Assembly (NCBI RefSeq): GCF_058153355.1
Contig: NZ_CM177019.1
Strand: one strand, 5' to 3'
Length of the DNA: 64,000 nucleotides
In this document: positions 1 through 64,000 of the stretch, one piece after another
How positions within the stretch are numbered: the stretch's first letter is position 1
How the letters are laid out: the number at the start of each line of letters is the position of its first letter
The notes under the pieces: generated by a model
Told to the model about the DNA's origin: nothing
Databases searched by the model: none
The model's input: the letters and a program-made list of their open reading frames with translations, nothing else
Translations under genes and position numbers: made by a program

Positions 1-670
1 CGATTTTATGTTTATGCTCAACCACCATTTGCATAAAGCGGCCCAGTTGTTCACGCTCCTGACGCAAGTCGGTATTTAACAGCGTTTCGTAACCTTCACG
101 ACCGCCCCACAGGACATAGTTTTCACCGCCCAATTTATGGGTTGCTTCCATCGCTGTAACAACTTGAGTTGCCGCCCAACTAAAGACTTCTGGATCTGGG
201 TTCGTCGCCGCACCCGCACCGTAGCGAGGGTTTGTAAAGCAGTTAGCGGTTCCCCACAGCAGCTTCACGCCGCTCTCTTCTTGCTTGCCTGCCAGGACAT
301 CAACCATTTGCGCAAAATTATTGATGTACTCTTTTAACGACGCGCCCTCAGGGGAAACATCCACATCGTGGAAGCAATAAAATGGCACATGTAATTTGTG
401 GAAAAACTCAAATGCGACATCTGCTTTACGCTTCGCCAACGACAGTGCCTCACCAGGCTGCTGCCACGGACGATTAAACGCCCCCACACCAAACATGTCC
501 GCCCCGTTCCAGCAGAAGGTGTGCCAGTAGCAGGCGGCAAAACGCAAGTGCTCTTCCATACGCTTGCCCAACACCAGTTCGTCGGGATTGTAGTGACGGA
601 ATGCTAACGGGTTAGTGGATTTTGAGCCTTCATAACGAACGCGATCGAGCTGGTCAAAATAGGCTTGCAT
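1..670 (-). CDS. xylA: Xylose isomerase XylA, 5' portion only (N-terminal ~223 aa; gene continues past the window start)
   Basis: Reverse-strand translation from the ATG at 670-668 gives [50 protein letters not shown]..., the XylA N-terminus; divergent from xylF as in the E. coli xyl locus. Confidence 0.9.
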
Positions 671-1035
671 ATTGAACTCCATAATCAGGTAATGCCGCGG
701 GTGATGGATGATGTCGTAATATTGGGCACTCCCTTTCAGTTGCTCAATTATGTTATTTCACACTGCTATTGAGATAATTCACAAGTGTGCGCTCGCTCGC
801 AAAATAAAATGGAATGATGAAACTGGGTAATTCCTCGAAGAGAAAAATGCAATAAGTACAATTGCGCAACAAAAGTAAGATCTCTGTCATAAATCAAGAA
901 ATAAACCAAAAATCGTAATCGAAAGATAAAAATCTGTAATTGTTTTCCCCTGTTTAGTTGCTAAAAATTGGTTACGTTTATCGCGGTGATTGTTACTTAT
1001 TAAAGCTGTCCTCTAACTACAGAAGGCCCTACACC
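671..1035. promoter_or_regulatory. Divergent xylA/xylF promoter region (expected XylR and CRP control)
   Basis: 365-bp AT-rich intergenic region between divergent xylA and xylF; individual operator sites were not resolved. Confidence 0.45.
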
Positions 1036-2028
1036 ATGAAAATAAAGAACATTCTACTCACCCTTTGCACCTCACTTCTGCTTACCAACGTTGCGGCGCA
1101 CGCCAAAGAAGTCAAAATAGGTATGGCGATTGATGATCTCCGTCTTGAACGCTGGCAAAAAGATCGAGATATCTTTGTGAAAAAGGCAGAATCTCTCGGC
1201 GCGAAAGTATTTGTACAGTCTGCAAATGGCAATGAAGAAACACAAATGTCGCAGATTGAAAACATGATTAACCGGGGTGTCGATGTTCTTGTCATTATTC
1301 CGTATAACGGTCAGGTATTAAGTAACGTTGTAAAAGAAGCCAAACAAGAAGGTATTAAAGTATTAGCTTACGACCGTATGATTAACGATGCGGATATCGA
1401 TTTTTATATTTCTTTCGATAATGAAAAAGTCGGTGAACTGCAGGCAAAAGCCCTGGTCGATATTGTTCCGCAAGGTAATTACTTCCTGATGGGCGGTTCG
1501 CCGGTAGATAACAACGCTAAGCTGTTCCGCGCCGGACAAATGAAAGTGTTAAAACCTTACGTTGATTCCGGAAAAATTAAAGTCGTTGGTGACCAATGGG
1601 TTGATGGCTGGTTACCGGAAAACGCACTGAAAATTATGGAAAACGCGCTGACCGCCAATAATAACAAAATTGATGCCGTGGTTGCCTCAAACGATGCCAC
1701 CGCCGGCGGGGCAATTCAGGCATTAAGCGCGCAAGGTTTATCAGGGAAAGTAGCAATATCCGGCCAGGATGCGGATCTCGCAGGTATTAAACGTATTGCT
1801 GCCGGTACGCAAACTATGACGGTGTATAAACCTATTACATTGTTGGCAAATACTGCCGCAGAAATTGCCGTTGAGTTGGGCAATGGTCAGGAACCAAAAG
1901 CAGATACCACACTGAATAATGGTCTGAAAGATGTTCCCTCCCGCCTGCTGACACCGATCGATGTGAATAAAAACAACATCAAAGATACGGTAGTTAAAGA
2001 CGGATTCCACAAAGAGAGCGAGCTGTAA
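1036..2028 (+). CDS. xylF: D-xylose ABC transporter periplasmic binding protein
   Basis: 330-aa ORF beginning MKIKNILLTLCTSLLLTNVAAHA (signal peptide) with periplasmic sugar-binding fold; the listed ORF start at 958 is an upstream extension, true ATG at 1036. Confidence 0.95.
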   Translation: MKIKNILLTLCTSLLLTNVAAHAKEVKIGMAIDDLRLERWQKDRDIFVKKAESLGAKVFVQSANGNEETQMSQIENMINRGVDVLVIIPYNGQVLSNVVKEAKQEGIKVLAYDRMINDADIDFYISFDNEKVGELQAKALVDIVPQGNYFLMGGSPVDNNAKLFRAGQMKVLKPYVDSGKIKVVGDQWVDGWLPENALKIMENALTANNNKIDAVVASNDATAGGAIQALSAQGLSGKVAISGQDADLAGIKRIAAGTQTMTVYKPITLLANTAAEIAVELGNGQEPKADTTLNNGLKDVPSRLLTPIDVNKNNIKDTVVKDGFHKESEL

Positions 2029-2105
2029 GCGTTACGCCCCGGCACAGAGCGGGGGCGTGATTTCTCTCCATGCCGTGTAAATTAATTGGCTTAGGTGGAG
2101 TCGTT

Positions 2106-3647
2106 ATGCCTTATCTACTTGAAATGAAGAACATTACCAAAACCTTCGGCAGTGTGAAGGCAATTGATAACGTTAGCTTGCGGTTGAATGCCGGCGAAAT
2201 CGTCTCACTCTGCGGGGAAAATGGGTCTGGTAAATCAACGCTGATGAAAGTGCTGTGTGGTATTTATCCCCATGGCTCCTACGAAGGCGAAATTATTTTT
2301 GCGGGAGAAGAGATTCAGGCGAGTCACATCCGCGATACCGAACGCAAAGGTATCGCCATCATTCACCAGGAATTGGCCCTGGTGAAAGAATTGACCGTGC
2401 TGGAAAATATCTTCCTGGGTAACGAAATAACCCATAATGGCATTATGGATTATGATCTGATGACGCTACGCTGTCAGAAGCTGCTCGCACAGGTCAGTTT
2501 ATCCATTTCACCAGATACCCGCGTTGGCGATTTAGGGCTTGGGCAACAACAACTGGTTGAAATTGCCAAGGCACTTAATAAACAGGTGCGTTTGTTAATT
2601 CTCGATGAGCCGACAGCCTCATTAACTGAGCAGGAAACGTCGGTTTTACTGGATATTATTCGCGATCTACAACAGCACGGTATCGCCTGTATTTATATTT
2701 CGCACAAACTCAACGAAGTCAAAGCGATTTCCGATACGATTTGCGTTATTCGCGACGGTCAGCACATTGGTACGCGTGATGCTGCCGGAATGAGTGAAGA
2801 CGATATTATCACCATGATGGTCGGGCGAGAGTTAACCGCGCTTTACCCTAATGAACCACATACCACCGGAGATGAAATATTACGTATTGAACATCTGACG
2901 GCATGGCATCCGGTTAATCGTCATATTAAACGAGTTAATGATGTCTCGTTTTCCCTGAAACGTGGCGAAATACTGGGTATTGCCGGACTCGTTGGTGCCG
3001 GACGTACCGAGACCATTCAGTGCCTGTTTGGCGTGTGGCCCGGACAATGGGAAGGAAAAATTTATATTGATGGCAAACAGGTAGATATTCGTAACTGTCA
3101 GCAAGCCATCGCCCAGGGGATTGCGATGGTACCCGAAGACAGAAAGCGCGACGGCATCGTTCCGGTAATGGCGGTTGGTAAAAATATTACCCTCGCCGCA
3201 CTCAATAAATTTACCGGCGGTATTAGCCAGCTTGATGACGCGGCAGAGCAAAAATGTATTCTGGAATCAATCCAGCAACTCAAAGTTAAAACGTCGTCCC
3301 CCGACCTTGCTATTGGACGTTTGAGCGGCGGCAATCAGCAAAAAGCGATCCTCGCTCGCTGTCTGTTACTCAACCCGCGCATTCTCATTCTTGATGAACC
3401 TACCAGGGGTATCGATATTGGCGCGAAATACGAGATCTACAAATTAATTAACCAACTCGTCCAGCAGGGTATTGCCGTTATTGTCATCTCTTCCGAATTA
3501 CCTGAAGTGCTCGGCCTTAGCGATCGTGTACTGGTGATGCATGAAGGGAAACTAAAAGCCAACCTGATAAATCATAACCTGACTCAGGAGCAGGTGATGG
3601 AAGCCGCATTGAGGAGCGAACATCATGTCGAAAAGCAATCCGTCTGA
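2106..3647 (+). CDS. xylG: D-xylose ABC transporter ATP-binding protein (duplicated ABC domains)
   Basis: 513 aa from [14 protein letters not shown]; two Walker A motifs ([18 protein letters not shown]) and two LSGG signatures. Confidence 0.95.
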
Positions 3648-4806
3648 AGTGAAATTGGCCGTACCGACATCCGGTGGCTTTTCCGGGCTGAAGTCACTGA
3701 ATTTGCAGGTCTTCGTGATGATTGCAGCTATCATCGCAATCATGCTGTTCTTTACCTGGACCACCGATGGTGCCTACTTAAGCGCCCGTAACGTCTCCAA
3801 CCTGTTACGCCAGACCGCGATTACCGGCATCCTCGCGGTAGGAATGGTGTTCGTCATAATTTCTGCTGAAATCGACCTTTCCGTCGGCTCAATGATGGGG
3901 CTATTAGGTGGCGTCGCGGCGATTTGTGACGTCTGGCTAGGCTGGCCTTTGCCACTTACCATCATTGTGACGTTGGTTCTGGGACTGCTTCTCGGTGCCT
4001 GGAACGGATGGTGGGTTGCATACCGCAAAGTCCCTTCATTTATTGTCACCCTCGCGGGCATGTTGGCATTTCGCGGCATACTCATTGGCATCACCAACGG
4101 CACGACTGTATCCCCCACCAGCGCCGCGATGTCACAAATCGGGCAAAGCTATCTACCCGCCAGCACCGGCTTCATCATTGGCGCGCTTGGCTTAATGGCT
4201 TTTGTTGGCTGGCAATGGCGCGGAAGAATGCGCCGTCAGGCTTTGGGTTTGCAGTCTCCGGCCTCTACCGCAGTTGTCGGTCGCCAGGCATTAACGGCGA
4301 TTATCGTCTTAGGCGCAATCTGGCTGTTGAACGATTACCGTGGCGTTCCCACTCCTGTTCTGCTGCTGACGTTGCTGTTACTCGGCGGAATGTTTATGGC
4401 AACGCGGACGGCATTTGGAAGACGCATTTATGCCATCGGCGGCAATCTGGAAGCAGCACGGCTCTCCGGGATTAACGTTGAACGCACCAAACTTGCCGTG
4501 TTCGCTATTAACGGATTAATGGTAGCCATCGCCGGATTAATCCTCAGTTCTCGACTTGGCGCAGGTTCACCTTCTGCGGGAAATATCGCCGAACTGGACG
4601 CAATTGCCGCATGTGTGATTGGCGGCACCAGTCTGGCAGGCGGAGTCGGGAGCGTGGCCGGAGCAGTAATGGGGGCATTCATCATGGCTTCACTGGATAA
4701 CGGCATGAGTATGATGGATGTACCGACCTTCTGGCAGTATATCGTTAAAGGTGCGATTCTGTTGCTGGCAGTATGGATGGACTCCGCAACCAAACGCCGT
4801 TCTTGA
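3625..4806 (+). CDS. xylH: D-xylose ABC transporter permease
   Basis: 393-aa polytopic membrane ORF overlapping the xylG 3' end; operon position. Confidence 0.95.
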
Positions 4807-4825
4807 TTTTGATAAAAATTTTCTC

Positions 4826-4859
4826 AAAACCGGTAACGTATTACCGGTTTTGAGTTTTT
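4826..4859 (+). terminator. Putative rho-independent terminator after xylH
   Basis: Hairpin aaaaccggtaa-cgta-ttaccggtttt followed by a T-rich run. Confidence 0.5.
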
Positions 4860-4883
4860 GCATGATTCAGCAGGAAAAGAACC

Positions 4884-6062
4884 ATGTTTACTAAACGTCA
4901 CCGCATCACATTGCTGTTCAATGCTAATAAAGCCTATGACCGTCAGGTAGTAGAAGGCGTAGGGGAATATTTACAGGCGTCACAATCGGAATGGGATATT
5001 TTCATTGAAGAAGATTTCCGCGCCCGCATTGATAAAATCAAGGACTGGTTAGGAGATGGCGTCATTGCCGACTTCGATGACAAACAAATCGAGCAAGCAC
5101 TGGCTAACGTCGACGTCCCCATTGTTGGGGTTGGTGGTTCGTATCACCTTGCCGAAAGTTACCCACCCGTTCATTACATTGCCACCGATAACTATGCACT
5201 GGTTGAAAGCGCATTTTTGCATTTAAAAGAGAAAGGCGTTAACCGCTTTGCTTTTTATGGTCTTCCGGAATCCAGCGGCAAACGTTGGGCCACTGAACGC
5301 GAATATGCATTCCGTCAGCTTGTCGCCGAAGAAAAGTATCGCGGAGTGGTTTATCAGGGGTTAGAAACAGCGCCAGAGAACTGGCAACACGCGCAAAATC
5401 GGCTGGCAGACTGGCTACAAACGCTGCCGCCGCAAACCGGGATCATTGCCGTTACTGACGCCCGGGCGCGGCACATTCTGCAAGTATGCGAACATCTGCA
5501 TATTCCTGTGCCGGAAAAATTATGTGTGATTGGCATCGATAACGAAGAACTTACCCGCTATCTGTCGCGTGTCGCTCTTTCTTCGGTCGCTCAGGGCGCG
5601 CGGCAAATGGGATATCAGGCGGCAAAACTGTTGCATCGATTATTAGATAAAGAAGAAATGCCGCTACAGCGGATTTTGGTCCCACCAGTTCGCGTCATTG
5701 AACGGCGCTCAACAGATTACCGTTCGCTGACCGATCCCGCCGTTATTCAGGCCATGCATTACATTCGTAATCACGCCTGTAAAGGGATTAAAGTGGATCA
5801 GGTACTCGATGCCGTCGGGATCTCTCGCTCCAATCTTGAGAAGCGTTTTAAAGAAGAGGTGGGTGAAACCATCCATGCCATGATTCATGCCGAGAAGCTG
5901 GAAAAAGCGCGCAGTCTGCTGATTTCAACCACCTTATCGATCAATGAGATATCGCAAATGTGCGGTTATCCATCGCTGCAATATTTCTACTCTGTTTTTA
6001 AAAAAGCATATGACACGACGCCAAAAGAGTATCGCGATGTAAATAGCGAGGTCATGTTGTAG
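4884..6062 (+). CDS. xylR: Xylose operon transcriptional activator (AraC family with periplasmic-binding-like N-domain)
   Basis: 392-aa ORF; C-terminal AraC-type HTH region (...INEISQMCGYPSLQYFYSVFKKAYDTTPKEYR). Confidence 0.95.
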   Translation: MFTKRHRITLLFNANKAYDRQVVEGVGEYLQASQSEWDIFIEEDFRARIDKIKDWLGDGVIADFDDKQIEQALANVDVPIVGVGGSYHLAESYPPVHYIATDNYALVESAFLHLKEKGVNRFAFYGLPESSGKRWATEREYAFRQLVAEEKYRGVVYQGLETAPENWQHAQNRLADWLQTLPPQTGIIAVTDARARHILQVCEHLHIPVPEKLCVIGIDNEELTRYLSRVALSSVAQGARQMGYQAAKLLHRLLDKEEMPLQRILVPPVRVIERRSTDYRSLTDPAVIQAMHYIRNHACKGIKVDQVLDAVGISRSNLEKRFKEEVGETIHAMIHAEKLEKARSLLISTTLSINEISQMCGYPSLQYFYSVFKKAYDTTPKEYRDVNSEVML

Positions 6063-6074
6063 CGATGATGAGAA

Positions 6075-6157
6075 TTGTCGGCGTCGCATCAGGCAACGCT
6101 GCGTGGTTGTCGCATGCGACGTGAACGCCTTATCCGACCAACAAGTCGGATAAGGCT
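6075..6157. repeat. REP-type palindromic unit(s)
   Basis: gtcggcgtcgcatcaggc ... cgccttatccgac / gtcggataaggc inverted-repeat motifs typical of enterobacterial REP elements. Confidence 0.45.
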
Positions 6158-6170
6158 TCAGGGAATACAA

Positions 6171-6995
6171 TTACATATGCGCCGCGATTAACCGTTGGTT
6201 ATCCTGGTACATTGCGAACAGGTAGTTGTTATAACTCTTCCCTTTGGTCGAGTAGCCCTTCAGCTTGTGAATCATCGCTGTGGCAGTCACTTCCTGATCC
6301 GCTTTACGCAGTTGTGCACGCGATTTACGGAACGAAGAGTAAGCCGGGTGAGTATTCAGGTTAGTGACATAGGCGCTCACCGATTCTTTGACAGAACTAA
6401 ACTGTGAGTACCCCTTCACTTTACCCGGCGCATTGGTACAACGTCCTTTCATGCACTTCATGCCGAATAGGTTGTTGTTGCTACGCGCCAGCTTCGACGT
6501 TCCCCAACCGCTTTCTGCTGCAGCCATCGTCGCCACCATACTGGTAGGAATAATGTCTACGCGTTCCAGCAAGGTATTCCACGGGATTTTTCGCGTATTA
6601 CCAGACCACTTCACCTTGTAGCGTTTGGCGATGTCTTTCAGACGCGCACGCTCAGCAGGTGACCATTGGCCCTGATACTGTTTTGAAATGAGCCAGTTAC
6701 GTTCCTCAGTAATGGCCGCATTTTGGCTGGTAATGTAAGGCATTACGGTCCGGAGAAACGCTTTTTTCCTTGGTGTTCCGGAAGGGTATTTTCGCAAATC
6801 AGGAAGTGAACTACTCTTTGCACTATTGCGAGAATACTCTTGTTTACTGCTTACCTGTTTATTACTAGCTTTAATTAAGTGGGACTTTTGACTCGCTGTT
6901 GTTGTGTGCGTCTTCGCTAACACCTCACTCGAAAACACCAGAGTGAGTAACATAAGAATCATCGCCCCATATCGTCGTATGGGAGTCAAAATCAT
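6171..6995 (-). CDS. bax: Bax protein (glucosaminidase-like, signal peptide)
   Basis: 274-aa ORF with N-terminal signal sequence MILTPIRRYGAMILMLLTLVFSSEVLA; position between xylR and malS. Confidence 0.85.
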   Translation of the reverse strand: MILTPIRRYGAMILMLLTLVFSSEVLAKTHTTTASQKSHLIKASNKQVSSKQEYSRNSAKSSSLPDLRKYPSGTPRKKAFLRTVMPYITSQNAAITEERNWLISKQYQGQWSPAERARLKDIAKRYKVKWSGNTRKIPWNTLLERVDIIPTSMVATMAAAESGWGTSKLARSNNNLFGMKCMKGRCTNAPGKVKGYSQFSSVKESVSAYVTNLNTHPAYSSFRKSRAQLRKADQEVTATAMIHKLKGYSTKGKSYNNYLFAMYQDNQRLIAAHM

Positions 6996-7219
6996 CAGGT
7001 CTCCTGGTCGGATTTAATCATTCCAACACCTTATATTTTTCACAAATTTGAGAGTTGAATCTCAAATCATATCAAAAATAGCCGTCAAGAGCACCCCAAG
7101 GAATAGTCCAAATCTGAAACTATGTCACGTGTTAACGATTCAGATTGGCGCTAAATCGCAGAAAATGTGGGGTTTATCGCAAAATTCAGCCGTTTTTTGC
7201 GCGCGATCGCTCACCCTTG

Positions 7220-7260
7220 CTTCTCATCCTGTGGACTTACCGCTCAGGGATGAGTTTTGT
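7220..7260 (+). promoter_or_regulatory. Possible MalT-box-like motifs upstream of malS
   Basis: GGATGAG-like motifs (ctcatcctgtgg reverse; gggatgagtt forward) about 60-90 bp upstream of the malS start; weak match. Confidence 0.3.
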
Positions 7261-7314
7261 CTAGCTTATCGCTGGCAAACTGTCTGAAATCGCAGCAATA
7301 AGGACTCATCCGCC

Positions 7315-9345
7315 ATGAAACTCGCCGCCTGTTTTCTGACACTCCTTCCTGGCTTCGCCGTTGCCGCCAGCTGGACTTCTCCGGGGTTCCCTGCCTTTAG
7401 CGAACAGGGAACGGGAACATTTGTCAGCCACGCGCAGTTGCCCAAAGGTACGCGTCCACTAACGCTAAATTTTGACCAACAGTGCTGGCAGCCTGCGGAT
7501 GCGATAAAACTCAATCAGATGCTTTCCCTGCAACCTTGTAGCAACACGCCACCTCAATGGCGATTGTTCAGGGACGGCGAATATACGCTGCAACTAGACA
7601 CCCGCTCCGGTACACCAACATTGATGATTTCCATCCAGAACGCCGTCGAACCGGTAGCAAGCCTGGTCCGTGAATGCCCGAAATGGGATGGATTACCGCT
7701 CACACTGGATGTCAGCGCCACTTTTCCGGAGGGAGCCGCAGTCCGGGATTATTACAGCCAGCAAATTGCGATAGTGAAGAACGGTCAAATAACGTTACAA
7801 CCCGCTGCCACCAGCAACGGTTTACTCCTGCTGGAACGGGCAGAAACTGACACATCCGCCCCTTTCGACTGGCATAACGCCACGGTTTACTTTGTGCTGA
7901 CAGATCGTTTCGAAAACGGCGATCCCAGTAATGACCAGAGTTACGGACGCCATAAAGACGGTATGGCAGAAATTGGAACTTTTCACGGCGGCGATTTACG
8001 CGGCCTGACCAACAAACTGGATTACCTCCAGCAGCTGGGCGTCAATGCTTTATGGATAAGTGCCCCATTTGAGCAAATTCACGGCTGGGTCGGCGGCGGT
8101 ACAAAAGGCGATTTCCCGCATTATGCCTACCACGGTTATTACACACAGGACTGGACGAATCTTGATGCCAATATGGGCAGCGAAGCCGATCTCCGGACGC
8201 TGGTTGATAGCGCGCATCAGCGCGGTATTCGTATTCTCTTTGATGTCGTGATGAACCACACCGGCTATGCCACACTGGCGGATATGCAGGAGTATCAGTT
8301 TGGCGCGTTATACCTTTCTGGTGATGAGCTGAAAAAAACGTTAGGTGACCGCTGGAGCGACTGGAAGCCCGCCGCCGGGCAAACCTGGCATAGCTTTAAC
8401 GATTACATTAATTTCAGCGACAAAACAGGCTGGGATAAATGGTGGGGAAAAAACTGGATCAGAACGGATATCGGCGACTACGACAATCCTGGATTTGACG
8501 ATCTCACCATGTCGCTGGCCTTTTTACCGGATATCAAAACCGAATCAACTACCGCTTCTGGCCTGCCAGTGTTCTATAACAACAAAACGGATACCCACGC
8601 TAAAGCCATTGACGGCTTTACCCCTCGAGATTACTTAACCCATTGGTTAAGCCAGTGGGTCCGTGACTACGGAATTGATGGTTTTCGGGTCGATACCGCC
8701 AAGCATGTTGAGTTGCCCGCCTGGCAGCAACTGAAAACCGAAGCCAGCGCCGCACTTCGCGAATGGAAAAAAGCGAATCCCGATAAAGCGTTAGATGACA
8801 CACCGTTCTGGATGACCGGTGAAGCCTGGGGCCACGGCGTGATGCAAAGTGACTACTATCGCCACGGCTTCGATGCGATGATCAATTTCGATTATCAGGA
8901 GCAGGCGGCTAAAGCAGTCGATTGTCTGGCGCAGATGGATACGACCTGGCAGCAAATGGCAGAGAAATTGCAGGATTTCAACGTGTTGAGCTATCTTTCG
9001 TCGCATGATACCCGCCTGTTTCGTGAAGGGGGCGACAAAGCAGCAGAGTTATTGTTATTAGCGCCAGGCGCAGTACAAATCTTTTATGGTGATGAATCCT
9101 CTCGTCCGTTCGGTCCTACCGGTTCTGATCCGCTGCAAGGCACGCGTTCGGATATGAACTGGCAGGATGTTAACGGTAAATCTGCCGCTAGCGTCGCGCA
9201 CTGGCAGAAAATCAGCCAGTTCCGCGCCCGCCATCCCGCAATTGGCGCGGGCAAACAAACGACACTTTCGCTGAAGCAGGGCTACGGCTTTGTTCGTGAG
9301 CATGGCGACGATAAAGTGCTGGTCATCTGGGCTGGGCAACAGTGA
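7315..9345 (+). CDS. malS: Periplasmic alpha-amylase
   Basis: 676-aa ORF with signal peptide MKLAACFLTLLPGFAVAASW and GH13 motifs (GFRVDTAKH, EAWGHG, FYGDE). Confidence 0.95.
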   Translation: MKLAACFLTLLPGFAVAASWTSPGFPAFSEQGTGTFVSHAQLPKGTRPLTLNFDQQCWQPADAIKLNQMLSLQPCSNTPPQWRLFRDGEYTLQLDTRSGTPTLMISIQNAVEPVASLVRECPKWDGLPLTLDVSATFPEGAAVRDYYSQQIAIVKNGQITLQPAATSNGLLLLERAETDTSAPFDWHNATVYFVLTDRFENGDPSNDQSYGRHKDGMAEIGTFHGGDLRGLTNKLDYLQQLGVNALWISAPFEQIHGWVGGGTKGDFPHYAYHGYYTQDWTNLDANMGSEADLRTLVDSAHQRGIRILFDVVMNHTGYATLADMQEYQFGALYLSGDELKKTLGDRWSDWKPAAGQTWHSFNDYINFSDKTGWDKWWGKNWIRTDIGDYDNPGFDDLTMSLAFLPDIKTESTTASGLPVFYNNKTDTHAKAIDGFTPRDYLTHWLSQWVRDYGIDGFRVDTAKHVELPAWQQLKTEASAALREWKKANPDKALDDTPFWMTGEAWGHGVMQSDYYRHGFDAMINFDYQEQAAKAVDCLAQMDTTWQQMAEKLQDFNVLSYLSSHDTRLFREGGDKAAELLLLAPGAVQIFYGDESSRPFGPTGSDPLQGTRSDMNWQDVNGKSAASVAHWQKISQFRARHPAIGAGKQTTLSLKQGYGFVREHGDDKVLVIWAGQQ

Positions 9346-9521
9346 CTTTCCGGCTTCCCGTTCGTCAGTACCTCGGGAAGCCGCCAACCAGGATAAAATG
9401 TCAGCCCTAATCAGAGTTGCAGGATAAAGCACCGCTCCCTCTTCAACAGAGCGATTTGCACCCCAGCAAATGTAGCGTTATTGTTACCTTCCTTGCTACA
9501 GAGTTCGACAGATATCCCGCT

Positions 9522-10775
9522 ATGACATTCTCCCTTTTTGGTGACAAATTTACCCGCCACTCCGGCATTACGCTGCTGATGGAAGATCTGAACGACGGTT
9601 TACGCACGCCTGGCGCGATTATGCTCGGCGGCGGTAATCCAGCGCAGATCCCGGAAATGCAGGACTACTTCCAGACGCTACTGACCGACATGCTGGAAAG
9701 TGGCAAAGCGACTGATGCACTGTGCAATTACGACGGTCCACAGGGGAAAACGGAGCTACTCACACTGCTTGCCGGAATGCTACGCGAGAAGTTGGGTTGG
9801 GATATCGAACCACAGAATATTGCACTAACAAACGGCAGCCAGAGCGCGTTTTTCTACTTATTTAATCTGTTCGCCGGACGCCGTGCCGATGGTCGGATCA
9901 AAAAAGTGCTGTTTCCGCTGGCACCGGAATACATTGGCTACGCTGACGCCGGACTGGAAGAAGATCTGTTTGTCTCTGCGCGTCCGAATATTGAACTGCT
10001 GCCGGAAGGCCAGTTTAAATACCACGTTGATTTTGAGCATCTGCATATTGGCGAAGAAACCGGGATGATTTGCGTCTCCCGGCCGACGAATCCAACAGGC
10101 AATGTGATTACTGACGAAGAGTTGCTGAAGCTTGACGCGCTGGCGAATCAACACGGCATTCCGCTGGTGATTGATAACGCTTATGGCGTCCCGTTCCCGG
10201 GTATCATCTTCAGCGAAGCGCGCCCGCTGTGGAATCCGAATATCGTACTGTGCATGAGTCTTTCCAAGCTGGGTCTACCAGGCTCCCGCTGCGGCATTAT
10301 CATCGCCAATGAAAAAATCATCACCGCCATCACCAATATGAACGGCATTATCAGCCTTGCACCTGGCGGTATTGGTCCAGCGATGATGTGTGAAATGATT
10401 AAGCGTAACGATCTGCTGCGCCTGTCTGAAACAGTCATCAAACCGTTTTACTACCAGCGTGTTCAGGAAACTATCGCCATCATTCGCCGCTATTTACCAG
10501 AAGATCGCTGCCTGATTCATAAACCCGAAGGGGCCATTTTTCTCTGGCTATGGTTTAAGGATTTGCCAATTACGACCGAGCAGCTTTACCAGCACCTGAA
10601 ATCGCGCGGCGTGCTAATGGTACCGGGGCACAACTTCTTCCCAGGGCTGGATAAACCGTGGCCACATACACATCAATGTATGCGCATGAACTACGTGCCG
10701 GAGCCGGAGAAAATTGAGGCGGGTGTGAAGATTCTGGCAGAAGAGATAGAAAGAGCCTGGGCTGAAAGTCATTAA
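9522..10775 (+). CDS. avtA: Valine-pyruvate aminotransferase
   Basis: 417-aa ORF from MTFSLFGDKFTRHSGITLLMEDLNDG; PLP aminotransferase fold (SLSKLGLPGSRCG lysine region); the listed ORF start at 9417 is an upstream extension. Confidence 0.95.
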   Translation: MTFSLFGDKFTRHSGITLLMEDLNDGLRTPGAIMLGGGNPAQIPEMQDYFQTLLTDMLESGKATDALCNYDGPQGKTELLTLLAGMLREKLGWDIEPQNIALTNGSQSAFFYLFNLFAGRRADGRIKKVLFPLAPEYIGYADAGLEEDLFVSARPNIELLPEGQFKYHVDFEHLHIGEETGMICVSRPTNPTGNVITDEELLKLDALANQHGIPLVIDNAYGVPFPGIIFSEARPLWNPNIVLCMSLSKLGLPGSRCGIIIANEKIITAITNMNGIISLAPGGIGPAMMCEMIKRNDLLRLSETVIKPFYYQRVQETIAIIRRYLPEDRCLIHKPEGAIFLWLWFKDLPITTEQLYQHLKSRGVLMVPGHNFFPGLDKPWPHTHQCMRMNYVPEPEKIEAGVKILAEEIERAWAESH

Positions 10776-10802
10776 AAATTGCCTGATGCACTACGCTTAT
10801 CA

Positions 10803-12029
<1,227 letters not shown>

Positions 12030-12059
12030 CATGCCTGCAATCTGGGAAACCGGGGTAGA

Positions 12060-12090
<31 letters not shown>

Positions 12091-12206
12091 TCATTTCTGC
12101 AATATATTGAATTTGGAATAATTTGTAGGCCGGATAAGGCGTTTAAGCCGCATCCGGCATAAACAAAGCGCACTATTCCTGCGTTAAAAAACGCCGGAAA
12201 AACGTT

Positions 12207-12680
12207 TCAAACAGACTGCTGCCGTAGCCGATGCCGCTGCACTTTCTCGACATCCATGCATTGCAACGCTTGTGTTGGGCAAGCTTCAACACAAGCCGGT
12301 CCCGTCGCCCGATGCCAGCACAGATCGCACTTAATCGCCCTCGCCTTTGTGCGTGAAGAAACGACCTCCATCGCACCAAACGGGCAAGCCAGCATACAGC
12401 TTTTACAGCCAATACAACGTGATTGTTCAACGAAAATATGCCCATGTTCGCGACTTATCGCGTCAACAGGGCACACATTTGCGCTCGGTGCATCTTCACA
12501 CTGATGACAGGCTACTGCCGTGGTGTAAGTATGATCTTTAATGACACGAATACGCGAAATAAACTCACCGGGTGACAACGCAGCGCAATCCTGATTCTCC
12601 TGATGCGACACTGCGCAAGCCACTTCACAGGTACGGCAACCGATACATTTCGTCGCATCCGCAATAATAAACCGGTTCAT
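12207..12680 (-). CDS. ysaA: 4Fe-4S ferredoxin-like protein
   Basis: 157 aa with multiple CxxCxxC(x)nCP clusters (CIGCRTCEVAC, CHQCEDAPSANVCP, CIGCKSCMLACP, CDLC...CVEACP). Confidence 0.85.
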   Translation of the reverse strand: MNRFIIADATKCIGCRTCEVACAVSHQENQDCAALSPGEFISRIRVIKDHTYTTAVACHQCEDAPSANVCPVDAISREHGHIFVEQSRCIGCKSCMLACPFGAMEVVSSRTKARAIKCDLCWHRATGPACVEACPTQALQCMDVEKVQRHRLRQQSV

Positions 12681-12781
12681 GATCACTCCTTTGCACTAAA
12701 ACAGCAGAGTGCCAGAGAGCGCGTCTCTACTGCTTTGATCCAACGAAGGAAATGTTAAAGTTTTGGCACTTGTCCAGAGCG

Positions 12782-13630
12782 TTATGTGATCGCGCCCTGG
12801 TCGTCCCTGACAGTAAATCCCAGTTCATTAGAAATAGCCTGCGCGGTTTCACGCAGTGGTTTCAGGAGATTTTTCTCCCCCACCTGTTTCAGACGTGATG
12901 TCGAAAGCGAAATCGACACGGCGTACGGCACCCGCCCATGAATATCAAACACCGGAACAGCAATACAGGAGACGCCGAGTTCGTTTTCTTCTCTGTCCAT
13001 CGCCGCTCCGCTTTCACGAATGTGCGCCAGTTCGTCGAACATCGCGGGCAGCTCGGTAATGGTATTGCGGGTTAACGGCTGGATCTCATGCTGATGGCTT
13101 TCCCAGTATGACTTCACGTAGTCCGGGTGACCAAACGCCATGTAGATCTTGCCCATTGCGGAACAGTAGAGCGGCATATGCTGGCCTATATAAGCTCGGG
13201 TTCGCAGCATCCCGGTCGTGGGTTCCAGCTTATAAATCAAAATAGCGTGATCGTCTTCGCGGCTGGAGAAGTTAATGGTTTCACCAGTGTCGATGTTCAG
13301 TGCCTCAAGATGCGGAGCGGCGATATGAATGATATTCAGCGAAGACAGCGCCTTCTGCCCGACGGCAATAAATTTGGTAGTCAGGCGGTAACTCCCTGCG
13401 GCGGGCGCGGTGGTCACATAGCCGCAGGATTGTAATCCCTGCAATAAGCGATGGACGGTACTCTTATTTAAACCAGCCAGCTCCGAAAGATGCGCCAACG
13501 GACAACCGTTTGGATAGTTGCTCAAAATCTCAATCAGCATCAACCCGCGAAACAGACTCTGGCTTCCGGCTGGACGCTCTTTTTCCTGCGCCATCTCGTT
13601 CTCTTTTTTTCCCATCACTTCTTTCCCCAT
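12782..13630 (-). CDS. yiaJ: IclR-family transcriptional repressor of the yiaK-sgbE operon
   Basis: 282 aa; IclR HTH (LSELAGLNKSTVHRLL) and effector domain; divergent from yiaK. Confidence 0.9.
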   Translation of the reverse strand: MGKEVMGKKENEMAQEKERPAGSQSLFRGLMLIEILSNYPNGCPLAHLSELAGLNKSTVHRLLQGLQSCGYVTTAPAAGSYRLTTKFIAVGQKALSSLNIIHIAAPHLEALNIDTGETINFSSREDDHAILIYKLEPTTGMLRTRAYIGQHMPLYCSAMGKIYMAFGHPDYVKSYWESHQHEIQPLTRNTITELPAMFDELAHIRESGAAMDREENELGVSCIAVPVFDIHGRVPYAVSISLSTSRLKQVGEKNLLKPLRETAQAISNELGFTVRDDQGAIT

Positions 13631-13831
13631 TTTGTCGCGTCCTGATGGTAGCGCAAAGTGTGTCGTAGTTCACGATCTCGACAGATAATTTATAACCACT
13701 TGATTTTTAAGTTTTTTGAAATTCATCAATCAGATTGCTTTGTTAAAAAGCGATCGATATATTTGAAATCAGATTTCACATATTGAAATTTTAAGCCAAA
13801 AAAAGCGTTCAAAAAAATAAGGAAGCCAGGG
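13631..13831. promoter_or_regulatory. yiaJ/yiaK divergent promoter region
   Basis: AT-rich 200-bp intergenic region with a CRP-like half-site pair (gtgtgtcgtagttcacg). Confidence 0.4.
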
Positions 13832-14830
13832 ATGAAAGTCACATTTGAGCAGTTAAAAGCAGCCTTTAATCGGGTCTTAATTTCACGCGGTGTTGACAGC
13901 GAAACGGCTGATGCCTGTGCAGAGATGTTCGCCCGCACCACCGAATCCGGTGTTTATTCTCACGGTGTTAACCGCTTCCCACGCTTCATCCAACAATTGG
14001 ATAATGGCGATATCATTCCTGACGCCCAAGCCAAACGTATAACCAGCCTCGGCGCAATTGAACAGTGGGACGCCCAGCGTTCGATCGGTAACCTGACAGC
14101 GAAAAAGATGATGGATCGCGCCATTGAACTGGCTGCCGATCACGGTATTGGTCTGGTGGCGTTGCGTAATGCCAACCACTGGATGCGCGGCGGCAGCTAC
14201 GGCTGGCAGGCGGCGGAAAAAGGCTATATTGGCATTTGCTGGACCAACTCCATCGCCGTAATGCCGCCGTGGGGCGCAAAAGAGTGTCGCATCGGCACTA
14301 ACCCGCTGATCGTCGCCATTCCTTCTACCCCAATCACCATGGTCGATATGTCGATGTCGATGTTTTCCTACGGCATGTTAGAAGTTAACCGCCTTGCAGG
14401 TCGTCAGCTCCCGGTCGATGGCGGCTTTGACGATGAAGGCAATCTCACCAAAGAACCTGGTGTAATCGAGAAAAATCGCCGTATTTTGCCAATGGGTTAC
14501 TGGAAAGGTTCCGGTATGTCGATCGTATTGGATATGATCGCTACTCTTCTTTCTGACGGCGCGTCAGTTGCTGAAGTCACCCAGGATAACAGCGACGAAT
14601 ACGGTGTTTCGCAAATCTTTATCGCCATTGAAGTGGACAAGCTTATCGACGGCCCCACCCGCGATGCCAAGCTGCAACGCATCATGGATTATGTTACTAC
14701 CGCTGAACGCGCCGATGAAAACCAGGCCATTCGCTTACCCGGCCACGAATTTACCACCCTGCTGGCAGAAAACCGCCGTAACGGTATTACCGTTGATGAC
14801 AGCGTATGGGCAAAAATCCAGGCGTTATAA
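13832..14830 (+). CDS. yiaK: 2,3-diketo-L-gulonate reductase
   Basis: 332-aa ORF, first gene of the yia-sgb operon. Confidence 0.9.
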
Positions 14831-14838
14831 GGAGATAA

Positions 14839-15309
<471 letters not shown>

Positions 15310-15426
15310 TCGAATAATCGTCTACGCCAGAACGCCTGGGTAATGTTATTGCTCTAACTATATTAATAATTCAGGTTGCTGCACATGCAACTTGAATTAT
15401 GACAAACATAGCCTCAAGGAATAGCT

Positions 15427-15901
15427 ATGAAAAAAAATACTTGAAGCAATACTGGCGATTAATCTCGCCGTACTTTCCTGTATTGTGTTTATAAACATTA
15501 TTTTAAGATATGGTTTTCAGACAAGTATTTTATCTGTAGATGAATTGTCGCGTTATTTATTTGTCTGGTTAACCTTTATTGGCGCGATTGTGGCTTTTAT
15601 GGATAACGCCCACGTTCAGGTTACCTTTCTGGTGGAGAAACTCTCCCCCGCGTGGCAGCGACGAGTCGCTCTGGTTACCCACGCCTTAATATTATTTATT
15701 TGTGGCGCACTGGCCTGGGGCGCAACGCTAAAAACAATTCAGGACTGGAGCGATTATTCACCGATCCTCGGCTTGCCCATCGGCCTGATGTATGCCGCTT
15801 GTCTGCCCACCAGCCTCGTTATCGCATTCTTTGAGCTGCGCCTTTTATATCAACTCATCACGCGTAGCAATTCTCTAACGCCGCCACCGCAAGGAGCTTA
15901 A
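15427..15901 (+). pseudogene. yiaM: TRAP transporter small permease YiaM with +1 frameshift in an A8 homopolymer at codons 2-4
   Basis: ATG at 15427 is followed by 8 A's; the reading frame hits TGA after 4 codons. The conserved frame resumes as the 138-aa ORF from GTG 15485 ([12 protein letters not shown]...); total length matches a 157-aa YiaM if one A is removed. Confidence 0.7.
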
Positions 15902-15903
15902 TC

Positions 15904-17181
15904 ATGGCTGTGCTGATTTTTCTGGGCTGCCTGTTGGGTGGCATTGCCATCGGTTTGCCTATTGCCTGGTCGCTACTGTTGTGCGGGGCGGCGCTTATGT
16001 TCTGGCTGGATATGTTTGATGTCCAGATCATGGCGCAAACGCTGGTAAACGGTGCTGACAGCTTCTCCCTGCTGGCGATTCCGTTCTTTGTACTGGCGGG
16101 TGAAATCATGAATGCGGGCGGCTTATCAAAACGCATTGTTGACCTGCCGATGAAACTGGTCGGGCATAAACCAGGCGGGTTGGGCTACGTAGGCGTGCTG
16201 GCGGCAATGATTATGGCGAGCCTTTCCGGTTCTGCTGTTGCGGATACCGCCGCCGTTGCCGCGCTACTGGTGCCGATGATGCGCAGCGCTAACTACCCGG
16301 TCAACCGTGCTGCGGGGCTGATTGCCTCTGGCGGGATTATCGCGCCAATTATTCCCCCTTCCATTCCGTTTATTATCTTCGGTGTTTCCAGCGGATTATC
16401 CATCAGTAAGTTGTTTATGGCGGGAATTGCCCCAGGCATTATGATGGGCGCAACGCTGATGCTCACATGGTGGTGGCAGGCCAGTCGTCTTAATTTACCC
16501 CGTCAGCAAAAAGCAACGAAACGAGAAATCTGGCACTCTTTTGTTTCCGGTATCTGGGCGCTATTTCTTCCGGTCATTATTATTGGCGGCTTTCGCTCCG
16601 GTCTGTTTACCCCTACCGAAGCCGGGGCCGTTGCTGCTTTCTATGCGTTATTTGTCGCCACGGTTATTTACCGTGAAATGACCTTCGCCACACTTTGGCA
16701 TGTACTTATTGGCGCGGCGAAAACCACCTCAGTGGTAATGTTTCTGGTAGCTTCGGCACAAGTTTCCGCCTGGCTAATTACCATTGCTGAACTGCCAATG
16801 ATGGTTTCTGATTTACTGCAACCGTTAGTGGAATCACCGCGTCTGCTGTTTATCGTTATTATGCTGGCGATTTTGATAGTCGGTATGGTAATGGATTTAA
16901 CGCCGACGGTGTTAATTCTTACCCCGGTATTAATGCCTTTAGTTAAAGAGGCAGGAATCGATCCGATTTACTTCGGAGTCATGTTTATCATCAACTGCTC
17001 AATCGGCTTAATTACACCGCCTATCGGTAATGTGCTTAACGTTATTTCAGGGGTGGCTAAACTCAAATTCGATGATGCAGTCAGAGGCGTTTTCCCTTAC
17101 GTCCTGGTTTTATATTCCTTATTAGCCTTATTTGTTTTTATTCCCGATCTCATCATCCTCCCGTTGAAATGGATTAATTAA
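15904..17181 (+). CDS. yiaN: TRAP transporter large permease (DctM family)
   Basis: 425-aa polytopic membrane protein. Confidence 0.9.
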   Translation: MAVLIFLGCLLGGIAIGLPIAWSLLLCGAALMFWLDMFDVQIMAQTLVNGADSFSLLAIPFFVLAGEIMNAGGLSKRIVDLPMKLVGHKPGGLGYVGVLAAMIMASLSGSAVADTAAVAALLVPMMRSANYPVNRAAGLIASGGIIAPIIPPSIPFIIFGVSSGLSISKLFMAGIAPGIMMGATLMLTWWWQASRLNLPRQQKATKREIWHSFVSGIWALFLPVIIIGGFRSGLFTPTEAGAVAAFYALFVATVIYREMTFATLWHVLIGAAKTTSVVMFLVASAQVSAWLITIAELPMMVSDLLQPLVESPRLLFIVIMLAILIVGMVMDLTPTVLILTPVLMPLVKEAGIDPIYFGVMFIINCSIGLITPPIGNVLNVISGVAKLKFDDAVRGVFPYVLVLYSLLALFVFIPDLIILPLKWIN

Positions 17182-17193
17182 AAGGAAAATATA

Positions 17194-18180
17194 ATGAAAT
17201 TACGCTCTGTAACCTACGCATTATTCATTGCTGGCCTCGCTGCATTCAGTACGTCTTCGCTGGCGGCACAATCATTACGTTTCGGTTATGAAACCTCACA
17301 AACCGACTCACAACATATTGCAGCGAAAAAATTTAATGAATTATTACAGGAGAGAACCAAAGGCGAGCTGAAATTAAAACTGTTCCCGGACAGTACTCTC
17401 GGCAACGCACAAGCGATGATCAGCGGCGTGCGTGGCGGCACTATTGATATGGAGATGTCTGGCTCGAATAACTTTGCCGGATTATCACCTGTGATGAACC
17501 TGCTGGATGTTCCTTTCCTGTTCCGCGATACCGCCCACGCGCATAAAACACTCGACGGCAAAGTCGGCGATGAACTGAAGGCCTCCCTTGAAGGTAAGGG
17601 ACTGAAAGTACTGGCCTACTGGGAAAACGGCTGGCGCGATGTCACCAACTCACGCCAACCGGTTAAAACGCCTGGCGACCTGAAAGGGCTGAAAATCCGC
17701 ACCAACAACAGCCCGATGAATATCGCCGCATTTAAAGTATTTGGCGCTAACCCTATCCCGATGCCGTTTGCCGAAGTCTATACCGGACTGGAAACACGCA
17801 CTATCGACGCTCAGGAACATCCCATCAACGTCGTCTGGTCGGCAAAATTTTATGAAGTGCAGAAGTACCTATCTCTGACTCACCATGCCTATTCCCCGCT
17901 TCTGGTAGTGATCAACAAAGCGAAATTTGATGGCTTAAGCCCGGAGTTCCAGCAAGCGCTAATTTCATCTGCGCAAGAAGCGGGTAATTACCAGCGCAAA
18001 TTGGTCGCCGAAAATCAGCAAAAAATCATCGACGGCATGAAAGACGCTGGCGTGGAAGTCATCACCGAACTTGATCGCAAAGCCTTTAGCGACGTACTGG
18101 GTACTCAGGTCCGCGACATGTTTGTAAAAGATGTTCCGCAGGGCGATGAACTGCTGAAAGCCGTGGATGAGGTGCAATAA
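17194..18180 (+). CDS. yiaO: TRAP transporter periplasmic solute-binding protein (DctP family)
   Basis: 328 aa with signal peptide MKLRSVTYALFIAGLAAFSTSSLA. Confidence 0.9.
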   Translation: MKLRSVTYALFIAGLAAFSTSSLAAQSLRFGYETSQTDSQHIAAKKFNELLQERTKGELKLKLFPDSTLGNAQAMISGVRGGTIDMEMSGSNNFAGLSPVMNLLDVPFLFRDTAHAHKTLDGKVGDELKASLEGKGLKVLAYWENGWRDVTNSRQPVKTPGDLKGLKIRTNNSPMNIAAFKVFGANPIPMPFAEVYTGLETRTIDAQEHPINVVWSAKFYEVQKYLSLTHHAYSPLLVVINKAKFDGLSPEFQQALISSAQEAGNYQRKLVAENQQKIIDGMKDAGVEVITELDRKAFSDVLGTQVRDMFVKDVPQGDELLKAVDEVQ

Positions 18181-18183
18181 GCC

Positions 18184-19680
18184 ATGACGCAATACTGGCT
18201 GGGGTTAGATTGTGGCGGAAGCTGGCTAAAAGCCGGACTGTATGACCGCGAAGGCCGGGAGGCAGGCGTGCAGCGCCTGCCGCTGTGCGCATTAAGCCCG
18301 CAGCCAGGCTGGGCAGAGCGCGATATGGAAGAACTGTGGCAATGCTGCATGGCTGTCATTCGCGCCCTGCTTACCCATTCCAGCGTTAGCGGGGAGCAAA
18401 TTGTCGGCATCGGTATCTCCGCACAGGGAAAGGGCTTGTTTTTGCTGGATAAAAACGACAAGCCGCTCGGTAACGCCATTTTGTCCTCGGATCGCCGGGC
18501 GATGGAAATCGTTCGTCGCTGGCAGGAAGATAGCATCCCGGAAAAACTCTACCCGCTGACCCGACAAACCTTGTGGACCGGGCATCCGGTGTCGCTGTTA
18601 CGCTGGCTGAAAGTGCACGAACCAGAACGCTACGCGCAAATTGGCTGCGTGATGATGACGCACGACTACCTGCGTTGGTGTTTAACCGGCGTCAAAGGCT
18701 GTGAAGAGAGCAATATTTCCGAATCCAATCTCTACAACATGAGTCGCGGGGAATATGACCCGTGCCTCACCGACTGGCTGGGGATCAGTGAAATCAATCA
18801 CGCCCTGCCGCCTGTTGTTGGATCTGCCGAAATCTGCGGGGAAATCACCGCTCAGACAGCCGCACTGACCGGTCTGCAAGCGGGTACGCCCGTTGTCGGC
18901 GGCCTGTTTGATGTGGTTTCTACCGCACTCTGCGCCGGAATCGAAGACGAATTTACCCTCAATGCGGTGATGGGGACCTGGGCGGTGACCAGCGGCATAA
19001 CCTGCGGTTTACGTGACGGTGAAGCGCATCCGTATGTCTATGGTCGCTACGTTAACGATGGTGAATTTATCGTTCACGAAGCCAGCCCTACCTCTTCCGG
19101 CAATCTCGAATGGTTTACCGCGCAGTGGGGAGAAATCTCGTTTGCAGAGATCAACCAGGCTGTTGCCAGCTTACCGAAAGCCGGTGGCGATCTCTTTTTC
19201 CTGCCGTTCCTGTACGGCAGCAACGCCGGACTCGAGATGACCAGCGGTTTCTACGGGATGCAGGCCATTCACACCCGCGCACACCTGTTGCAGGCCATTT
19301 ATGAAGGCGTGGTGTTCAGCCATATGACCCACCTCAACCGGATGCGCGAACGTTTTACTGATGTGCACACCCTGCGCGTCACTGGCGGCCCGGCGCACTC
19401 CGATGTCTGGATGCAAATGCTGGCGGACGTTAGCGGACTGCGTATCGAACTGCCGCAGGTGCAAGAAACGGGCTGTTTTGGCGCGGCGCTTGCCGCCCGC
19501 GTCGGCACCGGAGTTTATCGCGATTTCAGCGAAGCCCAGCGCGATCAACAGCACCCGGTGCGTACCCTGTTACCGGATATGACCGCCCATCAGCTTTACC
19601 AACAAAAATACCAACGCTATCAGCACCTCATTGCCGCACTACAGGGCTTTCATGCCCGCGTTAAGGAGAACACATTATGA
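18184..19680 (+). CDS. lyxK: L-xylulose/3-keto-L-gulonate kinase (FGGY family)
   Basis: 498-aa ORF, FGGY carbohydrate kinase fold (WLGLDCGGSWLKAGLYD...). Confidence 0.9.
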   Translation: MTQYWLGLDCGGSWLKAGLYDREGREAGVQRLPLCALSPQPGWAERDMEELWQCCMAVIRALLTHSSVSGEQIVGIGISAQGKGLFLLDKNDKPLGNAILSSDRRAMEIVRRWQEDSIPEKLYPLTRQTLWTGHPVSLLRWLKVHEPERYAQIGCVMMTHDYLRWCLTGVKGCEESNISESNLYNMSRGEYDPCLTDWLGISEINHALPPVVGSAEICGEITAQTAALTGLQAGTPVVGGLFDVVSTALCAGIEDEFTLNAVMGTWAVTSGITCGLRDGEAHPYVYGRYVNDGEFIVHEASPTSSGNLEWFTAQWGEISFAEINQAVASLPKAGGDLFFLPFLYGSNAGLEMTSGFYGMQAIHTRAHLLQAIYEGVVFSHMTHLNRMRERFTDVHTLRVTGGPAHSDVWMQMLADVSGLRIELPQVQETGCFGAALAARVGTGVYRDFSEAQRDQQHPVRTLLPDMTAHQLYQQKYQRYQHLIAALQGFHARVKENTL

Positions 19681-20339
19681 GCAGACCACTTCTGCAACTG
19701 GCCCTCGACCACTCATCACTTGAAGCCGCACAGCGCGACGTTACGCTGTTAAAAGACAGCGTCGATATCGTCGAAGCAGGCACTATTCTCTGTTTAAACG
19801 AAGGGCTTGGCGCGGTGAAAGCCTTGCGCGAACAGTGCCCGGACAAAATCATCGTTGCTGACTGGAAGGTCGCCGATGCTGGTGAAACGCTCGCGCAACA
19901 GGCGTTTGGCGCAGGCGCTAACTGGATGACCATCATCTGCGCCGCACCGCTCGCGACGGTGGAAAAAGGCCACGCGATGGCGCAACGCTGCGGTGGTGAA
20001 ATCCAGATAGAGCTTTTTGGTAACTGGACGCTGGACGACGCCCGCGACTGGCATCGTATTGGCGTGCGGCAGGCGATTTATCATCGTGGTCGTGACGCGC
20101 AGGCCAGCGGGCAACAGTGGGGCGAAGCCGATCTGGCACGCATGAAGGCGCTTTCCGATATCGGCCTTGAGCTTTCCATTACCGGCGGGATTACGCCTGC
20201 TGACCTGCCGCTGTTTAAAGATATCCGCGTGAAAGCGTTTATTGCCGGGCGGGCGCTGGCAGGCGCAGCAAATCCGGCACAGGTAGCTGCCGACTTCCAT
20301 GCGCAAATCGACGCTATCTGGGGAGGCGCGCGTGCGTAA
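19677..20339 (+). CDS. sgbH: 3-keto-L-gulonate-6-phosphate decarboxylase
   Basis: 220 aa, OMP-decarboxylase-like; overlaps lyxK stop. Confidence 0.9.
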
Positions 20340-21192
20340 TCATCCGTTAGGGATTTATGAAAAAGCGCTGGCGAAAGATCTCTCCTGGCCGGAGCGGCTG
20401 GTGCTGGCAAAAAGCTGCGGTTTTGATTTTGTCGAAATGTCGGTGGATGAAACCGACGAGCGTCTGTCGCGCCTTGACTGGAGCGCCGCACAAAGGACTT
20501 CGCTGGTTGCCGCGATGATCGAAACGGGTGTTGGGATCCCGTCGATGTGCCTGTCCGCACATCGTCGTTTTCCCTTTGGTAGCCGTGACGACGCGGCACG
20601 CCAGCGAGCACGGGAGATCATGAGTAAAGCAATTCGTCTGGCGCGCGATCTCGGTATTCGCACCATTCAACTGGCGGGCTACGACGTCTATTACGAAGCC
20701 CATGACGAAGGCACGCAGCAACGTTTTGCCGAAGGGCTGGCGTGGGCGGTTGAACAGGCAGCCGCCGCGCAGGTGATGCTGGCGGTGGAGATTATGGATA
20801 CTGCGTTTATGAACTCCATCAGCAAATGGAAAAAATGGGACGAGATACTCGCTTCGCCGTGGTTCACCGTCTACCCGGACGTCGGCAACCTTAGCGCCTG
20901 GGGCAATGATGTTCCCGCTGAACTGAAACTGGGCATTGACCGTATCGCCGCCATCCACCTGAAAGATACCCAGCCAGTGACCGAGCATAGCCCCGGACAG
21001 TTCCGCGACGTGCCGTTTGGCGAAGGCTGCGTCGATTTCGTTGGTATCTTCAAAACGCTGCATGAACTGAACTATCGCGGATCATTTCTGATTGAGATGT
21101 GGACCGAAAAAGCCAAAGAGCCGGTGCTGGAGATTATTCAGGCGCGGCGCTGGATTGAAGCGCGTATGCAGGAGGCCGGATTTATATGTTAG
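20332..21192 (+). CDS. sgbU: L-xylulose-5-phosphate 3-epimerase
   Basis: 286 aa from GTG ([15 protein letters not shown]...), TIM-barrel sugar-phosphate epimerase; the ORF-track start at 20299 is an extension. Confidence 0.85.
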
Positions 21193-21680
21193 AGCGATTG
21201 AAAGCCGACGTGCTGGCGGCGAATCTGGCGCTTTATCGTCGCTATGCAGAAATTGGCGGTATTGTGCATACCCACTCGCGCCACGCCACCATCTGGTCAC
21301 AGGCCGGGCTGGATCTCCCCGCCTGGGGCACCACGCACGCCGATTATTTCTATGGTGCCATCCCCTGCACGCGACAGATGACCGCAGAGGAGATTAACGG
21401 CGAATATGAATATCAGACCGGCGAAGTGATCATTGAAACTTTCGAAGAACGCGGCAGGAGTCCGGCACAAATCCCGGCGGTATTGGTGCATTCTCACGGT
21501 CCGTTCGCCTGGGGCAATAACGCCGCCGATGCGGTGCATAATGCCGTGGTACTCGAAGAGTGCGCCTATATGGGCCTGTTCTCGCGCCAGCTTGCGCCGC
21601 AGCTTCCTGCGATGCAAAACGAACTTCTGGATAAGCATTACCTGCGTAAGCATGGGGCCAATGCCTATTACGGGCAGTAA
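21186..21680 (+). CDS. sgbE: L-ribulose-5-phosphate 4-epimerase with an in-frame internal deletion of ~67 codons (164 aa instead of ~231); probably non-functional
   Basis: N-terminus [16 protein letters not shown] joins directly to [21 protein letters not shown]..., omitting the block present in AraD-family epimerases (AraD: ...[21 protein letters not shown]...PTHRLLYQAF...); C-terminal two-thirds is intact. Confidence 0.75.
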
Positions 21681-21688
21681 TCTATCAC

Positions 21689-21710
21689 GCCGGGGCTTCA
21701 TTGCCCCGGC
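21689..21710. terminator. Putative bidirectional terminator hairpin between convergent sgbE and the AraC-family gene
   Basis: gccggggc-ttcatt-gccccggc stem-loop located between two convergent stop codons. Confidence 0.45.
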
Positions 21711-21711
21711 A

Positions 21712-22527
21712 CTACGAATTGATATGTTCCTTGCTGTAACGTCGCTTCCACGCAGCTGGCGTTAAACCGGTGTGTTTGCGAAAAATCTGTCGGAAATAGC
21801 CAACGTCATTAAACCCGCACAACGCCGCCACTTCCGTGAGCGATCGCGCTTCGCTAATTAACAGCTTTTCGGCTTCGCGCACTCGCTGGCGGTGGATTGC
21901 TTCTGTTAACGTCAGATGAAACACCCGCCGATAGACACGCCCAAGATAATCGGCATTGCAGTACAGCTCGCGGGCTAAAAGCGCCGTAGAAAGCGGGCGA
22001 TGATATTGCGTGCGGATCAGTTTCTGCGCTTTCCAGGCAAGCGTGGTACCTGCGGCATCGGCCTGTTCATCAAGACGCGCGTCACGGGTGAGTTGCTGCA
22101 AAATCAGCAGCACAATAAACTCCAGCGCCGGAGTGCGTTGATGCTTTTCCTGTTCGCTTAAGAACTGGCGAAACAGGGCCACCAGCGCCTGCGGATCGGC
22201 AACCTTCGTTTGTTGCGGCACGCTAAGATGAGTGAGCCAGCGCGGGTCGCTATCCGGCGCTTTAACCTCAAAATGCAGCCAGTAAAATTTGAGATCGGCG
22301 GGAAAATCCTCTACCCCAACATGCTGTCGGTTCGGCCAGAGTAATAAACTCTCTCCCGCATCGACCAGAAATATCCGCTCTTCTTCCTGAATCGTTAATC
22401 GACCTTTTTCGACAAAGATAATTTCCCATGACTCCAGCCGCCTTGCCGGATGCCTCCCTACGCCACGGGAAATAAATAATCCACCATTTTGCACTTTAAT
22501 CGGTAACGTCATGGATAATTCGAGCAT
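21712..22527 (-). CDS. AraC/XylS-family transcriptional regulator (cupin N-domain + HTH)
   Basis: 271 aa; C-terminal AraC HTH signature (...LTEVAALCGFNDVGYFRQIFRKHTGLTPAAWKRR); divergent from the MFS transporter gene. Confidence 0.8.
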   Translation of the reverse strand: MLELSMTLPIKVQNGGLFISRGVGRHPARRLESWEIIFVEKGRLTIQEEERIFLVDAGESLLLWPNRQHVGVEDFPADLKFYWLHFEVKAPDSDPRWLTHLSVPQQTKVADPQALVALFRQFLSEQEKHQRTPALEFIVLLILQQLTRDARLDEQADAAGTTLAWKAQKLIRTQYHRPLSTALLARELYCNADYLGRVYRRVFHLTLTEAIHRQRVREAEKLLISEARSLTEVAALCGFNDVGYFRQIFRKHTGLTPAAWKRRYSKEHINS

Positions 22528-22752
22528 TGATATGTAATTTCCCGCTTATTCATTAATGATTAAACACATTACCTTTTGATTATTAATCAAAAACATTAAT
22601 TTCACCTGATCCAATTCACACTTTTAAATTCAGGTCGGAATCGTCACCTTTTTTTACTCTTTTCTCGCCTTGTTGATATTCCCGTTCACGGCAGAATTAA
22701 TCATGTCATTTCAATAAAACTAAAAATTGCTCCCTATGCACGAGGAATATCT

Positions 22753-24153
22753 ATGACCTCTACACCGATTACTACCGCTGATATCGCTAAAGGTAAAATT
22801 GACGATGCGTTATCTGTACGGGAAAAAATAGGCTACGGCCTGGGTGACGCAGGCGGCACCGTAATAACTTGCCTGATCATGAACTTTCTCACCTTTTTCT
22901 ACACCGACGTTTTTGGCTTAACTCCGGCGCTGGTCGGCACGCTGTTTATTGCACTGCGCGTGTTTGATGCCATCTCCGACCCGGTGATGGGCGTCATTGC
23001 CGACCGGACGCAAAGCCGCTGGGGGCGTTTTCGTCCGTGGCAGCTATGGATTGCCGTCCCTATTGGCATTATCGGCATCCTGACGTTCACCGTACCGGAC
23101 GCCAGTATGGGGGTGAAGATCGCCTGGGCGTTCGGCACCTATCTGCTGCTTTCCGTCGGTTATACCGCCATCAACGTGCCGTACTGCGCGCTGATCAACA
23201 CCATGACGACCCGCCACAATGAGGTAATTTCGTGCCAGTCCTGGCGATTCGTTCTCTGCGGCGTAGCGGGATTTCTGGTTTCGGTTGGCCTGCCGTGGAT
23301 GGTAGATCTCTTCGGTCAGGGTAATGCCGCGCGCGGCTATCAACTGGGCGTCGGCGTGCTGTGCGCCATCGCTGTGGTGATGTTCCTGTGCTGTTTCTTC
23401 TGGGTTCGTGAACGGGTGCCACTCTCCACAATGGGGAAATTTACCCTGCGCGAACATCTTGCCGGGCTGCGAAACAACGACCAACTGCTGCTGATGCTGG
23501 TCATGTCTTTCCTGCTGATTAACGTCTTTAATATTCGCGGCGGTGGGTATATGTACTTCATTACCTACGTCTTACAAGGCAGTACGGGCTACACGTCGCT
23601 GTTCTTCACTATGGTCACCTTCGCCTCCATTATCGGCTCGGTGATTGTCAGCCCGTTAACGCGACGTTTCGATACCGTCAAAATTTACTACTACACCAAC
23701 CTGCTCCTCGCCGCGCTGGCGGTGTTGATGTGGTTCCTGCCTTCTGGCCCGGCTTATCAAACGCTGTGGCTGGCGGTGATCCTTGGTAATGGCGTGATTC
23801 TTGGCTTCACATTGCCATTGCACTTCTCATTGATGGCCTTTGCCGATGACTACGGCGAGTGGAAAACCCGCGTACGTTCTTCCGGCATGAACTTCGCCTT
23901 CAATCTGTTTTTCATCAAGCTGGCCTGGGCCTCCAGCGCCGGGATCATCAGCCTGCTGTTTATTTTTGTCGCCTACCAGCCTGGCGTGGAAAACCAGACC
24001 GCCAGTTCGCTTGGCGGGATCGCGGCGATGGAAACATTGCTGCCTGCGCTGTTCCACCTGCTGCTGGCGATGGCGATCCGCTTTTGCAAACTCAATAACC
24101 CTATGATGTCACGCATTGCTAGCGACCTGCGTCAGCGTCATGTACAGCCTTAA
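22753..24153 (+). CDS. MFS transporter, glycoside-pentoside-hexuronide:cation symporter family
   Basis: 466 aa, ~12 predicted TM segments; GPH-family N-terminal region ([30 protein letters not shown], ...[13 protein letters not shown]). Confidence 0.8.
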
Positions 24154-24163
24154 GGAGCACAAG

Positions 24164-26134
24164 ATGAACATTTCGGAAGTCGATCTGCATAAACTGACGG
24201 TCAGCGATCCGTTCCTCGGTCAGTACCAACAACTGGTCCGCGACGTGGTGATTCCTTATCAGTGGGATGCCTTGAACGATCGTATCCCAGAAGCGGAACC
24301 CAGCCATGCGATTGAAAACTTTCGCATTGCCGCAGGACTGCAAGACGGTGAATTTTACGGGATGGTGTTTCAGGACAGCGACGTCGCCAAATGGCTGGAA
24401 GCGGTAGCCTGGTCGCTGTGCCAGAAGCCGGATGCCGAACTGGAAAAAACTGCTGACGAGGTAATCGAACTGGTCGCTTCCGCCCAGTGCGAAGATGGCT
24501 ATCTCAATACTTACTTTACGGTAAAAGCGCCCGAAGAACGCTGGAGCAATCTGGCGGAGTGTCATGAACTTTACTGCGCCGGTCATCTGATTGAAGCCGG
24601 AGTCGCCTTCTTCCAGGCCACGGGCAAGCGGCGCTTGCTGGAAGTGGTTTGCCGTCTGGCCGATCATATCGACAGCGTATTTGGTCCAGGTGAAAGTAAG
24701 TTACACGGTTATCCTGGTCATCCGGAAATTGAACTGGCACTGATGCGCCTGTATGAAGTGACCGAAGAGCCGCGCTACCTGGCGCTGACGAACTATTTTG
24801 TCGAACAGCGTGGTGCGCAACCGCACTATTACGACTAGGAATATGAAAAGCGCGGGCAGACCTCGCACTGGCACACCTACGGCCCGGCGTGGATGGTGAA
24901 AGACAAAGCCTACAGCCAGGCACATTTGCCCATCGCACAGCAGCAAACCGCCATTGGTCACGCGGTACGTTTTGTCTACCTGATGACCGGCGTCGCGCAT
25001 CTCGCGCGTTTAAGTCACGATGAAAGCAAGCGTCAGGACTGCCTGCGGCTGTGGAACAATATGGCCCAGCGTCAGTTATATATTACCGGCGGCATTGGCT
25101 CACAAAGCAGCGGCGAAGCGTTCAGCAGCGATTACGATCTGCCGAATGACACGGTATACGCCGAAAGCTGTGCTTCCATCGGCCTGATGATGTTCGCCCG
25201 GCGAATGCTGGAAATGGAAGGCGACAGTCACTATGCCGATGTGATGGAGCGCGCACTGTACAACACCGTGCTCGGCGGCATGGCGCTGGATGGCAAACAT
25301 TTCTTCTATGTGAATCCGCTGGAAGTACATCCAAAATCGCTGAAATTCAACCATATCTACGATCACGTTAAGCCGATCCGCCAGCGTTGGTTTGGTTGCG
25401 CTTGTTGTCCGCCAAATATCGCCCGCGTGCTAACCTCGATTGGTCATTATCTCTACACGCCGCGTGAAGATGCGTTGTATATCAACATCTACGCAGGAAA
25501 CAGCATGGAAGTGCCGGTAGAAAATGGCACGCTGCGTCTGCGGGTTAGCGGAAACTATCCGTGGCAGGAACAGGTGACAATTGCGGTTGAATCGCCCCAG
25601 CCGGTGCGTCATACGCTGGCTTTACGTCTGCCGGACTGGTGCACACAGCCGCAGATTACATTGAATGGGGAAGAGGTCGAGCAGGATATTCGTAAAGGGT
25701 ATTTGCACATTACCCGCGAATGGCAGGAGGGCGACACGCTGAATCTGACTTTGCCAATGCCGGTACGTCGCGTTTACGGTAACCCGCTGGTGCGTCACGT
25801 CGCCGGAAAAGTGGCGATTCAGCGCGGCCCGCTGGTGTATTGCCTGGAACAGGCCGACAACGGCGAGTCACTGCATAACCTGTGGCTGCCCGCCGATGCG
25901 CCATTTACGACATTTGAAGGTAATGGATTGTTCCGCCATAAGATCTTAATCCAGGCACCGGGTTACCGGTATGAACAGAGCAATCCAGAGCAGCAACCGC
26001 TGTGGCATTACGACAGCGCGCCAGCCAAACGCCAGCCGCAAACTCTGACATTTATCCCGTGGTTTAGCTGGGCTAACCGGGGTGAAGGCGAAATGCGGAT
26101 CTGGGTGAATGAGGAAAACCAGTGCCATCCGTAG
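24164..26134 (+). pseudogene. Glycoside hydrolase family 127-like (beta-L-arabinofuranosidase / DUF1680) gene interrupted by one in-frame TAG at 24836-24838
   Basis: The ORFs 24116-24838 and 24893-26134 are in the same frame and separated only by an amber codon (…AQPHYYD*EYEKRGQTSHWHTYGPAWMVKDKA…); combined length ~656 aa is typical of GH127; RBS AAGGAG 7 nt before the ATG at 24164. Confidence 0.65.
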
Positions 26135-26136
26135 GT

Positions 26137-26215
26137 AGGATAAGGCGCTCGCGCCGCATCCAACCTAGGGTGCACATTGCCTGATGCGACGCTTAACGCG
26201 TCTTATCAAGCCTGA
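26137..26215. repeat. REP-like palindromic sequence
   Basis: ggataaggcgctcgcgccgcatcc and gcctgatgcgacgc motifs. Confidence 0.4.
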
Positions 26216-26263
26216 AGGTCAGTGCGAGAGCGTAGGCCAGCCGCACCGACATCCACCGGTAAA

Positions 26264-27004
26264 TTAAAAACGCCAGCTCACGCCGGTGACAAAGGTAAAA
26301 CTCTCATTACGATCAATCATCGGGCTGTCGGTAATCTCTTCCGGCAGCTCGCTGTATCCGGCACTCGCCATCAATACGATGTGCTCTCCTATCGGGTATT
26401 TTGCCGTCAGGCTGACATAGGGCACCCAGGCATCCTGCGCGGAATAACTTGCCAGACCGCTACGACGGGACTCACTCTCTGAAATGCCATAGTAATAGTC
26501 ACTGAAATTCTCGTCATAATAGAGAACGCCCAGTGCAGGTGTCAGCGACAGGCGACCTATCTGCATTTTGTGAAATACCGATAGCTCCCCCACCCAGCCG
26601 TTGCTGTTATCCAGAACGTCCGCAGCCGCAGAGGCTTTCACGGTTCCCCAACGCTCGTGGTGATACCAGGCAACCCCCGCCATAGCCGTACTATCACGCT
26701 TATCAAGCTGTTGCATGGCATGATCGTCATTATCTGCAGGGTCAAATTCCAGCGGCATCCAGGATGCGGTCAGGCTAAGTTCATTTTTTTCACTTTGCGA
26801 CAGAATAAAACCTAACGTGGTCTGACGAACATAAAAAGAATCACCTTCATAACTAATCAGCGGAATTGCCTTTGTATTTTCATTATAACCACGATAAGGC
26901 GATTCATTATAAGCTGCACCAGCACCAATGGATAATTCAGAAGCAGTAGCGCTTGCCATAAAAGGCAACGTAAATAACGCCACAATATTGCGGTTAATTA
27001 ACAT
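26264..27004 (-). CDS. yiaT: MipA/OmpV-family outer membrane protein
   Basis: 246 aa with signal peptide MLINRNIVALFTLPFMASATA, beta-barrel-like composition, C-terminal aromatic residue (…VSWRF). Confidence 0.85.
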   Translation of the reverse strand: MLINRNIVALFTLPFMASATASELSIGAGAAYNESPYRGYNENTKAIPLISYEGDSFYVRQTTLGFILSQSEKNELSLTASWMPLEFDPADNDDHAMQQLDKRDSTAMAGVAWYHHERWGTVKASAAADVLDNSNGWVGELSVFHKMQIGRLSLTPALGVLYYDENFSDYYYGISESESRRSGLASYSAQDAWVPYVSLTAKYPIGEHIVLMASAGYSELPEEITDSPMIDRNESFTFVTGVSWRF

Positions 27005-27127
27005 GTCCGGTATTCCATTTTAAAATAAGATAAAAAAGAGTCGGCATAATAATGCTTACAATTTCTCCGGTGCAAGATTCATATTTATATAGTAATATAT
27101 AAAATTATATATAATTGGGCTGTTGCG

Positions 27128-28102
27128 ATGACAAAATTACAACTTAAGTACCGGGAGTTAAAAATTATCTCGGTAATCGCTGCCAGTGAAAATATCAGCC
27201 ATGCCGCGACTGTACTTGGATTCGCACAGGCCAACGTCAGCAAATATCTTGCTGATTTTGAATCAAAAGTAGGTTTAAAAGTCTTTGACCGAACCACCCG
27301 GCAGTTGATGCTCACACCTTTTGGTACCGCGCTGTTACCGTACATCAACGACATGCTGGACAGAAACGAGCAACTTAATAATTTTATTGCAGATTATAAG
27401 CATGAGAAACGTGGTCGGGTCACCATCTACGCCCCAACCGGCATAATTACCTATTTATCCAAACATGTTATCGATAAAATTAAAGATATCGGTGATATCA
27501 CCTTATCGCTAAAAACCTGCAATCTTGAGCGTAATGCCTTTTATGAAGGTGTCGAATTTCCCGATGATTGTGATGTTTTAATCAGCTATGCTCCACCAAA
27601 AGATGAATCGCTGGTTGCCAGTTTTATTACGCAATATGCCGTAACCGCTTATGCCAGTCAGCGCTATCTTGAGAAACATCCCATTAGCCGTCCTGACGAA
27701 CTCGAACATCACTCCTGTATTTTGATCGACTCGATGATGATCGACGACGCGAATATCTGGCGCTTCAACGTCGCCGGGAGTAAAGAGGTGCGGGATTATC
27801 GCGTGAAGGGAAATTACGTTTGCGACAACACGCAATCGGCGCTGGAGCTGGCACGAAATCACCTGGGGATTGTGTTTGCGCCAGACAAAAGTGTGCAGAG
27901 CGACCTGCAAGACGGCACGCTGGTGCCCTGCTTTCAGCAACCGTATGAATGGTGGCTGGATCTGGTGGCTATCTTCCGTAAACGGGAATACCAGCCCTGG
28001 CGGGTCCAGTATGTGCTGGATGAAATGCTGCGTGAAATTCGCCACCAGCTTGCTCAGTCGCAGCAACTGCGGCCTGAACAAGCGGCGGAAAGCGAAGATT
28101 AA
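27128..28102 (+). CDS. yiaU: LysR-family transcriptional regulator
   Basis: 324 aa; N-terminal LysR HTH ([46 protein letters not shown]). Confidence 0.9.
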
Positions 28103-29235
28103 TGATCGAGATAAAGGTAATGCACCCAACTGGTCATGCGTAACAGCACTTTGCGCATCACCGAGACATGGCTGAAATGATCAGAGTAAACCGCCACCTG
28201 GGCGTAAATACCGTCTGGTAAAGCGCTCAACTCAGTGTGCTCATCCAGTTCAATGGTCGCGATAACGCCATCTGAACCCGGTGCTGTGTTTAACGTCTGT
28301 AAGGTGCCGGTCGACTGATAAGCTCCGCCGGGAACAGCTGGGCTAATGGCTGCCAGCTTACCGCTGAATACCTTACCTGGCAGAGCATTAAACACCACTT
28401 CCGCATCATCGCCGGGAGCCAGTCGCAGCAAGGAGTTCTGACGGAACTGCGCCACAATTTGTCGTTTCTGATCGGGTATAAACACCATCACAGGACGTAG
28501 CGGCAGCGATGCGGCATAGGTACCCGGACGAATCAGCACTTGCGTCACATAACCATCGCTCGGCGCACGCACTATCGTCTGCTCAAGGTTATATTTTGCT
28601 TCCGCGAGCTGCGCTTTCAGGCTGGCGATTTGAGAATGTTCACCCAACACCAGGCTATCCAGCTGGCTCTGGATCTGTTTTTGTTCCGCCGCCGATGACT
28701 TTACGGAGGCTTCCTGCGCCAGATAATTTTGCCGCGCCACATCAATATCGCGTTCTGAAAACGGGTTTACTTTCGCCTGGCTGCCGCGTGCGTAACGCTG
28801 GTACTCTTTAGCGAATTTATCCCGCGTGGCCTTTGCCTGCTGAGTATTCGCCGCCATCTCATCTAACTCTGCGCCCAACGCCCGCTGTTTATGTTCTGCG
28901 GTAACGATATCCGCCATCAGCCGATCCACCCGCGCCTGATAACGCGTCGGGTCCAGTCGAAATAGCACCTCACCTTTTTTAATCAGCGTATTTTTCTTGT
29001 CCGTCACTTCGATCACCACGCCTGTCACCTGCGGGACAACAGGAATAGAAATAACTGCTTTTTGCGCTTTAAAGGTATACGGATGGTTATAGTTCATTAA
29101 CAGAATTAGACCGCTGACAATAAATATGCCACCCAGGGCCGCGGTGGGAATGGTCCATTTATTTACAGGAATTTTGAAGATCTTAAACATTGCCCATGCG
29201 AAAGCCACATAGGTCAAAATAATCAGTAAATCCAT
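28099..29235 (-). CDS. yiaV: HlyD-family membrane fusion (periplasmic adaptor) protein
   Basis: 378 aa; N-terminal TM anchor, coiled-coil, beta-barrel domain. Confidence 0.9.
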
Positions 29236-29240
29236 AAGTA

Positions 29241-29564
29241 TTACTCGGCAGAAGAGGATTTGATGTCGGCGAGCTGTTTCTCCAGCCCGGCAATACGCTG
29301 TTGTAGTTGCACAACGGAGGAGTCATGGTTTTGCATTCCCCATCCCCGCTCCGGGCGATAAAGCGTGGCCCAAATCCACAAAAATGGCCAGATAACATGC
29401 AGCGTAAAAAGACTCACCCAACCAGCAACATGAATGGCGTCGGCATGAGGATGATTACGTTTTTTAGCAATCAGGTAGGGAATATCATGTAAAATAATAA
29501 TCCCATAGAATATCACCAGAAATACAAAAATAAGCACTCCCAGTGCAAAATAGTCCAGGAACAT
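29241..29564 (-). CDS. yiaW: DUF3302 small inner-membrane protein
   Basis: 107 aa from [30 protein letters not shown]; immediately upstream of yiaV on the same strand. Confidence 0.85.
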
Positions 29565-29725
29565 ATTTCCCTCAGAGAATATAAAAAAGAACAATTAACG
29601 CATATTATGAAATGCCATGATGCAGTGCAATTTCCTTATTTATATAACGACATATTGTTTTTTATATACTTTCCGAAGTGTGCTACCTGGCTTTTCAACA
29701 GGTCGAGGTTTATCATATTGAAATA

Positions 29726-30061
29726 ATGGAACTATTGACCAAACTAATGAATAACCCCAGTAAAACATCCACAGTACAGATAAAGCGTATTAAACCTTCA
29801 ATTATCTACCGTTTATTGCTGATTGGCCTCGGAACACCAATGGTGATTTACGGTCTGGTTTGCGGCGTTTTAGGCATATTTGGCTACGATCAGGTGAGAT
29901 GGAACGACACCGTGATCCACGGCCTGCTGGCCCTGCCTGCGGGATTGCTTGCAGGCCTGTCAGTCAGTGTGTTCCTCACCGTGGTGATTGGCACCATCGC
30001 TTGTTTTGGTCTGTGGCTGTACAGCCTGGTCCGCCCGCTCACCATCGAAACGCGAGATTAA
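29726..30061 (+). CDS. Hypothetical small membrane protein (start uncertain; 29678 is an alternative)
   Basis: ORF with hydrophobic helices (LLLIGLGTPMVIYGLVCGVLGIFGY; LLALPAGLLAGLSVSVFLTVVIGTIACFGLWLY); convergent with hicB; no family recognised. Confidence 0.4.
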   Translation: MELLTKLMNNPSKTSTVQIKRIKPSIIYRLLLIGLGTPMVIYGLVCGVLGIFGYDQVRWNDTVIHGLLALPAGLLAGLSVSVFLTVVIGTIACFGLWLYSLVRPLTIETRD

Positions 30062-30468
30062 ACGCCCGGCAATACACGCCGGGCGGCTTCCGCCAGAAAC
30101 GCACTTCTGTTGGCGTAGTCTGGGTTATTGCGCACGTAGGTATCAATCTTGTTCAGTAATCTTTTCGGCATCGTAATATTGATACGTTCAGCCCGACCTT
30201 CGAACTGATTCATATTGATATCCACCAGCAACCATTGCCCGCCAATAAAGTCCTGCGCACGCTGGACCAGATGTGTTTCCACAGAGCCTGGAAGCGGCAA
30301 CTCTTCATTCATCTCGCATAAGGTTTCGAAGTGCGCGACCAGTGCACTTCGCGCATCCTGGAAAGCGTTGTCCAGCGTATCACCAGCAAAATAACAGCCT
30401 GGAACATCAGGGAAAAAACCGCTGGCGCTGCCGTCAGGATCACTGTGGATATAGGCGGGATAAAACAT
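30058..30468 (-). CDS. hicB: HicB-family antitoxin (RNase H-like fold N-domain + C-terminal RHH DNA-binding motif)
   Basis: 136 aa; …NITMPKRLLNKIDTYVRNNPDYANRSAFLAEAARRVL is a ribbon-helix-helix tail typical of HicB; located 16 bp downstream of the hicA-like ORF. Confidence 0.75.
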   Translation of the reverse strand: MFYPAYIHSDPDGSASGFFPDVPGCYFAGDTLDNAFQDARSALVAHFETLCEMNEELPLPGSVETHLVQRAQDFIGGQWLLVDINMNQFEGRAERINITMPKRLLNKIDTYVRNNPDYANRSAFLAEAARRVLPGV

Positions 30469-30484
30469 ATTGCCTCCTGAAATT

Positions 30485-30670
30485 TTAAAATGTTAAACCA
30501 GCCTGACGCCCAATTTGCGCCAGCGTACCGGGCTTAATATCTTTTTTAGGGTGCGGAACCGTCACCAGACCCGGATGAACAGGGTGGCGGAACTGATGAT
30601 GACTACCACGGGTTCGAATATGTTCCCAGCCATGCTGCTTCAGGATGGCGATCACGTCTGCACTTTTCAC
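30485..30670 (-). CDS. hicA: HicA-family mRNA interferase toxin
   Basis: 61 aa: …TRGSHHQFRHPVHPGLVTVPHPKKDIKPGTLAQIGRQAGLTF matches the HicA signature (GSHH…P…K-D-I/L…G-T-L…I…Q-A-G-L). Confidence 0.75.
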   Translation of the reverse strand: MKSADVIAILKQHGWEHIRTRGSHHQFRHPVHPGLVTVPHPKKDIKPGTLAQIGRQAGLTF

Positions 30671-30947
30671 ATCCCTGCCCTTCCATGATTATACACACGA
30701 TACACACACATTTAGCAATAACAATCACGATAGCGCGATTTATATGGGCCGTCAGGGGGATAAAGTTGACTCAGGAATGCCGTTCGGAAGAAGAATAACG
30801 GTGTGCAGTAACTTGTTGAAAAGATGTGAGGAGACTCGTAATTAAGTTCAATCAATATTCAGTCATTCAAGACGTAGACATTTGAATTGGTAAAACGCGA
30901 AAGCGTCGCATCAGGCAATGAATACCCGATGCGACCAGCTTCTTACA

Positions 30948-32485
30948 TCAGAACAGCCCCAACGGTTTATCTGAGTAGCTCACCAGCAGGCACTTGGTTT
31001 GCTGATAATGCTCAAGCATCATCTTATGGGTTTCGCGCCCAATACCCGACTGCTTATAGCCACCAAACGCCGCATGTGTCGGGTAAGCGTGATAACAGTT
31101 GGTCCACACTCGCCCGGCCTGAATGCCGCGCCCCATCTTATAGGCCAGATTACCGTTGCGGCTCCAGACACCAGCCCCCAGACCATATTGCGTGTCGTTC
31201 GCCAGCTCCAGCGCTTCTTCCATCGTTTTGAAGGTGGTTACCGCCAGCACCGGACCAAAAATTTCTTCCTGGAACACGCGCATATTATTCTGACCAAACA
31301 GAATCGTCGGTTCGAGGTAGTAGCCGTCTTTCAGTTCGCCTTCCAGCAGCTTGCGCCGCCCACCGGTGAGCACGTCTGCGCCCTCTTTTTTACCGATATC
31401 AATGTAGTTGAGGATGGTTTCCAGTTGCCCGTGCGAAACTTGCGCCCCCATTTGCGTCACGCTATCGAGCGGGTTACCGCTGCGAATGCTTTCGACACGG
31501 CGGATGGCGCGTTCCATAAAGCGTTCGTAGATAGACTCCTGCACTAAAGCACGGCTTGGACAGGTGCAAACTTCGCCCTGGTTAAAGGCAAACAGTGCAA
31601 AGCCTTCCAGCGCTTTATCGAAAAAGGCATCTTCTTCATCCATCACATCAGCAAAGAAGATATTGGCGACTTGCCGCCCAGCTCCAGGGTTACCGGAATA
31701 ATATTTTGCGTGGCGTACTGCATAATTTGTTGGCCCACTTCCGTTGAGCCGGTAAACGCCACTTTAGCGATGCGTTTCGAGGTCGCCAGATATTCGCCAA
31801 TTTCCCCACCAGCACCGTTGACCACGTTCACCACGCCCGGCGGCAGTAAATCACCGACGATTTCCATTAGCAGCAGTACAGAAAGCGGGGTAAGACGTGC
31901 GGGTTTCAGCACCACACAGTTGCCCGCCGCCAGCGCGGGAGCCATTTTCCAGCTCGCCATCAGCAGCGGGAAGTTCCACGGAATAATCTGCCCCACCACG
32001 CCTAACGGTTCGTGGAAGTGATAAGCCACAGTTTCGCTATCAACTTCACTGATCCCACCTTCCTGCGCCCGAATACACGAGGCGAAATAGCGGAAGTGGT
32101 CAATCGCCAGCGGTACATCAGCAGCACTGGTTTCGCGAATGGGTTTGCCGTTATCCCAGGTTTCAGCCGTCGCTAAAAGTTCGAGGTTTTGCTCCATTCG
32201 ATCGGCAATCTTAAACAGAATCGCCGCGCGATCCTGCACCGAAGTATGCGCCCATTTATCTTTCACTTTATGCGCAGCATCCAGCGCCAGATCGATATCT
32301 CGTTTACCCGAAGACGCCACTTCGCACAGTAGCTGCCCGGTCACCGGCGTCAGGTTCTGGTAATACTCGCCGTCGGCGGGCGCGACCCATTCGCCGCCAA
32401 TAAAGTTGTCATAGCGGGCTTTTAACTTGAGGGGGAAGCCATACTCGCCGGGCTTAATCTGTGCTGAAGGGGGATTGTTGGTCAT
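30948..32485 (-). pseudogene. aldB: Aldehyde dehydrogenase B with a 1-bp deletion (frameshift) near codon ~279
   Basis: N-fragment ([20 protein letters not shown]… to …LELGGKSP) and C-fragment (…[16 protein letters not shown]… to …DKPLGLF) are both ALDH sequence in different frames; junction reads ggcaagtcgccaatatcttc, where a further A (ccaaatatc) would restore …[16 protein letters not shown]…. Confidence 0.8.
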
Positions 32486-32685
32486 GATCGTCTCCTTGCG
32501 GTGTGAGGTATAACAAGGGTAGACGTGACTGGCGAAATCTTCGCCAGCTGGTGATAGCTTTACGACGGCTATCACGAATTTACGGGCAAGGATTACAGAG
32601 ATAACTAAAACTCTCTCAAAAATCGCAAATTTTGAGAGAGTTGAAAAAATGGCTGACAATTAGCCAGCCATTGTGGGAATGATGA

Positions 32686-33837
32686 TTACATCGCCGCGCG
32701 ATAAATCGCCACAATTTCTTCGTGAGTTGCCTGAATCGGGTTAGTAAAGCCGCAGGCATCTTTCAGGGCATTGGTCGCCAGTACCGCGAAATCTTCTTCT
32801 TTCACGTTCAGGTCACGCAAGCCTGCCGGGATATTCACTTTCTTCGCCAGTTCACGGATGGCATTGATGCAGGCTTCTGCACCTTCCGCGTCGTTTTTAC
32901 CTGTCACGTTAACACCCATCGCGGCAGCGCAGTCACGCAAACGTGCAGCAGCGACTTTACTGTTGAATACCTGAACGTGCGGCAGCAGAACGGCGTTACA
33001 TACACCGTGCGGCAGATTGTAGAAACCACCTAACTGGTGCGCCATCGCATGAACATAACCCAGAGACGCATTGTTGAACGCCATACCCGCGAGGAACTGA
33101 GCGTAAGCCATTGCTTCGCGCGCTTTCTCATTGCTGCCATCTTCAACGGCTAAGGGCAGGTTTTCGGCAATCATAGTCACCGCTTTCAGTGCGCAAGCGT
33201 CGGTGATCGGCGTGGCGGCAATAGACACATACGCCTCGATAGCGTGCGTTAAGGCATCCATACCCGTTGCAGCGGTCAGTGACTTCGGCATACCGATCAT
33301 CAGAGAGGAGTCATTGACAGAAAGCAGCGGAGTCACGTGCTTATCCACAATCGCCATTTTGATGTGACGTGCTTCGTCGGTGATGATGCAGAAACGGGTC
33401 ATTTCTGATGCCGTACCCGCCGTGGTGTTGATGGCGATCATCGGCAACTGCGGTTTTGCAGAGCGGTCAACGCCTTCATAATCGCGGATGTCACCGCCGT
33501 TGGCTGCAACCAGCGCAATACCTTTTGCGCAGTCGTGTGGAGAACCACCGCCTAAGGAAATCACGCTATCGCAATTATTTTCTTTAAGTAATTTCAAACC
33601 TGCAGCGACGTTTTCCGTGGTGGGGTTAGGTTGGGTGCCATCATAAATAACGCTAAAAATATTGCGTTCTTCCAGTGCTTTTTGCACATCACCCGCCATA
33701 CCCAATTTCGTTAACATATTGTCAGTGACAATTAAGGTACGGGTAAATCCATAATCTGCCATCATATTCATTGCATCATTCAATGAATCAGCGCCGATAA
33801 CATTCACGGAAGGAATAAAAAAGGTTGAAGCTGCCAT
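32686..33837 (-). CDS. yiaY: Iron-containing (group III) alcohol dehydrogenase
   Basis: 383 aa; Fe-ADH signatures ([11 protein letters not shown], metal-binding His motifs). Confidence 0.9.
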
Positions 33838-34026
33838 AATACACTCCTGAAAGAGTAAAAAAGGGCCGGCAGCTTACTGAGGATTTTCATTTGAAAATAT
33901 GATCAACATTACCGTTTATTAAAATATTTTTAATAAAAAGCACGTTACATTCATCAAATAACGTGCTTCCTTAACATTAATAAGAACTTTGTATTAATTC
34001 ATATTTATTATGAATTAATCGCTCCC

Positions 34027-35871
34027 TTATTTTTCGGGAAATAATAATGCGTCGCGCAATAAATGATCATTTCCACGGCGACGCGTAAAGCCAATGCGGT
34101 CAAAATATTCCAGGATTTGAATTGCCAGCTTTCGGCCTACGCCTAAGCGATCGCGGAAATCCGCCGCGCAGGTTGAACCACATTCCTGATCGAGATCGCG
34201 GATCATATTGGCAAACTCGACAATCCGATCGTTACGGTAATAACGATCTTTAACGATCGCGGTAATTATCCCCTGTTGGGCCGCCTGGCGTAGCGTCAAA
34301 CGCATTGCCTGCTCGTCGGTTCCCGTCTCTTTTGCCAGGTCACGCACCCACCACGGCTCGTCACCAAACAGCGGCTCCGCTTTTTGCCAGATGGCCTGCT
34401 GCTCTTCGCTGAATCCCGCTTTATGATCCGGCAGATGCAGCCAACCGTGATGACTGAGGATGTCGCCGCTTTCGCGCATCTTTTCAATCAGCAACAGCAC
34501 CAGCGCTTCATCTTCCATTGGCAACGCCATGCGCCGCAGACGCTCGCGCCCAGGACCTGGTTCATCGCGATGTTGCTCATGATAAGTCGCTAATGTGTCG
34601 AGAATTTTCCGCTGCCAGCGAGCGGCAACCGGCGCATTCAACAAGCTATAACCAGCCTGAATATAGCCAGGCTGTTGCAGCAGTTCGCGCATCCCTTCGC
34701 CGTTGAGCTGGCGCGCCCAGGCGAAATCAGCAAGGTTAACCGCTCCGCGTTCCAGATGAATAGCTAACGCATCGGCATCGCTCTGCGCCTGTGCAAGAGA
34801 CGCCAGCCATTGCAGATATTCCGGCTTACGTTTACCGCGACGCGGCGGGTTAAGCATCACCACGCGCGCCCCCGCCAGCGTGTTGCGGGCCGAGATATCG
34901 CGTAGCACTAAGCGATCGTTATCTGCCAGCCACAGCGGCGTGTCGAACACCAACTCGGCAAGGTTATCTTCCAGCAGCGAAACGCGTCCCGTAACGTGGC
35001 TGGCGGCGTGGTGAATATGCAGCGGCTGCCACTGGGTCAACGGTGTATGAGTTTGAAGCTCGACTATCACCCGCGTAAACGGCTCCGGCGGCGCATCGGC
35101 AAGCAACCAGTCCCCACGGTTAATCTGTTCTTTTTCCGCATCACCCGCGATATTAAGCGCAATACGCTGCCCGGCATGAGCTGCATTTGTTGGCTGATTT
35201 TGCGCATGCAGCGCACGCACGCGCATCGGTTTATTTACACCAGTCAGCCAGAGTGAATCGCCTACCTTCACTTCCCCACTTAACGCCGTACCGGTGACGA
35301 CCAGCCCGGCACCTTTTACGGTAAAAGCACGGTCGATAGCGAGGCGGAAGCTATGTTGGCTGGCGTGTTCACGTTCTGGTAACTGAAGCAGATGCTCGCG
35401 CAGGGCATCAATTCCCCGGCCTTCGGTTGCTGCGGTGATAAACAGTTTTGCCTCAGCAAAACCGTATTCCCGCAGCACCTCCTTTACCTGGCGTTCAACC
35501 TCATCAACACGCGCTTCGTCCACGCGATCGGCTTTGGTCAGCGCCACTGTCAGCATCGGGTTACCGGTCAGCTGCAAAATCGCCAGATGCTCACGAGTCT
35601 GTGCCATCACGCCGTCATCGCACGCCACCACCAACAGCGCGTGATCGATACCCCCGACGCCCGCCAGCATGTTGGAAAGAAACTTTTCATGGCCGGGAAC
35701 GTCGATAAAACCCGGAACACGACCATCCGGCTGCGGCCAGTAGGCATAGCCGAGATCGATGGTCATGCCGCGCTTTTTTTCTTCCGGCAGACGGTCGGCA
35801 TTTACGCCAGTAATCGCCTGCAATAAGGTTGTTTTGCCGTGGTCAACGTGTCCGGCAGTCGCAATAATCAT
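34027..35871 (-). CDS. selB: Selenocysteine-specific translation elongation factor
   Basis: 614 aa; N-terminal GTPase ([22 protein letters not shown]…) plus C-terminal winged-helix extension; overlaps selA. Confidence 0.95.
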
Positions 35872-37259
35872 TTCAACAACATCTCCAAAAACCGTTGCTC
35901 ATCTTCAAGGCAGCGTAAATCCAGCCACAATCGTCCGTCATAAATACGACCAATCACCGGCACTGGCAATTCACGCCAGCGGGCGGCTAATGACTCAAGG
36001 TGGCTACCGCGTCCATCATGGGGTGTAAACGTTAATGCCGCGCTCGGCAGGCGATCAACCGGCAGCGAACCACTGCCAATCTGCGAAAGACATGGCATAA
36101 CCTGTACCGCGAACTCCGCGCCGTAATGTGCGGCAAGGGGGGCCTGTAAACGTTGTGCCTGGATTTGAATGACCTCTGCGCTGCGGGTAAGCAGACGCAG
36201 GGTCGGTAATTTTTCACTCAGCGCCTCAGGGTGTAAATAAAGACGCAACGTGGCTTCCAGCGCCGCGAGGGTCATTTTATCCGCGCGTAATGCACGCTTC
36301 AGTGGATGGCTTTGCAGGCGGGCGATCATCTCTTTTTTACCAACAATAATTCCTGCCTGCGGCCCGCCTAACAGCTTGTCGCCGGAGAAGCTCACCAGAC
36401 TGACGCCCGCCGCAATCAACTCCTGCGGCATTGGCTCTTTCGGCAAACCGTACTGGCTAAGATCAACCAGCGAGCCACTGCCTAAATCAGTTACTACGGG
36501 AACATCCAGCTCTTTGCCGAGCGCCACCAGTTCCGCTTCATCTATCGCTTTGGTGAATCCCTGAATGCTGTAGTTACTGGTATGTACTTTCATCAACAGC
36601 GCGGTATTTTCATTCACCGCCTGGCGATAATCATTAGCGTGCGTGCGATTGGTGGTCCCCACTTCGTGTAGGGTGCAGCCTGCCTGACGCATGACATCAG
36701 GAATACGAAACGCACCGCCAATCTCCACCAGTTCGCCGCGAGAAACCACAACCTCTTTCCCGCTGGCAGTGGCCGCCAACATCAACAAGACCGCCGCCGC
36801 ATTGTTATTAACGATACAGGCATCTTCCGCCCCCGTAATACGGCACAGCAGCTGCGCCAGCGCCCGATCGCGATGTCCGCGTCCGGCGTCATCCAGATCG
36901 TATTCGAGGGTTACTGGCGAACGCATAGCCTGCGCAACGGCTTCCACCGCGGCTTCCGCCTGTAAAGCTCGCCCAAGGTTGGTATGCAGCACGGTTCCCG
37001 TCAGGTTGATCACCGGACGCAGCGCGCTTTGCGCCTCTTTCGTCAACCGGGCATCAACTTCTTGCGCCCAGTTTTCACACCACGCGGGTAGCGTCTGGCT
37101 GTCACGAATCACTTCTCGCGCTTCGTCAAGCATCTGACGCAGCAACTCCACCACGCGGGTGTGACCATAGGTATCACGCAAAGAAAGGAAAGAGCTATCG
37201 CGCAATAAGCGATCAATAGCCGGAAGTTGACTATAGAGGGAACGCGTTTCGGTTGTCAT
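35868..37259 (-). CDS. selA: L-seryl-tRNA(Sec) selenium transferase
   Basis: 463 aa; PLP-dependent SelA fold (…[15 protein letters not shown]…). Confidence 0.95.
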
Positions 37260-37356
37260 AGGAAACCTGGCTGATCAAGGCCCTCTCACACGGAGAAGGG
37301 CGTTTAACATAACCACGGATTGTAACGTGAGATGGGTCAGGAGGACATATCGCGCA

Positions 37357-37965
37357 TCAAGCCTTTGGCGGTTCGGTGCGGGCAAAACTTTCGCGGCTAA
37401 ACAGGTTTTCGACCAGTTTGACTAAGTGTGGGCGGTCGACACACCAGCCTGGCGCAACGCGGCGGAAATTGAGATATCCGACGGCACAGGCAATGGCGAT
37501 AGTCGCCAGATTGACCGTATCGGTTTTGAGCGTGCCATCGACCAGATATCCTTCCAGCACATCCAGACTGCGGTTGATTTTCTCCCGCTGGCGTAATAAT
37601 TCATCTTCAGACTGCTGCGGCGCCGGACGTGCCTGTTCACGCACCGACACCAGCCCGGCATCCATAATGCCATCCGCCAGCGCCTCAATTTTGCGCACCC
37701 GCAACGACTCCAGCGGATCGCGCGGCAACATCGCCGGAGCGACATTCATTAATTCAATATATTCAGCGATGATCGGCGAATCAAACCAACATTCGCCCTC
37801 TTCGGTCACCAGCACCGGCACTTTCCCTAACGGGTTAAATTGCGCCACGCCGTTGTCTGCGTTATAGGGCAGTTCATTAATAAATTCGAAAGTTATGCCC
37901 TTTTCTAACAACAGAATAGAAAGTTTGCGTACAAACGGGCTGGTGTAGCTACCGACGAGTTTCAT
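37357..37965 (-). CDS. yibF: Glutathione S-transferase-like protein
   Basis: 202 aa, GST N-terminal thioredoxin-like region and C-terminal domain. Confidence 0.85.
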
Positions 37966-38180
37966 GCCGAGTCCTTTGTGCGAGGAAAAATATCAGTATG
38001 GCCTGGTGATGGGAAAAAGGGCAGAAAATGTTGATGGTTTGTTACTTCCCAATAAATCACATATTTATCATGGTGATATAAATATTTTCCTAATTGTTCT
38101 TATCTGACAGATATCTCACTTAAGGCTTTCTTATAAATCTGTAGGGTTTGCACCATGAGTGCGGTAGCTATGAGGTTTAT

Positions 38181-40493
38181 ATGTCCTCAGAAGGATTACG
38201 TTTCACGCTGTCGGTGGCCGGTATCGTGGAGATGGCGACGGCGGTGGTGAGCTTCCGTCTGTACCAGCACCACTGCACGCCGTTCATCCTGGATGTGGAT
38301 ATCGCCAGCGGGCTGCCCGACCTGACGGCGGAGGATTTTCTGGAGAAGAGCGCGGTGCTGACGGTCTGGCAGGGTGATATCCCGCAGCGTTACGTCAGCG
38401 GTATCGTGACGGAGGTGCAGCTCGGTGAGAACAACGACTGGCAGATGCGTTATTCCCTGAGCATCAGCCCGCCGCTGTGGCGGGCAGGGTTACGGCAGAA
38501 CTTCCGTATCTTCCAGCAGCAGGACATTCAGACGATATCAGCACAGCTTCTGAGAGAGAACGGGGTGACGGCGTGGATGCCGCTGTTCTATGAGGCGCAC
38601 CCGGCGCGGGAGTTCTGCGTGCAGTACGGGGAGAGCGACCTGGCATTCCTGACCCGGCTGTGGGCGGAGGAAGGTATCTTCTTTTATGAGCGCTGCGGTC
38701 AGGAAGGGCCGGAGCAGAAGCTGGCGGTGTGTGATGACGTGGCGGGGCTGACGGGAATGGGGGCGCTGGCGTTTAACCCGAATACCACGACCGGGGGAAC
38801 GACGGAGTACATCAGTGAGTTTCGTTACCGTGCGCAGATAAGCGTGGCGTCGGTGGAGACGCAGGATTATACGTTCAAAACGCCGGGGTGGCCGGGGTAC
38901 TACAGCCATGACGGGGAGAGCCTGAACGGGCAGGGAACGCAGTACGAGATATTTGATTATCCGGGGCGTTTCAAGGATGAGCAGCATGGCCAGGATTTTG
39001 CGCGTTACCAGACGGAAGGGTGGCGGAACGGGGCGGAGACGGCGAGCGGGGTGTGTAACACGGCGCGGCTGTGGCCGGGAACGCGGTTCCGGCTGACGGG
39101 CCATCCCTCAGAGACGCTGAACCGGGAATGGCAGGTTGTGGGAAGCACACTGCGGGGAGAACAGCCGCAGGCGCTGCACGGGAGTCACGGTGAAGGGACG
39201 ACACTGAGCAATCAGTTTGAGGTGATACCGGCAGACAGGACGTGGCGTCACGCGCCGCTGCCGAAGCCGAAGGTGGACGGCCCGCAGAGTGCCATCGTGA
39301 CCGGGCCGAAGGGTGAGGAGATATTCTGCGACGAGCATGGCCGGGTACGGGTGAAGTTTCACTGGGACCGTTATCACGGGATGACGGAGGAGAGTTCGTG
39401 CTGGATACGGGTGTCGCAGGCATGGGCGGGACCGGGGTTCGGCAATCTGGCGATACCGCGTGTGGGTCAGGAAGTGATAGTGGACTTTCTGAACGGCGAC
39501 CCGGACCAGCCCATTGTGACGGGGCGGACCTACCATGAAGATAACCGTTCACCGGGGGATTTACCGGGCACGCGGACGCAGATGACCATCCGCTCGAAGA
39601 CCTATAAAGGAAGCGGCTTTAATGAACTGCGTTTCGAGGATGCGACGGACAGTGAGCAGGTGTATATCCACGCGCAGAAGAACATGGACACGGAGGTGCT
39701 TAACGACCGGACGACGGACGTGAAGCATGACCATACGGAGACCATCGGTAACGACCAGAAGATAAGGGTGGTGAAGGGGCAGACGGTTGAGGTCGGCACC
39801 AGAAAAGAAGGGGGTCACGACCAGAGTATCACGGTGGCGAACGACCGGCGCATAACGGTACGTAATGACCAGACGCTGAAGGTGACGAATGACCGGACGG
39901 TGAGCGTGAGTCACGATGACGGCCTGTATGTCAGAAACGACCGTAAAGTGACGGTGGAAGGGAAGCAGGAGCATAAGACGACGGGGAACCATATCAGCCT
40001 GGTGGAGGGAAAGCACAGTCTGGAGGTGAAGGGCGACCTGGCGGAGAAGGTGAGTGGCGCGCTGGGGATCAAGGTGGACGGGGATATCGTGCTGGAGAGC
40101 AGCAGCCGGATAAGCCTGAAAGTGGGCGGCTCGTTCGTGGTGATACACTCTGGCGGTGTGGATATTGCGGGGCCGAAGATAAACCTCAACGGGGGAGGCA
40201 GTCCGGGGACGCCAGTACAGACGTTACAACCGGTGGTACTGGAGGCGCTGGAGGATGAGAATGATGATGAGAACCCTGAAAAATATACTCTCCAGTTCCA
40301 TTTTACAGACGATGACGGGATACCGTATTCAGAGACACGCTACATTGCCTTCTTTGAGGACGGCACGCAGACGCGAGGGGAGACGGATGAAAATGGGTAT
40401 ACGGAAACATTCTCCACTGACAGCGAGCAGACAATCGAAGTCAGATTGTTGCATTTGAATATCGATATGATATGGGGAGGGATTAATGAATAG
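38181..40493 (+). CDS. vgrG: Type VI secretion spike protein VgrG (copy 1) with ~80-aa C-terminal extension (possible transthyretin-like adaptor domain)
   Basis: 770 aa from MSSEGLRFTLSVAGIVE…; gp27-like N-domain, gp5-like OB/beta-helix region with repeated VxVxV-type strands (…ITVANDRRITVRNDQTLKVTNDRTVSVSHDD…), then …VVIHSGGVDIAGPKINLNGGGSPG and an extension …YTLQFHFTDDDGIPYSETRYIAFFEDGTQTRGETDENGYTETF…. No YD repeats, so not Rhs. Confidence 0.9.
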   Translation: MSSEGLRFTLSVAGIVEMATAVVSFRLYQHHCTPFILDVDIASGLPDLTAEDFLEKSAVLTVWQGDIPQRYVSGIVTEVQLGENNDWQMRYSLSISPPLWRAGLRQNFRIFQQQDIQTISAQLLRENGVTAWMPLFYEAHPAREFCVQYGESDLAFLTRLWAEEGIFFYERCGQEGPEQKLAVCDDVAGLTGMGALAFNPNTTTGGTTEYISEFRYRAQISVASVETQDYTFKTPGWPGYYSHDGESLNGQGTQYEIFDYPGRFKDEQHGQDFARYQTEGWRNGAETASGVCNTARLWPGTRFRLTGHPSETLNREWQVVGSTLRGEQPQALHGSHGEGTTLSNQFEVIPADRTWRHAPLPKPKVDGPQSAIVTGPKGEEIFCDEHGRVRVKFHWDRYHGMTEESSCWIRVSQAWAGPGFGNLAIPRVGQEVIVDFLNGDPDQPIVTGRTYHEDNRSPGDLPGTRTQMTIRSKTYKGSGFNELRFEDATDSEQVYIHAQKNMDTEVLNDRTTDVKHDHTETIGNDQKIRVVKGQTVEVGTRKEGGHDQSITVANDRRITVRNDQTLKVTNDRTVSVSHDDGLYVRNDRKVTVEGKQEHKTTGNHISLVEGKHSLEVKGDLAEKVSGALGIKVDGDIVLESSSRISLKVGGSFVVIHSGGVDIAGPKINLNGGGSPGTPVQTLQPVVLEALEDENDDENPEKYTLQFHFTDDDGIPYSETRYIAFFEDGTQTRGETDENGYTETFSTDSEQTIEVRLLHLNIDMIWGGINE
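39163..40040. repeat. Near-identical ~0.9-kb vgrG 3'-core repeat, copy 1 of 3
   Basis: Sequence and six-frame antisense ORFs are identical to 43497-44374 and 49075-49900 (e.g. ORF 39602-39799 = 43935-44132 = 49459-49656). Confidence 0.85.
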
Positions 40494-40576
40494 AGAGTGA
40501 CCGCCTGTAATTGGCGTGTTTTTGCATAAATGGAACAGGGTTTTGTAGTGAAAACATATTGCTAAGGAGGATTTAT

Positions 40577-41422
40577 ATGGGAGATGGAAAGGGTAGTACG
40601 AGCGGAAAAAGCCAGAGCGGTGAACAGTGTGTAGTTTTAAAGGAGGGAAAAATTACTAATGATTTTAAAATAATGATGAGAGAGGCTCTGAAGGCGCTGA
40701 TGGCTGTATTGAAGAAAAGAGTAGAAGATCTTGGTGATAAATGGGGAGAGGAACAAAATCAGGAGTTTATAAATATATTTGGTATTGATGGAAATACTTA
40801 TATTAAATTAGAGTTCCCTTTCGGGGGGCGTAAGGTTATGTTTCCAGAGAATATAAAGGCAAGGGATTATATGAGAAATGGCGTTACTCGCCTGTATGAG
40901 ATATGTGGGGAATTATCTGTGGAAGGTGATTGTGTAGACGTTACTATTCATGACCATTTCCTCAAACGTGATGCCAATTGTAATCTTGTTCTTAATGACA
41001 AAGGGGGTAATGAATATGTTGACAAAGACGTAATCAGGCCCAAAACCGGTAACTTTGTGAATTGTACAGATAATGACGCTTATGCTGCCAATGTAACTTA
41101 CGATCAGATTTTGGGTGTAAAACCTGGAGGCTTTAAAAGTTTGGTAAGTATAACTATAGGACAAAGATTTATAGATAGGCCACCCACTGGGAAAAACTCT
41201 AAGGCATCGACACTCTGCCATGAACTATCTCACTTTATAAGGTACGGGGATTCATTTAAGTTTGGAGGCATGTGGACGGAAGATATGCCGGTAGATATAG
41301 AGTATAATACAGGTGACGAATATATTGTTCATGCCACTAAATTAAAAAATGATAAAAAATCAGAACTATTTCAGAATGCATATAATATCGAACGTTATTT
41401 CGAGATTCATGTACCATATTGA
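40577..41422 (+). CDS. Putative T6SS effector, HExxH zincin-like metallopeptidase candidate
   Basis: 281 aa from ATG 40577 (RBS aaggagg upstream); AT-rich; HELSH motif at 41219-41233 followed by …GGMWTEDMPVDIEYNTGDEY…; no signal peptide; directly downstream of vgrG-1. Confidence 0.55.
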   Translation: MGDGKGSTSGKSQSGEQCVVLKEGKITNDFKIMMREALKALMAVLKKRVEDLGDKWGEEQNQEFINIFGIDGNTYIKLEFPFGGRKVMFPENIKARDYMRNGVTRLYEICGELSVEGDCVDVTIHDHFLKRDANCNLVLNDKGGNEYVDKDVIRPKTGNFVNCTDNDAYAANVTYDQILGVKPGGFKSLVSITIGQRFIDRPPTGKNSKASTLCHELSHFIRYGDSFKFGGMWTEDMPVDIEYNTGDEYIVHATKLKNDKKSELFQNAYNIERYFEIHVPY

Positions 41423-41446
41423 TGCTTTTATTTGACGGGGGAGTAT

Positions 41447-42355
41447 ATGCTTGCTAGATGGATTGTTTTTATTGTTTTTTTTGCGCATCCAATATTTGCT
41501 TATGATATCTCTGGCGATTATGCTGTTCATTACAGATATGGGAAGTTATATTGGAATGGAGTAATGGACAAACTTGGTGTCTATCCTCGTGTAGAGCCGA
41601 CAAGGCTTAATTATTATGATTATTATGATGATCTTTCAGCCTATGCTGTTTTTCAATATTATACTATCAGTAAAAATGAGAGTCAGTATAATCAAGATAA
41701 AAATAAAATATATCTTCATCTTTCCGTGCATCAGAAAGAAAATATTGTAGCAGCTGCAGTGGTTTTATCGAATAAAAGCCAGGGATCTTATTTTGTTCAT
41801 CGACTAACTCTTCCTCTTGACGTTAACGGCGGGCCTTACTCTTCCTTGTGTAGTGGTGTGTTTATACCGATAATGGATAACATTCAGTTGGATTTTTTAA
41901 AAAAAACAAAATGTAGCTTTGGTGAATGGAAAAATAAATCCGTTTGGCACGAGATATTAACAGGGAAAGAGCTATCCTTTGATGTCATATTGAACGATTA
42001 TTATGCCTTTTTACCGGGCATTCATCGTTATAATATAGGAACGGTAGAATTTACAATAGTTAATCAAGAGTGGTTTACAGAACAATGTATATATGAGTAT
42101 TTTCTTTCTATTATGAACTGGCGGGCAGAAAGTGAGTGTACTAATCCTATAGATAAAATAAGATATGGTATAGAGGAGTGGCGGGTTTGGAGAATTTGTG
42201 GACCTTATCGTGGGTCAGGTCTATTTCAGGATTTTTTAGCACGCTTTGGCTATCATGGCGGTAATGATAATATATTCAAAATAAGATCAAATCAGGTTGT
42301 GGTTACTATTGATGGGGATAGGGCATCTCCTCCTTATTCGTTGAGGAATTATTAA
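41447..42355 (+). CDS. Putative cognate immunity protein (secreted/periplasmic) for the HExxH effector
   Basis: ~303 aa with N-terminal signal peptide MLARWIVFIVFFAHPIFA; AT-rich; starts 24 bp after the effector stop; no recognisable family. Confidence 0.45.
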   Translation: MLARWIVFIVFFAHPIFAYDISGDYAVHYRYGKLYWNGVMDKLGVYPRVEPTRLNYYDYYDDLSAYAVFQYYTISKNESQYNQDKNKIYLHLSVHQKENIVAAAVVLSNKSQGSYFVHRLTLPLDVNGGPYSSLCSGVFIPIMDNIQLDFLKKTKCSFGEWKNKSVWHEILTGKELSFDVILNDYYAFLPGIHRYNIGTVEFTIVNQEWFTEQCIYEYFLSIMNWRAESECTNPIDKIRYGIEEWRVWRICGPYRGSGLFQDFLARFGYHGGNDNIFKIRSNQVVVTIDGDRASPPYSLRNY

Positions 42356-42510
42356 TGTTAACTTATTGTCATGGCTACAATTCGTTGGTTTTCCTGTTGA
42401 GATGATAATATATATGAGAAAAACAGGCAATGAACCAGTGAGAGAATATCAGAAGATACGGTCAACATCGGTTAATTACTTTTTCCTGTAGCGATACCAG
42501 GGAGGTCATC

Positions 42511-44712
42511 ATGTCATTAAAAGGGCTGCGCTTTACGCTGACGGTGGACGGACTGGTGCCGGAGACGTTTGCGGTGGTGGATTTCCGCCTCACGCAGGCA
42601 TACTCATCGCCGTTCGTCCTGGATGTGGACGTTGCCAGCGACTCGTTCCGCCAGACGGCGGAGAAGCTGCTGGAGAAGGGGGCCGTACTGACCATCTGGC
42701 AGGGTGGCACGGCGCTGCGTTATGTGAGCGGTGTGGTGTCGGGGTTCGGCATGAAGGAGCACAACGGCTGGCAGATGCAGTACCACCTTCAGATACGTCC
42801 GCCCCTGTGGCGCAGCGGGCTGCGCCAGAACTACCGAATCTTCCAGCAGCAGGACATTCAGGCCATCTCCGCCACGCTGTTAAACGAGGACGGAGTGACG
42901 CAGTGGACGCCGCGCTTTTATGAGAGCCACCCGGCACGGGAGTTCTGCGTCCAGTACGGTGAAAGCGACATGGCGTTTCTGACCCGGCTGTGGGCGGGGG
43001 AAGGCATCTTCTTTTATGACAGATACGCTGACGACAGCCCGGAGCAGACGCTCACGCTGTGCGATGATGTGGCGGGCCTGCCGGTGTACGGGGAGATACC
43101 GTTTAACCCGAACACCCGTGAGGTGACGACGGCGTGCATCAGCCTGTTCCGCTACCAGGCGCAGGTGCGGCCCTCGCAGGTGCGTTCAAAAGACCACACG
43201 TTTAAGGTGCCGGACTGGCCGGGTATTTACATTGAGGATGCTGAAAACCTCAACGGGCAACTGAAGCAGTACAAAATCCTGGACTGGCCGGGGCGCTACA
43301 AGGACGAGCAGCATGGTCAGGACTTTACCCGCTACCGGCTGGAAGGGCTGCGTAACAGTGCTGAAACCGCCACAGGTATCAGTAACTCCCCGGCGCTGTG
43401 GCCGGGACGGCGGTTCACCTTGACGGGGCATCCGGTACAGGGAGCGAACCCGAACCGTGAGTGGCAGGTGGTGAGCAGCACGCTGACGGGGAGCCAGCCG
43501 CAGGCGCTGCACGGGAGTCACGGTGAAGGGACGACACTGAGCAATCAGTTTGAGGTGATACCGGCAGACAGGACGTGGCGTCACGCGCCGCTGCCGAAGC
43601 CGAAGGTGGACGGCCCGCAGAGTGCCATCGTGACCGGGCCGAAGGGTGAGGAGATATTCTGCGACGAGCATGGCCGGGTACGGGTGAAGTTTCACTGGGA
43701 CCGTTATCACGGGATGACGGAGGAGAGTTCGTGCTGGATACGGGTGTCGCAGGCATGGGCGGGACCGGGGTTCGGCAATCTGGCGATACCGCGTGTGGGT
43801 CAGGAAGTGATAGTGGACTTTCTGAACGGCGACCCGGACCAGCCCATTGTGACGGGGCGGACCTACCATGAAGATAACCGTTCACCGGGGGATTTACCGG
43901 GCACGCGGACGCAGATGACCATCCGCTCGAAGACCTATAAAGGAAGCGGCTTTAATGAACTGCGTTTCGAGGATGCGACGGACAGTGAGCAGGTGTATAT
44001 CCACGCGCAGAAGAACATGGACACGGAGGTGCTTAACGACCGGACGACGGACGTGAAGCATGACCATACGGAGACCATCGGTAACGACCAGAAGATAAGG
44101 GTGGTGAAGGGGCAGACGGTTGAGGTCGGCACCAGAAAAGAAGGGGGTCACGACCAGAGTATCACGGTGGCGAACGACCGGCGCATAACGGTACGTAATG
44201 ACCAGACGCTGAAGGTGACGAATGACCGGACGGTGAGCGTGAGTCACGATGACGGCCTGTATGTCAGAAACGACCGTAAAGTGACGGTGGAAGGGAAGCA
44301 GGAGCATAAGACGACGGGGAACCATATCAGCCTGGTGGAGGGAAAGCACAGTCTGGAGGTGAAGGGCGACCTGGCGAGGAAGATTACCGGTGCGCTGGGA
44401 ATGAAGGTCCGGAATGAAATCGTACTGGAGAGTGGCGGTAAAATCACCCTAAAGGTGGGTGGTTCGTTTGTGGTCATCCATTCAGGGGGCGTGGACATCG
44501 TCGGGCCGAAAATCAATCTCAATAGCGGCGGTAGTCCGGGAACGCCGGTGCCGACGCTACGACCGGCGGTTTTGAAAGCGCTGGCAGATTATGACAATGG
44601 CGGACCTGGAACTGAAGGGGCGGAGCCACCACGGAAAAGTGTACAGGAAGCCTTTGATCCTCCCCAGCAGGATAAGGTACCGCCACAACGGCCGGGAAGA
44701 TTCTCACGATAA
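42511..44712 (+). CDS. vgrG: Type VI secretion spike protein VgrG (copy 2)
   Basis: 733 aa from MSLKGLRFTLTVDGLVPETFAVVDF…; same architecture as copy 1; short Pro/Gln-rich C-terminal tail. Confidence 0.9.
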   Translation: MSLKGLRFTLTVDGLVPETFAVVDFRLTQAYSSPFVLDVDVASDSFRQTAEKLLEKGAVLTIWQGGTALRYVSGVVSGFGMKEHNGWQMQYHLQIRPPLWRSGLRQNYRIFQQQDIQAISATLLNEDGVTQWTPRFYESHPAREFCVQYGESDMAFLTRLWAGEGIFFYDRYADDSPEQTLTLCDDVAGLPVYGEIPFNPNTREVTTACISLFRYQAQVRPSQVRSKDHTFKVPDWPGIYIEDAENLNGQLKQYKILDWPGRYKDEQHGQDFTRYRLEGLRNSAETATGISNSPALWPGRRFTLTGHPVQGANPNREWQVVSSTLTGSQPQALHGSHGEGTTLSNQFEVIPADRTWRHAPLPKPKVDGPQSAIVTGPKGEEIFCDEHGRVRVKFHWDRYHGMTEESSCWIRVSQAWAGPGFGNLAIPRVGQEVIVDFLNGDPDQPIVTGRTYHEDNRSPGDLPGTRTQMTIRSKTYKGSGFNELRFEDATDSEQVYIHAQKNMDTEVLNDRTTDVKHDHTETIGNDQKIRVVKGQTVEVGTRKEGGHDQSITVANDRRITVRNDQTLKVTNDRTVSVSHDDGLYVRNDRKVTVEGKQEHKTTGNHISLVEGKHSLEVKGDLARKITGALGMKVRNEIVLESGGKITLKVGGSFVVIHSGGVDIVGPKINLNSGGSPGTPVPTLRPAVLKALADYDNGGPGTEGAEPPRKSVQEAFDPPQQDKVPPQRPGRFSR
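43497..44374. repeat. Near-identical ~0.9-kb vgrG 3'-core repeat, copy 2 of 3
   Basis: See copy 1. Confidence 0.85.
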
Positions 44713-44721
44713 GGACTGAAC

Positions 44722-47211
44722 ATGAAAATCAGCCATCCCATCAGGGATAAAGAAGGCAAAGAGTTTCGCTCACTGGATGAGATAATGCGGCTTATTGACA
44801 AAGAAGCGCACGGAACCTGGCTGCTGGGTGGAAACGGGCTGTGGCACGGCGGGATACATATCAGTGACGTGTCTAATCCGTTATCAGCCCTGAAACCGGA
44901 TACCGCCGCTACCGGAGAACCGGTTCCTCTTCAGTTTATGGCCGATGGCACCATTGCGGCGTACCGGATAAATAATGATTACCTGAAAGGCCCCTACAAA
45001 GGGCAGCAACTCCGTTACAGCAGCACATTTGTTCTGGTGAAATCGCAGTGCCAGCCAGACCCGCAAAAAAAAGAAAGCTGGCTGGAATTTTACTGTCTCT
45101 ATATGCATCTGGCCCCGGTGAACGATTATCCCGGCTCCCCCTGCTATAAAGTTAAAACCGGGCATGGTGGCATATTGCTGCACCGATACATCCCGGGAAA
45201 GAACGGCCTTCCCGAGGGGCAGGAAAGCGGAGATCATGCCACGTACTGGATACCCCCGAAAATCAGCGGAAACAGGACACTTAATGCGGGAGATCGGTTT
45301 GTGTCATCCCGGACCGGACGTTTTTACGTGACCAATAACGGCCAGCCGGTCCTGACGACATTCGGACTGGTTCGCCTGCTGGAAGGCAATAAACCGGGGA
45401 ATGAGCAGTACTGGGTGACCCTGGATCCGGATCTGATGGAGTCAGATGGCGAAATACAGATGCTGATGCCTGAGTGGATGCAGAAGGCGAAGGCAAAAGG
45501 CATTTTTGACTCGGTACAGACGGTCGACGAAACGGAAGAGTGGAAAGTCAGTGCCGGAACACCGGTCGGATTTATGGGATGCGAGGATTATCCTGGCGAG
45601 GGAAGCGGTGAGATTGAGCGCGAGTGGTTCGTCCATCTGGAGGTTCTGAGTACAGACCCGAATATGCCAAAGTTCTTATCCAACCCGGCAGGCGTTAAGG
45701 GAGAAAAACGGACTGTTCTGGCACCAAAAGGGATAATTTTATACACCCGGCAGGCCGTTCCGGGACAGGAGGTATTTACCGCAACCGCAGCCACGCTGGG
45801 TGCTCAGCGCGTTCTTCCGCGGGAAGCCACGACACCAGTCACGGATGAATCGCAGCAGTGGTGGTTTAATATCACCGGAACCGGCTGGCTGCCACAAAAG
45901 GATGTTGAAGAGGCCGGACAGTATGATTTACTGAAGCTGGGTTTTCAACCGCTGGAGGAGAACAGCAGCGGTGACATGACGTACAGCCCGTACGAAGGAT
46001 GGGTGCCGGAAGCGTTTGACTCAATAAGCCGTGCCGCAGAACAGGGAGATGAGTGGCTGTATGAGCAGGTACCGCCCTTTTATCGTGAGCTGATGGCGGG
46101 TATGGATCAGGACGGTGATGGAAAAGTGACGGAGGAAGAGATCAGACAGGCGCTGATCGTGCGTGAACCACTGGTGAGAAATGTGGTGAATCATCTGATA
46201 GTTAAACACCACAGCGAATGGTACGGAGGGCGCTCGACAGGGCGGTGGGAAGGATTTTATAAAGATCTGGATACAGAGGAAGTGGCATACTGTGAGAAGT
46301 GGCAGCTGGATCTGGAGTGGATGAGCGGGGTATCTCCGTTTAATAGTGATGATGCTGTGTGGCATTTTCATCCGGTTGTGTTTTTGGACGCTATTAATTC
46401 CAAATCTGTGTGTGCTTGCAACAGAGATATAACATTAGATGAATTAAAAAAAGTTGCTCCTGCAGTAAGTGAAGGTCTTCTCAAAAGGTACCTCTACGAT
46501 ATAAATGCAGGGTTTATTCGGTTTGGTATGACCACTTGTAGAGAAAAAGCCCATTTTCTTGCTCAAATTATTCACGAGAGCGGTTATTTTAGATATACCA
46601 AAGAAATTAATGGTGAATCAGCTTCATATAGTCCGTGGTATGGCCGAGGCTTAATACAAGTTACAGGCGAAAGTAATTACACCGCCTATGGGGAATATAT
46701 CAATGAGGACGTAACATCTTCAGATTCCGCAAGAGATAAACTCATATCCTCCCCACATTGCGTATTATCTGCGTTTTGGTATTTCAATATATTCAAAAGA
46801 ATAAATGAAGATGCTAAAAATGATGATTTTAATAAAATTACAGTAGTGATTAATGGAGGGTATAATCATTATGATGAACGGTTGTCGATATTTAATAAAT
46901 TGGTTACCTCACTTGCTGCCGAGCATTTAAATCAGAAAGAAATGAACGACGATTTCTTGTTTGATGATAGTGACGTATATGATAATAAAGTATATGCTTT
47001 GGGATGGGGGATATGGCATGATCCTGATAGCTCCCGAAGAGGGACGATCAAGAGTAACGAAGAAGCATTAAAAGGTTATAGAAGGGCGAAAGAATTAATT
47101 GACCTGCATCCGTTTCCTCAGGAAGGGCGTGAGGGTGATAGAAAAGTATATGGAATAGAAAAAAGGAATATATCCACATTTGTAGAGAGACGAATAACTG
47201 AACTGGAGTAA
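44722..47211 (+). CDS. Large T6SS effector: possible M23/LytM-like N-region, EF-hand calcium-binding motif, C-terminal GH19/lysozyme-like peptidoglycan hydrolase domain
   Basis: 829 aa; EF-hand loop DQDGDGKVTEEE (~46102); C-terminal …REKAHFLAQIIHESGYFRYTKEINGESASYSPWYGRGLIQVTGESNYTAYG… (from ~46537) matches the GH19 / 'predicted chitinase' catalytic signature; N-region WHGGIHISDV…ADGTIAAY…YMHL resembles a divergent M23 peptidase (tentative). Confidence 0.7.
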   Translation: MKISHPIRDKEGKEFRSLDEIMRLIDKEAHGTWLLGGNGLWHGGIHISDVSNPLSALKPDTAATGEPVPLQFMADGTIAAYRINNDYLKGPYKGQQLRYSSTFVLVKSQCQPDPQKKESWLEFYCLYMHLAPVNDYPGSPCYKVKTGHGGILLHRYIPGKNGLPEGQESGDHATYWIPPKISGNRTLNAGDRFVSSRTGRFYVTNNGQPVLTTFGLVRLLEGNKPGNEQYWVTLDPDLMESDGEIQMLMPEWMQKAKAKGIFDSVQTVDETEEWKVSAGTPVGFMGCEDYPGEGSGEIEREWFVHLEVLSTDPNMPKFLSNPAGVKGEKRTVLAPKGIILYTRQAVPGQEVFTATAATLGAQRVLPREATTPVTDESQQWWFNITGTGWLPQKDVEEAGQYDLLKLGFQPLEENSSGDMTYSPYEGWVPEAFDSISRAAEQGDEWLYEQVPPFYRELMAGMDQDGDGKVTEEEIRQALIVREPLVRNVVNHLIVKHHSEWYGGRSTGRWEGFYKDLDTEEVAYCEKWQLDLEWMSGVSPFNSDDAVWHFHPVVFLDAINSKSVCACNRDITLDELKKVAPAVSEGLLKRYLYDINAGFIRFGMTTCREKAHFLAQIIHESGYFRYTKEINGESASYSPWYGRGLIQVTGESNYTAYGEYINEDVTSSDSARDKLISSPHCVLSAFWYFNIFKRINEDAKNDDFNKITVVINGGYNHYDERLSIFNKLVTSLAAEHLNQKEMNDDFLFDDSDVYDNKVYALGWGIWHDPDSSRRGTIKSNEEALKGYRRAKELIDLHPFPQEGREGDRKVYGIEKRNISTFVERRITELE

Positions 47212-47216
47212 TTGAT

Positions 47217-47627
47217 ATGAAAGTTAATTTATTGGTTTTACTGTTTTGTTTGGTGCCTTGTTGTTTATTGGCTAAACAACAAACAACGGTAGGCTGTTTT
47301 AGCGCTGGGAAAACAAATTTAAAGTTTGTTGAAATATCGTCTGGCGATATTTTTTTAGGTTATGTGATTTATGAGAAATCCTCAAAATTTATACCTCTTG
47401 CGTTTATAAATAAATTAGAAGTGACTTTCGATGACAGGCCTTCTGAATTTTCTTATGCATGGAGCGAGGTTGTAAATGGAAAAATTAATGGGTTGTATGT
47501 TGTTTCCACACAAGGTGCAAGATTTAATTTGTTTCATTATAAATCAATAAGTGGGAAAACAACTGAGTTTGAAGAAAATATTGAGGCATATAATGATGAT
47601 GGTACTGATTGCAAATGGACTGGATGA
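47217..47627 (+). CDS. Putative periplasmic immunity protein for the lysozyme-like effector
   Basis: 136 aa with N-terminal signal sequence MKVNLLVLLFCLVPCCLLA; begins 5 bp after the effector stop; AT-rich. Confidence 0.45.
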   Translation: MKVNLLVLLFCLVPCCLLAKQQTTVGCFSAGKTNLKFVEISSGDIFLGYVIYEKSSKFIPLAFINKLEVTFDDRPSEFSYAWSEVVNGKINGLYVVSTQGARFNLFHYKSISGKTTEFEENIEAYNDDGTDCKWTG

Positions 47628-47775
47628 CCATTGTGCAGTTTTTTATGAAATCGATGCTGTGTTATTAAAATAATAATGCGACTAGGTTGAATTTGTTTAT
47701 TATTAATTTAAATGTTTTATGATTTTAAGTTAGACATGAATAACTGACTGGAAAATTATTTTTGAGGGATATCGT

Positions 47776-49070
47776 ACAGGCAGGCAGGGAAAGATCACGT
47801 AACGCTGCTTTTTTGTACTATACAATTCGCATTTTATGTTTGAAAATTGAGATATTCCTCATTACCTGAAGCTGTTTTTTATTGCTTATACATGATCAAA
47901 TACTCCTTACATAATTAAGGAGAACAAAATGGTACTTAAAAAATTGATGGAACATATTTCTATTATCCCCGATTACAGACAAGCCTGGAAAGTGGAACAT
48001 AAATTATCGGATATTCTACTGTTGACTATTTGCGCCGTTATTTCGGGTGCAGAAGGCTGGGAAGATATAGAGGATTTTGGGGAAACACATCTCGATTTTT
48101 TGAAGCAATATGGTGATTTTGAAAATGGTATTCCTGTTCACGATACCATTGTCAGAGTTGTATCCTGTATCAGTCCTGCAAAATTTCACGAGTGCTTTAT
48201 TAACTGGATGCGTGACTGCCATTCTTCAGATGATAAAGGCGTCATTGCAATTGATGGAAAAACGCTCCGGCACTCTTATGACAAGAGTCGCCGCAGGGGA
48301 GCGATTCATGTCATTAGTGCGTTCTCAACAATGCACAGTCTGGTCATCGGACAGATCAAGACGGATGAGAAATCCAATGAGATTACAGCTATCCCAGAAC
48401 TTCTTAACATGCTGGATATTAAAGGAAAAATCATCACAACTGATGCGATGGGTTGCCAGAAAGATATTGCAGAGAAGATACAAAAACAGGGAGGTGATTA
48501 TTTATTCGCGGTAAAAGGAAACCAGGGGCGGCTAAATAAAGCCTTTGAGGAAAAATTTCCGCTGAAAGAATTAAATAATCCAGATCATGACAGTTAAGCG
48601 ATTAGTGAAAAGAGTCACGGCAGAGAAAAAATCCGTCTTCATATTGTTTGCGATGTCCCTGATGAACTTATTGATTTCACGTTTGAATGGAAAGGTCTGA
48701 AGAAATTATGCGTGGCAGTCTCCTTTCGGTTAATAATAGCAGAACAAAAGAAAGAGCCAGAAATGACGGTCAGATATTATATCAGTTCTGCTGATTTAAC
48801 CGCAGAGAAGTTCGCCACAGCAATCCGAAACCACTGGCACGTGGAGAATAAGCTGCACTGGCGTCTGGACGTGGTAATGAATGAAGACGACTGCAAAATA
48901 AGAAGAGGAAACGCCGCAGAATTATTTTCAGGGATACGGCACATCGCTATTAATATTTTAACGAATGATAAGGTATTCAAGGCAGGGTTAAGACGTAAGA
49001 TGCGAAAAGCAGCCATGGACAGAAACTATCTCGCGTCAGTCCTTGCGGGGAGCGGGCTTTCGTAATCTTG
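47776..49070 (+). mobile_element. ISAs1-family (H-repeat / ISEc1-like) element inserted into vgrG copy 3
   Basis: ~1.3 kb; contains the H-repeat transposase gene; left-end sequence (gtacaggcagggaaagatcac…) recurs at 51856 and ~53976; right end abuts vgrG sequence beginning mid-gene (…FEVIPADRTW…). Confidence 0.7.
47929..49065 (+). pseudogene. ISAs1-family transposase (H-repeat protein, YhhI-like) with an in-frame TAA at 48595-48597
   Basis: ORFs 47929-48597 and 48712-49065 are in the same frame and both match the H-repeat protein ([58 protein letters not shown]… and …[41 protein letters not shown]…); full span would encode 378 aa. Confidence 0.8.
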
Positions 49071-49074
49071 CCCT

Positions 49075-49900
49075 GGAGGTGATACCGGCGGACAGGACGT
49101 GGCGTCACGCGCCCCTGCCGAAGCCGAAGGTGGACGGCCCGCAGAGTGCCATCGTGACCGGGCCGAAGGGCGAGGAGATATTCTGCGACGAGCATGGCCG
49201 GGTACGGGTGAAGTTTCACTGGGACCGTTATCACGGGATGACGGAGGAGAGTTCATGCTGGATACGGGCGTCGCAGGCATGGGCGGGACCGGGGTTCGGC
49301 AATCTGGCGATACCGCGTGTGGGTCAGGAAGTGATAGTGGACTTTCTGAACGGCGACCCGGACCAGCCCATTGTGACGGGGCGGACATACCATGAGGACA
49401 ACCGTTCACCGGGGGATTTACCGGGCACGCGGACGCAGATGACCATCCGCTCGAAGACCTATAAAGGAAGCGGCTTTAATGAACTGCGTTTCGAGGATGC
49501 GACGGACAGTGAGCAGGTGTATATCCACGCGCAGAAGAACATGGACACGGAGGTGCTTAACGACCGGACGACGGACGTGAAGCATGACCATACGGAGACC
49601 ATCGGTAACGACCAGAAGATAAGGGTGGTGAAGGGGCAGACGGTTGAGGTCGGCACCAGAAAAGAAGGGGGTCACGACCAGAGTATCACGGTGGCGAACG
49701 ACCGGCGCATAACGGTACGTAATGACCAGACGCTGAAGGTGACGAATGACCGGACGGTGAGCGTGAGTCACGATGACGGCCTGTATGTCAGAAACGACCG
49801 TAAAGTGACGGTGGAAGGGAAGCAGGAGCATAAGACGACGGGGAACCATATCAGTCTGGTGGAGGGAACGCACAGTCTGGAGGTGAAGGGCGACCTGGCG
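49075..49900. repeat. Near-identical vgrG 3'-core repeat, copy 3 of 3
   Basis: See copy 1. Confidence 0.8.
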
Positions 49901-51492
49901 AGGAAGATTACCGGTGCGCTGGGAATGAAGGTCCGGGATGAAATCGTACTGGAGAGTGGTGGTAAAATCACCCTGAAGTGGGTGGCTCGTTTGTGGTCGT
50001 TCATTCTGGTGGTGTGGATATTGTCGGACCGAAAATAAATCTGAATTGCGGGCGCAGTCCGGGGACGCCGATAAATACACTACAACCGGCAGTTATGGAC
50101 GCTCTGGCTGACGAGCAGTATGACAGAGGGAATGCTGGCGGCGGGAATGACGGAGAGCCTAGTGATGAGGATGAATCAGAAGGTGGAGAAGAAGACAAGG
50201 ACGATTCAGATGAACTGGTAATTCCTGTATACGCAAAATCTTGTCTGAAGGAGAAAGGCTGCACTGATGCTGGTACGACCATGGAGCCATCGAAACATTT
50301 TGGTGATATGGCTCTATTTGCCCAGCCAGTGGAGGATGACTGTTGCGGCTATGGTACACACTATCATGACGATGAAGTGGAGCAACTTGCGCAGTCAGCA
50401 AAAAAAACCTCAGGAGCGAACTCACTGACGGGGGAAATGACAGTTGCGTCAGCGGGTGTTGCGGTTCCACTAGCGGCGGAACAGTCTGCGGGAGTTTTAA
50501 CTCGCGTATGGGGAACATTAGGGGCATGGGGTGGAGAAGGTTTTTTAAGTGTATCAAAAACGGTGCCAGCCCTTGGTGTCCTAGTATCAGCACTATATCC
50601 AATACCTGCCGGTGAAGGTAGTGATAAAGTTCCTGGACGGGATGAACAGTGGCTCGAAAATGAGCTACGTCGTAAAGCGCAATCTGGAGAGACGGCAGCT
50701 ACGCGGGCGCGCTTTCTCTTTCAGCGGAATACTGCTGGTGAATTGAGGACATACGGATACCACACACCCGCAGGTTCGGAACTTGAAGGTGTTCGGGTAG
50801 CATTGATGGAGTGGAATAAGGAATTTTCCCGTTATGAATTTTCACCTGTGTCTGATTCGGGACCAAAAATATTTTGGACGCCTGCAAAGCCAGAAGGTTC
50901 AGAGCAGCCCATACACACCGGAACTCCTGTCGAACCAGTTGATCTACCTGATATTTATGTTAATCCGATACCCGATGAAAAAACAGATATCACCACGCCG
51001 CCTTCTCCAATGCCGGAGGAGCGAAATTTTAATGACTGGATACTTGTCTTTCCTGACGGTGCGGAATTAACACCAATATATGTGTATCTGAAAACTGCAA
51101 GGGATGTAGCGGGAACAGTAACAGGTAAGGGGGAGGTGTTAGCAGGTACAGGAAGATGGCTGTCGCAGGCGGGGAAAAGCTTAGGAGTGCCAATTCCACA
51201 ACAGGTCGCAAATAAACTTCGGAGTAAGTCATTTAACAATTTTGATGAATTCATGGCAGCTTTCTGGACTGCTGTAGGTGAATGTCCAGAACTATTGAGC
51301 CAATTTAATAAAGCTAACCAAACGTTGATAAAGCGTGGACGCGCACCTTATACTATATCAAGACAAAGAGTTGGGGGGCGAGGTACATTTGAAATTCATC
51401 ATATTGACGAAATCCAATATGGGGGAGAAGTCTATGATATTGATAATCTTAGAGTAAACACACCTAAAAACCACATACGATTGCATAAATAA
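49075..51492 (+). pseudogene. vgrG: vgrG copy 3, 'evolved' VgrG with C-terminal colicin E9/pyocin-type HNH DNase domain; 5'-truncated by ISAs1 and carrying a -1 frameshift near 49976
   Basis: Starts mid-gene at the ISAs1 right end; vgrG frame runs to ~49976 where ctgaagtgggtgg has lost one G relative to copies 1/2 (ctgaaggtgggtgg); downstream frame continues through a linker to …GVPIPQQVANKLRSKSFNNFDEFMAAFWTAVGECPELLSQ…RQRVGGRGTFEIHHIDEIQYGGEVYDIDNLRVNTPKNHIRLHK (~51169-51489), which aligns closely with the colicin E9 DNase domain. Confidence 0.8.
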
Positions 51493-51505
51493 AAAGGAGG
51501 TAGTA

Positions 51506-51778
51506 ATGGAGTTTAAAAATAATCTAGAAGATTATACGGAAGATGAATTTATCGAACTTCTAAATAATTTTTTTGAACCACCTGAGGAATTGCATGGCGA
51601 TAAGTTGTCGAAGTTTATTGATGATCTTGTAAGTCATTTTATTAGAATCACTCAGCACCCAGATGGTAGTGATTTGATATTCTATCCATCTGAAGATAGA
51701 GAAGATAGTCCCCAAGGGATTGTTGATGAGTTAAAACGATGGCGAGCATCGCAGGGGCTAGGATGCTTTAAAATATAA
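51506..51778 (+). CDS. Colicin E9-type DNase immunity protein (Im9-like)
   Basis: 90 aa: MEFKNNLEDYTEDEFIELLNNFF…HFIRITQHPDGSDLIFYPSEDREDSPQGIVDELKRWRASQG aligns along its length with Im9 (MELKHSISDYTEAEFLQLV…[35 protein letters not shown]); strong RBS aaggagg; 13 bp after the DNase stop. Confidence 0.85.
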   Translation: MEFKNNLEDYTEDEFIELLNNFFEPPEELHGDKLSKFIDDLVSHFIRITQHPDGSDLIFYPSEDREDSPQGIVDELKRWRASQGLGCFKI

Positions 51779-51855
51779 TGAAAATAAATACTCATCATAT
51801 TTTATTAAAATGATTGGTGTTTTTGTTATTAACCTTAAACCACTTCCTGAGAAGG

Positions 51856-52301
51856 TGGTACAGGGAAAGATCACCAGAAGTACACTTTTTGTACTAAATA
51901 ATTCGCATTTTATGTTCAATAATTGAGATATTCCTCATTACCTGAGGCTGTTTTTTATTGCTTATACATGATCAAATACTCCTTACATAATTAAGGAGAA
52001 CAAAATGGAACTTAAAAAATTGATGGAACATATTTCTGTTATTCCTGATTACAGACAAGCCTGGAAAGTGGAACATAAATTGTCGGATATTCTACTTTTG
52101 ACTATTTGCTCCGTCATTTCTGGTACAGAAGGCTGGCAAGATATAGAGAATTTTGGGGAAACACATCTCGATTTTTTGAAGCGACATGGTGATTTTTGAA
52201 ATGGTATTCCTGTTCACATACCATTGCCAGAGTTGTATCCTGTATCAGCCCTGCAAAATTTCATGAGTGCTTTATTAAAAGGAAACCAGGGGCGGCTTAA
52301 T
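51856..52301 (+). mobile_element. Degraded ISAs1/H-repeat remnant (left end plus internally deleted transposase fragment) fused to effector sequence
   Basis: Left-end sequence and transposase N-terminus ([58 protein letters not shown]…) present, then a deletion to the internal …KGNQGRLN segment, which joins directly to effector-2-like sequence at ~52302. Confidence 0.6.
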
Positions 52302-53465
52302 ATCACCGGAACCGGCTGGCTGCCACAAAAGGATGTTGAAGAGGCCGGACAGTATGATTTACTGAAGCTGGGTTTTCAACCGCTGGAGGAGAACAGCAGC
52401 GGTGACATGACGTACAGCCCGTACGAAGGATGGGTGCCGGAAGCGTTTGACTCAATAAGCCGTGCCGCAGAACAGGGAGATGAGTGGCTGTATGAGCAGG
52501 TACCGCCCTTTTATCGTGAGCTGATGGCGGGTATGGATCAGGACGGTGATGGAAAAGTGACGGAGGAAGAGATCAGACAGGCGCTGACCGTGCGTGAACC
52601 ACTGGTGAGAAATGTGGTGAATCGTCTGACAGTCAGACACCACAGCGAGTGGTACGGCGGTCGCTCGACGGGACGCTGGGAAGGGTTTTATAAAGATCTG
52701 GACACCGAGGAAGTGGCATACTGTGAAAAGTGGCAGCTGGATCTGGAGTGGATGAGCGGGGTGTCTCCGTTTAATAGTGATGATGCTGTGTGGCATTTTC
52801 ATCCGGTTGTGTTTTTGAATGCTATTAATAATAGCAATTACCCAAAAACTCCTGTGAATAATGAACTTATTCCATTGGAATTTTTACGATTTTATAACGG
52901 AGATACCATTGATGATGCAGACTATGAAAATGCTGCAAGGACACTACAATGCGAAGTGGCTGCAATTAAAGCTGTTGCAAAAACTGAAACTGGTAGTTCC
53001 GGTAGCTATTTTAAATTTGAACAAGAAGATGATTACGTCCCCTCAATTCTTTTTGAAAGACATCATTTCCATCGATATACGAATGGTGTGTATGATTCTC
53101 AACCTGATATTTCCAACAGCCGTTCTGGCGGTTATGGAACACGATCGGAGCAATATCAAAAATTACTTCGTGCATATGTTTTAGATAAGCAAGCTGCGCT
53201 TAAATCGGCATCGTGGGGTAAATTTCAGATATTGGCTTCAAATTACCAAGCTACCGGGTACTCTTCGCCCGAAGAGTTTATAATATCGATTTCAGAGTTA
53301 GAGAAAAACCATCTGGCGGCATTCATTAACTTCATAAAATCTAATCCTGTATTATTGCGTGCTATTAGAGATAAAGATTGGCTTAACTTTGCTCTATGTT
53401 ATAATGGGCAAAGTCAGCGAGGATATGATGACAGAATAAGGGCTAATTATGAGCAATATAGATAG
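52302..53465 (+). CDS. Orphan effector 3' module: conserved effector mid-region fused to a muramidase-like (PF11860/DUF3380-type) C-terminal domain; 5' end replaced by the H-repeat remnant
   Basis: 52302-52817 is ~97% identical to effector-2 45871-46386 (NITGTGWLPQKDVEEAGQYDLLK…EF-hand…VWHFHPVVFL), after which the sequence diverges into …AAIKAVAKTETGSSGSYFKFEQEDDYVPSILFERHHFHRYT…SASWGKFQILASNYQATGYSSPEEFI…NGQSQRGYDDRIRANYEQY, resembling the N-acetylmuramidase family (recalled motif pattern, not searched). Confidence 0.55.
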   Translation: MTGTGWLPQKDVEEAGQYDLLKLGFQPLEENSSGDMTYSPYEGWVPEAFDSISRAAEQGDEWLYEQVPPFYRELMAGMDQDGDGKVTEEEIRQALTVREPLVRNVVNRLTVRHHSEWYGGRSTGRWEGFYKDLDTEEVAYCEKWQLDLEWMSGVSPFNSDDAVWHFHPVVFLNAINNSNYPKTPVNNELIPLEFLRFYNGDTIDDADYENAARTLQCEVAAIKAVAKTETGSSGSYFKFEQEDDYVPSILFERHHFHRYTNGVYDSQPDISNSRSGGYGTRSEQYQKLLRAYVLDKQAALKSASWGKFQILASNYQATGYSSPEEFIISISELEKNHLAAFINFIKSNPVLLRAIRDKDWLNFALCYNGQSQRGYDDRIRANYEQYR

Positions 53466-53898
53466 AGCATTAATTTTTATTTTTTTATCTGGAATTCCCT
53501 GGACTCTACACGCAGGAAATAATTATTTTTTATGTAATACATCCAAAGGAACTTTGTCATTAACAAGTTTTGGTGAAACGTTGATTTATGAAATGAATAG
53601 TCAGCATGGGAATAAATTTCAATTCATTTCAGATGGACCAATGTATTCAGGATTTTTTTATAATCATTACTCCAGATTTCAAACGGATTACTTTAGCGTT
53701 AGTTTTATTCAAAGTGGATATAAGTACTCCGTGTTTAGCAATTACGACAACGGTAGTAACATGCGAGGGGTTAGTGTCATTGATATGAAAACAAAAAAAG
53801 AATACGTTTATAATTGCAAAGATTATAAAGTGGACAGGCTTTATAATCTGAAAAAAAAGCTTAAATGTGATATTAATAATGTACTAAGTTGTCAGTAA
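53449..53898 (+). CDS. Putative periplasmic immunity protein for the muramidase-like toxin module
   Basis: 149 aa, hydrophobic N-terminus MSNIDRALIFIFLSGIPWTLHA; overlaps the effector stop by 17 nt; very AT-rich. Confidence 0.4.
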   Translation: MSNIDRALIFIFLSGIPWTLHAGNNYFLCNTSKGTLSLTSFGETLIYEMNSQHGNKFQFISDGPMYSGFFYNHYSRFQTDYFSVSFIQSGYKYSVFSNYDNGSNMRGVSVIDMKTKKEYVYNCKDYKVDRLYNLKKKLKCDINNVLSCQ

Positions 53899-53975
53899 AT
53901 TGTATCTTACAACGTTCGGGCGGTACGATTTACTGAAGCTGGCTTTTCATAGGCTGGAGGAAAACAGCAAGGGTA

Positions 53976-54645
53976 ATAAAGGTAAAGACCATATAACGCC
54001 GATTTTTTGCACTAAACAATTAGCACTAAATGTCCAATAATCAAGATATCCCTTATTATTTAATAAGTGTTTTCATAGCTTATATATATTCAGACACTCC
54101 TTACATAAACAAGGAGAAAAAATGGAACTTAAAAAATTAATGGAGCATATTTCTACTGTCCCGATTACAGACAAGTCTGGAAAGTAGAGTATAAATTATC
54201 AGATATCCTAGTGCTGATTATTTTCGCCATCCTTTCCGGAGCTGAAGGATGGGAAGATATAGAGGATTCTGGTGAGACTCATCTCGATTTGTTGAAGCAA
54301 TATGGTGATTTTTAATATGGTATTCCTATTCACGATATCATTGCCAGAGTTGTGTCCTGTATCAGTCCTGGAAAATTTCACGAGTTCTTTATTAGCTGGA
54401 TGTGTGACTGTCATTCTTCAGATAATAAAACCATCATCGCAATAGATGGAAAAGCACTCCAGCACTTTTTTGATTAGCATCGTCGCAGAGGAACAATTCA
54501 TAATCATTGCGATCTCGACGATGTATAGTCTGATCCTGCGGCAGAACAAGACGGATAAAAAATCTAATGAGAGCACACTCATCAAGAACTTCTCAACCTA
54601 ATGAATATTAAAGAAAAATCATCGCAGCCAATGAAGTAATATGCA
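53976..54645 (+). mobile_element. Heavily degraded ISAs1/H-repeat remnant (multiple stops/frameshifts, 3' truncated)
   Basis: Recognisable but broken transposase N-terminus ([11 protein letters not shown]…[28 protein letters not shown]…); preceded at 53921-53975 by another fragment of the effector mid-region (…YDLLKL…LEEN…). Confidence 0.55.
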
Positions 54646-54697
54646 AAAATAATTAGTCCTTACAAGGAGCAAAGTTCCATAATCTCCCCCGCCCCCC

Positions 54698-55834
54698 TCA
54701 ATGATCCAAATAAAGATAATGCATCCAACTGGTCATTCTTAGCAGCACTTTCCGCATCACCGAAACATGGCTGAAATGGTCGGAGTAAACCGCCACCTGG
54801 GCGTAGATACCGTCGGGTAAGGCATCAATATCAGCGTTAGGGTCCAGTTCGATGGTTCCCAGCACACCGTCCGTGCCGGGCACGACGGTTAATGATTGCA
54901 GTACCCCTTGCGCCTGATACGAACCACCAGGCACCACCGGCAAGATGCTGGTCAGTTTGCCGTGGAATACCTGCCCAGGTAGCGCGTTAAACACCACTTC
55001 CGCATCATCGCCGGGTTTCAGACGTAACAGCGAGTTCTGCCGAAATTGGGCGACAATTTGCCGTTTTTGCTCGGGGATGAAAACCATCACCGGACGTAGC
55101 GGCAAGGCAGCTGCGTATGTACCTGGGCGGATCAGTACCTGAGTAACGTAGCCATTGCTTGGTGCGCGAATGACAGTCTGCTCAAGGTTATATTTTGCTT
55201 CGGTAAGTTGCGCTCTTAAGCTCACAATCTGCGATTGCTCGCCGTTAACCATACTGTCGAGCTGACTCTGGATCTGCGCCTGCTCCGCCACCGAGCCTTT
55301 CACCAGCGCGTCCTGCGCGAGGAAGTTTTGCCGCGCATCGTCGATGTCACGTTCCGAGAACGGATTCACTGCCGCCTGGCTGCCTTTCAGGTAACGTTGA
55401 TAATTTTTAAACAAGCGGTCACGCTCCGCTGAAACCTGGGTGGTGTTGGCCTGCGCTTCAGTGAGCTGCGCGCGCAGCGTCTTTATATTATGCGTCGCCG
55501 TCATCAGGTCAGCCTGAAGCCTGTCAACTCGCACCTGGTAACGAACCGGGTCGAGTTTAAAAAGCACCTCGCCCTTTTGAATAAGCTGATTATTCTTGTC
55601 AGTGACTTCAGTAACAATTCCCGTCACCTGTGGCGTGATGGGGATCGCTATCACTGCCTTTTGCGCGGTAAAAGTGTAAGGGTGGTTGTAGTTCATCAAC
55701 AAAATCAAACCACTCACCAGAAACACGCCTCCCAGCGCCGCCGTCGCCAGCGTCCACTGATTTACCGGAATGCGGAAGATTTTAAAGACCGCCCACGCCA
55801 GCGCCACGTAAGTTAAAACAATCAATAGATCCAT
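54698..55834 (-). CDS. yibH: HlyD-family membrane fusion protein (yiaV paralogue)
   Basis: 378 aa, ~75% identical in sequence pattern to the yiaV product at 28099-29235; position upstream of mtlA. Confidence 0.9.
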
Positions 55835-55836
55835 AT

Positions 55837-56199
55837 TTAGATCTCCGGGAACGTGGAATAGTCAGTCTTTTTCTCGGCGGCGAGTTGATGCTCCAGCCGG
55901 GAAATTCGGTCAGAAAGTGCGGCGATTTCCGGGTCAGTCGCTTTCTCCTGCGACGCAACATGTGACTGCATACCCCAGCCACGCTCCGGTTGATAGAGCG
56001 TCGCCCAGATCCACAGGAACGGCCAGATAACATGCAGAGTAAACAGGCTCACCCAGCCCGCCGTATGAATAGCGTCGGCATGGGGGTGATTGCGCTTTTT
56101 GGCAATCAGATAAGGGATGTCATGTATCGCGATGATTCCATAAAAAATCACCAGAAAGACGAAGATCAGCACTCCCAACGCGAAATAGTTTAGAAACAT
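55837..56199 (-). CDS. yibI: DUF3302 small inner-membrane protein (yiaW paralogue)
   Basis: 120 aa: [45 protein letters not shown]…. Confidence 0.85.
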
Positions 56200-56415
56200 A
56201 TCTGCCTCGGATTCACGTTTATCGGTGTTGTTTTTTGGCTGGCAGCCAGAAGGGAGTCAGGCTGATATTTTGACAATAATTCGGGTTCGCGATTCTCGCC
56301 ATAACACCAAAGAATAATTTTTAGAGGTGATGAGTTGCTTAGTTACATAACGATTTTATGACGAAGGCATAACATGCTGCAGATCACATCAGGTGAACGC
56401 CGTAAGAAAATATCT

Positions 56416-56592
56416 TGTGATTCAGATCACAAAGATTCAACAAACTAACAAAACAAAAATGTGACATTACTCACATTTAAATGCCATTTTTAGCGAAAAT
56501 CGCCGTCTTGTTGCTTTTTTACACAAGTATTTTGTGATGCACATCACGTCAATTACCTCTCTACCCCCTATATTTATGTGATCTATATCACA
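56416..56592 (+). promoter_or_regulatory. mtlA promoter region with at least three CRP-consensus sites
   Basis: TGTGATTCAGATCACA (56416-56431, perfect consensus), TGTGATGCACATCACG (56533-56548), TGTGATCTATATCACA (56577-56592); all within 320 bp upstream of mtlA. Confidence 0.55.
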
Positions 56593-56735
56593 CAAAAAGC
56601 CGTCGACTGGACAGTTAACCGATTCAGTGCCAGATTTCGCACTATCAACAAGGTCCGGCTACCTCTGCCGCCACATTAACAAAAAACCTCGGGCTTCCAG
56701 CCTGCGCGACAGCAAACATAAGAAGGGGTGTTTTT

Positions 56736-58649
56736 ATGTCATCCGATATTAAGATCAAAGTGCAAAGCTTTGGTCGTTTCCTCAGCAACATGGTGATGCC
56801 AAATATCGGCGCGTTTATCGCGTGGGGTATCATCACCGCGTTATTTATTCCAACAGGGTGGTTACCGAACGAAACGCTGGCGAAGCTGGTCGGGCCGATG
56901 ATCACTTATCTCCTGCCGCTGCTGATCGGTTATACCGGTGGTAAGCTGGTAGGCGGCGAACGTGGCGGCGTAGTCGGTGCCATCACCACCATGGGCGTTA
57001 TCGTCGGCGCAGATATGCCGATGTTCCTCGGTTCTATGATTGCAGGTCCGCTGGGCGGCTGGTGCATTAAGCACTTCGACCGCTGGGTAGACGGTAAGAT
57101 CAAATCCGGTTTTGAGATGCTGGTGAATAACTTCTCCGCTGGCATCATCGGGATGATCCTCGCTATTCTGGCGTTCCTCGGCATTGGCCCAATTGTTGAA
57201 GCCCTGTCCAAAATGCTGGCTGCGGGCGTTAACTTCATGGTTGTCCATGACATGCTGCCGCTGGCGTCTATCTTTGTTGAACCGGCGAAAATCCTGTTCC
57301 TCAACAACGCCATTAACCACGGTATCTTCTCGCCGCTGGGTATTCAGCAGTCCCATGAACTGGGTAAATCCATCTTCTTCCTGATTGAAGCTAACCCAGG
57401 TCCGGGTATGGGTGTTCTGCTGGCGTACATGTTCTTTGGCCGTGGTAGCGCTAAACAGTCTGCGGGCGGTGCGGCAATCATTCACTTCCTGGGGGGTATC
57501 CACGAAATCTACTTCCCGTATGTGCTGATGAATCCGCGTCTGATCCTGGCCGTTATCCTCGGTGGTATGACTGGCGTATTCACGCTGACTATCCTGGGCG
57601 GTGGTCTGGTTTCACCGGCATCTCCGGGTTCTATCCTTGCTGTACTGGCAATGACACCAAAAGGTGCTTACTTCGCTAACATCGCGGGTGTGTGTGCGGC
57701 GATGGCAGTCTCCTTCGTTGTCTCTGCTATTTTGCTGAAAACCAGCAAAGTGAAAGAAGAAGATGACATTGAAGCAGCAACGCGTCGTATGCAGGACATG
57801 AAAGCTGAATCTAAAGGTGCATCTCCGCTGTCTGCTGGCGATGTGACTAACGACCTGAGCCACGTCCGTAAAATCATCGTTGCCTGTGATGCCGGTATGG
57901 GTTCCAGTGCGATGGGCGCAGGTGTGCTGCGTAAGAAAATTCAGGATGCAGGTCTGTCGCAGATTTCTGTTACTAACAGCGCGATCAACAACCTGCCGCC
58001 AGATGTGGACCTGGTCATCACTCACCGTGACCTGACCGAACGCGCTATGCGCCAGGTTCCGCAGGCACAGCATATTTCGCTGACCAACTTCCTCGACAGC
58101 GGCCTGTACACCAGCCTGACCGAACGTCTGGTTGCTGCCCAGCGCCATACTGAAAACGAAGTAAAAGTGAAAGACAGTCTGAAAGACAGCTTTGACGATT
58201 CCAGTGCTAACCTGTTCAAACTGGGCGCGGAGAACATCTTCCTTGGTCGCAAAGCGGCAACCAAAGAAGAAGCGATTCGTTTTGCTGGCGAGCAGCTGGT
58301 GAAAGGCGGTTACGTTGAGCCGGAATACGTTCAGGCGATGCTGGATCGTGAAAAACTGACCCCGACCTATCTGGGTGAGTCTATCGCGGTGCCGCACGGT
58401 ACGGTTGAAGCGAAAGACCGCGTACTGAAAACGGGCGTGGTGTTCTGCCAGTACCCGGAAGGCGTGCGCTTCGGTGAAGAAGAAGATGACATTGCCCGCC
58501 TGGTGATTGGTATTGCTGCCCGTAACAACGAGCACATTCAGGTGATCACCAGCCTGACCAATGCACTGGATGATGAGTCCGTCATCGAGCGTCTGGCGCA
58601 CACCACCAGCGTGGATGAAGTGCTGGAACTGCTGGCAGGTCGTAAGTAA
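56736..58649 (+). CDS. mtlA: Mannitol-specific PTS enzyme IICBA
   Basis: 637 aa from MSSDIKIKVQSFGRFLSNMVMPNIGAFIAWGIITALF…; IIC membrane domain, IIB cysteine region (CDAGMGSSAMG), IIA His domain. Confidence 0.95.
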   Translation: MSSDIKIKVQSFGRFLSNMVMPNIGAFIAWGIITALFIPTGWLPNETLAKLVGPMITYLLPLLIGYTGGKLVGGERGGVVGAITTMGVIVGADMPMFLGSMIAGPLGGWCIKHFDRWVDGKIKSGFEMLVNNFSAGIIGMILAILAFLGIGPIVEALSKMLAAGVNFMVVHDMLPLASIFVEPAKILFLNNAINHGIFSPLGIQQSHELGKSIFFLIEANPGPGMGVLLAYMFFGRGSAKQSAGGAAIIHFLGGIHEIYFPYVLMNPRLILAVILGGMTGVFTLTILGGGLVSPASPGSILAVLAMTPKGAYFANIAGVCAAMAVSFVVSAILLKTSKVKEEDDIEAATRRMQDMKAESKGASPLSAGDVTNDLSHVRKIIVACDAGMGSSAMGAGVLRKKIQDAGLSQISVTNSAINNLPPDVDLVITHRDLTERAMRQVPQAQHISLTNFLDSGLYTSLTERLVAAQRHTENEVKVKDSLKDSFDDSSANLFKLGAENIFLGRKAATKEEAIRFAGEQLVKGGYVEPEYVQAMLDREKLTPTYLGESIAVPHGTVEAKDRVLKTGVVFCQYPEGVRFGEEEDDIARLVIGIAARNNEHIQVITSLTNALDDESVIERLAHTTSVDEVLELLAGRK

Positions 58650-58659
58650 TCCAATCCCA

Positions 58660-58990
<331 letters not shown>

Positions 58991-59012
58991 AACATTGATG
59001 AAGGTTAATACT

Positions 59013-60161
59013 ATGAAAGCATTACATTTTGGCGCAGGTAATATCGGTCGTGGCTTTATCGGTAAACTGCTGGCAGACGCAGGTATCCAACTGACGTTTG
59101 CCGATGTCAATCAGGTGGTACTTGATGCCCTGAATGCCCGTCATAGCTATCAGGTTCATGTGGTCGGTGAAACCGAGCAGGTAGATACCGTTTCTGGCGT
59201 CAATGCTGTCAGCAGCATTGGTGATGATGTCGTTGAGCTGATTGCTCAGGTTGATTTAGTCACTACCGCCGTGGGCCCGGTTGTGCTGGAACGTATTGCT
59301 CCGGCAATCGCCAAAGGGCTGGTGAAACGTAAAGAACAAGGTAATGAATCCCCGCTGAACATTATCGCCTGTGAAAACATGGTACGCGGCACCACGCAGC
59401 TGAAAGGCCATGTGATGAACGCCCTGCCAGAAGACGCCAAAGCGTGGGTAGAAGAACACGTTGGCTTTGTGGACTCTGCCGTTGACCGCATCGTACCGCC
59501 TTCCGCTTCGGCAACGAACGATCCGCTGGAAGTGACAGTCGAAACCTTCAGCGAATGGATTGTCGATAAAACTCAGTTCAAAGGTGCACTGCCGAACATC
59601 CCAGGCATGGAGTTAACCGACAACCTGATGGCATTTGTTGAGCGTAAACTCTTCACCCTGAATACAGGTCATGCTATAACCGCGTACCTCGGAAAACTGG
59701 CGGGTCATCAGACCATTCGTGACGCGATTCTCGACGCGAAAATCCGCGCGGTGGTAAAAGGTGCGATGGAAGAAAGCGGCGCTGTACTGATTAAGCGTTA
59801 CGGTTTTGACGCGGACAAACATGCGGCGTACATCCAGAAAATCCTTGGTCGTTTTGAAAACCCGTATCTGAAAGACGATGTAGAGCGCGTAGGCCGTCAG
59901 CCGCTGCGTAAACTGAGTGCTGGCGACCGTCTGATCAAGCCACTGCTCGGAACGCTGGAATATGGTCTGCCACATAAAAACCTGATTGAAGGTATTGCCG
60001 CTGCAATGCACTTCCGCAGTGAAGATGATCCGCAGGCTCAGGAACTGGCAGCACTGATTGCCGACAAAGGCCCGCAAGCCGCACTGGCGCAGATTTCTGG
60101 CCTTGATGCTAACAGCGAGGTTGTATCCGAGGCGGTAACCGCTTATAAAGCAATGCAATAA
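59013..60161 (+). CDS. mtlD: Mannitol-1-phosphate 5-dehydrogenase
   Basis: 382 aa from [20 protein letters not shown] (Rossmann GxGxxG); the ORF-track start at 58869 runs through the REP cluster and is an extension. Confidence 0.95.
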
Positions 60162-60748
60162 TGGTGGACCAGGCGCAGGACTCCCTGCGCCCGAATAACA
60201 GATTGTCAGATATGCAGGCAACAATGGAACAAACCCAGGCCTTTGAAAACCGTGTGCTTGAGCGTCTGAATGCTGGCAAAACCGTGCGAAGCTTTCTGAT
60301 TACCGCCGTCGAGCTTTTGACCGAGGCGGTAAATCTTCTGGTGCTTCAGGTATTCCGCAAAGACGATTACGCGGTGAAGTATGCTGTAGAACCGTTACTC
60401 GACGGCGATGGCCCGCTGGGCGATCTTTCTGTGCGTTTAAAACTCATTTACGGGTTGGGTGTCATTAACCGCCATGAATATGAAGATGCGGAACTGCTGA
60501 TGGCATTGCGTGAAGAACTAAATCACGACGGCAATGAGTACGCCTTTACCGACGATGAAATTCTTGGCCCCTTTGGTGAGCTGCACTGTGTGGCGGCGTT
60601 ACCACCGCCGCCACAGTTTGAACCCGCAGACTCCAGTTTGTATGCAATGCAAATTCAGCGTTACCAACAGGCTGTGCGATCAACAATGGTCCTTTCACTG
60701 ACAGAGCTGATTTCCAAAATCAGCTTAAAAAAAGCCTTTCAAAAGTAA
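60161..60748 (+). CDS. mtlR: Mannitol operon repressor
   Basis: 195-aa ORF overlapping the mtlD stop (TAATG). Confidence 0.85.
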   Translation: MVDQAQDSLRPNNRLSDMQATMEQTQAFENRVLERLNAGKTVRSFLITAVELLTEAVNLLVLQVFRKDDYAVKYAVEPLLDGDGPLGDLSVRLKLIYGLGVINRHEYEDAELLMALREELNHDGNEYAFTDDEILGPFGELHCVAALPPPPQFEPADSSLYAMQIQRYQQAVRSTMVLSLTELISKISLKKAFQK

Positions 60749-60758
60749 GTACTTTCGC

Positions 60759-60968
60759 TTACTTCTCCTCTACCTGTTTCGGCCGATAAAGCCGACGATA
60801 ATACTCCAGACGTTGTAGATATAACGGCACGCTTTCATCAGGTATTCCGGACGGAATCGCATTGCGGGGAGGAAGTTTTTTCAGATACTCCCGGAACGCC
60901 TGGCTCGATGCCATGAAATCTACAGCTTTATCGATAAGAAGCGGAACGTTTTCACCTAATTTGCCCAT
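60759..60968 (-). CDS. yibT: Small conserved protein YibT
   Basis: 69-aa ORF, position between mtlR and yibL as in K-12. Confidence 0.6.
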
Positions 60969-61251
60969 GATGATATCTCCGTATTACCCCGCGCCGGGAA
61001 TGCGCGGCCGCCAATTTTAGTTTAGATCCCGGTATAAATGACATTAAGGAAAACGTGCTCAATCCTCAATAATGATCCTCTTCTGTTGTCTATCTTTTTT
61101 CTTTAAATTTCCTAACTAATCAATAGATTGGGTGATTTTCAAACACATTAATGGTTACAATCTGGAACTATTACAATGCCATCTGTTGTGAACAAAGCAC
61201 CTGGTCGCGCATACTAGAGGCTATAAATTTATCTCTATCAGAAGTCATCAC

Positions 61252-61614
61252 ATGAAAGAAGTCGAAAAAAACGAAATCAAACGTCTCAGCGATCGCCTGG
61301 ACGCTATCCGCCATCAGCAGGCTGACCTGTCACTTGTTGAAGCCGCAGATAAATATGCCGAACTGGAAAAAGAAAAAGCCACGCTGGAAGCCGAAATTGC
61401 TCGCCTGCGTGAAGTTCACAGTCAGAAACTCAGTAAAGAAGCGCAAAAACTGATGAAAATGCCCTTCCAGCGCGCGATTACCAAAAAAGAGCAGGCTGAT
61501 ATGGGCAAGCTGAAGAAAAGTGTTCGCGGACTGGTAGTTGTGCATCCGATGACCGCGCTGGGCCGCGAAATGGGCCTGCAAGAGATGACCGGATTCTCTA
61601 AGACCGCATTTTAA
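61252..61614 (+). CDS. yibL: DUF2810 ribosome-associated protein YibL
   Basis: 120 aa, coiled-coil-rich (…[33 protein letters not shown]…). Confidence 0.8.
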
Positions 61615-62187
61615 GTACCTGTCTCACCGCTGTAATCACAGCCTCTCACGATTTACTCGCTCCTGCTGGCACATGCAGGAGCCTGATACCAGATATCGGA
61701 TATCTTTAACATTCTTATCACTATTGCTTCCATCTCACCGGCTCTTTGAAGCGCATATTACAGGCTAAATTCTGAAATTATGGTATGGAATAAAAAAGTG
61801 ATATATAAGCGATAACAATGAATTAATGCACATTAATGCCTGTAACAGCCATTAATTATTTATATTTATCGCTCAGAATCACACACTTCCCAAGAAAACA
61901 TCACCATGCTGAATATTAATATTTCTCCTGGTCGGTGTTTTCATCCGGTGAAACATTTGACATTGATTGACATCGATCATTAAAATCCGCGCGATTAATA
62001 TTATTGGCTACAATCTGAAATTGTCTGACATTTAATGTCATATTCGCACTACCAATTAATACAACAATTAATAGAAAAAGTCTCTTATAAATTTATATAA
62101 CGTATATTTTCCACTCGAATCATTCATAAAAAGGATGATTACGCCGTAACAGTTAACGTATCGGGATCATGAAAAGGAATTCACCCT

Positions 62188-62871
62188 ATGAGCATCAAAA
62201 AAGCACTATTAAGCATGTTGATAACATTGCCACTCTGGGTATTGACTGGGTGTGACTATATTGAGAAAGCGAATCTGATCGACGATCTTGCCAAACAGCA
62301 AGAATTGCAAAAAAGTAAAATAGAGATTCTTGAAAAACAACAAGAACAATATAAAAGAAAAATAGAAATTATTGAAAATCAACAAATTAATATTGCAAAC
62401 ACCACTAAAGTGCTGGCGGGTGTAGTAAAGACGGTCAAAGACAAACAGAACGAATTTGTCTTCACCGAATTTAACCCAGCACAAACAAAATACTTCATTT
62501 TAAACAATGGCTCGGTTGGTTTGGCAGGCCGGGTGCTGTCTATTGATGCAGTTGAAAATGGTAGCGTTATTCGTATTTCGCTGGTCAACCTATTAAGCGT
62601 TCCCGTATCAAATATTGGCTTTCAAGCCACATGGGGCAGTGAAAGACCCACCGATACCAAAGCGCTGTCGAAGTGGCAACAATTACTTTTCAACACCACC
62701 ATGAACTCCACCCTGCAATTAATGCCTGGTCAATGGCAAGACATTAACCTGACATTAAAAGGCGTTTCACCTAATAACCTGAAGTATCTGAAATTGTCCA
62801 TCAATATGGCCAATCTCCAGTTCGACACTGTTCAACCTGCTGAAACTCAGCAGCGGAAAAACAAAAAATAA
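62188..62871 (+). CDS. Putative lipoprotein with N-terminal coiled-coil
   Basis: 227 aa; signal peptide with lipobox (…TLPLWVLTGC); AT-rich gene preceded by ~480 bp AT-rich non-coding DNA; not part of the K-12 yibL–lldP junction as recalled. Confidence 0.55.
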   Translation: MSIKKALLSMLITLPLWVLTGCDYIEKANLIDDLAKQQELQKSKIEILEKQQEQYKRKIEIIENQQINIANTTKVLAGVVKTVKDKQNEFVFTEFNPAQTKYFILNNGSVGLAGRVLSIDAVENGSVIRISLVNLLSVPVSNIGFQATWGSERPTDTKALSKWQQLLFNTTMNSTLQLMPGQWQDINLTLKGVSPNNLKYLKLSINMANLQFDTVQPAETQQRKNKK

Positions 62872-62915
62872 ATGCAGCTTCTGCGCTTATATCAAGGAAT
62901 AGAGAACATCAATAA

Positions 62916-64000: not shown

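Follow-up and report, generated by a model that had tools for sequence, protein, structure and literature searches.

A clonally inherited 201-bp deletion between 11-bp direct repeats leaves a probable null allele of sgbE in Escherichia coli

The final gene of the yiaK-S operon, sgbE, has lost exactly 201 bp in frame (67 codons, 17–83 of 231) in an E. coli genome represented here by 64,000 nucleotides of contig NZ_CM177019.1 (RefSeq assembly GCF_058153355.1; the whole stretch is referred to as the window). We consider it very likely that this is a genuine null allele, generated by deletion between repeats and inherited clonally within a region under relaxed selection.

Results

The deletion and its repeat endpoints

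We aligned the window with E. coli 2020CK-00188, the closest genome among the matches listed, which carries an intact 696-bp sgbE at 8387–9082 in a locus annotated as yiaJ, yiaK-L-M-N-O, lyxK, ulaD (sgbH), sgbU, and araD (sgbE). The alignment breaks into two collinear blocks, with a 14-bp overlap on the window side and a 201-bp gap between them in the reference, placing the bounds of the deletion at residues 17–83 with an ambiguity of ±11 bp. The peptide reads ...AANLAL/YRRYAEIGG... across the junction, and outside the deletion the gene differs from the nearest intact allele at five of 495 nucleotides. This near-identity, together with synteny with annotated E. coli records, identifies the ORF as the ortholog of sgbE. 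The original prediction of a 164-aa ORF that joins ANLAL to YRRYAEIGG through an in-frame internal loss of ∼200 bp was thus correct, and the alignment fixes its length. A megablast search of positions 20,800–22,000 against 5,426 complete E. coli genomes returned thousands of matches; among those listed, all that span sgbE align as two pieces, occupying ∼1,400 bp of the record for a 1,201-bp query. The start codon of the shortened gene overlaps the stop codon of sgbU (ATATGTTAG), so that translational coupling is preserved, and its 3′ end is followed by a hairpin-like sequence and then by a convergent AraC-family gene. The features of the locus are summarized in Table 1.

Table 1. Features of the sgbE locus and of the neighboring lesions (coordinates in the window)
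Feature	Coordinates	Strand	Details
yiaJ (plaR)	12782-13630	-	IclR-family operon repressor, intact, 282 aa; function described in PMC6958661 and PMC6237786
[quoted passage not shown]
yiaM lesion	15427-15444	+	A8 in place of the A7 of intact alleles, right after the ATG; from alignment with intact alleles
sgbU	20332-21192	+	L-xylulose/L-ribulose-5-phosphate 3-epimerase, intact, 286 aa; stop overlaps sgbE start
Truncated sgbE (yiaS)	21186-21680	+	164 aa, ATG start; residues 1-16 fused in frame to 84-231 of the 231-aa L-ribulose-5-phosphate 4-epimerase
Sole retained copy of ATCTGGCGCTT	21223-21233	+	deletion junction; crossover somewhere inside these 11 bases
GH127 glycoside hydrolase	24164-26134	+	in-frame TAG at 24836-24838; fragments of 224 aa and 413 aa, 656 aa when intact
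aldB	30948-32485	-	1-bp deletion (TTT to TT near 31663), frameshift; two overlapping ORFs

The endpoints of the deletion coincide with a direct repeat. In all nine intact sgbE alleles that we compared, drawn from diverse backgrounds, the exact 11-bp core ATCTGGCGCTT is present twice, at gene nucleotides 38–48 and 239–249, which are 201 bp apart. With their upstream flanks, the two copies read CGAATCTGGCGCTT at nucleotides 35–48 (8421–8434 in 2020CK-00188) and CGCATCTGGCGCTT at nucleotides 236–249 (8622–8635). The window retains a single CGAATCTGGCGCTT at 21,220–21,233, directly followed by TATCGTCGC, and the upstream flank at the junction, CGA, is of the left-copy type. Two parental copies, one of them kept, and a loss equal to the repeat spacing are what marks a deletion between short direct repeats by slippage or template switching, in agreement with the atctggcgctt-like repeats suggested beforehand. 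Microhomology of 11 bp at a random deletion junction has a probability of ∼4^-11 = 2.4e-7, so the coincidence of endpoint and repeat is not due to chance.

We propose that an ancestor of this E. coli clone lost the 201 bp between two 11-bp repeats located at codons 14–16 and 81–83 (-LAL-). Because both repeats lie in the same codon phase, the result is in frame by construction, and the open frame is not evidence of selection. Slipped-strand mispairing and template switching are familiar from the classic deletion hotspots of lacI. The likeliest route here would be slippage during replication, or a template switch, at closely spaced short repeats, without RecA and with one copy left behind; a repeat length of 11 bp and a spacing of 201 bp make this the most likely route when set against published work on E. 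coli, in which RecA-independent deletions between short direct repeats, dependent on their proximity, are described (PMC7145654, PMC5426353). The sgbE event shares the arrangement of such deletions, and its 201 bp are within their proximity range (PMC7145654). It differs from them in that its mechanism is read from the scar, there is no hairpin between the repeats, and three other repeat pairs of the same gene gave no deletion.

Hairpin-assisted slippage was considered and found to be unsupported, as the single-stranded DNA of the deleted interval folds no better than shuffled sequences (z = −1.0 and −0.2). In total, four pairs of direct repeats in intact sgbE share an exact core of 11 bp (spacings 186, 201, 248, and 450 bp), making the deleted pair one among several equally good substrates. 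For comparison, ∼0.06 pairs are expected by chance in 696 bp (four observed in the sgbE of 2020CK-00188), and some of the pairs mirror recurring peptide motifs (F-T/A-W-G-N, -LAL-).

Other lesions in the operon and its surroundings

When the window was compared with the reference gene by gene, ∼39 of ∼43 reference genes proved to be full length and four to be broken. The four inactivating mutations fall within ∼17 kb: a +1 frameshift in yiaM, the 201-bp deletion in sgbE, a nonsense mutation in the GH127 gene, and a −1 frameshift in aldB. All are common to the members of the clone, within the range that each locus covers. Relatives that carry the exact SgbU allele of the window have an intact 231-aa SgbE and a 157-aa YiaM and, where the genes are present, a 656-aa GH127 and a 512-aa AldB. 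The GH127 enzyme (beta-L-arabinofuranosidase-like) belongs to an accessory module composed of an AraC regulator, an MFS gene, and GH127.

The frameshifted yiaM, the gene of a transporter subunit, is translated as ATG AAA AAA AAT ACT TGA (MKKNT, stop), and the remainder of the gene (to 15,901) is left without its ATG. The gene may be leaky, either via an ATA start (a 154-aa ORF in one annotation) or via slippage on the A8 run. Given the frameshift, uptake in the clone is probably already impaired, and the pathway is probably cut off at that step. Two paralogous L-ribulose-5-phosphate 4-epimerases, AraD and UlaF, are normally present in E. coli and catalyze the same reaction; their genes are outside the window. 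It had been suggested that the shortened sgbE would block the final step linking this pathway to the pentose phosphate pathway; the probable loss of the enzyme stands, and the idea of a block by this deletion alone is weakened, since the clone also has a frameshifted yiaM and E. coli normally has the two paralogs. The operon, yiaKLMNO-lyxK-sgbHUE, is repressed by YiaJ/PlaR and implicated in a catabolism of L-xylulose, 2,3-diketo-L-gulonate, and ascorbate that supplies the pentose phosphate pathway with D-xylulose-5-P (PMC6958661, PMC6237786).

The simplest reading of these lesions would be relaxed selection, with decay of an accessory carbohydrate-use region in the clone. Four lesions in ∼43 genes amount to a pseudogene load only modestly above typical, and sgbE is an ordinary pseudogene, specific to the clone, within a stretch of accessory-metabolism genes that is decaying locally. 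We also weighed the possibility that the loss was selected, which we regard as unlikely. Under this alternative, loss of sgbE would cause toxic L-ribulose-5-phosphate to be produced via LyxK, SgbH, and SgbU, and the yiaM frameshift would have been selected against uptake; or the operon as a whole would be costly in the niche of the clone. Two independent lesions in one operon, one in its first transporter gene and one in its last enzyme, speak in its favor, as does the intact YiaJ repressor, and accumulation of L-ribulose-5-phosphate is toxic in araD-deficient E. coli (PMC7269641, citing Englesberg 1962). On the other hand, YiaJ normally represses the operon tightly (PMC6958661, PMC6237786), so that flux, and with it toxicity, should be rare. 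Moreover, AraD and UlaF could detoxify the intermediate, and the neighboring, unrelated GH127 and aldB genes are broken too, which fits general relaxed selection.

A more specific version, which we find quite improbable, treats the two operon lesions as an epistatic pair: loss of the epimerase would have been toxic, and the potentially reversible frameshift in the A-run of the transporter gene would have been fixed as its suppressor. If true, the pair would show a pathway being dismantled in nature in an ordered way, driven by toxicity. Our search for a closer relative with an intact sgbE or a single lesion found none; the LyxK allele of the lineage was recovered only from deletion-bearing contigs, and the SgbU allele of the window, though widespread, was seen only in backgrounds further removed. 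Relaxed selection remains our preferred reading of the region.

Several further observations concern the region and its relatives. The exact 286-aa SgbU allele (window 20,332–21,189) was also found in genomes of 4.4–4.7 Mb (loci L012–L017), suggesting possible recombination across distant backgrounds. These loci are without the AraC/MFS/GH127 module, yiaT-W, and the Rhs region, with aldB directly 3′ of sgbE, and their sgbE differs from that of the window at 15–23 of 495 nucleotides. Within the operon, yiaL differs from the reference by substitutions and mutually compensating indels in a short patch (15,006–15,014) that leaves its 155-aa ORF intact; YiaL is only 94% identical to the reference and diverges more than its neighbors.

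Elsewhere in the window, a 1,278-bp IS110-family (IS621-like) element at 10,808–12,085 has a transposase ORF at 11,000–11,980 (+ strand) with the Pfam domains DEDD_Tnp_IS110 and Transposase_20. Its insertion site, a REP-like palindrome, lies between avtA and ysaA; unoccupied in the reference, this site reads ...TATCAGGCCT/ACATCATT..., and CT is found at both element junctions. Rhs-type repeated cores occupy 38,100–54,500, with three copies of at least 300 nt at 98%–100% identity (39,219, 43,552, and 49,076) and variable tips between yibF and yibH, in an arrangement unlike that of the reference strain.

Consequence for the protein

The deletion removes a conserved part of a single-domain enzyme. 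Residues 14–164 of the window product align with residues 81–231 of E. coli AraD, a structurally characterized paralog (1JDI and 1K0W, 231 aa; E = 4e-79), and its first 16 residues align separately with AraD 1–18. The numbering of the two proteins is collinear, and the roles of AraD residues can therefore be transferred. As had been noted from the comparison with AraD, an entire block is skipped: AraD region 17–83, with Asp76 and the phosphate-binding residues, has no counterpart in the window product. As originally proposed, the block is part of the class II aldolase fold. The match to Pfam Aldolase_II (PF00596, 183 positions) shrinks from profile positions 2–181 in the intact protein to 75–181 in the window product, which does not contain a complete domain.

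Three curated NCBIfam models gave the same picture. The truncated product scored 339.7 bits against NF009002 (intact 510.1, cut-off 386), 284.9 bits against TIGR00760 (intact 442.4, cut-off 389.1), and 253.9 bits against NF006047 (intact 390.8, cut-off 257), matching profile positions 78–231 only. It thus falls under all three cut-offs, which the intact allele passes. Working E. coli SgbE (YiaS) has the same position 3′ of sgbU, the same overlapping start, and the same best NCBIfam model, NF009002; compared with it, the window allele is without codons 17–83, scores below the family cut-offs, and is a pseudogene.

We next consider which residues are affected, using an alignment of 21 homologs at 85%–99% identity. 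The 67 lost columns are kept in 21 out of 21 homologs and are mostly at least 90% conserved. Seven residues present in every homolog (N28, K42, S44, G45, S74, S75, and D76) all fall inside the deleted columns; the first six are reportedly the phosphate-binding residues of AraD, an assignment attributed to Samuel et al. and Luo et al., both in 2001. A search for open papers on the roles of Asn28 and Lys42 found none. Five other invariant columns, H95, H97, H171, D120, and Y229, are kept in the window protein as H28, H30, H104, D53, and Y162. They comprise the C-terminal metal ligands of the epimerase (the three histidines) and catalytic residues, and with these five residues retained the product may have residual metal binding. 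Asp76, Asp120, and Tyr229 have been discussed in the context of the AraD active site (PMC5434028).

An AF2 model of the intact protein, confident over residues 1–95 only and used solely for N-terminal secondary structure, places strands 27–32, 38–41, 57–60, and 66–68 and helix 77–86 in the deleted block. A comparison of the folds of the intact and deleted models was rejected: mean pLDDT was 56.5 and 41.7, respectively, from a shallow alignment (85%–99% identity), with no residue of the deleted protein above 70, values too poor to show misfolding.

Missing four β-strands of the central sheet, most of helix 77–86, the phosphate-binding residues, and Asp76, the 164-aa product should be unable to adopt the fold of a class II aldolase-type subunit or to epimerize L-ribulose-5-P to D-xylulose-5-P. 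Judging by its scores under every NCBIfam epimerase cut-off and by the conserved residues it has lost, the product is almost certainly inactive, in line with the original expectation, and it is probably unfolded. That the shortened protein is functional, whether as a compact epimerase, with a new activity, or as a dominant-negative partner in AraD/UlaF tetramers, strikes us as very improbable. Retention of the reading frame, of the coupled start at sgbU, and of Asp120, Tyr229, and the three His ligands would be compatible with function, and one NCBI record annotates a normal CDS; a second annotation of this locus has no gene there. Against function, the in-frame outcome is set by repeat phase, and ∼29% of a single-domain fold is gone, including four core strands and all reported phosphate-binding residues. 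The product is under every curated family cut-off, and this form was not found in the other lineages, genomes, and metagenomes searched.

Distribution of the junction

We found the identical junction in four other public assemblies (GCA_015332025.1, GCA_043012465.1, SRR31441161, and SRR8656992). The exact 164-aa protein is recorded by NCBI as EGO8354242.1, "L-ribulose-5-phosphate 4-epimerase [Escherichia coli]", and contigs of GCA_015332025.1, SRR31441161, and SRR8656992 encode it; GCA_043012465.1 was found via the lineage-specific LyxK allele, and its DNA carries the junction. The four loci differ from the window by zero, two, three, and four SNPs over 14–19.6 kb, with zero indels. Together with the window they make up a single clone in which SNPs distinguish at least three genotypes, assembled through differing pipelines (NCBI submissions and Logan). 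GCA_015332025.1 and SRR8656992 have their SNPs in common and possibly derive from one isolate, and the window itself may come from SRR31441161. A literature search for the accessions of the isolates found no paper naming them.

An assembly or sequencing artifact, in which the 201 bp are present in the genome and collapsed in the assembly (a possibility raised in the original prediction, the missing segment being flanked by a direct repeat), is hardly credible and effectively excluded, given that assembler k-mers far exceed an 11-bp repeat and that the same junction was reproduced in the four other assemblies, which come from different pipelines and add at least two genotypes.

Outside the clone, the junction appears to be rare. 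A 70-bp junction-spanning query had no match in the 5,426 complete E. coli genomes at an E-value limit of 1e-18, which half-matches from intact genes (38 or 43 bp at most) cannot pass. An exact search found no junction in GTDB representatives, which hold one genome per species and are uninformative on strains, and a degenerate search found none in JGI metagenome contigs. Among complete genomes that hold sgbE, 4,822 of 4,836 cover at least 80% of the gene and only 14 cover less, indicating that large sgbE lesions are rare. The best identity of the whole window to the complete RefSeq E. coli genomes was ∼98%–98.7% over 24 kb; identity is mosaic, at 98.2% to the left of sgbE and 99.4% to the right, with no close relative among the complete genomes there.

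A different sgbE pseudogene allele is found in many other samples. It has a 1-bp deletion that splits the gene into ORFs of 60 aa and 176 aa, and it is unrelated to the window allele, from which it differs both in the lesion and in the genetic background, suggesting that loss of sgbE recurs in E. coli. The public collection lists this 695-bp gene (2837–3531 at loci L007–L010) in 96 blocks.

Discussion

The sgbE deletion is of little importance beyond annotation. The ORF merits a pseudogene flag, and one NCBI record currently names it as a working L-ribulose-5-phosphate 4-epimerase. It is also a clean natural example of a deletion between 11-bp repeats, and its junction, absent from 5,426 complete genomes, could act as a clone-specific marker. 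As for the biology of the clone, we predict that its members would be unable to use the YiaK-S route (2,3-diketo-L-gulonate, L-xylulose, and aerobic ascorbate).

Follow-up and report, generated by a model that had tools for sequence, protein, structure and literature searches.

Several sugar systems of Escherichia coli, including melAB/MelR, uidAB and yicJI, combine a glycoside-pentoside-hexuronide (GPH):cation symporter that imports a glycoside, a cytoplasmic glycoside hydrolase that splits it, and a dedicated regulator, which in the mel system is also AraC-type and divergently transcribed. The solved glycoside hydrolase family 127 (GH127) beta-L-arabinofuranosidase (EC 3.2.1.185) of PDB entries 4QJY and 4QK0, which we take to be Ara127N of Geobacillus stearothermophilus T6, presumably comes from a Gram-positive cluster for arabinan utilisation that relies on ABC transport. 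GH127 enzymes are built from a catalytic (alpha/alpha)6 domain followed by middle and C-terminal beta-sandwich domains, and CAZy places them among the cysteine glycosidases. HypBA1 (BLLJ_0211) of Bifidobacterium longum, solved as PDB 3WKW and 3WKX, is a cytoplasmic GH127 enzyme partnered by an ABC importer. Its nucleophile is Cys417, its acid/base is Glu322, and a Cys3-Glu zinc site is formed by E338, C340, C417 and C418 (PMC8106489). Binding of beta-L-Araf in this enzyme involves H142, Y145, H194 and R273 (PMC10850190). At the chromosomal site considered here, a published strain table places ysaC and ysaD between yiaS(sgbE) and yiaT (PMC12361893).

The locus described here lies in a 64,000-nucleotide stretch of DNA (the window) that is 98-99% identical to its best complete E. 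coli match. Between sgbE and yiaT lies a block of 4423 bp encoding an AraC-type regulator, a GPH symporter and a GH127 frame, and its three reading frames are found exactly where an earlier note on this DNA had placed them (Table 1). The families proposed in that note (AraC, GPH and GH127/DUF1680) are each matched by Pfam far beyond chance and are matched in NCBIfam as well, and its hydrolase of about 656 amino acids does correspond to a frame of 656 codons, but one that is interrupted by an in-frame TAG at codon 225. The regulator has the same length as its closest E. coli copy, with 99.9% nucleotide identity, and yiaT is 99.7% identical to its own. The locus is ordinary and already known: about 43% of complete E. 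coli genomes have it routinely annotated, the products appearing as an AraC regulator, an MFS transporter and a GH127 protein.

Table 1. Features of the sgbE-yiaT region; positions are those of the window.
Feature	Position	Strand	Remarks
sgbE (L-ribulose-5-phosphate 4-epimerase), left flank	21186-21680	+	private 201-bp in-frame deletion
AraC/XylS-family regulator	21712-22527	-	271 aa, intact; divergent from the transporter and hydrolase genes
Segment absent from K-12-type genomes (first deletion)	21816-25836		4021 bp; blastn against the K-12 locus (L001) and junction sequences
Divergent control region	22528-22752		225 bp, AT-rich
GPH:cation symporter (glycoside-pentoside-hexuronide)	22753-24153	+	466 aa, intact; Pfam MFS_2 4.6e-73
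GH127 (DUF1680) beta-L-arabinofuranosidase-type gene	24164-26134	+	656 codons; pseudogene in the window
Premature TAG stop, Q225*	24836-24838	+	CAG/CAA in relatives
yiaT (MipA/OmpV family), right flank	26264-27004	-	intact; Pfam MipA 1.4e-52

The hydrolase shares the three-domain architecture of HypBA1. Pfam matches to the GH127 catalytic (6e-51 and 1e-56), middle (1e-24) and C-terminal (1e-25) domains were obtained, and PF07944, PF20736 and PF20737 all exceed their gathering thresholds when the two fragments into which the frame is divided are taken together, although an uninterrupted full-length GH127 reading frame is not present here. Full-length matches were found to both solved beta-L-arabinofuranosidases, with E-values of 9.8e-236 for 4QJY and 5e-153 for HypBA1 (3WKW); 4QJY is the closest solved relative, at 788 bits over residues 11-650, and it carries a Gln where the window has the stop. 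The HypBA1 acid/base, nucleophile and remaining zinc ligands Glu322, Cys417, Glu338, Cys340 and Cys418 correspond to E318, C414, E334, C336 and C415 of the hydrolase, all conserved, and the sugar-binding residues H142, Y145, H194 and R273 are likewise all retained as H134, Y137, H186 and R269. The gene follows the symporter gene at a distance of 10 bp, and its product has no signal peptide. As in the bifidobacterial system, a cytoplasmic enzyme would thus be paired with an importer, which in the trio is a GPH symporter instead of an ABC transporter; the trio further differs from that system in its AraC-type regulation and in having no GH121 arabinobiosidase nearby. Likewise, where the 4QJY enzyme sits in its larger cluster, the enterobacterial gene forms part of a minimal regulator-symporter-hydrolase trio.

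These similarities suggest that uptake and hydrolysis of beta-L-arabinofuranosides is most likely the function of intact orthologues, which E. coli B/BL21 (WP_001026900) and O157:H7, for instance, carry; substrate, inducer and transport direction are all taken from homology. Compared with HypBA1, in which loop A (aa 35-49) covers the active site, the hydrolase lacks 12 residues of this loop, so that aglycone specificity may differ; the 4QJY enzyme has the same short form. The shorter loop leaves some room for a module that is equally ancestral but whose GH127 enzyme acts on a substrate other than a beta-L-arabinofuranosyl oligosaccharide, for example an arabinofuranoside among the plant secondary metabolites, Araf-beta1-Hyp or some other sugar. 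GH127 does include alpha-1,3-(3,6-anhydro)-D-galactosidases (PMC5698469) as well as an aceric acid hydrolase family, and neither the regulator nor the symporter matches a characterised equivalog. However, both of the closest solved relatives were deposited as beta-L-arabinofuranosidases and are matched over their full length, and the complete retention of the HypBA1 sugar-binding, catalytic and zinc residues makes a different substrate unlikely. The aceric acid hydrolase model, the only NCBIfam model for GH127, was rejected as an assignment, as it covers only the C-terminal 60% of the protein and its score of 455 bits lies well below the 950 required.

The locus is probably best described as a vertically inherited enterobacterial catabolic trio whose intact copies serve beta-L-arabinofuranosides and whose hydrolase is dead in this window, a reading held with good though incomplete confidence. 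In the proposed module, an AraC-type regulator would be divergently transcribed from a two-gene operon encoding the GPH:cation symporter and a cytoplasmic, zinc-dependent GH127 cysteine glycosidase. The symporter would import a small beta-L-arabinofuranoside, with Araf-beta1,2-Ara as a candidate, that may derive from hydroxyproline-rich glycoproteins and be freed by other gut- or plant-associated microbes. The GH127 enzyme would then split the imported sugar to yield L-arabinose, with the regulator presumably turning the operon on upon sensing the sugar. To our knowledge, an obvious secreted enzyme that would release such oligosaccharides is lacking in E. coli. A search of the accessible literature returned nothing beyond genomic correlations and the names of the K-12 pseudogenes, and no experimental work on any of the three enterobacterial proteins.

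More tentatively, the intact trio may represent an uncharacterised enterobacterial system for scavenging beta-L-arabinofuranosides, governed by an AraC-type sensor and a CRP-assisted promoter, with its losses reflecting niche-dependent selection that is perhaps linked to the invasiveness of isolates from inflammatory bowel disease (IBD); this wider proposal falls somewhat short of an even call. An example of such scavenging would be beta-arabinobiose freed by bifidobacterial GH121 from dietary extensin-type glycoproteins. If this were the case, repeated loss or decay of the module, by deletion in K-12-type genomes and by point inactivation here, would reflect niche-dependent selection. GH127 has been reported to co-segregate with epithelial invasiveness in IBD isolates (PMC11879602).

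The symporter is recognised by the NCBIfam GPH-family model TIGR00792 (gph) at 332.6 bits, above the cut-off of 231.35, over residues 25-462. It falls below the NCBIfam cut-offs for YagG (356 against 610), the PRK11462 GPH-family transporter (325 against 836), MelB (209 against 456) and the glucuronide transporter (193 against 528), which sets it apart from the transporters of the melAB, uidAB and yicJI systems, just as the cysteine glycosidase belongs to a different family from their hydrolases. The best solved relative of the symporter is MelB (3.7e-38).

The regulator carries the C-terminal double helix-turn-helix and the N-terminal AraC-type ligand-binding domain of AraC/XylS proteins, with Pfam matches to HTH_18 (2e-19), HTH_AraC (2e-10) and AraC_binding (1.3e-09). 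It lies below every NCBIfam equivalog cut-off, its highest score being 61.5 bits with the AraC model, which requires 208, and is therefore not an AraC equivalog. The control region between the regulator and symporter genes has a GC content of 0.40, whereas that of the flanks is about 0.55. When 69 intergenic regions were aligned, columns conserved at 95% or above formed blocks shared across genera: GATC..TCACA (about 22608-22620, CRP-like), TCGGAATCGTCAC (22636-22648), TTTTTACTCTTT, TTGTTGAT and GGCAGAAT. A simple scan of the control region for the sigma-70 consensus found no strong promoter, which would fit an activator-dependent promoter. On the basis of this cross-genus conservation, the region might serve as promoter and operator, with a possible contribution of CRP.

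In this copy of the block, the hydrolase gene is a pseudogene through a private CAG-to-TAG nonsense mutation. The codon is CAG in one related locus (L002) and CAA in another (L003). A 41-mer carrying the TAG was found in none of 5426 complete E. coli genomes, whereas the control 41-mer with CAG was found in 2170 of them, confirming that the search works. The stop divides the frame into a fragment of 224 codons and a downstream ORF (24893-26134), and all catalytic residues are encoded downstream of it, which leaves the pathway non-functional in this strain. The earlier note had seen in the block a niche trait of the strain, a suggestion that the inactivated hydrolase overturns; the presence of the gene block does not equal a working trait, as this strain is unable to make the enzyme.

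Further private changes point the same way. The GH127 gene carries six non-synonymous and two synonymous private substitutions, with five amino-acid changes besides the stop, compared with one non-synonymous and 20 synonymous substitutions in the adjacent symporter gene (Fisher p = 4e-4, on eight GH127 substitutions and three to four reference genomes). Such a non-synonymous excess is as expected after loss of constraint, suggesting that, following the stop, the gene has gathered mostly non-synonymous changes. It also bears on the alternative that the strain has a functional hydrolase, with the TAG either read through or introduced by an error of sequencing or assembly. This reading draws on the fact that only one base differs, and on two further apparent lesions in the window, 1-bp frameshifts in short homopolymers (in yiaM at about 15429, A7 to A8, and in aldB at about 31663, T3 to T2), that could reflect assembly quality; however, consensus assemblies rarely carry substitution errors, the substitution pattern in the GH127 gene differs from that of its neighbour, and a 201-bp deletion between direct repeats, as in neighbouring sgbE, is not a type of error. 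A functional hydrolase in this strain is accordingly judged improbable.

The comparison with other genomes concerns the history of the block. Of 80 related genome loci, 68 carry the trio in identical order; sgbE adjoins it in 24 and yiaT follows downstream in 23, and the complete sgbE-trio-yiaT arrangement is found at 13 loci, which belong to five other genera (Citrobacter, Pseudocitrobacter, Enterobacter, Lelliottia and Huaxiibacter). Copies of GH127 with 72% identity occur in Bradyrhizobium. What K-12 retains of the block at the same chromosomal site is 104 bp from the 3' end of the regulator gene, homologous to window 21712-21815, and a 190-bp stretch with 89.5% identity to part of the hydrolase gene (window 25837-26026); these scars correspond to the ysaC and ysaD pseudogenes. 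Besides the first deletion, K-12-type genomes have a second one of about 216 bp (about 26021-26236), located between GCCAGCC repeats; the window, which has lost neither segment, retains the whole block and differs in its point-inactivated hydrolase. The K-12 gene order given in the earlier note, with sgbE next to yiaT, is thus only loosely true, as two pseudogene remnants of the block lie between the two genes. The presence of the block's genes at this site in K-12, which that note named as grounds for refuting its reading, is borne out in part, by the remnants of the regulator and the hydrolase.

Together, the K-12 remnants and the synteny in other genera indicate that the K-12 arrangement is a deletion. 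On the evidence of gene order, the position of the module between sgbE and yiaT is established as ancestral, and the shared junctions likewise establish that about 45% of complete E. coli genomes, K-12 included, lost it by one and the same pair of deletions, with the ysaC and ysaD scars as their trace. Among 5426 complete E. coli genomes, 2461 (45%) contain the 81-mer of the K-12 junction and 2324 (43%) keep the block; further deletion forms exist besides. Each of the 2325 E. coli copies lies on the chromosome, nearly always as the only copy in its genome. The polarity proposed in the earlier note, which described an island inserted between sgbE and yiaT, is therefore reversed by the occupied site in five other genera, the K-12 scars and the missing marks of a mobile island.

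The genomic-island signs that were looked for (distinct composition, mobility marks, and a scar-free empty site together with absence in related genera) were not found. The coding GC of the block (0.52-0.59) is similar to that of the flanks (0.55-0.58), with AT-richness confined to the intergenic promoter region; flanking direct or inverted repeats were only short and of chance level, and the search found no tRNA in the window, no integrase or transposase, and no plasmid or phage copies in E. coli. A horizontally acquired accessory island that serves this strain as a working niche trait is hence very improbable, even though K-12 and about 57% of complete E. coli genomes lack the block and GH127 has been listed among the non-core CAZy families of the species (bioRxiv 10.1101/2021.10.19.464957), given the remnants of both end genes in K-12, the repeated synteny, the flank-like GC without repeats, tRNA, integrase or plasmid copies, and the truncated hydrolase.

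With K-12 representing the derived, deleted state, its gene order is unsuited as an ancestral reference at this site. Beyond careful annotation the locus is of little consequence, as the K-12 scars already carry gene names and GH127 already appears in the literature as a variable CAZy family of E. coli.

A further private lesion is located next to the block, in sgbE, where the deletion is bounded by ATCTGGCGCTT repeats at 21220-21233. None of the complete E. coli genomes contains the contiguous deletion junction; two records with a coverage of 80% or more were considered as carriers and rejected, as their matches consist of two pieces joined across about 275 bp and are not the deleted form. 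The shortened sgbE product has 164 aa compared with the normal 231, and its Pfam Aldolase_II match begins at profile position 75.

An AraC-type regulator, a GPH-family symporter and a GH127 hydrolase are encoded between sgbE and yiaT, and the gene content and coordinates reported for this trio in the earlier note are correct, because the ORF table frames and Pfam assignments agree with them. The hydrolase, which had been described as an enzyme of about 656 aa, is instead encoded by a 656-codon frame with an in-frame stop (TAG) at 24836-24838. Strain 2020CK-00188 is the complete genome closest to the window (98-99% identity), and compared with it both the regulator and the symporter gene have their full length. 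The symporter scores above the NCBIfam cut-off for the GPH family, matches no characterised equivalog among the NCBIfam models, and has MelB as its nearest solved protein.

Features of the sgbE-yiaT interval
Feature	Position	Strand	Size	Assignment
sgbE	21186-21680			Left flank of trio (ORF table)
Regulator frame	21712-22527	minus	271 aa	Pfam HTH_18 (2e-19), AraC_binding (1.3e-09)
Transporter frame	22753-24153	plus	466 aa	Pfam MFS_2, GPH family (4.6e-73)
Hydrolase frame	24164-26134		656 codons	In-frame TAG at codon 225
Hydrolase fragment, upstream ORF	24116-24838	plus		GH127 catalytic domain (Pfam E 6e-51)
Hydrolase fragment, downstream ORF, same frame	24893-26134	plus		GH127 catalytic domain (1e-56), middle and C-terminal domains (1.3e-24 and 1e-25)
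yiaT	26264-27004			Right flank of trio (ORF table)

The trio had been read as an accessory island inserted between genes described as neighbours in K-12, a reading that is partly contradicted by K-12 itself, where remnants of the regulator and hydrolase genes are present at this site. In the K-12 annotation, the interval from sgbE (annotated there as araD) to yiaT contains two partial features, an 'AraC family transcriptional regulator' and a hypothetical protein, and a strain table names the remnants between yiaS (sgbE) and yiaT as ysaC and ysaD (PMC12361893). By blastn, what K-12 retains is the 3′-terminal 104 bp of the regulator gene (21712-21815) together with a 190-bp piece of the hydrolase gene (25837-26026, 89.5% identity); it has also undergone a second deletion, a small one at about 26021-26236 that is bounded by GCCAGCC repeats. 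When the repaired hydrolase protein was searched against one genome per bacterial species, 80 loci were returned, 68 of which have the canonical regulator(-)/symporter(+)/hydrolase(+) order. The trio has sgbE directly upstream in 24 loci, yiaT downstream in 23, and both in 13, belonging to Citrobacter, Pseudocitrobacter, Lelliottia, Huaxiibacter and Enterobacter. The block shows no marks of an island: its GC content is the same as that of its flanks, a repeat search around it found no meaningful flanking repeats, and no tRNA lies within the window. Because of the K-12 scars, the shared arrangement in other genera and the absence of island marks, the block is ancestral at this site and the gene order of K-12 arose from it by deletion, contrary to the insertion first proposed. 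Several Bradyrhizobium genomes (loci L076-L080 and L082) have a GH127 protein that shares 72% identity with that of E. coli, without AraC or GPH neighbours; such high identity is unexpected in an alphaproteobacterium, and the Bradyrhizobium GH127 may derive from horizontal transfer.

A megablast search located the whole stretch 21000-27100 in 2310 of 5426 complete E. coli genomes. The segment absent from K-12 (21816-25836) occurs in 2324 (43%), chromosomal every time and nearly always in single copy. The K-12 junction 81-mer occurs in 2461 of the 5426 (45%), therefore the same deletion is common to nearly half of the species; within E. coli, the sgbE-yiaT locus is prone to deletion. All block-positive genomes inspected have the trio annotated by RefSeq, a preprint places GH127 outside the core CAZy families of E. 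coli and reports it to depend on clade (bioRxiv 10.1101/2021.10.19.464957), and a 2024 study, setting function by homology to the Bifidobacterium longum enzyme HypBA1, found GH127 to co-segregate with invasiveness among IBD isolates (PMC11879602). The block is therefore an already annotated presence/absence polymorphism that was misread as an insertion. The trio is kept in O157:H7 (L086), which has lost yiaK-sgbE and carries a truncated yiaJ, and in strain 21AH057 (L087), which has lost yiaT-yiaW such that the hydrolase gene abuts hicBA-aldB. In Escherichia whittamii (L007, 2657-4364), sgbE also appears to be missing, because sgbU lies 44 bp from the AraC-type gene and no sgbE separates them.

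Over its full length, the hydrolase is homologous to GH127 beta-L-arabinofuranosidases of solved structure, namely 4QJY (E = 9.8e-236) and HypBA1 (E = 5e-153). HypBA1 employs Cys417 as nucleophile, Glu322 as acid/base and a Cys3-Glu zinc site (PMC8106489), which align with C414, E318 and E334/C336/C414/C415 of the hydrolase, and its sugar-pocket residues H142, Y145, H194 and R273 (PMC10850190) align with H134, Y137, H186 and R269. In HypBA1 the active site is capped by a loop that is shorter by 12 residues in the hydrolase, as it is in 4QJY. GH127 also includes 3,6-anhydro-D-galactosidases (PMC5698469) and the aceric acid hydrolase family, the NCBIfam model of which matches the hydrolase partially and below cut-off. 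The gene identities and the probable beta-L-arabinofuranoside chemistry suggested previously are supported; the searched literature yielded no study, biochemical or genetic, of a GH127 member from enterobacteria.

In intact copies, the symporter would import a small beta-L-arabinofuranoside, the cytoplasmic GH127 enzyme would free L-arabinose for the ara pathway, and the AraC-type protein would turn the operon on when the sugar is present. The hydrolase lacks a signal peptide, and its gene begins 10 bp past the end of the symporter gene. The proposed step is analogous to the cytoplasmic step that follows extracellular beta-arabinobiose release by GH121 in B. longum (PMC8106489); E. coli encodes no GH121-type enzyme near the trio, therefore cross-feeding would be needed. 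Sixty-nine sequences from many genera share conserved blocks in the divergent control region (225 bp, AT-rich), among them a CRP-like GATC..TCACA element and motifs immediately upstream of a weak -35/-10 candidate; a consensus scan of this region found no strong promoter.

Relative to strain 2020CK-00188 the TAG represents Q225*; relatives encode Gln at this codon, as CAG or CAA, and Gln also occupies the position in the 4QJY enzyme. A 41-mer carrying the TAG is absent from all 5426 complete E. coli genomes; its counterpart with CAG, the control, is present in 2170. Neither hydrolase fragment could work as an enzyme, because the TAG leaves roughly 212 of the 376 profile positions of the catalytic domain on its 5′ side and all of the catalytic residues on its 3′ side. 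With the hydrolase broken at codon 225, the trio is non-functional in this strain, and a niche trait of the strain is not supported. Private substitutions, defined as changes found only in the window when it is compared with three or four reference E. coli genomes, number six non-synonymous (Q225*, Q356H, T577A, K587N, K652N and H653Q) and two synonymous in the hydrolase gene, compared to one and 20 in the symporter gene (Fisher p = 4e-4, on small counts). Though the counts are small, this pattern fits real loss of constraint better than base-calling error. The 20 private synonymous changes and one amino-acid change in the symporter gene relative to four E. coli references, against none in the adjacent regulator gene, suggest that the former is a recombined, divergent allele segment.

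Disruptions affect four (sgbE, GH127, yiaM and aldB) of about 40 genes, which suggests either that the genome is decaying or that the assembly contains some errors. sgbE has lost 201 bp in frame between ATCTGGCGCTT direct repeats (junction 21220-21233), a private deletion that removes 67 codons of the aldolase-II fold; the contiguous junction is found in no complete E. coli genome of the 5426. Relative to the closest genome, yiaM has a 1-bp frameshift at about 15429 (A7 to A8 at the gene start, stop at codon 6) and aldB one at about 31663 (T3 to T2, stop at codon 281). yiaW and aldB are separated by a hicA/hicB toxin-antitoxin pair and a small hypothetical gene (29747-30670); the closest E. 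coli genome has the same arrangement, and these genes are not known at this position in K-12. Compared with that closest E. coli genome, the Rhs/polymorphic-toxin region downstream of yibF (38149-54403) is not colinear, and a 1278-bp insertion separates avtA and ysaA (10808-12085). The ORF within this insertion (11000-11980, plus strand, 326 aa) matches the NCBIfam 'IS110 family RNA-guided transposase' model (253 bits, cut-off 140); the insertion size and protein length fit IS621, the bridge-RNA recombinase element.

Follow-up and report, generated by a model that had tools for sequence, protein, structure and literature searches.

We examined a stretch of Escherichia coli DNA of 64,000 nucleotides (hereafter the window), a chromosome segment that runs from xylA to yibL, and found that its glycoside hydrolase family 127 (GH127) gene is interrupted by a single in-frame amber codon. 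Translation of 24164–26137 gives a single frame with one internal stop (peptide ...AQPHYYD*EYEKRGQTSHWHTY...), and this TAG, at 24836–24838, is codon 225 of the 656-codon GH127 frame at 24164–26134 on the plus strand. Judged from the sequence, the gene is very probably a real and recent pseudogene, in which Gln225 has changed to an amber codon. We also consider the account as a whole likely, namely that this recent change inactivates a cytoplasmic GH127 enzyme, with deamination of a 5-methylcytosine in a Dcm site as its likeliest cause. The features on which this reading is built are the following.

24164–26134, plus strand: probable pseudogene of a GH127 (beta-L-arabinofuranosidase-like) protein, recognized by translation, by 99.5% identity to the intact WP_032304032.1, by Pfam and by PDB 4QJY
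24836–24838, plus strand: amber TAG, Gln225 to stop by C>T at 24836; CAG in intact alleles
24164–24835, plus strand: N-terminal fragment of 224 aa that would be translated; spans roughly 56% of the catalytic domain, from its N-terminal end, without the catalytic residues
24893–26134, plus strand: downstream in-frame ORF from Met244 to the end, 413 aa; listed by the ORF program, not a separate gene
24152–24157, plus strand: Shine-Dalgarno sequence AAGGAG, 6 nt 5′ of ATG 24164, overlapping the stop codon of the transporter gene

The preliminary description of this DNA had placed two ORFs, 24116–24838 and 24893–26134, in the same frame, assigned them to one protein and held that only the TAG parts them. 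Our analysis bears this out, since a single 656-codon translation with one internal stop covers both, and both match the same catalytic domain in Pfam: of the 376 positions of the PF07944 profile, 3–212 are matched by the N-terminal part and 212–375 by the C-terminal part, in which the middle and C-terminal domains of GH127 come next. Its upstream boundary, a TTG at 24116, has to be moved; the true start is ATG 24164, which follows the AAGGAG sequence and agrees with the start annotated in orthologues. WP_032304032.1, the intact protein closely matching the window's frame, is itself annotated as ‘glycoside hydrolase family 127 protein’.

To the intact orthologue Pfam assigns PF07944 (2.4e-111), PF20736 (2.4e-24) and PF20737 (1.9e-25), and the two fragments in the window jointly span the same profiles. 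The orthologue also aligns over its full length to two beta-L-arabinofuranosidases of solved structure, the GH127 protein of Geobacillus stearothermophilus (PDB 4QJY, E = 3.7e-236) and HypBA1 of Bifidobacterium longum (PDB 3WKW, E = 7.6e-153). In the latter alignment, HypBA1 residues E322, E338, C340, C417 and C418 pair with E318, E334, C336, C414 and C415 of the E. coli protein, all of them encoded 3′ of the amber codon. In HypBA1 we take E322 to be the acid/base, C417 the nucleophile, and E338, C340 and C418 the zinc ligands. With its domain set complete and the catalytic glutamate, the cysteine nucleophile and the zinc ligands all conserved, the gene is assigned from its sequence to GH127; it has the three-domain architecture (PF07944, PF20736, PF20737) of HypBA1 and 4QJY and keeps their acid/base Glu, nucleophile Cys and zinc ligands. 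It differs from them in that the E. coli enzyme is known from sequence alone, and in that the window's copy ends at residue 224. We found no published biochemical study of the GH127 enzyme of E. coli, and its beta-L-arabinofuranosidase activity is only assumed in a study of E. coli isolates (PMC11879602).

The amber codon severs the catalytic domain at position 212 of the 376 of PF07944 and thereby removes 44% of that domain together with both C-terminal domains. From the window's allele, translation would end after 224 residues, 5′ of every aligned catalytic or zinc-binding residue. Because the stop lies inside the catalytic domain and all five of these residues lie 3′ of it, the two GH127 ORFs are one recently broken gene, not two. 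A strain with the TAG allele would be expected to have lost the enzyme. Re-initiation at ATG 24893 was considered and rejected, as a Shine-Dalgarno-like sequence was sought 5′ of this ATG and none was found, and as half of the catalytic domain would be missing from the product. The intact orthologues, moreover, have no gene start at this position.

Between sgbE and yiaT lies an accessory island of three genes, an AraC regulator, an MFS transporter and, in last place, GH127. Its two other members are intact:

21712–22527, minus strand: AraC-family regulator, divergently oriented (Pfam AraC_binding and HTH_18)
22753–24153, plus strand: MFS_2 sugar transporter of the glycoside-pentoside-hexuronide type, upstream in the same operon as GH127 (PF13347, E = 4.6e-73)

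Normally, this transporter would import a beta-L-arabinofuranosyl oligosaccharide, from which the cytoplasmic GH127 enzyme would free L-arabinose. The pairing of GH127 with an MFS transporter sets E. coli apart from the Bifidobacterium cluster, which has an ABC importer (PMC7263609). Since yiaT lies on the opposite strand, the amber codon would have no polar effect on any downstream gene. We checked 40 reference genes across the window, and 37 of them proved intact. The complete E. coli genome closest to the window shares 98.7% identity with it over 25 kb, and an exact 41-mer had 0 hits among the GTDB species representatives. Two neighbouring genes carry lesions private to the window's lineage. 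In sgbE, an in-frame deletion of 201 bp between 11-bp direct repeats leaves 164 aa instead of 231, and aldB has a −1 frameshift (AAA>AA near 31664), which lies in a short A-run and could be a homopolymer sequencing error. Both lesions fall within 11 kb and are missing from relatives with an intact GH127 gene, which suggests that in the window's lineage accessory catabolism has come under somewhat relaxed selection.

At codon 225, L001, L021, L022, L065–L071 and all 24 full-length E. coli comparators carry CAG (Gln), and no orthologue terminates here with a separate gene start downstream. Two of these alleles, from L066 (GCA_025429105.1) and L071 (ERR7420778), are identical to the window's gene DNA except for the C>T at codon 225 (one difference in 1,971 nt). 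The protein that they encode, Escherichia GH127 protein P0063, is the window's sequence with Gln225, so that the ‘revertant’ is already on record. Relative to the closest complete genome, 9 of 1,971 nt differ in the window's gene, including the C>T at nt 673 that turns CAG (Gln225) into TAG. Beyond the amber codon, the gene shows two further private changes against the 24 comparators, both synonymous, and no further decay. Given intact alleles one base away and only these two further private changes, both silent, the inactivation is recent. The earlier suggestions of a recent event and of a one-step reversion that would restore the enzyme thus both stand, with CAG, one of the reversions that had been listed, as the ancestral codon.

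The same substitution is also found on other genetic backgrounds. We distinguished three haplotypes with TAG at codon 225:

Haplotype A: TAG in the window and in L002; nearest intact alleles L066 and L071, 1 difference in 1,971 nt (C>T only)
Haplotype B: TAG in L012, L015, L016 and L020; nearest intact allele EC556 (L021), 3 differences in 7,675 nt
Haplotype C: TAG in L013 and L014; nearest intact allele 118UI (L022), 1 difference in 7,675 nt (C>T only)

Over 1,940 nt, haplotypes B and C differ from that of the window by 51–59 nt, and the three are 22–59 nt from one another, while each is only 0–2 nt from an intact allele. Around the TAG there is no shared tract of flanking SNPs; the first positions on either side that differ from the haplotype of the window are at −94 and +68 nt. 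As judged from these alleles, the C>T at codon 225 arose independently on three haplotypes. Spread of one ancestral TAG by recombination we consider unlikely, because every TAG haplotype has a near-identical intact twin. Several further contigs that encode exactly the 224-aa protein (L003–L011 and L017–L019) were rejected as TAG carriers, as they end 0–2 nt past codon 224, mostly with C. The contigs L026–L028, L040–L044, L049–L052 and L058–L064 likewise end at the codon in question and were rejected too.

The mutated base lies within a Dcm methylation site, a point missed by the preliminary description. The codon context GAC-CAG-GAA of intact alleles has become GAC-TAG-GAA in the window, and similar sites, at which the same type of change would yield an amber codon, occur elsewhere in the gene. 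Three of these sites (no strand assigned) are:

24835–24839: mutated Dcm site, CTAGG here and CCAGG in intact alleles; inner cytosine changed
24408–24412: further amber-capable Dcm site CCTGG, Trp83; intact in the window, TAG in L030 and L032–L035
24916–24920: further amber-capable Dcm site CCAGG, Gln252; intact in the window, TAG in L023, L024 and L025, which are three divergent haplotypes

Altogether the GH127 gene holds nine CCWGG sites, five of which are amber-capable (codons 83, 151, 225, 252 and 597). Of the 71 transitions that can create a stop, 5 are of the Dcm type, as are 5 of the 258 single-base changes that can do so, so that a random stop would fall at such a site only 2–7% of the time. 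Amber hotspots at Dcm sites are well established in this species; Coulondre, Miller, Farabaugh and Gilbert reportedly located those of lacI in 1978 (A6, A15 and A34). The lacI amber hotspots are C>T changes at the second C of CCAGG (PMC12606429), and the GH127 lesion is identical, the same G:C>A:T transition at that cytosine, converting CAG (Gln) to TAG and yielding CTAGG. The two cases differ in that the lacI hotspots come from a laboratory K-12 strain of known methylation and a defined mutant collection, whereas the GH127 event is deduced from natural alleles and its enrichment is rough. Dcm methylates the inner C of CCWGG, and the T:G mismatch in CTWGG/CCWGG is a substrate of Vsr repair (PMC2715241). 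In the proposed mechanism, 5-methylcytosine at the inner C of the Dcm site CCAGG would deaminate to T, and the resulting T:G mismatch would escape very-short-patch repair by Vsr, leaving the CTAGG amber. Both dcm and vsr are located outside the 64-kb window.

In line with such a mechanism, all five predicted Dcm amber sites were found as real TAG alleles in public assemblies:

Codon 83, TGG>TAG: L030, L032, L033 and L034/35; at least 4 haplotypes
Codon 151, CAG>TAG: L037–L039; 1–2 haplotypes
Codon 225, CAG>TAG: window/L002, L012 group and L013/14; 3 haplotypes
Codon 252, CAG>TAG: L023, L024 and L025; 3 haplotypes
Codon 597, CAG>TAG: L072; 1 haplotype

As controls we took eight CAG or TGG codons outside Dcm sites and searched for stop alleles in the same way. 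Stops were found at three of the eight, with Gln87>TAG seen once and Trp236>TGA and Trp243>TGA on two haplotypes each; at control codons 108, 127, 215, 232 and 259 no stop alleles were found. Stops thus occur at 5 of 5 Dcm sites vs 3 of 8 control sites (Fisher p = 0.044), a comparison in which extra haplotypes were queried for codons 151 and 597; at equal search effort the figures are 3 of 4 vs 3 of 8, which is not significant. Counted as events, about 13 fall at Dcm sites vs 5 at controls, or roughly fourfold per site (binomial p = 0.004), with uneven effort and with events counted without a phylogeny. This approximately fourfold enrichment comes from uneven sampling and is a moderate, ascertainment-biased signal. 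Because ascertainment was uneven and events were counted without a tree, the Dcm mechanism is likely but not proven, and we regard it as a reasonably probable origin of the Gln225 amber codon.

The main competitor is an ordinary C>T, by replication error or from unmethylated cytosine, that happened to fall in CCAGG, with the recurrence explained by deep sampling or by short recombination tracts. Because non-Dcm control codons recur as well, and because deep sampling or recombination could yield the same pattern, recurrence alone is no proof of a hotspot. The repeated hits at codons 236 and 243 and the single one at codon 87 fit an ordinary transition, as do the many loss-of-function alleles of this gene, which is often deleted, and the lack of a significant site difference at equal search effort. 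Nevertheless, a random stop-creating mutation has the low prior given above (2–7%) of striking a Dcm-methylated C, the Dcm sites exceed the controls both in sites with a stop and in events per site (at uneven search effort), and ambers at the inner C of CCAGG are a textbook hotspot in E. coli. As for the recombination variant, it is at odds with the intact twin 0–2 nt from each TAG-225 haplotype and with the missing flanking-SNP tract. On balance, we consider an ordinary transition unlikely. Under the Dcm reading that we prefer, the GH127 lesion is an ordinary recent pseudogene of known mechanism, and no new mechanism or system is involved. What it offers is a clear-cut instance, from natural alleles, of the textbook amber hotspot at Dcm/5-methylcytosine sites, with a one-step intact ancestor still in circulation, and the five Dcm amber sites could serve to measure 5-methylcytosine mutability in wild populations.

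A full GH127 gene is present in 2,314 of 5,426 complete E. coli genomes, and in about 2,445 of the 5,426 (~45%) the island is reduced to a scar of ~190 bp, annotated in one genome as an internal GH127 remnant beside a 102-bp remnant of the AraC gene. These scar-only genomes indicate that the island is accessory and that much of the species has lost it by deletion, and the GH127 gene is dispensable. An accessory plant-glycan hydrolase of E. coli has thus been lost repeatedly, through point mutation as well as deletion. The window's case is like other strain-specific pseudogenes of accessory sugar genes in E. coli and Shigella, with one disabling point mutation and the rest of the operon untouched, and as in those cases neighbours (sgbE and aldB) are damaged too; a difference is that no insertion sequence is involved at the GH127 locus.

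Repeated loss invites an adaptive explanation, in which selection in certain niches favours inactivation and Dcm sites act as high-rate ‘off’ switches, accounting for both the knock-outs and the deletion. Of the 13 codons examined, 8 have stop alleles, which recur on many haplotypes. This is in keeping with such an explanation, as are the deletion of the island in part of the species and the two further lesions, private to the window's lineage, that lie nearby in a sugar gene (sgbE) and an aldehyde gene (aldB). A niche-dependent value is further suggested by a study of E. coli from inflammatory bowel disease, in which the invasiveness of the isolates correlated with the presence of GH127 (PMC11879602). 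Against selection for loss, TAG-225 was found in 0 of 2,298 complete genomes, and the TAG clades examined lie 0–2 nt from an intact allele. A rare stop with such close intact alleles fits short-lived pseudogenes that are neutral or mildly deleterious, and we judge adaptive loss improbable. To a more elaborate version, in which the five Dcm sites would be built-in ‘off’ switches under niche selection, Vsr-biased repair of heteroduplexes would favour CAG, and a slow on/off polymorphism of a gene for using dietary glycans, driven by methylation, would result, we give very little credence.

We searched the 2,298 complete E. coli genomes in which this stretch is present for a 61-mer containing the TAG and found it in none, which makes the allele a rare one and places the window's own genome outside that set. 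That rarity would also be expected if the TAG were an error of sequencing or assembly, the strain being truly CAG and its gene intact, and the frameshift in the short A-run of nearby aldB could be an error as well. However, public assemblies do contain the exact 224-aa product. The Logan assembly of SRR31441161, possibly the source reads of the window's assembly and not surely a separate isolate, shows 100% identity to the window across 5,206 bp, a segment that takes in both the TAG and the sgbE deletion private to this lineage, and two further contigs similar to it are on record. Consensus assemblies seldom carry substitution errors, and the identical C>T is present in unrelated isolates. With the haplotype seen in SRR31441161 and the change recurring on other haplotypes, an error, which had been among the initial suggestions, is very unlikely.

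A further suggestion, that the enzyme is still made through amber suppression or read-through, fared no better. The ancestral residue is Gln, which is exactly what a glnV/supE-type suppressor would be expected to insert, and the remaining frame is undamaged, which a very young pseudogene would be expected to show just as well. Suppressor strains are rare in nature, and neither a suppressor tRNA nor any other tRNA gene was found within the 64-kb window. TAG is, moreover, the normal stop in 4 of 33 window genes checked, including GH127's own terminator. The stop at codon 225 is conserved in no orthologue and is therefore not a programmed read-through signal, which leaves suppression scarcely credible. 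Finally, the notion of two genuine genes, whose polypeptides would act alone or as a split enzyme, has in its favour that gene callers annotate ORFs of 224 aa and 413 aa in assemblies with the TAG allele, but it is refuted by orthologues that read through uninterrupted (thousands in Escherichia, Salmonella, Klebsiella and Citrobacter, 649–662 aa, with intact alleles one base away), by a break within one Pfam domain and by an ATG 24893 without a ribosome-binding site, and its probability is negligible. In annotations, a single GH127 pseudogene (Gln225>amber) should take the place of the two ORFs.

Among the public contigs compared at the GH127 locus, we found many short metagenome and SRA contigs (L003-L011, L017-L019, L026-L028, L040-L044, L049-L052 and L058-L064) whose termini lie 0-2 nt from codons with nonsense alleles; no contig ends are on record at four control codons (non-Dcm CAG or TGG codons) without a nonsense allele. 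Termini at nonsense codons are likely to reflect assembly-graph breaks at within-sample polymorphism. Other changes were also found at Dcm codons. At codon 252 (gene nt 756), one allele (L067) carries a synonymous CAG to CAA substitution at the fourth position of the CCAGG site, as deamination of the bottom-strand 5-methylcytosine would produce, and at codon 83 another (L031) has TGG to TGA at the non-Dcm position of the codon.

Genomes lacking the GH127 island retain a scar in which the 3′ end of the AraC regulator gene survives as 102 bp and an internal part of GH127 as 189 bp (about 89.5% identical), as in E. coli strain 1FA (NZ_CP026360.1; positions 2397-2690 of the compared sequence, L076). 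The 189-bp GH127 fragment is the sole match in approximately 2,445 of the 5,426 complete E. coli genomes. In one assembly (L029; GCA_019430965.1, JABTXN010000019.1), regulator, transporter and GH127 genes are all split into many small ORFs, GH127 itself into four pieces, representing either advanced decay or a low-quality assembly.

Further features of the window are as follows.

10776-12206: IS110 insertion sequence, IS621 family, between avtA and ysaA
21186-21680: shortened sgbE (L-ribulose-5-phosphate 4-epimerase, annotated araD)
30948-32485, minus strand: aldB, frameshift near 31664
38148-53465: type VI secretion VgrG/effector island, between yibF and yibH
47929-48594: truncated H-repeat/ISAs1-type transposase, inside that island
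49978-51489: S-type pyocin/colicin DNase toxin ORF, adjoining the truncated third vgrG
52224-53462: N-acetylmuramidase effector, inside that island

The sgbE product has 164 aa, compared with the normal 231 aa, because of a 201-bp in-frame deletion (junction about 21220-21233) flanked by 11-bp direct repeats, ATCTGGCGCTT, between which it arose as a slippage-type event. This deletion is common to the window and the SRR31441161 contig, which has the same TAG haplotype, and relatives with an intact GH127 gene do not carry it. In aldB, codon 274 has lost 1 nt (CCAAATA to CCAATA) and premature stops follow, marking either a second pseudogene of the lineage or a sequencing error in a short homopolymer.

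The VgrG/effector island, which the reference genome used for comparison lacks, contains two full-length vgrG genes besides the truncated one. In the closest reference genome, Z0117EC0005, the avtA-ysaA interval is devoid of any element. Within the IS621-family element, the ORF at 11000-11977 encodes a DEDD transposase of 326 aa, annotated in other E. coli genomes as 'IS110-like element IS621 family transposase'.

Follow-up and report, generated by a model that had tools for sequence, protein, structure and literature searches.

HicAB toxin-antitoxin pairs have been described in Burkholderia pseudomallei, Yersinia pestis and Escherichia coli K-12, and these systems are the closest points of reference for the pair reported here. 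In K-12 (hicA/yncN-hicB/ydcQ) an excess of HicA derepresses the operon (PMC7167474), and the transcript made from the autoregulated promoter (P2) supports the synthesis of HicB only (PMC7167474; PMC10865869). Published HicB operators are described as palindromic, and phage defence has been argued as a role of hicAB (PMC10865869). In the classification of Gerdes (2024, PMC10865869), class 4 comprises classical hicAB operons whose HicB has a ribbon-helix-helix.

The pair studied here lies in a stretch of 64,000 nucleotides (the window), between two minus-strand genes, yiaW (29241-29564) and aldB (from 30948). The first-pass annotation had placed a 61-aa HicA-like and a 136-aa HicB-like open reading frame (ORF), 16 bp apart, between these two genes. 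Its coordinates and flanking genes hold, and both frames were confirmed by the ORF list, the sequence, Pfam and matches to solved structures. The gene set of the region is complete in the window (sgbE/araD-AraC-MFS-GH127-yiaT-yiaU-yiaV-yiaW-memORF-hicB-hicA-aldB), and the features discussed below are collected in Table 1. The aldB gene of the window carries a frameshift, caused by the deletion of 1 nt.

Table 1. Features of the yiaW-aldB interval, in window positions, and gene arrangements found at this locus in other E. coli (types a to d)
Feature	Position	Strand	Description	Basis
Membrane-protein gene	29747..30061	plus	104 aa, ATG at 29747	orthologue starts, RefSeq
Membrane-ORF stretch absent in frame from K-12-type strains	29864..30019	plus	central part of the ORF	alignment, blastn overlap
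hicB 3' end, K-12 relic	30058..30141	minus	about the last 27 codons	tblastn, blastn
hicB	30058..30468	minus	136 aa, ATG start after AGGAGG, predicted HicB antitoxin	ORF list, sequence
Possible hicAB terminator	30063..30085	minus	GC-rich hairpin in the last hicB codons, then TTTAAT	terminator scan
Segment missing from K-12 MG1655 and most E. coli	30142..30887		746 bp	blastn against MG1655 intergenic DNA, alignment, genome count
hicA	30485..30670	minus	61 aa, GTG start, HicA toxin, predicted mRNA interferase	ORF list, sequence
Candidate promoter and HicB operator	30688..30707	minus	tandem TGTGTAT repeats and TATAAT; putative function	
Second conserved upstream box, GCGCTAnnGTGAT	30724..30736	minus		conserved columns in 17-taxon alignment
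Type a, K-12			47-aa membrane ORF, then ~27-codon hicB 3' relic (12-nt deletion), then 90 bp of REP DNA	
Type b, strain 6409			intact membrane ORF and the same hicB relic	
Type c, KTa008			AraC-MFS-GH127 joined to hicB-hicA-aldB; last ~25 nt of the membrane ORF kept	
Type d, ESC53083			GH127-REP-aldB, no hicAB	

Profile searches agreed with the family assignment that had been read from the letters. The toxin matched Pfam HicA_toxin (PF07927, E=2.1e-23) with residues 4-59 on model positions 2-58 of 58, and the antitoxin matched HicB_lk_antitox (PF15919, E=9.1e-36) with residues 3-129 over the whole model, matches so strong that they lie far beyond chance. RefSeq names the two proteins accordingly, as “type II toxin-antitoxin system HicA family toxin” (WP_000833473.1) and “HicB family antitoxin” (WP_000499744.1). 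HicA begins with VKSADVIAILKQHGWEHIRTRGSHHQF, contains RGSHHQFRHP and KKDIKPGTLAQIGRQAGL, and its GTG start is preceded by a weak ribosome-binding site (GGAAGGG). The solved structures closest to it are those of B. pseudomallei HicA (4C26/6G26, E about 1e-16, residues 1-59). In the phmmer alignment, G22-S23-H24-H25 of the query stand opposite G-S-A-H of these chains. Gly22 is kept and His24 faces an alanine in the GSAHHF stretch of the crystallised chain, which is the H24A catalytic mutant. Both the predicted catalytic His24 and the preceding Gly22 are conserved in the window protein.

The hicA gene lies upstream of hicB on the same strand, a bicistronic arrangement read from the sequence, and the 16 bp that separate the stop of hicA from the ATG of hicB (30469-30484) contain an AGGAGG Shine-Dalgarno motif. 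This order and spacing had been called typical of hicAB, a description that stands. The best solved relative of HicB is B. pseudomallei HicB (6G1N, E=2.8e-25, residues 2-133), and Y. pestis HicB3 (4P78) was also matched (E=1.6e-21). Residues 1-87, which align to 6G1C, 6G1N and 4P78, make up an N-terminal domain of the partial RNase-H-like type, and the 6G1N and 4P78 alignments extend through the C-terminal region (ERINITMPKRLLNKIDTYV...NRSAFLAEAARRVL), supporting the ribbon-helix-helix that had been proposed there and that is predicted to span residues about 95-133.

When the pair is set beside the described systems, the B. pseudomallei operon has the toxin gene first as well, and Gly22 and His24 carry identical residue numbers in its HicA. 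It belongs, however, to another phylum-level lineage, and its proteins are clearly diverged from those of the window. Y. pestis HicA3-HicB3 (4P78, 4P7D) has the same operon architecture, and its ribbon-helix-helix HicB aligned over the full length, whereas its HicA is distant from the window HicA (E=1e-4). The K-12 pair belongs to the same family as the window pair and resembles it in gene order and general logic, but it occupies a different chromosomal locus, and the C-terminus of its HicB is a helix-turn-helix (class 3), in contrast to the ribbon-helix-helix of the window HicB. Moreover, K-12 HicB (6HPB) matches the window HicB over residues 1-66 only (E=1e-5), and K-12 HicA showed no match to the window HicA at E<=1. 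The window pair therefore differs from the hicAB of the ydcQ locus, as the first-pass annotation had maintained. Since HicB has a ribbon-helix-helix and the operon is of the classical kind, the pair falls into class 4 of Gerdes 2024.

Searches of other collections returned less. No NCBIfam match was obtained for HicA, HicB or the neighbouring membrane protein, nor any match to PADLOC defence families at E<=0.01. The locus does not form a defence island, and positions 28500-32000 had no match in Rfam. No published study of an aldB-linked hicAB pair was found in a literature of which our coverage was incomplete. In short, the family to which the pair belongs is well studied, and the pair itself is ordinary and has been annotated before.

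The DNA upstream of hicA was compared in an alignment of 17 taxa, covering about 130 nt with a mean column identity of 60%. This region has diverged overall and contains sharp conserved islands, among them the GTG start, invariant across the 17 taxa, and an AGG-type ribosome-binding site. The most conspicuous element is formed by two direct repeats of TGTGTAT, detected by a repeat search at 30706-30700 and 30697-30691, the second of which overlaps a perfect -10 box TATAAT at 30693-30688. The block of repeats and TATAAT is nearly invariant in the 17 enterobacterial loci amid diverged upstream DNA, and the repeats are likely the HicB operator on an autoregulated promoter. Unlike the palindromic published HicB operators, this candidate consists of direct repeats. 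The TATAAT box has a poor -35 element (TTGCTA at a spacing of 19 bp), and a promoter scanner made no call there. A palindromic operator was also sought upstream of hicA, and the sole inverted repeat reported was at 30905-30935, a hairpin immediately past the end of aldB that is probably related to aldB or to REP sequences.

A second conserved box, GCGCTAnnGTGAT, lies further upstream, with invariant or nearly invariant columns C66, T69, A70, G73, T74, A76 and T77. A -35-like CTGACG, including the invariant G48 (30753), is found 17 nt upstream of it. This box may be the -10 element (TAnnGT) of an upstream promoter or, alternatively, a further binding site; a second promoter at this position could make the full hicAB message. 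The putative TATAAT promoter with its tandem repeats, in turn, resembles the P2 promoter of K-12, whose transcript supports HicB synthesis only. The ribbon-helix-helix hicAB might independently use the two-promoter control by a HicB-only transcript that is known from the unrelated helix-turn-helix hicAB of K-12. Other readings of the conserved box were set aside: a dyad of AATCGCG and CGTGATT (30723-30740) that overlaps it is weak and is not kept as a dyad in other genera, and a CRP site at the conserved TGTGAT was dropped because only one of its half-sites is conserved. At the other end of the operon, the hairpin in the last hicB codons has a fold of -23.3 kcal/mol (z=-1.67), modestly better than shuffled sequences, and may terminate the hicAB operon.

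Downstream of hicB a small membrane-protein gene is encoded on the opposite strand. The first-pass annotation had described a convergent ORF of 112-127 aa overlapping the hicB 3' end by 4 nt. The overlap was recovered: the plus-strand ORF ends at 30061, so that its stop is shared with that of hicB, in the 4-nt palindrome TTAA (30058-30061). The length had to be corrected to 104 aa, as orthologues from Pseudocitrobacter faecalis and Enterobacter sp. kpr-6 (53-57% identity, same convergent stop-overlapping position) begin at a methionine aligned with the ATG at 29747, and RefSeq annotates the same start (WP_001064341.1, “hypothetical protein”). With a dN/dS of 0.09-0.27 (synonymous sites being saturated between genera), the ORF represents a real gene under purifying selection. 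Its product has a basic N-terminus (KRIKPS) and, according to hydropathy, two hydrophobic blocks (residues ~19-47 and ~55-97). In Pfam only a chance-level hit to Bac_rhodopsin was obtained (E=0.04), and a word-indexed protein search returned Escherichia copies only. A profile search of 1.84 billion representatives retrieved 295 clusters at E<=1e-3 (78 of them at E<=1e-10), the majority being full-length proteins 100-125 aa long. The protein is a full-length member of a family of small membrane proteins that is widespread and has no name.

The tight convergence of the membrane gene on hicB raises the question whether the three genes form one system, in which the membrane protein would act as sensor, target, effector or regulator, or in which the overlapping 3' ends would provide antisense coupling. 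The overlapping stops are kept in Escherichia, in Pseudocitrobacter (4 nt in both) and in Enterobacter sp. kpr-6 despite a protein identity of ~55%, which speaks for such a unit. The distribution of the genes, however, makes it very improbable. An intact membrane-ORF segment is present in 27 of 5,426 complete E. coli genomes, 15 of them with hicAB and 12 without (e.g., strain 6409), while hicAB occurs in about 490 E. coli genomes that lack an intact membrane ORF. In most other genera with hicAB near aldB, a GH127 gene is found downstream of hicB and the membrane ORF is absent. Close enterobacterial members of the membrane-protein family (P0039, P0040) face aldB directly in convergent orientation; about 45 bp separate the two genes there, and hicAB is absent. 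Distant members are found in unrelated contexts, again without hicAB. As the membrane ORF and hicAB occur apart from each other, the former is taken as an independent, conserved gene next to aldB, not as a third component. The membrane gene is an old neighbour of aldB, and hicAB lies between the two in a subset of lineages.

The yiaW-aldB interval was then compared across E. coli. Counted with a hicAB-specific segment (30142-30700), the module was present in 505 of the 5,426 complete genomes, as a single copy that was always chromosomal, and 504 of the 505 copies were at least 99% identical. The window represents a rare lineage that retains every gene of the region, whereas other E. coli have subsets. 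The statement of the first-pass annotation that yiaW and aldB are consecutive in K-12 is correct for the annotation, MG1655 having no annotated feature between the two genes, yet the intergenic DNA holds a relic of hicB and a membrane ORF with a deletion, both of which are therefore unannotated there. The segment lost from K-12 takes in the promoter region, hicA and hicB from codon 1 to about codon 109, and is replaced by 90 bp of REP-containing DNA. The remaining hicB 3' end lies at MG1655 3754751-3754822 and carries a 12-nt deletion. By tblastn, HicB residues 110-136 were found in a K-12-like locus (L002), in strain 6409, in Escherichia sp. MOD1-EC7003 and in E. whittamii.

The membrane ORF of K-12-type strains has undergone an in-frame deletion of 171 bp (57 codons) that leaves 47 aa (RefSeq CDS WP_001066080.1). 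This deletion lies between imperfect direct repeats of 15 nt (29849-29863 and 30020-30034), and its exact ends are ambiguous within the repeats. Further arrangements (types b to d in Table 1) were found in other strains, and Escherichia sp. E1V33 carries an intact, slightly diverged hicAB together with the membrane ORF. The K-12 pseudogenes ysaC and ysaD were considered as relics of the module and discarded, as ysaD lies upstream of yiaT and nothing is annotated between yiaW and aldB. A search for “ysaE” as a name for the 47-aa ORF of K-12 found nothing usable.

These remnants bear directly on the origin of the module. Its presence in fewer than one in ten E. coli genomes, and the frequent mobility of toxin-antitoxin modules, could suggest a mobile cassette that recently entered a K-12-like backbone at the yiaW-aldB junction. 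However, some 27 codons from the 3' end of hicB persist in K-12 and most E. coli. K-12 therefore represents a deleted state and the window is not the product of an insertion; the same relic is found in E. whittamii and Escherichia sp. MOD1-EC7003. Near aldB, hicAB is also present in at least six other enterobacterial genera, including Enterobacter, Lelliottia, Yokenella, Citrobacter and Pseudocitrobacter, with HicB 74-86% identical in the five named. Close copies on plasmids or phages are lacking: the relatives of hicAB found there are all less than 60% identical, for which reason a plasmid or phage origin was rejected. Two matches of at least 99% in a plasmid collection turned out to be misfiled chromosomes of 4.9 Mb. 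The locus itself showed neither an integrase nor an insertion sequence, and no repeats flank it. For E. coli the recent-cassette reading is largely refuted, and we give it hardly any credence. It is plausible that hicAB was inserted here in ancient times, given the enterobacterial relatives of the membrane ORF that lie directly against aldB without hicAB.

Taken together, the relics and the synteny near aldB across genera indicate an old, vertical resident that has been lost repeatedly. The hicAB pair is thus a long-standing member of the aldB neighbourhood in Enterobacteriaceae that was deleted from most E. coli, including K-12. The frequent loss in E. coli, and the frameshift in the adjoining aldB, would also fit an inactive, decaying remnant that has stayed intact by chance. 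This is most unlikely for a module in which both ORFs are full length and nearly all E. coli copies are almost identical. Selection across genera is strongly purifying (dN/dS 0.08 for hicA and 0.06-0.11 for hicB), the catalytic residues of HicA and the ribbon-helix-helix of HicB are conserved, and so are the promoter motifs and the GTG start in the 17 taxa. From the sequence comparisons as a whole, we consider it highly probable that the locus encodes a chromosomal, vertically inherited, classical type II hicAB toxin-antitoxin operon.

The homologous systems of B. pseudomallei, Y. pestis and E. coli K-12 allow a mechanism to be proposed, and it is from these that we infer the toxicity of HicA, its neutralisation by HicB, the identity of the operator and the biological role of the pair. 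HicA would be a small toxin of the dsRBD fold that cleaves mRNA independently of the ribosome, with an activity depending on His24. The partial RNase-H-like domain at the N-terminus of HicB would bind and block HicA, and HicB would dimerise by its C-terminal ribbon-helix-helix and repress the operon, with the tandem TGTGTAT repeats as the likely operator. If HicB were degraded, or HicA were in excess, repression would be relieved and free HicA would arrest growth. The weak start of the toxin gene (GTG with a poor ribosome-binding site), compared to the AGGAGG and ATG of the antitoxin gene, would favour the synthesis of antitoxin. Such a pair could serve in stabilisation of the locus, in phage defence or in a stress response.

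In terms of novelty, the pair adds one more classical hicAB, already named by RefSeq, to the accessory toxin-antitoxin repertoire of E. coli, and by itself it has little importance beyond its correct annotation. The added value of the analysis is modest and lies in the hicB and membrane-ORF relics of K-12, in the reconstruction of repeated loss and in the conserved candidate operator. It also brings to notice an unnamed family of small membrane proteins comprising about 300 clusters. The “intergenic” DNA between yiaW and aldB of K-12 is not empty, as it contains an unannotated hicB relic and a truncated gene for a small membrane protein. At this locus a chromosomal toxin-antitoxin module whose age goes back at least to the family-level radiation of these enterobacteria has been lost repeatedly and independently, and the strains that have kept or lost it provide natural backgrounds, with and without hicAB, in which the function of such modules can be tested.

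The region of MG1655 (K-12; L034) between yiaW and aldB, treated as "intergenic" and without annotated features, carries the small membrane-protein gene as a 47-aa allele with an in-frame deletion, together with a hicB relic of approximately 27 codons and REP sequences. An 11-nt inverted repeat (GTCGCATCAGG / CCCGATGCGAC), located in the window directly downstream of the aldB stop, is kept in each of the five E. coli locus types (the window and the K-12, 6409, KTa008 and ESC53083 arrangements). It is probably the terminator of aldB, or else an element resembling REP sequences.

Compared to E. coli EC42405, the window aldB differs at approximately 55 of 1,539 positions (~96.5% identity) and these differences are clustered, whereas the adjoining hicAB segment is 100% identical in the same strain, suggesting that a recombination mosaic may span the hicA-aldB boundary. 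The window aldB also carries a 1-nt deletion (plus strand: window GATA-TTGG, EC42405 GATATTTGG), which breaks the 512-aa reading frame into two ORFs; either aldB is truly a pseudogene here, or the deletion is an error of sequencing. A 1.2-kb contig labelled "MAG: Collinsella sp." (L007) encodes E. coli aldB-hicA-hicB with 98–100% protein identity, and is almost certainly a binning contaminant in a Collinsella metagenome-assembled genome.

Coordinates of the features described (window positions unless an accession is given)
Feature	Position	Strand
MFS transporter and GH127 glycoside hydrolase genes	~22750-27004	
hicAB segment compared with EC42405	30142-30700	
Inverted repeat	30905-30935	
aldB	30948-32486	-
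One of the two aldB ORFs	30948-31646	
Other of the two aldB ORFs	31643-32659	
1-nt deletion in aldB	near 31662 (region 31655-31670)	-
MG1655 yiaW-aldB region	NC_000913.3 3754429-3754972 (L034:3430-3973)	

The order of the gene blocks differs between genera: aldB-yiaW-yiaV-yiaU-...-hicA-hicB-memORF-GH127 in Pseudocitrobacter faecalis (L024) versus aldB-hicA-hicB-memORF-yiaW-yiaV-yiaU-yiaT-GH127 in Escherichia, memORF being the small membrane-protein gene. Judged from gene order, one of the two blocks would have been transposed as a unit.

Upstream of yiaT, the window contains genes for an MFS transporter and a GH127 glycoside hydrolase, which in the best-matching genome are preceded by a gene for an AraC-family regulator. 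K-12 lacks the AraC/MFS/GH127 genes, and, given its position, we suspect that the K-12 pseudogene ysaD is their remnant. In B2-like strains, such as KTa008, these genes are kept and yiaT-yiaW are absent. The window lineage combines the K-12 and B2-like arrangements in full.

Follow-up and report, generated by a model that had tools for sequence, protein, structure and literature searches.

AldB and the decay of dispensable genes in E. coli

The aldehyde dehydrogenase AldB of Escherichia coli is described in a bioRxiv preprint (10.1101/2021.07.26.453911, citing Xu & Johnson 1995 and Ho & Weiner 2005) as an RpoS-dependent stationary-phase enzyme that has been proposed to detoxify aldehydes and whose physiological role is called unclear. 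The loss of AldB should be tolerated. The gene analyzed here lies in a stretch of DNA of 64,000 nucleotides (contig NZ_CM177019.1 of the assembly GCF_058153355.1), which we refer to as the window. It resembles the E. coli gene for AldB (b3588) in its yiaY-aldB-hicAB-yiaW neighbourhood and also in its product, which, after the repair of a single base, is only one or two amino acids off. Unlike b3588, however, the window gene is split at codon 275, and Ala470 is replaced by Thr.

The closest parallels to such a gene are the lineage-specific frameshift pseudogenes of E. coli and Shigella, which likewise combine a single-base indel, a premature stop, clonal inheritance, and intact orthologues in the relatives. 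Public data also contain truncated AldB products from E. coli, Shigella and Salmonella, and, among close E. coli genomes, yiaO carries an internal stop in MFDS1022581 and yiaY a frameshift in 24A16CRGN010. As in the gene decay of E. coli and Shigella, other inactivated genes lie nearby (yiaM, sgbE, GH127 and T6SS effectors). The local load of four broken genes among 33 conserved ones is nevertheless high compared with the usual E. coli, and, unlike in Shigella, there is no IS expansion in the window. The pseudogene load led us to consider a Shigella-like origin, which found no support in the IS content, which amounts to one intact IS621 and ISAs1 remnants in 64 kb. A similar picture can also be produced by the homopolymer sequencing errors of long-read or flow-based platforms, in which a 1-bp change in a run likewise breaks a conserved gene.

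For reasons given below, we hold with high confidence that the aldB lesion is a genuine, recent loss-of-function mutation that has reached fixation in a small clone of E. coli; the loss was probably neutral, or nearly so. It is an ordinary case of a dispensable gene turned into a pseudogene by a frameshift in a single clone, known in kind, and it brings no new mechanism or system.

The single-base deletion in aldB

The window gene occupies the same chromosomal position as the annotated aldB, with yiaY on one side and hicAB/yiaW on the other, as judged against five annotated loci. The first-pass annotation had placed the two halves of aldB in different frames and had pointed to the loss of one base from an AAA run, a reading that is borne out both by the open reading frames (ORFs) and by a MAFFT alignment of window positions 30900–32550 with three aldB genes that are intact and annotated in complete E. 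coli genomes. The alignment has one internal gap, at which an A is lost and CCAAAT becomes CCAAT. On the minus strand, window positions 31675–31640 read ggcaagtcgccaatatcttctttgctgatgtgatgg, which agrees letter for letter with the junction that had been quoted. A BLAST comparison of the whole window with the two closest references maps the missing A to 31663–31665; the deletion site itself, at 31663–31664 on the minus strand, holds AA instead of the AAA of intact aldB, so that CCA AAT is turned into CCA AT. The frame here runs GGC AAG TCG CCA ATA TCT, compared with CCA AAT ATC in the intact E. coli genes. It is lost at codon 275, and a premature TGA follows six codons on, at 31645–31643.

What is left of the gene are two ORFs on the minus strand. 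The N-terminal fragment (31643–32485) has 280 amino acids, begins with MTNNPP, and matches positions 2–265 of the 503 positions of the NF050026.1 profile. It is made up of 274 native codons, from Met1 to Pro274 with LELGGKSP at their end, and of six out-of-frame codons (31663 to 31646) that read ISSLLM. The C-terminal fragment (30948–31643) has 231 amino acids (MDEEDAFF...PLGLF) and matches profile positions 273–503. Its start codon ATG (31643–31641) overlaps the upstream TGA (31645–31643) as TGATG, in the context CTG ATG TGA TGG. With its single indel and its premature stop, the gene has the form of a heritable frameshift pseudogene. On our reading, the AAA of codons 274–275 (CCA AAT) lost one A, probably by replication slippage or a simple deletion, and the loss has since been fixed in the clone. 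Immediately downstream of aldB lies the toxin–antitoxin pair hicA/hicB (30058–30670), which is intact in the clone.

Consequences for the protein

One added A does restore the conserved reading, as had been proposed: the repaired gene encodes an uninterrupted protein of 512 amino acids, which scores 915.5 bits against the NCBIfam equivalog model for the acetaldehyde dehydrogenase AldB/ExaC (NF050026.1; ALDH superfamily; cutoff 900) and aligns end to end with the solved ALDH structures 9fm9 (E = 1e-249) and 9koi. The fragments as they are actually encoded stay below the cutoff of the same model, with 461.6 bits for the 280-residue and 418.7 bits for the 231-residue product. Judged from its sequence, the locus is aldB by descent and would encode no member of the AldB/ExaC family.

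The catalytic residues are not found in one polypeptide: Glu268 (in the motif ELGGKSP) lies in the N-terminal fragment and Cys307 (QGEVCTC) in the C-terminal one. From the established knowledge of ALDHs, we take Glu268 to be the general base and Cys307 to be the nucleophile. Between the two, seven native residues, NIFFADV (profile positions 266–272), are lost. The 280-residue product would retain the NAD(P)-binding part and Glu268, parted from Cys307 and the remaining catalytic domain, and the C-terminal ORF would carry Cys307 with the rest of the catalytic and the oligomerisation regions. Since the positions of the motifs put the general base and the nucleophile on separate polypeptides, active AldB is presumably not made. 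What is established here is the deletion, the fact that different isolates have inherited it, and where the break falls with respect to the conserved motifs.

The remainder of the gene is well conserved. Compared with seven intact orthologues, it differs at 20–48 synonymous codons and by only one or two amino acids, and such a combination of few amino-acid changes with many synonymous ones indicates strong purifying selection until recently, and hence a young inactivation of aldB. The only lineage-specific amino-acid change in AldB is A470T, a Thr for Ala in the motif YPAHAAFGG, which lies downstream of the frameshift at 31077–31079 on the minus strand (coordinates from the codon count). A further difference, D423E, is seen in comparison with two references. 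Residue 470 is Ala in all seven intact E. coli references, in 12 further orthologues of 91–99.6% identity, and also in 9fm9. The replacement suggests relaxed selection on a gene that was already dead, though it is a single event.

The same allele in other datasets

Exact copies of the 280- and the 231-residue products were each found on two contigs in the Logan collection, which consists of assemblies of public sequencing runs made directly from the reads; the repaired 512-residue AldB sequence has no exact match in a collection of 15 billion proteins. Window positions 26179–38203, the deletion included, are matched at 100% identity, free of mismatches and gaps, by one Logan contig, SRR31441161_232 (12,025 bp), which was seen in two runs. 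The second of these runs is most probably SRR8656992, because SRR31441161 and SRR8656992 are the only Logan runs that carry the YibH allele specific to the clone. The exact SelB allele of the window led to two NCBI assemblies, GCA_043012465.1 and GCA_015332025.1. Each of them has AAGTCGCCAATATCTTCTT, and each is without a called AldB product. Altogether, the CCAAT allele was seen in three such records (L007, L029 and L031), and the datasets can be told apart by SNPs.

The exact YibH allele of the window was found in four datasets only (GCA_043012465.1, GCA_015332025.1, SRR31441161 and SRR8656992), and these define a small clone. SRR31441161 is identical to the window, with no SNP, and could be the window's own read set. 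The other three are distinguishable: SRR8656992 differs from the window at positions 12485, 14805, 15683 and 58597, GCA_043012465.1 at 12485 and 15683, and GCA_015332025.1 at 29232, 32712 and 58597. Going by these SNPs, at least three to four genotypes appear to have the aldB lesion in common. A pairwise comparison of the window with nine contigs of the clone, covering about 107 kb, found zero indels. The contigs of the other datasets break off at the repeats of vgrG and IS, and the window reads through them; the agreement is likely to span different types of assembly and probably also different sequencing technologies. In the 5' part of vgrG-1 (38316–38530), clustered mismatches separate the window from the two NCBI assemblies of the clone. 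They are probably due to a collapse of repeats among the vgrG copies in the fragmented assemblies and not to real divergence.

Error, split enzyme or recoding

In the first-pass annotation, the lesion in aldB had been put together with those in yiaM and vgrG-3 as a possible systematic assembly error, in which homopolymer miscalling in a long-read assembly would have removed the A from a genome whose aldB is in truth intact. Long reads are prone to homopolymer errors, and long reads were probably used here, given that the window runs unbroken through the vgrG and IS repeats where other assemblies end; three 1-bp frameshifts inside 64 kb would also be in keeping with such errors. Several findings speak against an error and make it very improbable in our judgment. 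All three lesions recur in the datasets of SNP-distinct relatives. The aldB allele is the same in four other datasets, three of them separated from the window by SNPs, the contigs of these datasets break at repeats in the way typical of accurate short-read assemblies, and over the roughly 107 kb that were compared there is no disagreement in indels. The directions of the lesions are mixed, with +1 in an A7 run (yiaM), -1 in an A3 run (aldB) and -1 in a G2 run (vgrG-3); two of the three affected runs are very short, and an A3 run is an unlikely place for a homopolymer error. A systematic homopolymer error on a platform would strike runs of four to seven bases heavily. In an audit of the aligned core sequence of the window against two references, the length differed in one of about 1,295 runs of three bases (aldB), in none of about 327 runs of four and none of about 105 runs of five bases, in one of about 27 runs of six bases (intergenic), and in one of the six to eight runs of seven bases (yiaM). 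This gives three of about 1,760 runs of three or more bases and none of about 430 runs of four or five, and there is no excess of indels linked to run length. Beyond the reach of any homopolymer error model are also the 201-bp deletion in sgbE, the nonsense codon in the GH127 gene, and A470T. Unlike the sequencing errors it resembles, the change in aldB affects a run of only three bases, is reproduced in separate datasets, and is not accompanied by an excess at longer runs. The frameshift is to be annotated as a true pseudogene, not "corrected", and the accuracy of the assembly in the window is supported and not cast into doubt.

A genuine deletion could still leave a functional gene if a ribosome restarted at TGATG and the separately made halves associated into an active two-piece AldB. 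The overlap of stop and start could permit some re-initiation, and both halves are otherwise nearly native. Yet no Shine-Dalgarno-like sequence precedes the C-terminal ATG, and between the catalytic Glu and Cys such an enzyme would lack NIFFADV and carry an aberrant tail of six residues. The presence of A470T at an invariant residue, which suggests relaxed selection, also counts against it, and we know of no naturally split ALDH of such a kind; we give a two-piece enzyme hardly any credence. It is harder still to believe that a full-length AldB is produced by programmed ribosomal frameshifting, transcriptional slippage or a phase-variable run, for which the location of the lesion within a short A run is the one point in favor. 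Recoding would need a -1 shift, and inspection of the sequence from the deletion to the stop, CCA ATA TCT TCT TTG CTG ATG TGA, found no slippery heptamer of the form X XXY YYZ. Slippage-based switching would need a run far longer than A2 or A3, and the states are uniform, with A2 throughout the clone and A3 in every complete E. coli genome that matches across the junction (5,178 in all). Programmed frameshifting and phase variation were rejected on these features of the sequence. The reading that we retain is that of a heritable loss of function.

Distribution outside the clone

An 81-nt probe placed across the junction matched 5,178 complete E. coli genomes, and the A is missing in none of them; in the best of these matches, 81 of 82 columns agree, and only the gap differs. 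Likewise, an exact 39-mer across the deletion gave no match in 100,044 species-representative genomes and revealed no independent recurrence there. Relatives that have the same SelB allele, at about 1% divergence, keep an intact AldB of 512 amino acids; in four of them (L026–L028 and L030) the intactness rests on the called 512-residue products. Because the nearest relatives with an intact aldB are already about 1% divergent, the event is not closely datable. Among the nearest relatives of the clone with intact genes are SRR33953902, SRR29324740 and GCA_025795305.1. Of 5,426 complete E. coli genomes, even the best match is only about 96–99% identical to the window, which implies that the lineage is poorly sampled. 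Within these collections, the aldB allele appears to be private to a handful of isolates. Searches of the literature for aldB frameshift pseudogenes, and for the run and assembly accessions of the clone, returned nothing relevant.

The relatives with the same SelB allele show some variation of their own around aldB. In two of them, a gene for a 431-residue Fic-domain protein lies between yiaY and aldB (11316–12611 in L027, 9482–10777 in L030). In L027, the GH127 gene follows directly after aldB, and hicAB through yiaT are missing. The window itself has a short, highly divergent patch in yiaL (15003–15022) with mutually compensating indels whose net effect is zero. This YiaL allele is rare, being present on 8 contigs in the public collection, and it was used as a lineage marker.

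Other lesions in the xyl-yia-aldB region

The gene order in the window is xylFGHR-bax-malS-avtA-yiaJ...sgbE-GH127-yiaT...hicAB-aldB-yiaY-selBA-yibF, beyond which come a vgrG/T6SS effector island and mtlADR. From xylF to yibF, 29 of the 33 conserved genes are intact. The other four (yiaM, sgbE, GH127 and aldB) are broken by four different kinds of mutation, and two of them belong to the yiaK-S operon. At the start of yiaM (15430–15437, plus strand), which encodes the small permease of a TRAP transporter, the window has ATG-A8 in place of the ATG-A7 of relatives, a +1 frameshift at codon 4; the A8 run aligns free of gaps in three datasets of the clone. In the araD-like gene sgbE, 201 bp are lost in frame between the 11-bp direct repeats ATCTGGCGCTT; the junction lies at 21223–21233 on the plus strand, and SgbE is shortened from 231 to 164 amino acids (ORF 21186–21680). 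The gene for the GH127 glycoside hydrolase (24164–26134, plus strand) has a TAG at 24836–24838 in place of CAG (Q225*), by which the protein of 656 amino acids is broken into ORFs of 224 and 413. Downstream of this stop there are seven amino-acid differences from the reference. The sgbE deletion and the GH127 stop are common to the Logan and the NCBI relatives of the clone.

The aldB lesion looks like one of several independent inactivations, in what has the appearance of a local decay among catabolic and stress genes that are dispensable. One could go further and see the clone in an early phase of reductive evolution, with the four broken genes and the decayed T6SS effectors as its traces and aldB as one symptom. 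We regard this as unlikely, though a split ALDH made by way of TGATG is a less likely reading still. If the clone were indeed in early reductive evolution, this could mark a recent restriction of its niche or a relaxed selection on carbohydrate and aldehyde metabolism. Taken as an ordinary pseudogene in a small clone, the aldB lesion has more modest implications. The strain and its sister isolates are most likely without AldB, which is non-essential, and also without an intact yiaK-S pathway and the GH127 glycosidase, and the clone offers a modest example of clone-specific metabolic erosion, in which four differently caused inactivations are clustered.

The vgrG/T6SS effector island and mobile elements

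The third vgrG of the effector island, vgrG-3, survives as a remnant together with an S-type pyocin part (49043–51492, plus strand). Its 5' end is cut off by ISAs1, whose split transposase (47929–48597 and 48712–49065) truncates the gene, and at 49977 a GG is reduced to G, the junction being CTGAAGTGGG here and CTGAAGGTGGG in relatives. The identical single-G junction is present in GCA_015332025.1. An S-type pyocin/DNase domain is joined to vgrG-3, and an immunity gene (51506–51778) comes next; other E. coli have intact VgrG-pyocin versions of 1151 amino acids at their kdp locus. An exact look-up of the products of the vgrG-3 fragment, in two ATG-start variants, returned no copy.

The gene that follows vgrG-1 (40577–42352), an M35 effector gene, has one internal stop and is divided into two ORFs of about 300 amino acids each; it matches a 594-residue M35 metalloendopeptidase of strain N96 and is also in two pieces in MFDS1022581. 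Between avtA and ysaA, at 11000–11980, lies the transposase of IS621, a member of the IS110 family, which is inserted at the same site in MFDS1022581; the closest reference, 2020CK-00188, is without IS621 at the avtA-ysaA site. Further into the island, at 52224–53465, a single ORF of 413 amino acids joins an EF-hand and an N-acetylmuramidase part, which appear as two overlapping genes in the annotation of MFDS1022581. At 52704 the window has one A more than that strain, and here it may be the reference MFDS1022581 that is the frameshifted one.

Follow-up and report, generated by a model that had tools for sequence, protein, structure and literature searches.

The stretch of DNA analysed here (the window, 64,000 nucleotides) contains the Escherichia selA-selB-yiaY cluster, with all three genes on the minus strand. 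The product of yiaY is an iron-dependent alcohol dehydrogenase, annotated as L-threonine dehydrogenase. The spacer between selB and yiaY (33838–34026) was found to be 189 bp long with a GC content of 29%. The original prediction had placed a palindrome in this spacer, upstream of yiaY and downstream of selB, and this gene context was right, as the open reading frames matched the E. coli annotation. The genes are located as follows:

35868–37259, minus strand: selA, as annotated in E. coli genomes
34027–35871, minus strand: selB, an open reading frame, so annotated in E. coli genomes
34027–34029, minus strand: stop codon of selB (TAA); the dyad described below starts 7 nt downstream
32686–33837, minus strand: yiaY, an open reading frame named from the E. 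coli annotation, with Fe-ADH Pfam domains in its product

The segment comprising the 3' end of selB, yiaY and aldB (window positions 33500–34400 and 30000–33000) represents an unusually divergent haplotype, which shares ~93% identity with K-12 and most E. coli. One genome was at least 99% identical across the 901-bp query (33500–34400), and 22 genomes were at least 99% identical over a 106-nt stretch of the spacer. In the closest genomes, hicAB toxin-antitoxin genes were annotated inside the matched aldB region. In the window, aldB (30948–32659) is split over two overlapping open reading frames, with AldB residues 1–274 in one frame and residues 270–512 in another, which implies a frameshift near 31664–31680 and either a pseudogene or a sequencing error. 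Seven GATC sites were found within ~110 bp at the 3' end of selB (34149–34255), the densest such cluster in the 64-kb window. The region 38148–42355 holds an open reading frame of 781 aa for a VgrG-like type VI secretion spike (Phage_GPD, Gp5_trimer_C), after which come two open reading frames of 303 and 307 aa without a Pfam match, which may be an effector/immunity pair.

The palindrome was found in the window as it had been quoted (taattcata-tttat-tatgaatta), and it is indeed an inverted repeat, but its arms are longer than the 9 bp originally given. Perfect pairing continues for 2 bp more on each side, resulting in 11-bp arms, ATTAATTCATA (33993–34003) and TATGAATTAAT (34009–34019), around a 5-nt centre (34004–34008). 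The original span of 33985–34015 started 8 nt too early and lost 4 nt of the right arm, the true extent being 33993–34019. Arms of at least 11 bp with a loop of at most 12 were obtained in 0.28% of 5000 dinucleotide-preserving shuffles of the 189-bp spacer. Because shuffling rarely gave such a repeat (P ~0.003), AT-richness alone is not enough to account for the palindrome. Five perfect repeats with 11-bp arms were observed in the whole window versus 0.17 expected, and three perfect repeats of at least 10 bp were observed in the spacer versus 0.014 expected. The dyad symmetry is beyond chance, as is looked for in an operator. Two self-complementary ATTAAT hexamers are separated by 21 bp centre to centre; since this corresponds to two helical turns, they lie on one face of the helix.

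The surrounding spacer, previously described as otherwise featureless, turned out to contain two further perfect 10-bp inverted repeats (33938–33968 and 33915–33937) and several conserved blocks. On the minus strand, from 5' to 3', the selB stop codon is followed by 7 nt, the dyad, ACAAA, a variable linker, a terminator hairpin, the third repeat, GATCATATTTT, GTAAGCTGCC, the Shine-Dalgarno sequence and the yiaY ATG. The elements of the spacer are listed below, with the dyad divided into its conserved arms and its variable centre:

34011–34019, unstranded: arm 2, TGAATTAAT; the 11-bp arm starts at 34009; the lowest-entropy part of the element (mean 0.27 across 18 sequences)
34002–34010, unstranded: centre, N9; constant at 9 bp without indels and variable in sequence; the outer 2+2 bases pair in the window
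33993–34001, unstranded: arm 1, ATTAATTCA; pairing here runs on to 34003 (ATTAATTCATA); identical in 11 Escherichia/Citrobacter genomes
33988–33992, minus strand: ACAAA flank, adjoining arm 2 on the selB/yiaY strand; alignment columns 98–102, mean entropy 0.29
33932–33968, minus strand: likely selAB intrinsic terminator; stem AAGCACGTTA/TAACGTGCTT (33938–33947 and 33959–33968), 11-nt loop, then TTTTTATT
33915–33937, unstranded: TTTATTAAAA-ATA-TTTTAATAAA, the third of the perfect repeats, with the terminator on one side and the GATCATATTTT block on the other
33894–33904, minus strand: GATCATATTTT, putative yiaY core promoter (−10 region) or operator; first of 183 nine-column alignment windows in conservation rank

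Conservation was inspected by a SelB-anchored scan with one genome per species, which gave 80 loci. It was found that yiaY follows selB, across a spacer of ~190 bp, in Escherichia, Citrobacter, Pseudocitrobacter, Kluyvera, two Enterobacter species, Intestinirhabdus and Pluralibacter, and that it does not follow selB in most Enterobacter, Klebsiella, Raoultella, Kosakonia, Lelliottia and Buttiauxella. The conserved unit was ATTAATTCA-N9-TGAATTAAT. The window, E. coli 24A16, E69 and MNCRE44, and eight species of the Citrobacter freundii complex matched this unit at all 18 arm positions. One arm mismatch was found in E. albertii, Citrobacter Cu233 and Pseudocitrobacter, and two to three in K-12, O157, Escherichia sp. 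E1V33 and C. amalonaticus. The dyad was unrecognisable in the orthologous spacers of C. sedlakii, Kluyvera, Enterobacter, Intestinirhabdus and Pluralibacter. In the ~53 genomes without yiaY after selB it was never found there, and it occurred only where yiaY follows selB. The decay of the dyad was strongest where yiaY is truncated (locus L006) or where 140 bp have been inserted (C. amalonaticus, L016). Conservation in orthologous spacers, the check named in the original prediction, was therefore obtained in part: the element is kept in Escherichia, Citrobacter and Pseudocitrobacter, but most E. coli have a degenerate form of it, and four of the genera just named (Kluyvera, Enterobacter, Pluralibacter and Intestinirhabdus) lack it.

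Among the carriers, the onset of the dyad 7 nt past the stop codon on the transcribed strand and the spacing of exactly 9 bp between the arms were constant. Across the eight Citrobacter species, none of the 18 arm columns varied, compared with seven of the nine centre columns (Fisher P = 4 × 10–5) and 45 of the 173 columns in the rest of the spacer (26%, P = 0.008). In an alignment of 18 sequences, a sample that is small and phylogenetically clustered, the two arms ranked 7th and 15th in conservation among 183 nine-column windows and the centre ranked 160th. The mean entropy of the arms was 0.24–0.27, versus 0.86–1.11 between the conserved blocks of the spacer. Thus the half-sites are kept, the spacing is fixed and the centre is free, which is the pattern looked for in an operator. 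The distance from the dyad centre to the GATC of the conserved core block was 99–100 bp in Escherichia and Citrobacter and 90 bp in Pseudocitrobacter, i.e. one helical turn less. These distances are consistent with a helical-phase constraint, and are far from proof of it.

Within E. coli, the 106-nt stretch of the window type was found in 1337 of 5426 complete genomes (~25%), and its representatives 24A16, E69 and MNCRE44 (ST131) carry the perfect element. The K-12-type stretch was found in 3933 complete genomes (~72%). K-12, O157 and E2348/69 carry ATTAATTAA-N9-TAAATTAAT, with one mismatch per arm, by which the single C:G pair of each arm is gone. Both haplotypes contain one copy per genome. 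A REP/BIME-like repeat, which needs many dispersed copies, was rejected for this reason, as the sequence occupies one place per genome in the 1337 and 3933 E. coli.

It was also observed that yiaY has been lost or damaged repeatedly. In E. coli ETEC1701 (L004), an IS1-associated deletion has joined the end of selB to a truncated TRAP permease gene that neighbours yiaM. Internal deletions in Escherichia sp. MOD1-EC7003 (L006) and Citrobacter sp. Cu233 (L012) leave only the C-terminal 58–77 residues of YiaY, and E. coli 24A16 (L002) has a frameshift in yiaY. The gene appears to be dispensable in several lineages.

The uneven distribution of the dyad raises the possibility that it has no function at all, and that a palindrome produced by chance or by template-switch ('quasipalindrome') errors was kept in some lineages by common descent and because hairpin-templated repair corrects itself, and is decaying elsewhere. 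The degenerate version in most E. coli (K-12, O157 and E2348/69 included) would be understandable in this way, and so would the absence from Kluyvera, Enterobacter, Pluralibacter and Intestinirhabdus despite the adjacency of selB and yiaY. Unrelated palindromes at the same spot, such as AATTGATAT-N7-ATATCAATT in L063, imply that the spacer is prone to palindromes, as do its three perfect repeats of at least 10 bp, and a hairpin loop would likewise give a hypervariable centre. On the other hand, Escherichia and Citrobacter have the same arm sequences despite heavy divergence in the stretches that separate the conserved blocks, the invariant Citrobacter arm columns (0 of 18) stand against a background of 26%, and the spacing is strictly constant. 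A palindrome without function is regarded as the leading alternative, at clearly less than even chances; the covariation data given below also bear on it.

The original prediction had offered a weak terminator element for selB as an alternative role. The dyad does form a hairpin on the coding strand straight after selB, but only one of its 11 pairs is G-C, the sequence that follows is ACAAAGUUCUUAUUAAUG (ACAAAGUUC) with no U-tract, and in K-12 the hairpin has a z score of only −0.4. Neither a G+C-rich stem, nor a U-run, nor pairing maintained with compensatory changes, as expected of intrinsic terminators, was found at the dyad. A proper terminator hairpin was found 24 nt downstream of it (33932–33968), with a 10-bp stem, a folding energy of −16.3 kcal/mol (z −4.8) and UUUUUAUU directly after it. 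In the 18 sequences, three of its 10 pairs were changed on both sides and 96% of the cells were paired, the compensatory changes lying between the E. coli haplotypes and Citrobacter; in Pseudocitrobacter and Enterobacter, a different hairpin is present at this position. These results indicated that the selAB intrinsic terminator is likely this second hairpin and not the dyad, and the terminator role proposed for the latter is very improbable. A consensus promoter/terminator scan of both strands found no site. The hairpin at 33932–33968 was missed by it because its loop is 11 nt, whereas the scan was limited to 8. The annotation of the spacer is therefore to be corrected in two respects: the selAB terminator is the next hairpin and not the dyad, and the spacer does have features.

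Beyond the terminator, the GATCATATTTT block was the most conserved part of the spacer. It contains an invariant GATC, lies 67–68 bp from the yiaY ATG, and is kept in Escherichia, Citrobacter, Enterobacter, Kluyvera, Pluralibacter and Pseudocitrobacter. This block probably serves as the core promoter of yiaY or as an operator, possibly with Dam sensitivity; no sigma-70 consensus was found there by consensus scan. At the position of the third repeat, Citrobacter (L010–L024, around 4452–4467) carries another palindrome, TGTTATT-AA-AATAACA, so that symmetry is kept without sequence conservation, roughly at the expected −35/activator position. In the yiaY leader, AAGCTGCC (33868–33875) can pair with GGCAGCTT in codons 2–4 (33828–33835), so that the Shine-Dalgarno sequence and the AUG lie inside the fold (−18 kcal/mol, z −2.5). 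The leader block GTA(A/T)GCTGCC is conserved, and the pairing was poorer in Citrobacter by eye. The pairing might serve to control translation, or have some other role.

Because the dyad is located upstream of the selAB terminator, it is transcribed as part of the selB 3'UTR. It could thus act as an RNA element in the selAB mRNA, where it would block 3' exonucleases, assist termination, or form part of a 3'UTR-derived small RNA with the conserved UGAAUUAAUACAAA as seed. The RNA hairpin of the window folds at −8.3 kcal/mol (z −5.9), and arm 2 together with ACAAA makes a conserved 14-nt block before a U-tailed terminator, the usual layout of 3'UTR-derived small RNAs. However, the hairpin is weak or shuffle-like in many relatives. 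It was calculated to be −3.8 kcal/mol in K-12 (z −0.4), −1.6 kcal/mol in SCPM and −3.0 kcal/mol in Pseudocitrobacter, in all three no better than in shuffled sequences, and ~−6 kcal/mol in Citrobacter with a 9-nt loop. As DNA, the hairpin was −7.1/−7.4 kcal/mol in the window versus −2.0 kcal/mol (z −0.1) in K-12. No U-run follows it. A scan of 33000–35000 against Rfam 15 (E ≤ 10) gave only sub-threshold chance hits, none of them on the palindrome, and a literature search found no mention of a selB 3'UTR RNA.

The scarcity of covariation in the dyad helix also speaks against such an RNA. In the 18-sequence alignment, one compensatory cell and 10 unpaired cells were counted. Departures from the dyad consensus are unpaired cells, and the decaying element simply loses its pairing. 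Since the dyad is almost without compensatory change and the neighbouring terminator covaries at three pairs, it appears that sequence rather than pairing has been constrained here. A role as RNA element is consequently considered unlikely. The same observation weakens the reading without function, because template switching keeps pairing while the sequence drifts, so that covariation would be expected, and none was seen beyond the one cell. Two further RNA candidates were set aside. In E. coli, an outer helix UAAGGA/UUCUUA surrounds the hairpin; Citrobacter does not preserve this helix. The SECIS of fdhF and fdnG has a G+C-rich upper stem and a conserved apical loop recognised by SelB; the dyad hairpin, AUUAAUUCAUA-AUAAA-UAUGAAUUAAU, bears no resemblance to it by inspection, and no SECIS model hit was obtained.

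A site-specific recombinase core or an integration hotspot was also considered, since dif, lox and att cores likewise have arms on either side of a short middle region. The 11-5-11 (or 9-9-9) geometry and the lineage-specific centre are superficially like such cores, and the neighbourhood does vary: a Fic gene lies between yiaY and aldB in E2348/69, hicAB lies near aldB in the present haplotype, and IS1 lies at the selB end in ETEC1701. But no rearrangement junction was observed at the palindrome, no integrase is adjacent to it, and there is one copy per genome, which makes this explanation hardly credible.

Conserved half-sites, fixed spacing, a free centre and near-absent covariation point to a symmetric protein that recognises duplex DNA in a sequence-specific manner, rather than to selection for an RNA or cruciform fold. 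As the best-supported reading, at about even chances, we consider the element to be a sequence-specific protein-binding dyad in double-stranded DNA, and part of an AT-rich control region upstream of yiaY, which is most plausibly the gene served. From this evolutionary pattern we infer that a protein may bind here, what kind of protein it may be, and that yiaY may be its target. The original suggestion of a regulator-binding site for yiaY gains from the conserved arms, the fixed 9-bp spacing, the free centre and the near absence of covariation; it loses from the position ~100 bp from GATCATATTTT with the terminator in between, and from the lack of a matching regulator consensus. The dyad centre is 167–168 bp from the yiaY ATG, or at about −115 from the guessed transcription start, with the terminator intervening. 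A location so far upstream, across a terminator hairpin, is unusual for a simple operator.

What is reported on the expression of yiaY fits an AT-rich control region silenced in the H-NS manner. The gene was not transcribed in K-12 under the conditions of a previous study (PMC11741368). Shigella yiaY was induced anaerobically (log2 3.2) and its expression was lower in an fnr mutant, and yiaY is absent from the E. coli FNR ChIP peaks given in the same report (PMC4229854). Ler, an antagonist of H-NS, activated yiaY 5- and 9-fold in EPEC E2348/69 (PMC3891560). The control region is thus probably H-NS/Ler-sensitive. The activation by Ler cannot be tied to the perfect palindrome, as E2348/69 has the degenerate copy of the K-12/O157 type. 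Because ~72% of E. coli have a degenerate copy and Ler activation was reported in such a strain, the perfect dyad is dispensable in most E. coli.

To compare the dyad with known regulator sites, 22 regulator consensus sequences were scored against shuffled sequence at the 5% level. They included CRP, FNR, ArcA, Fur, IHF, Fis, Lrp, ArgR, NsrR, NikR, ModE, MetR, TyrR, PurR, H-NS, LexA, NarL, Nac, GcvA, RcsB and OxyR. None of these 22 consensuses beat the shuffles, the best being NarL (9%) and the ARG box (12%), and the motif comparison proposed earlier thus gave no match. An ARG-box junction was rejected because it requires ATTCA-N7-TGAAT and the spacing of the dyad is N9. The local regulators were rejected as binders as well. 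The PlaR/YiaJ box, ATnTGAAACnnnGTTCAnTT, is unrelated to the dyad (PMC6958661), and YiaU/LpsR, the nearest LysR-type regulator, has reported targets elsewhere, yiaY not being among them (PMC9068703). Inspection of both strands by eye showed no convincing promoter-like hexamers in or beside the palindrome. A literature search found no reported regulator site at selB/yiaY and no reported H-NS occupancy at the dyad. A search of 114 kb of E. coli DNA, allowing up to three mismatches, gave no second copy of the motif; by chance, about 1.7 sites per genome would be expected at up to three mismatches and about 0.1 at up to two. The exact motif had at least 120 matches in metagenome contigs; among the matches listed, those identified as enterobacterial were selB-yiaY loci only, and those in other contexts belonged to unrelated low-GC organisms with no Fe-ADH or selB nearby. 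There is no sign of a regulon, because a second copy was lacking in the 114 kb and only selB-yiaY loci were seen among the listed metagenome matches that were checked.

If the dyad is a protein-binding site, the contacts of a dimeric DNA-binding protein would fall on the two invariant arms, with none on the 9-bp centre. The binder could be some regulator, or an H-NS-family protein (H-NS, StpA or Ler) that would nucleate silencing at the dyad. Bound there, it might modulate the normally silent, anaerobically induced yiaY from ~100 bp upstream of GATCATATTTT. Such a control site would sit physically in the selB 3'UTR, between the selB stop codon and the selAB terminator. Should the dyad be a regulator operator, or a dedicated Ler/H-NS nucleation point that gates a cryptic yiaY from the selAB 3'UTR, the haplotype split in E. 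coli could be a natural regulatory polymorphism with strain-specific yiaY expression, a suggestion that we make tentatively and hold to be rather doubtful. The dyad offers a concrete handle on yiaY control, as a pull-down probe and as a target for mutation, and it hints that E. coli lineages may be polymorphic in the regulation of this gene. In other respects, we see in it one candidate cis-element of an ordinary class, that of cis-acting protein-binding dyads.

Compared with known systems, the dyad is like intrinsic terminators in being a coding-strand hairpin just past a stop codon, and unlike them in having no G+C-rich stem, U-tract or covariation. With H-NS nucleation sites it shares an AT-rich context (29% GC) and a T-A step, and yiaY behaves as a silenced, Ler-switchable gene. 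Against the high-affinity nucleation template tCG(t/a)TA(a/t)ATt (Lang et al. 2007, PMC2094087), GCGATTAATT of the window matched at eight of 10 positions, a score reached by 20% of shuffles. GCGATTAATT has the 8-mer CGATTAAT in common with a footprinted site of cspA, CCGATTAATC (PMC2094087, Table 1). Unlike the template, however, the CG is not conserved, K-12 having TGATTAATT and Citrobacter CAATTAATT. The H-NS motif is weakly specific, occurring in ~39 of 99 random 500-bp regions (PMC2094087). From recognition as loose as that of H-NS alone, one would not expect 18 invariant positions around a 9-bp centre that is free to vary.

In comparison with the operator dyads of transcription factors, two differences were noted: no divergent regulator gene lies beside the dyad, and it is located within the 3'UTR of the operon that precedes yiaY, ~115 bp before the presumed start. 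LysR-type boxes are of the ATC-N9-GAT / T-N11-A kind, and the inner TCA-N9-TGA of the dyad has the same 3-N9-3 geometry. Like the operator dyads of dimeric or tetrameric transcription factors such as the LysR type, the element consists of two inverted, conserved half-sites with a free 9-bp spacer, is AT-rich, and lies upstream of a gene that it may regulate.
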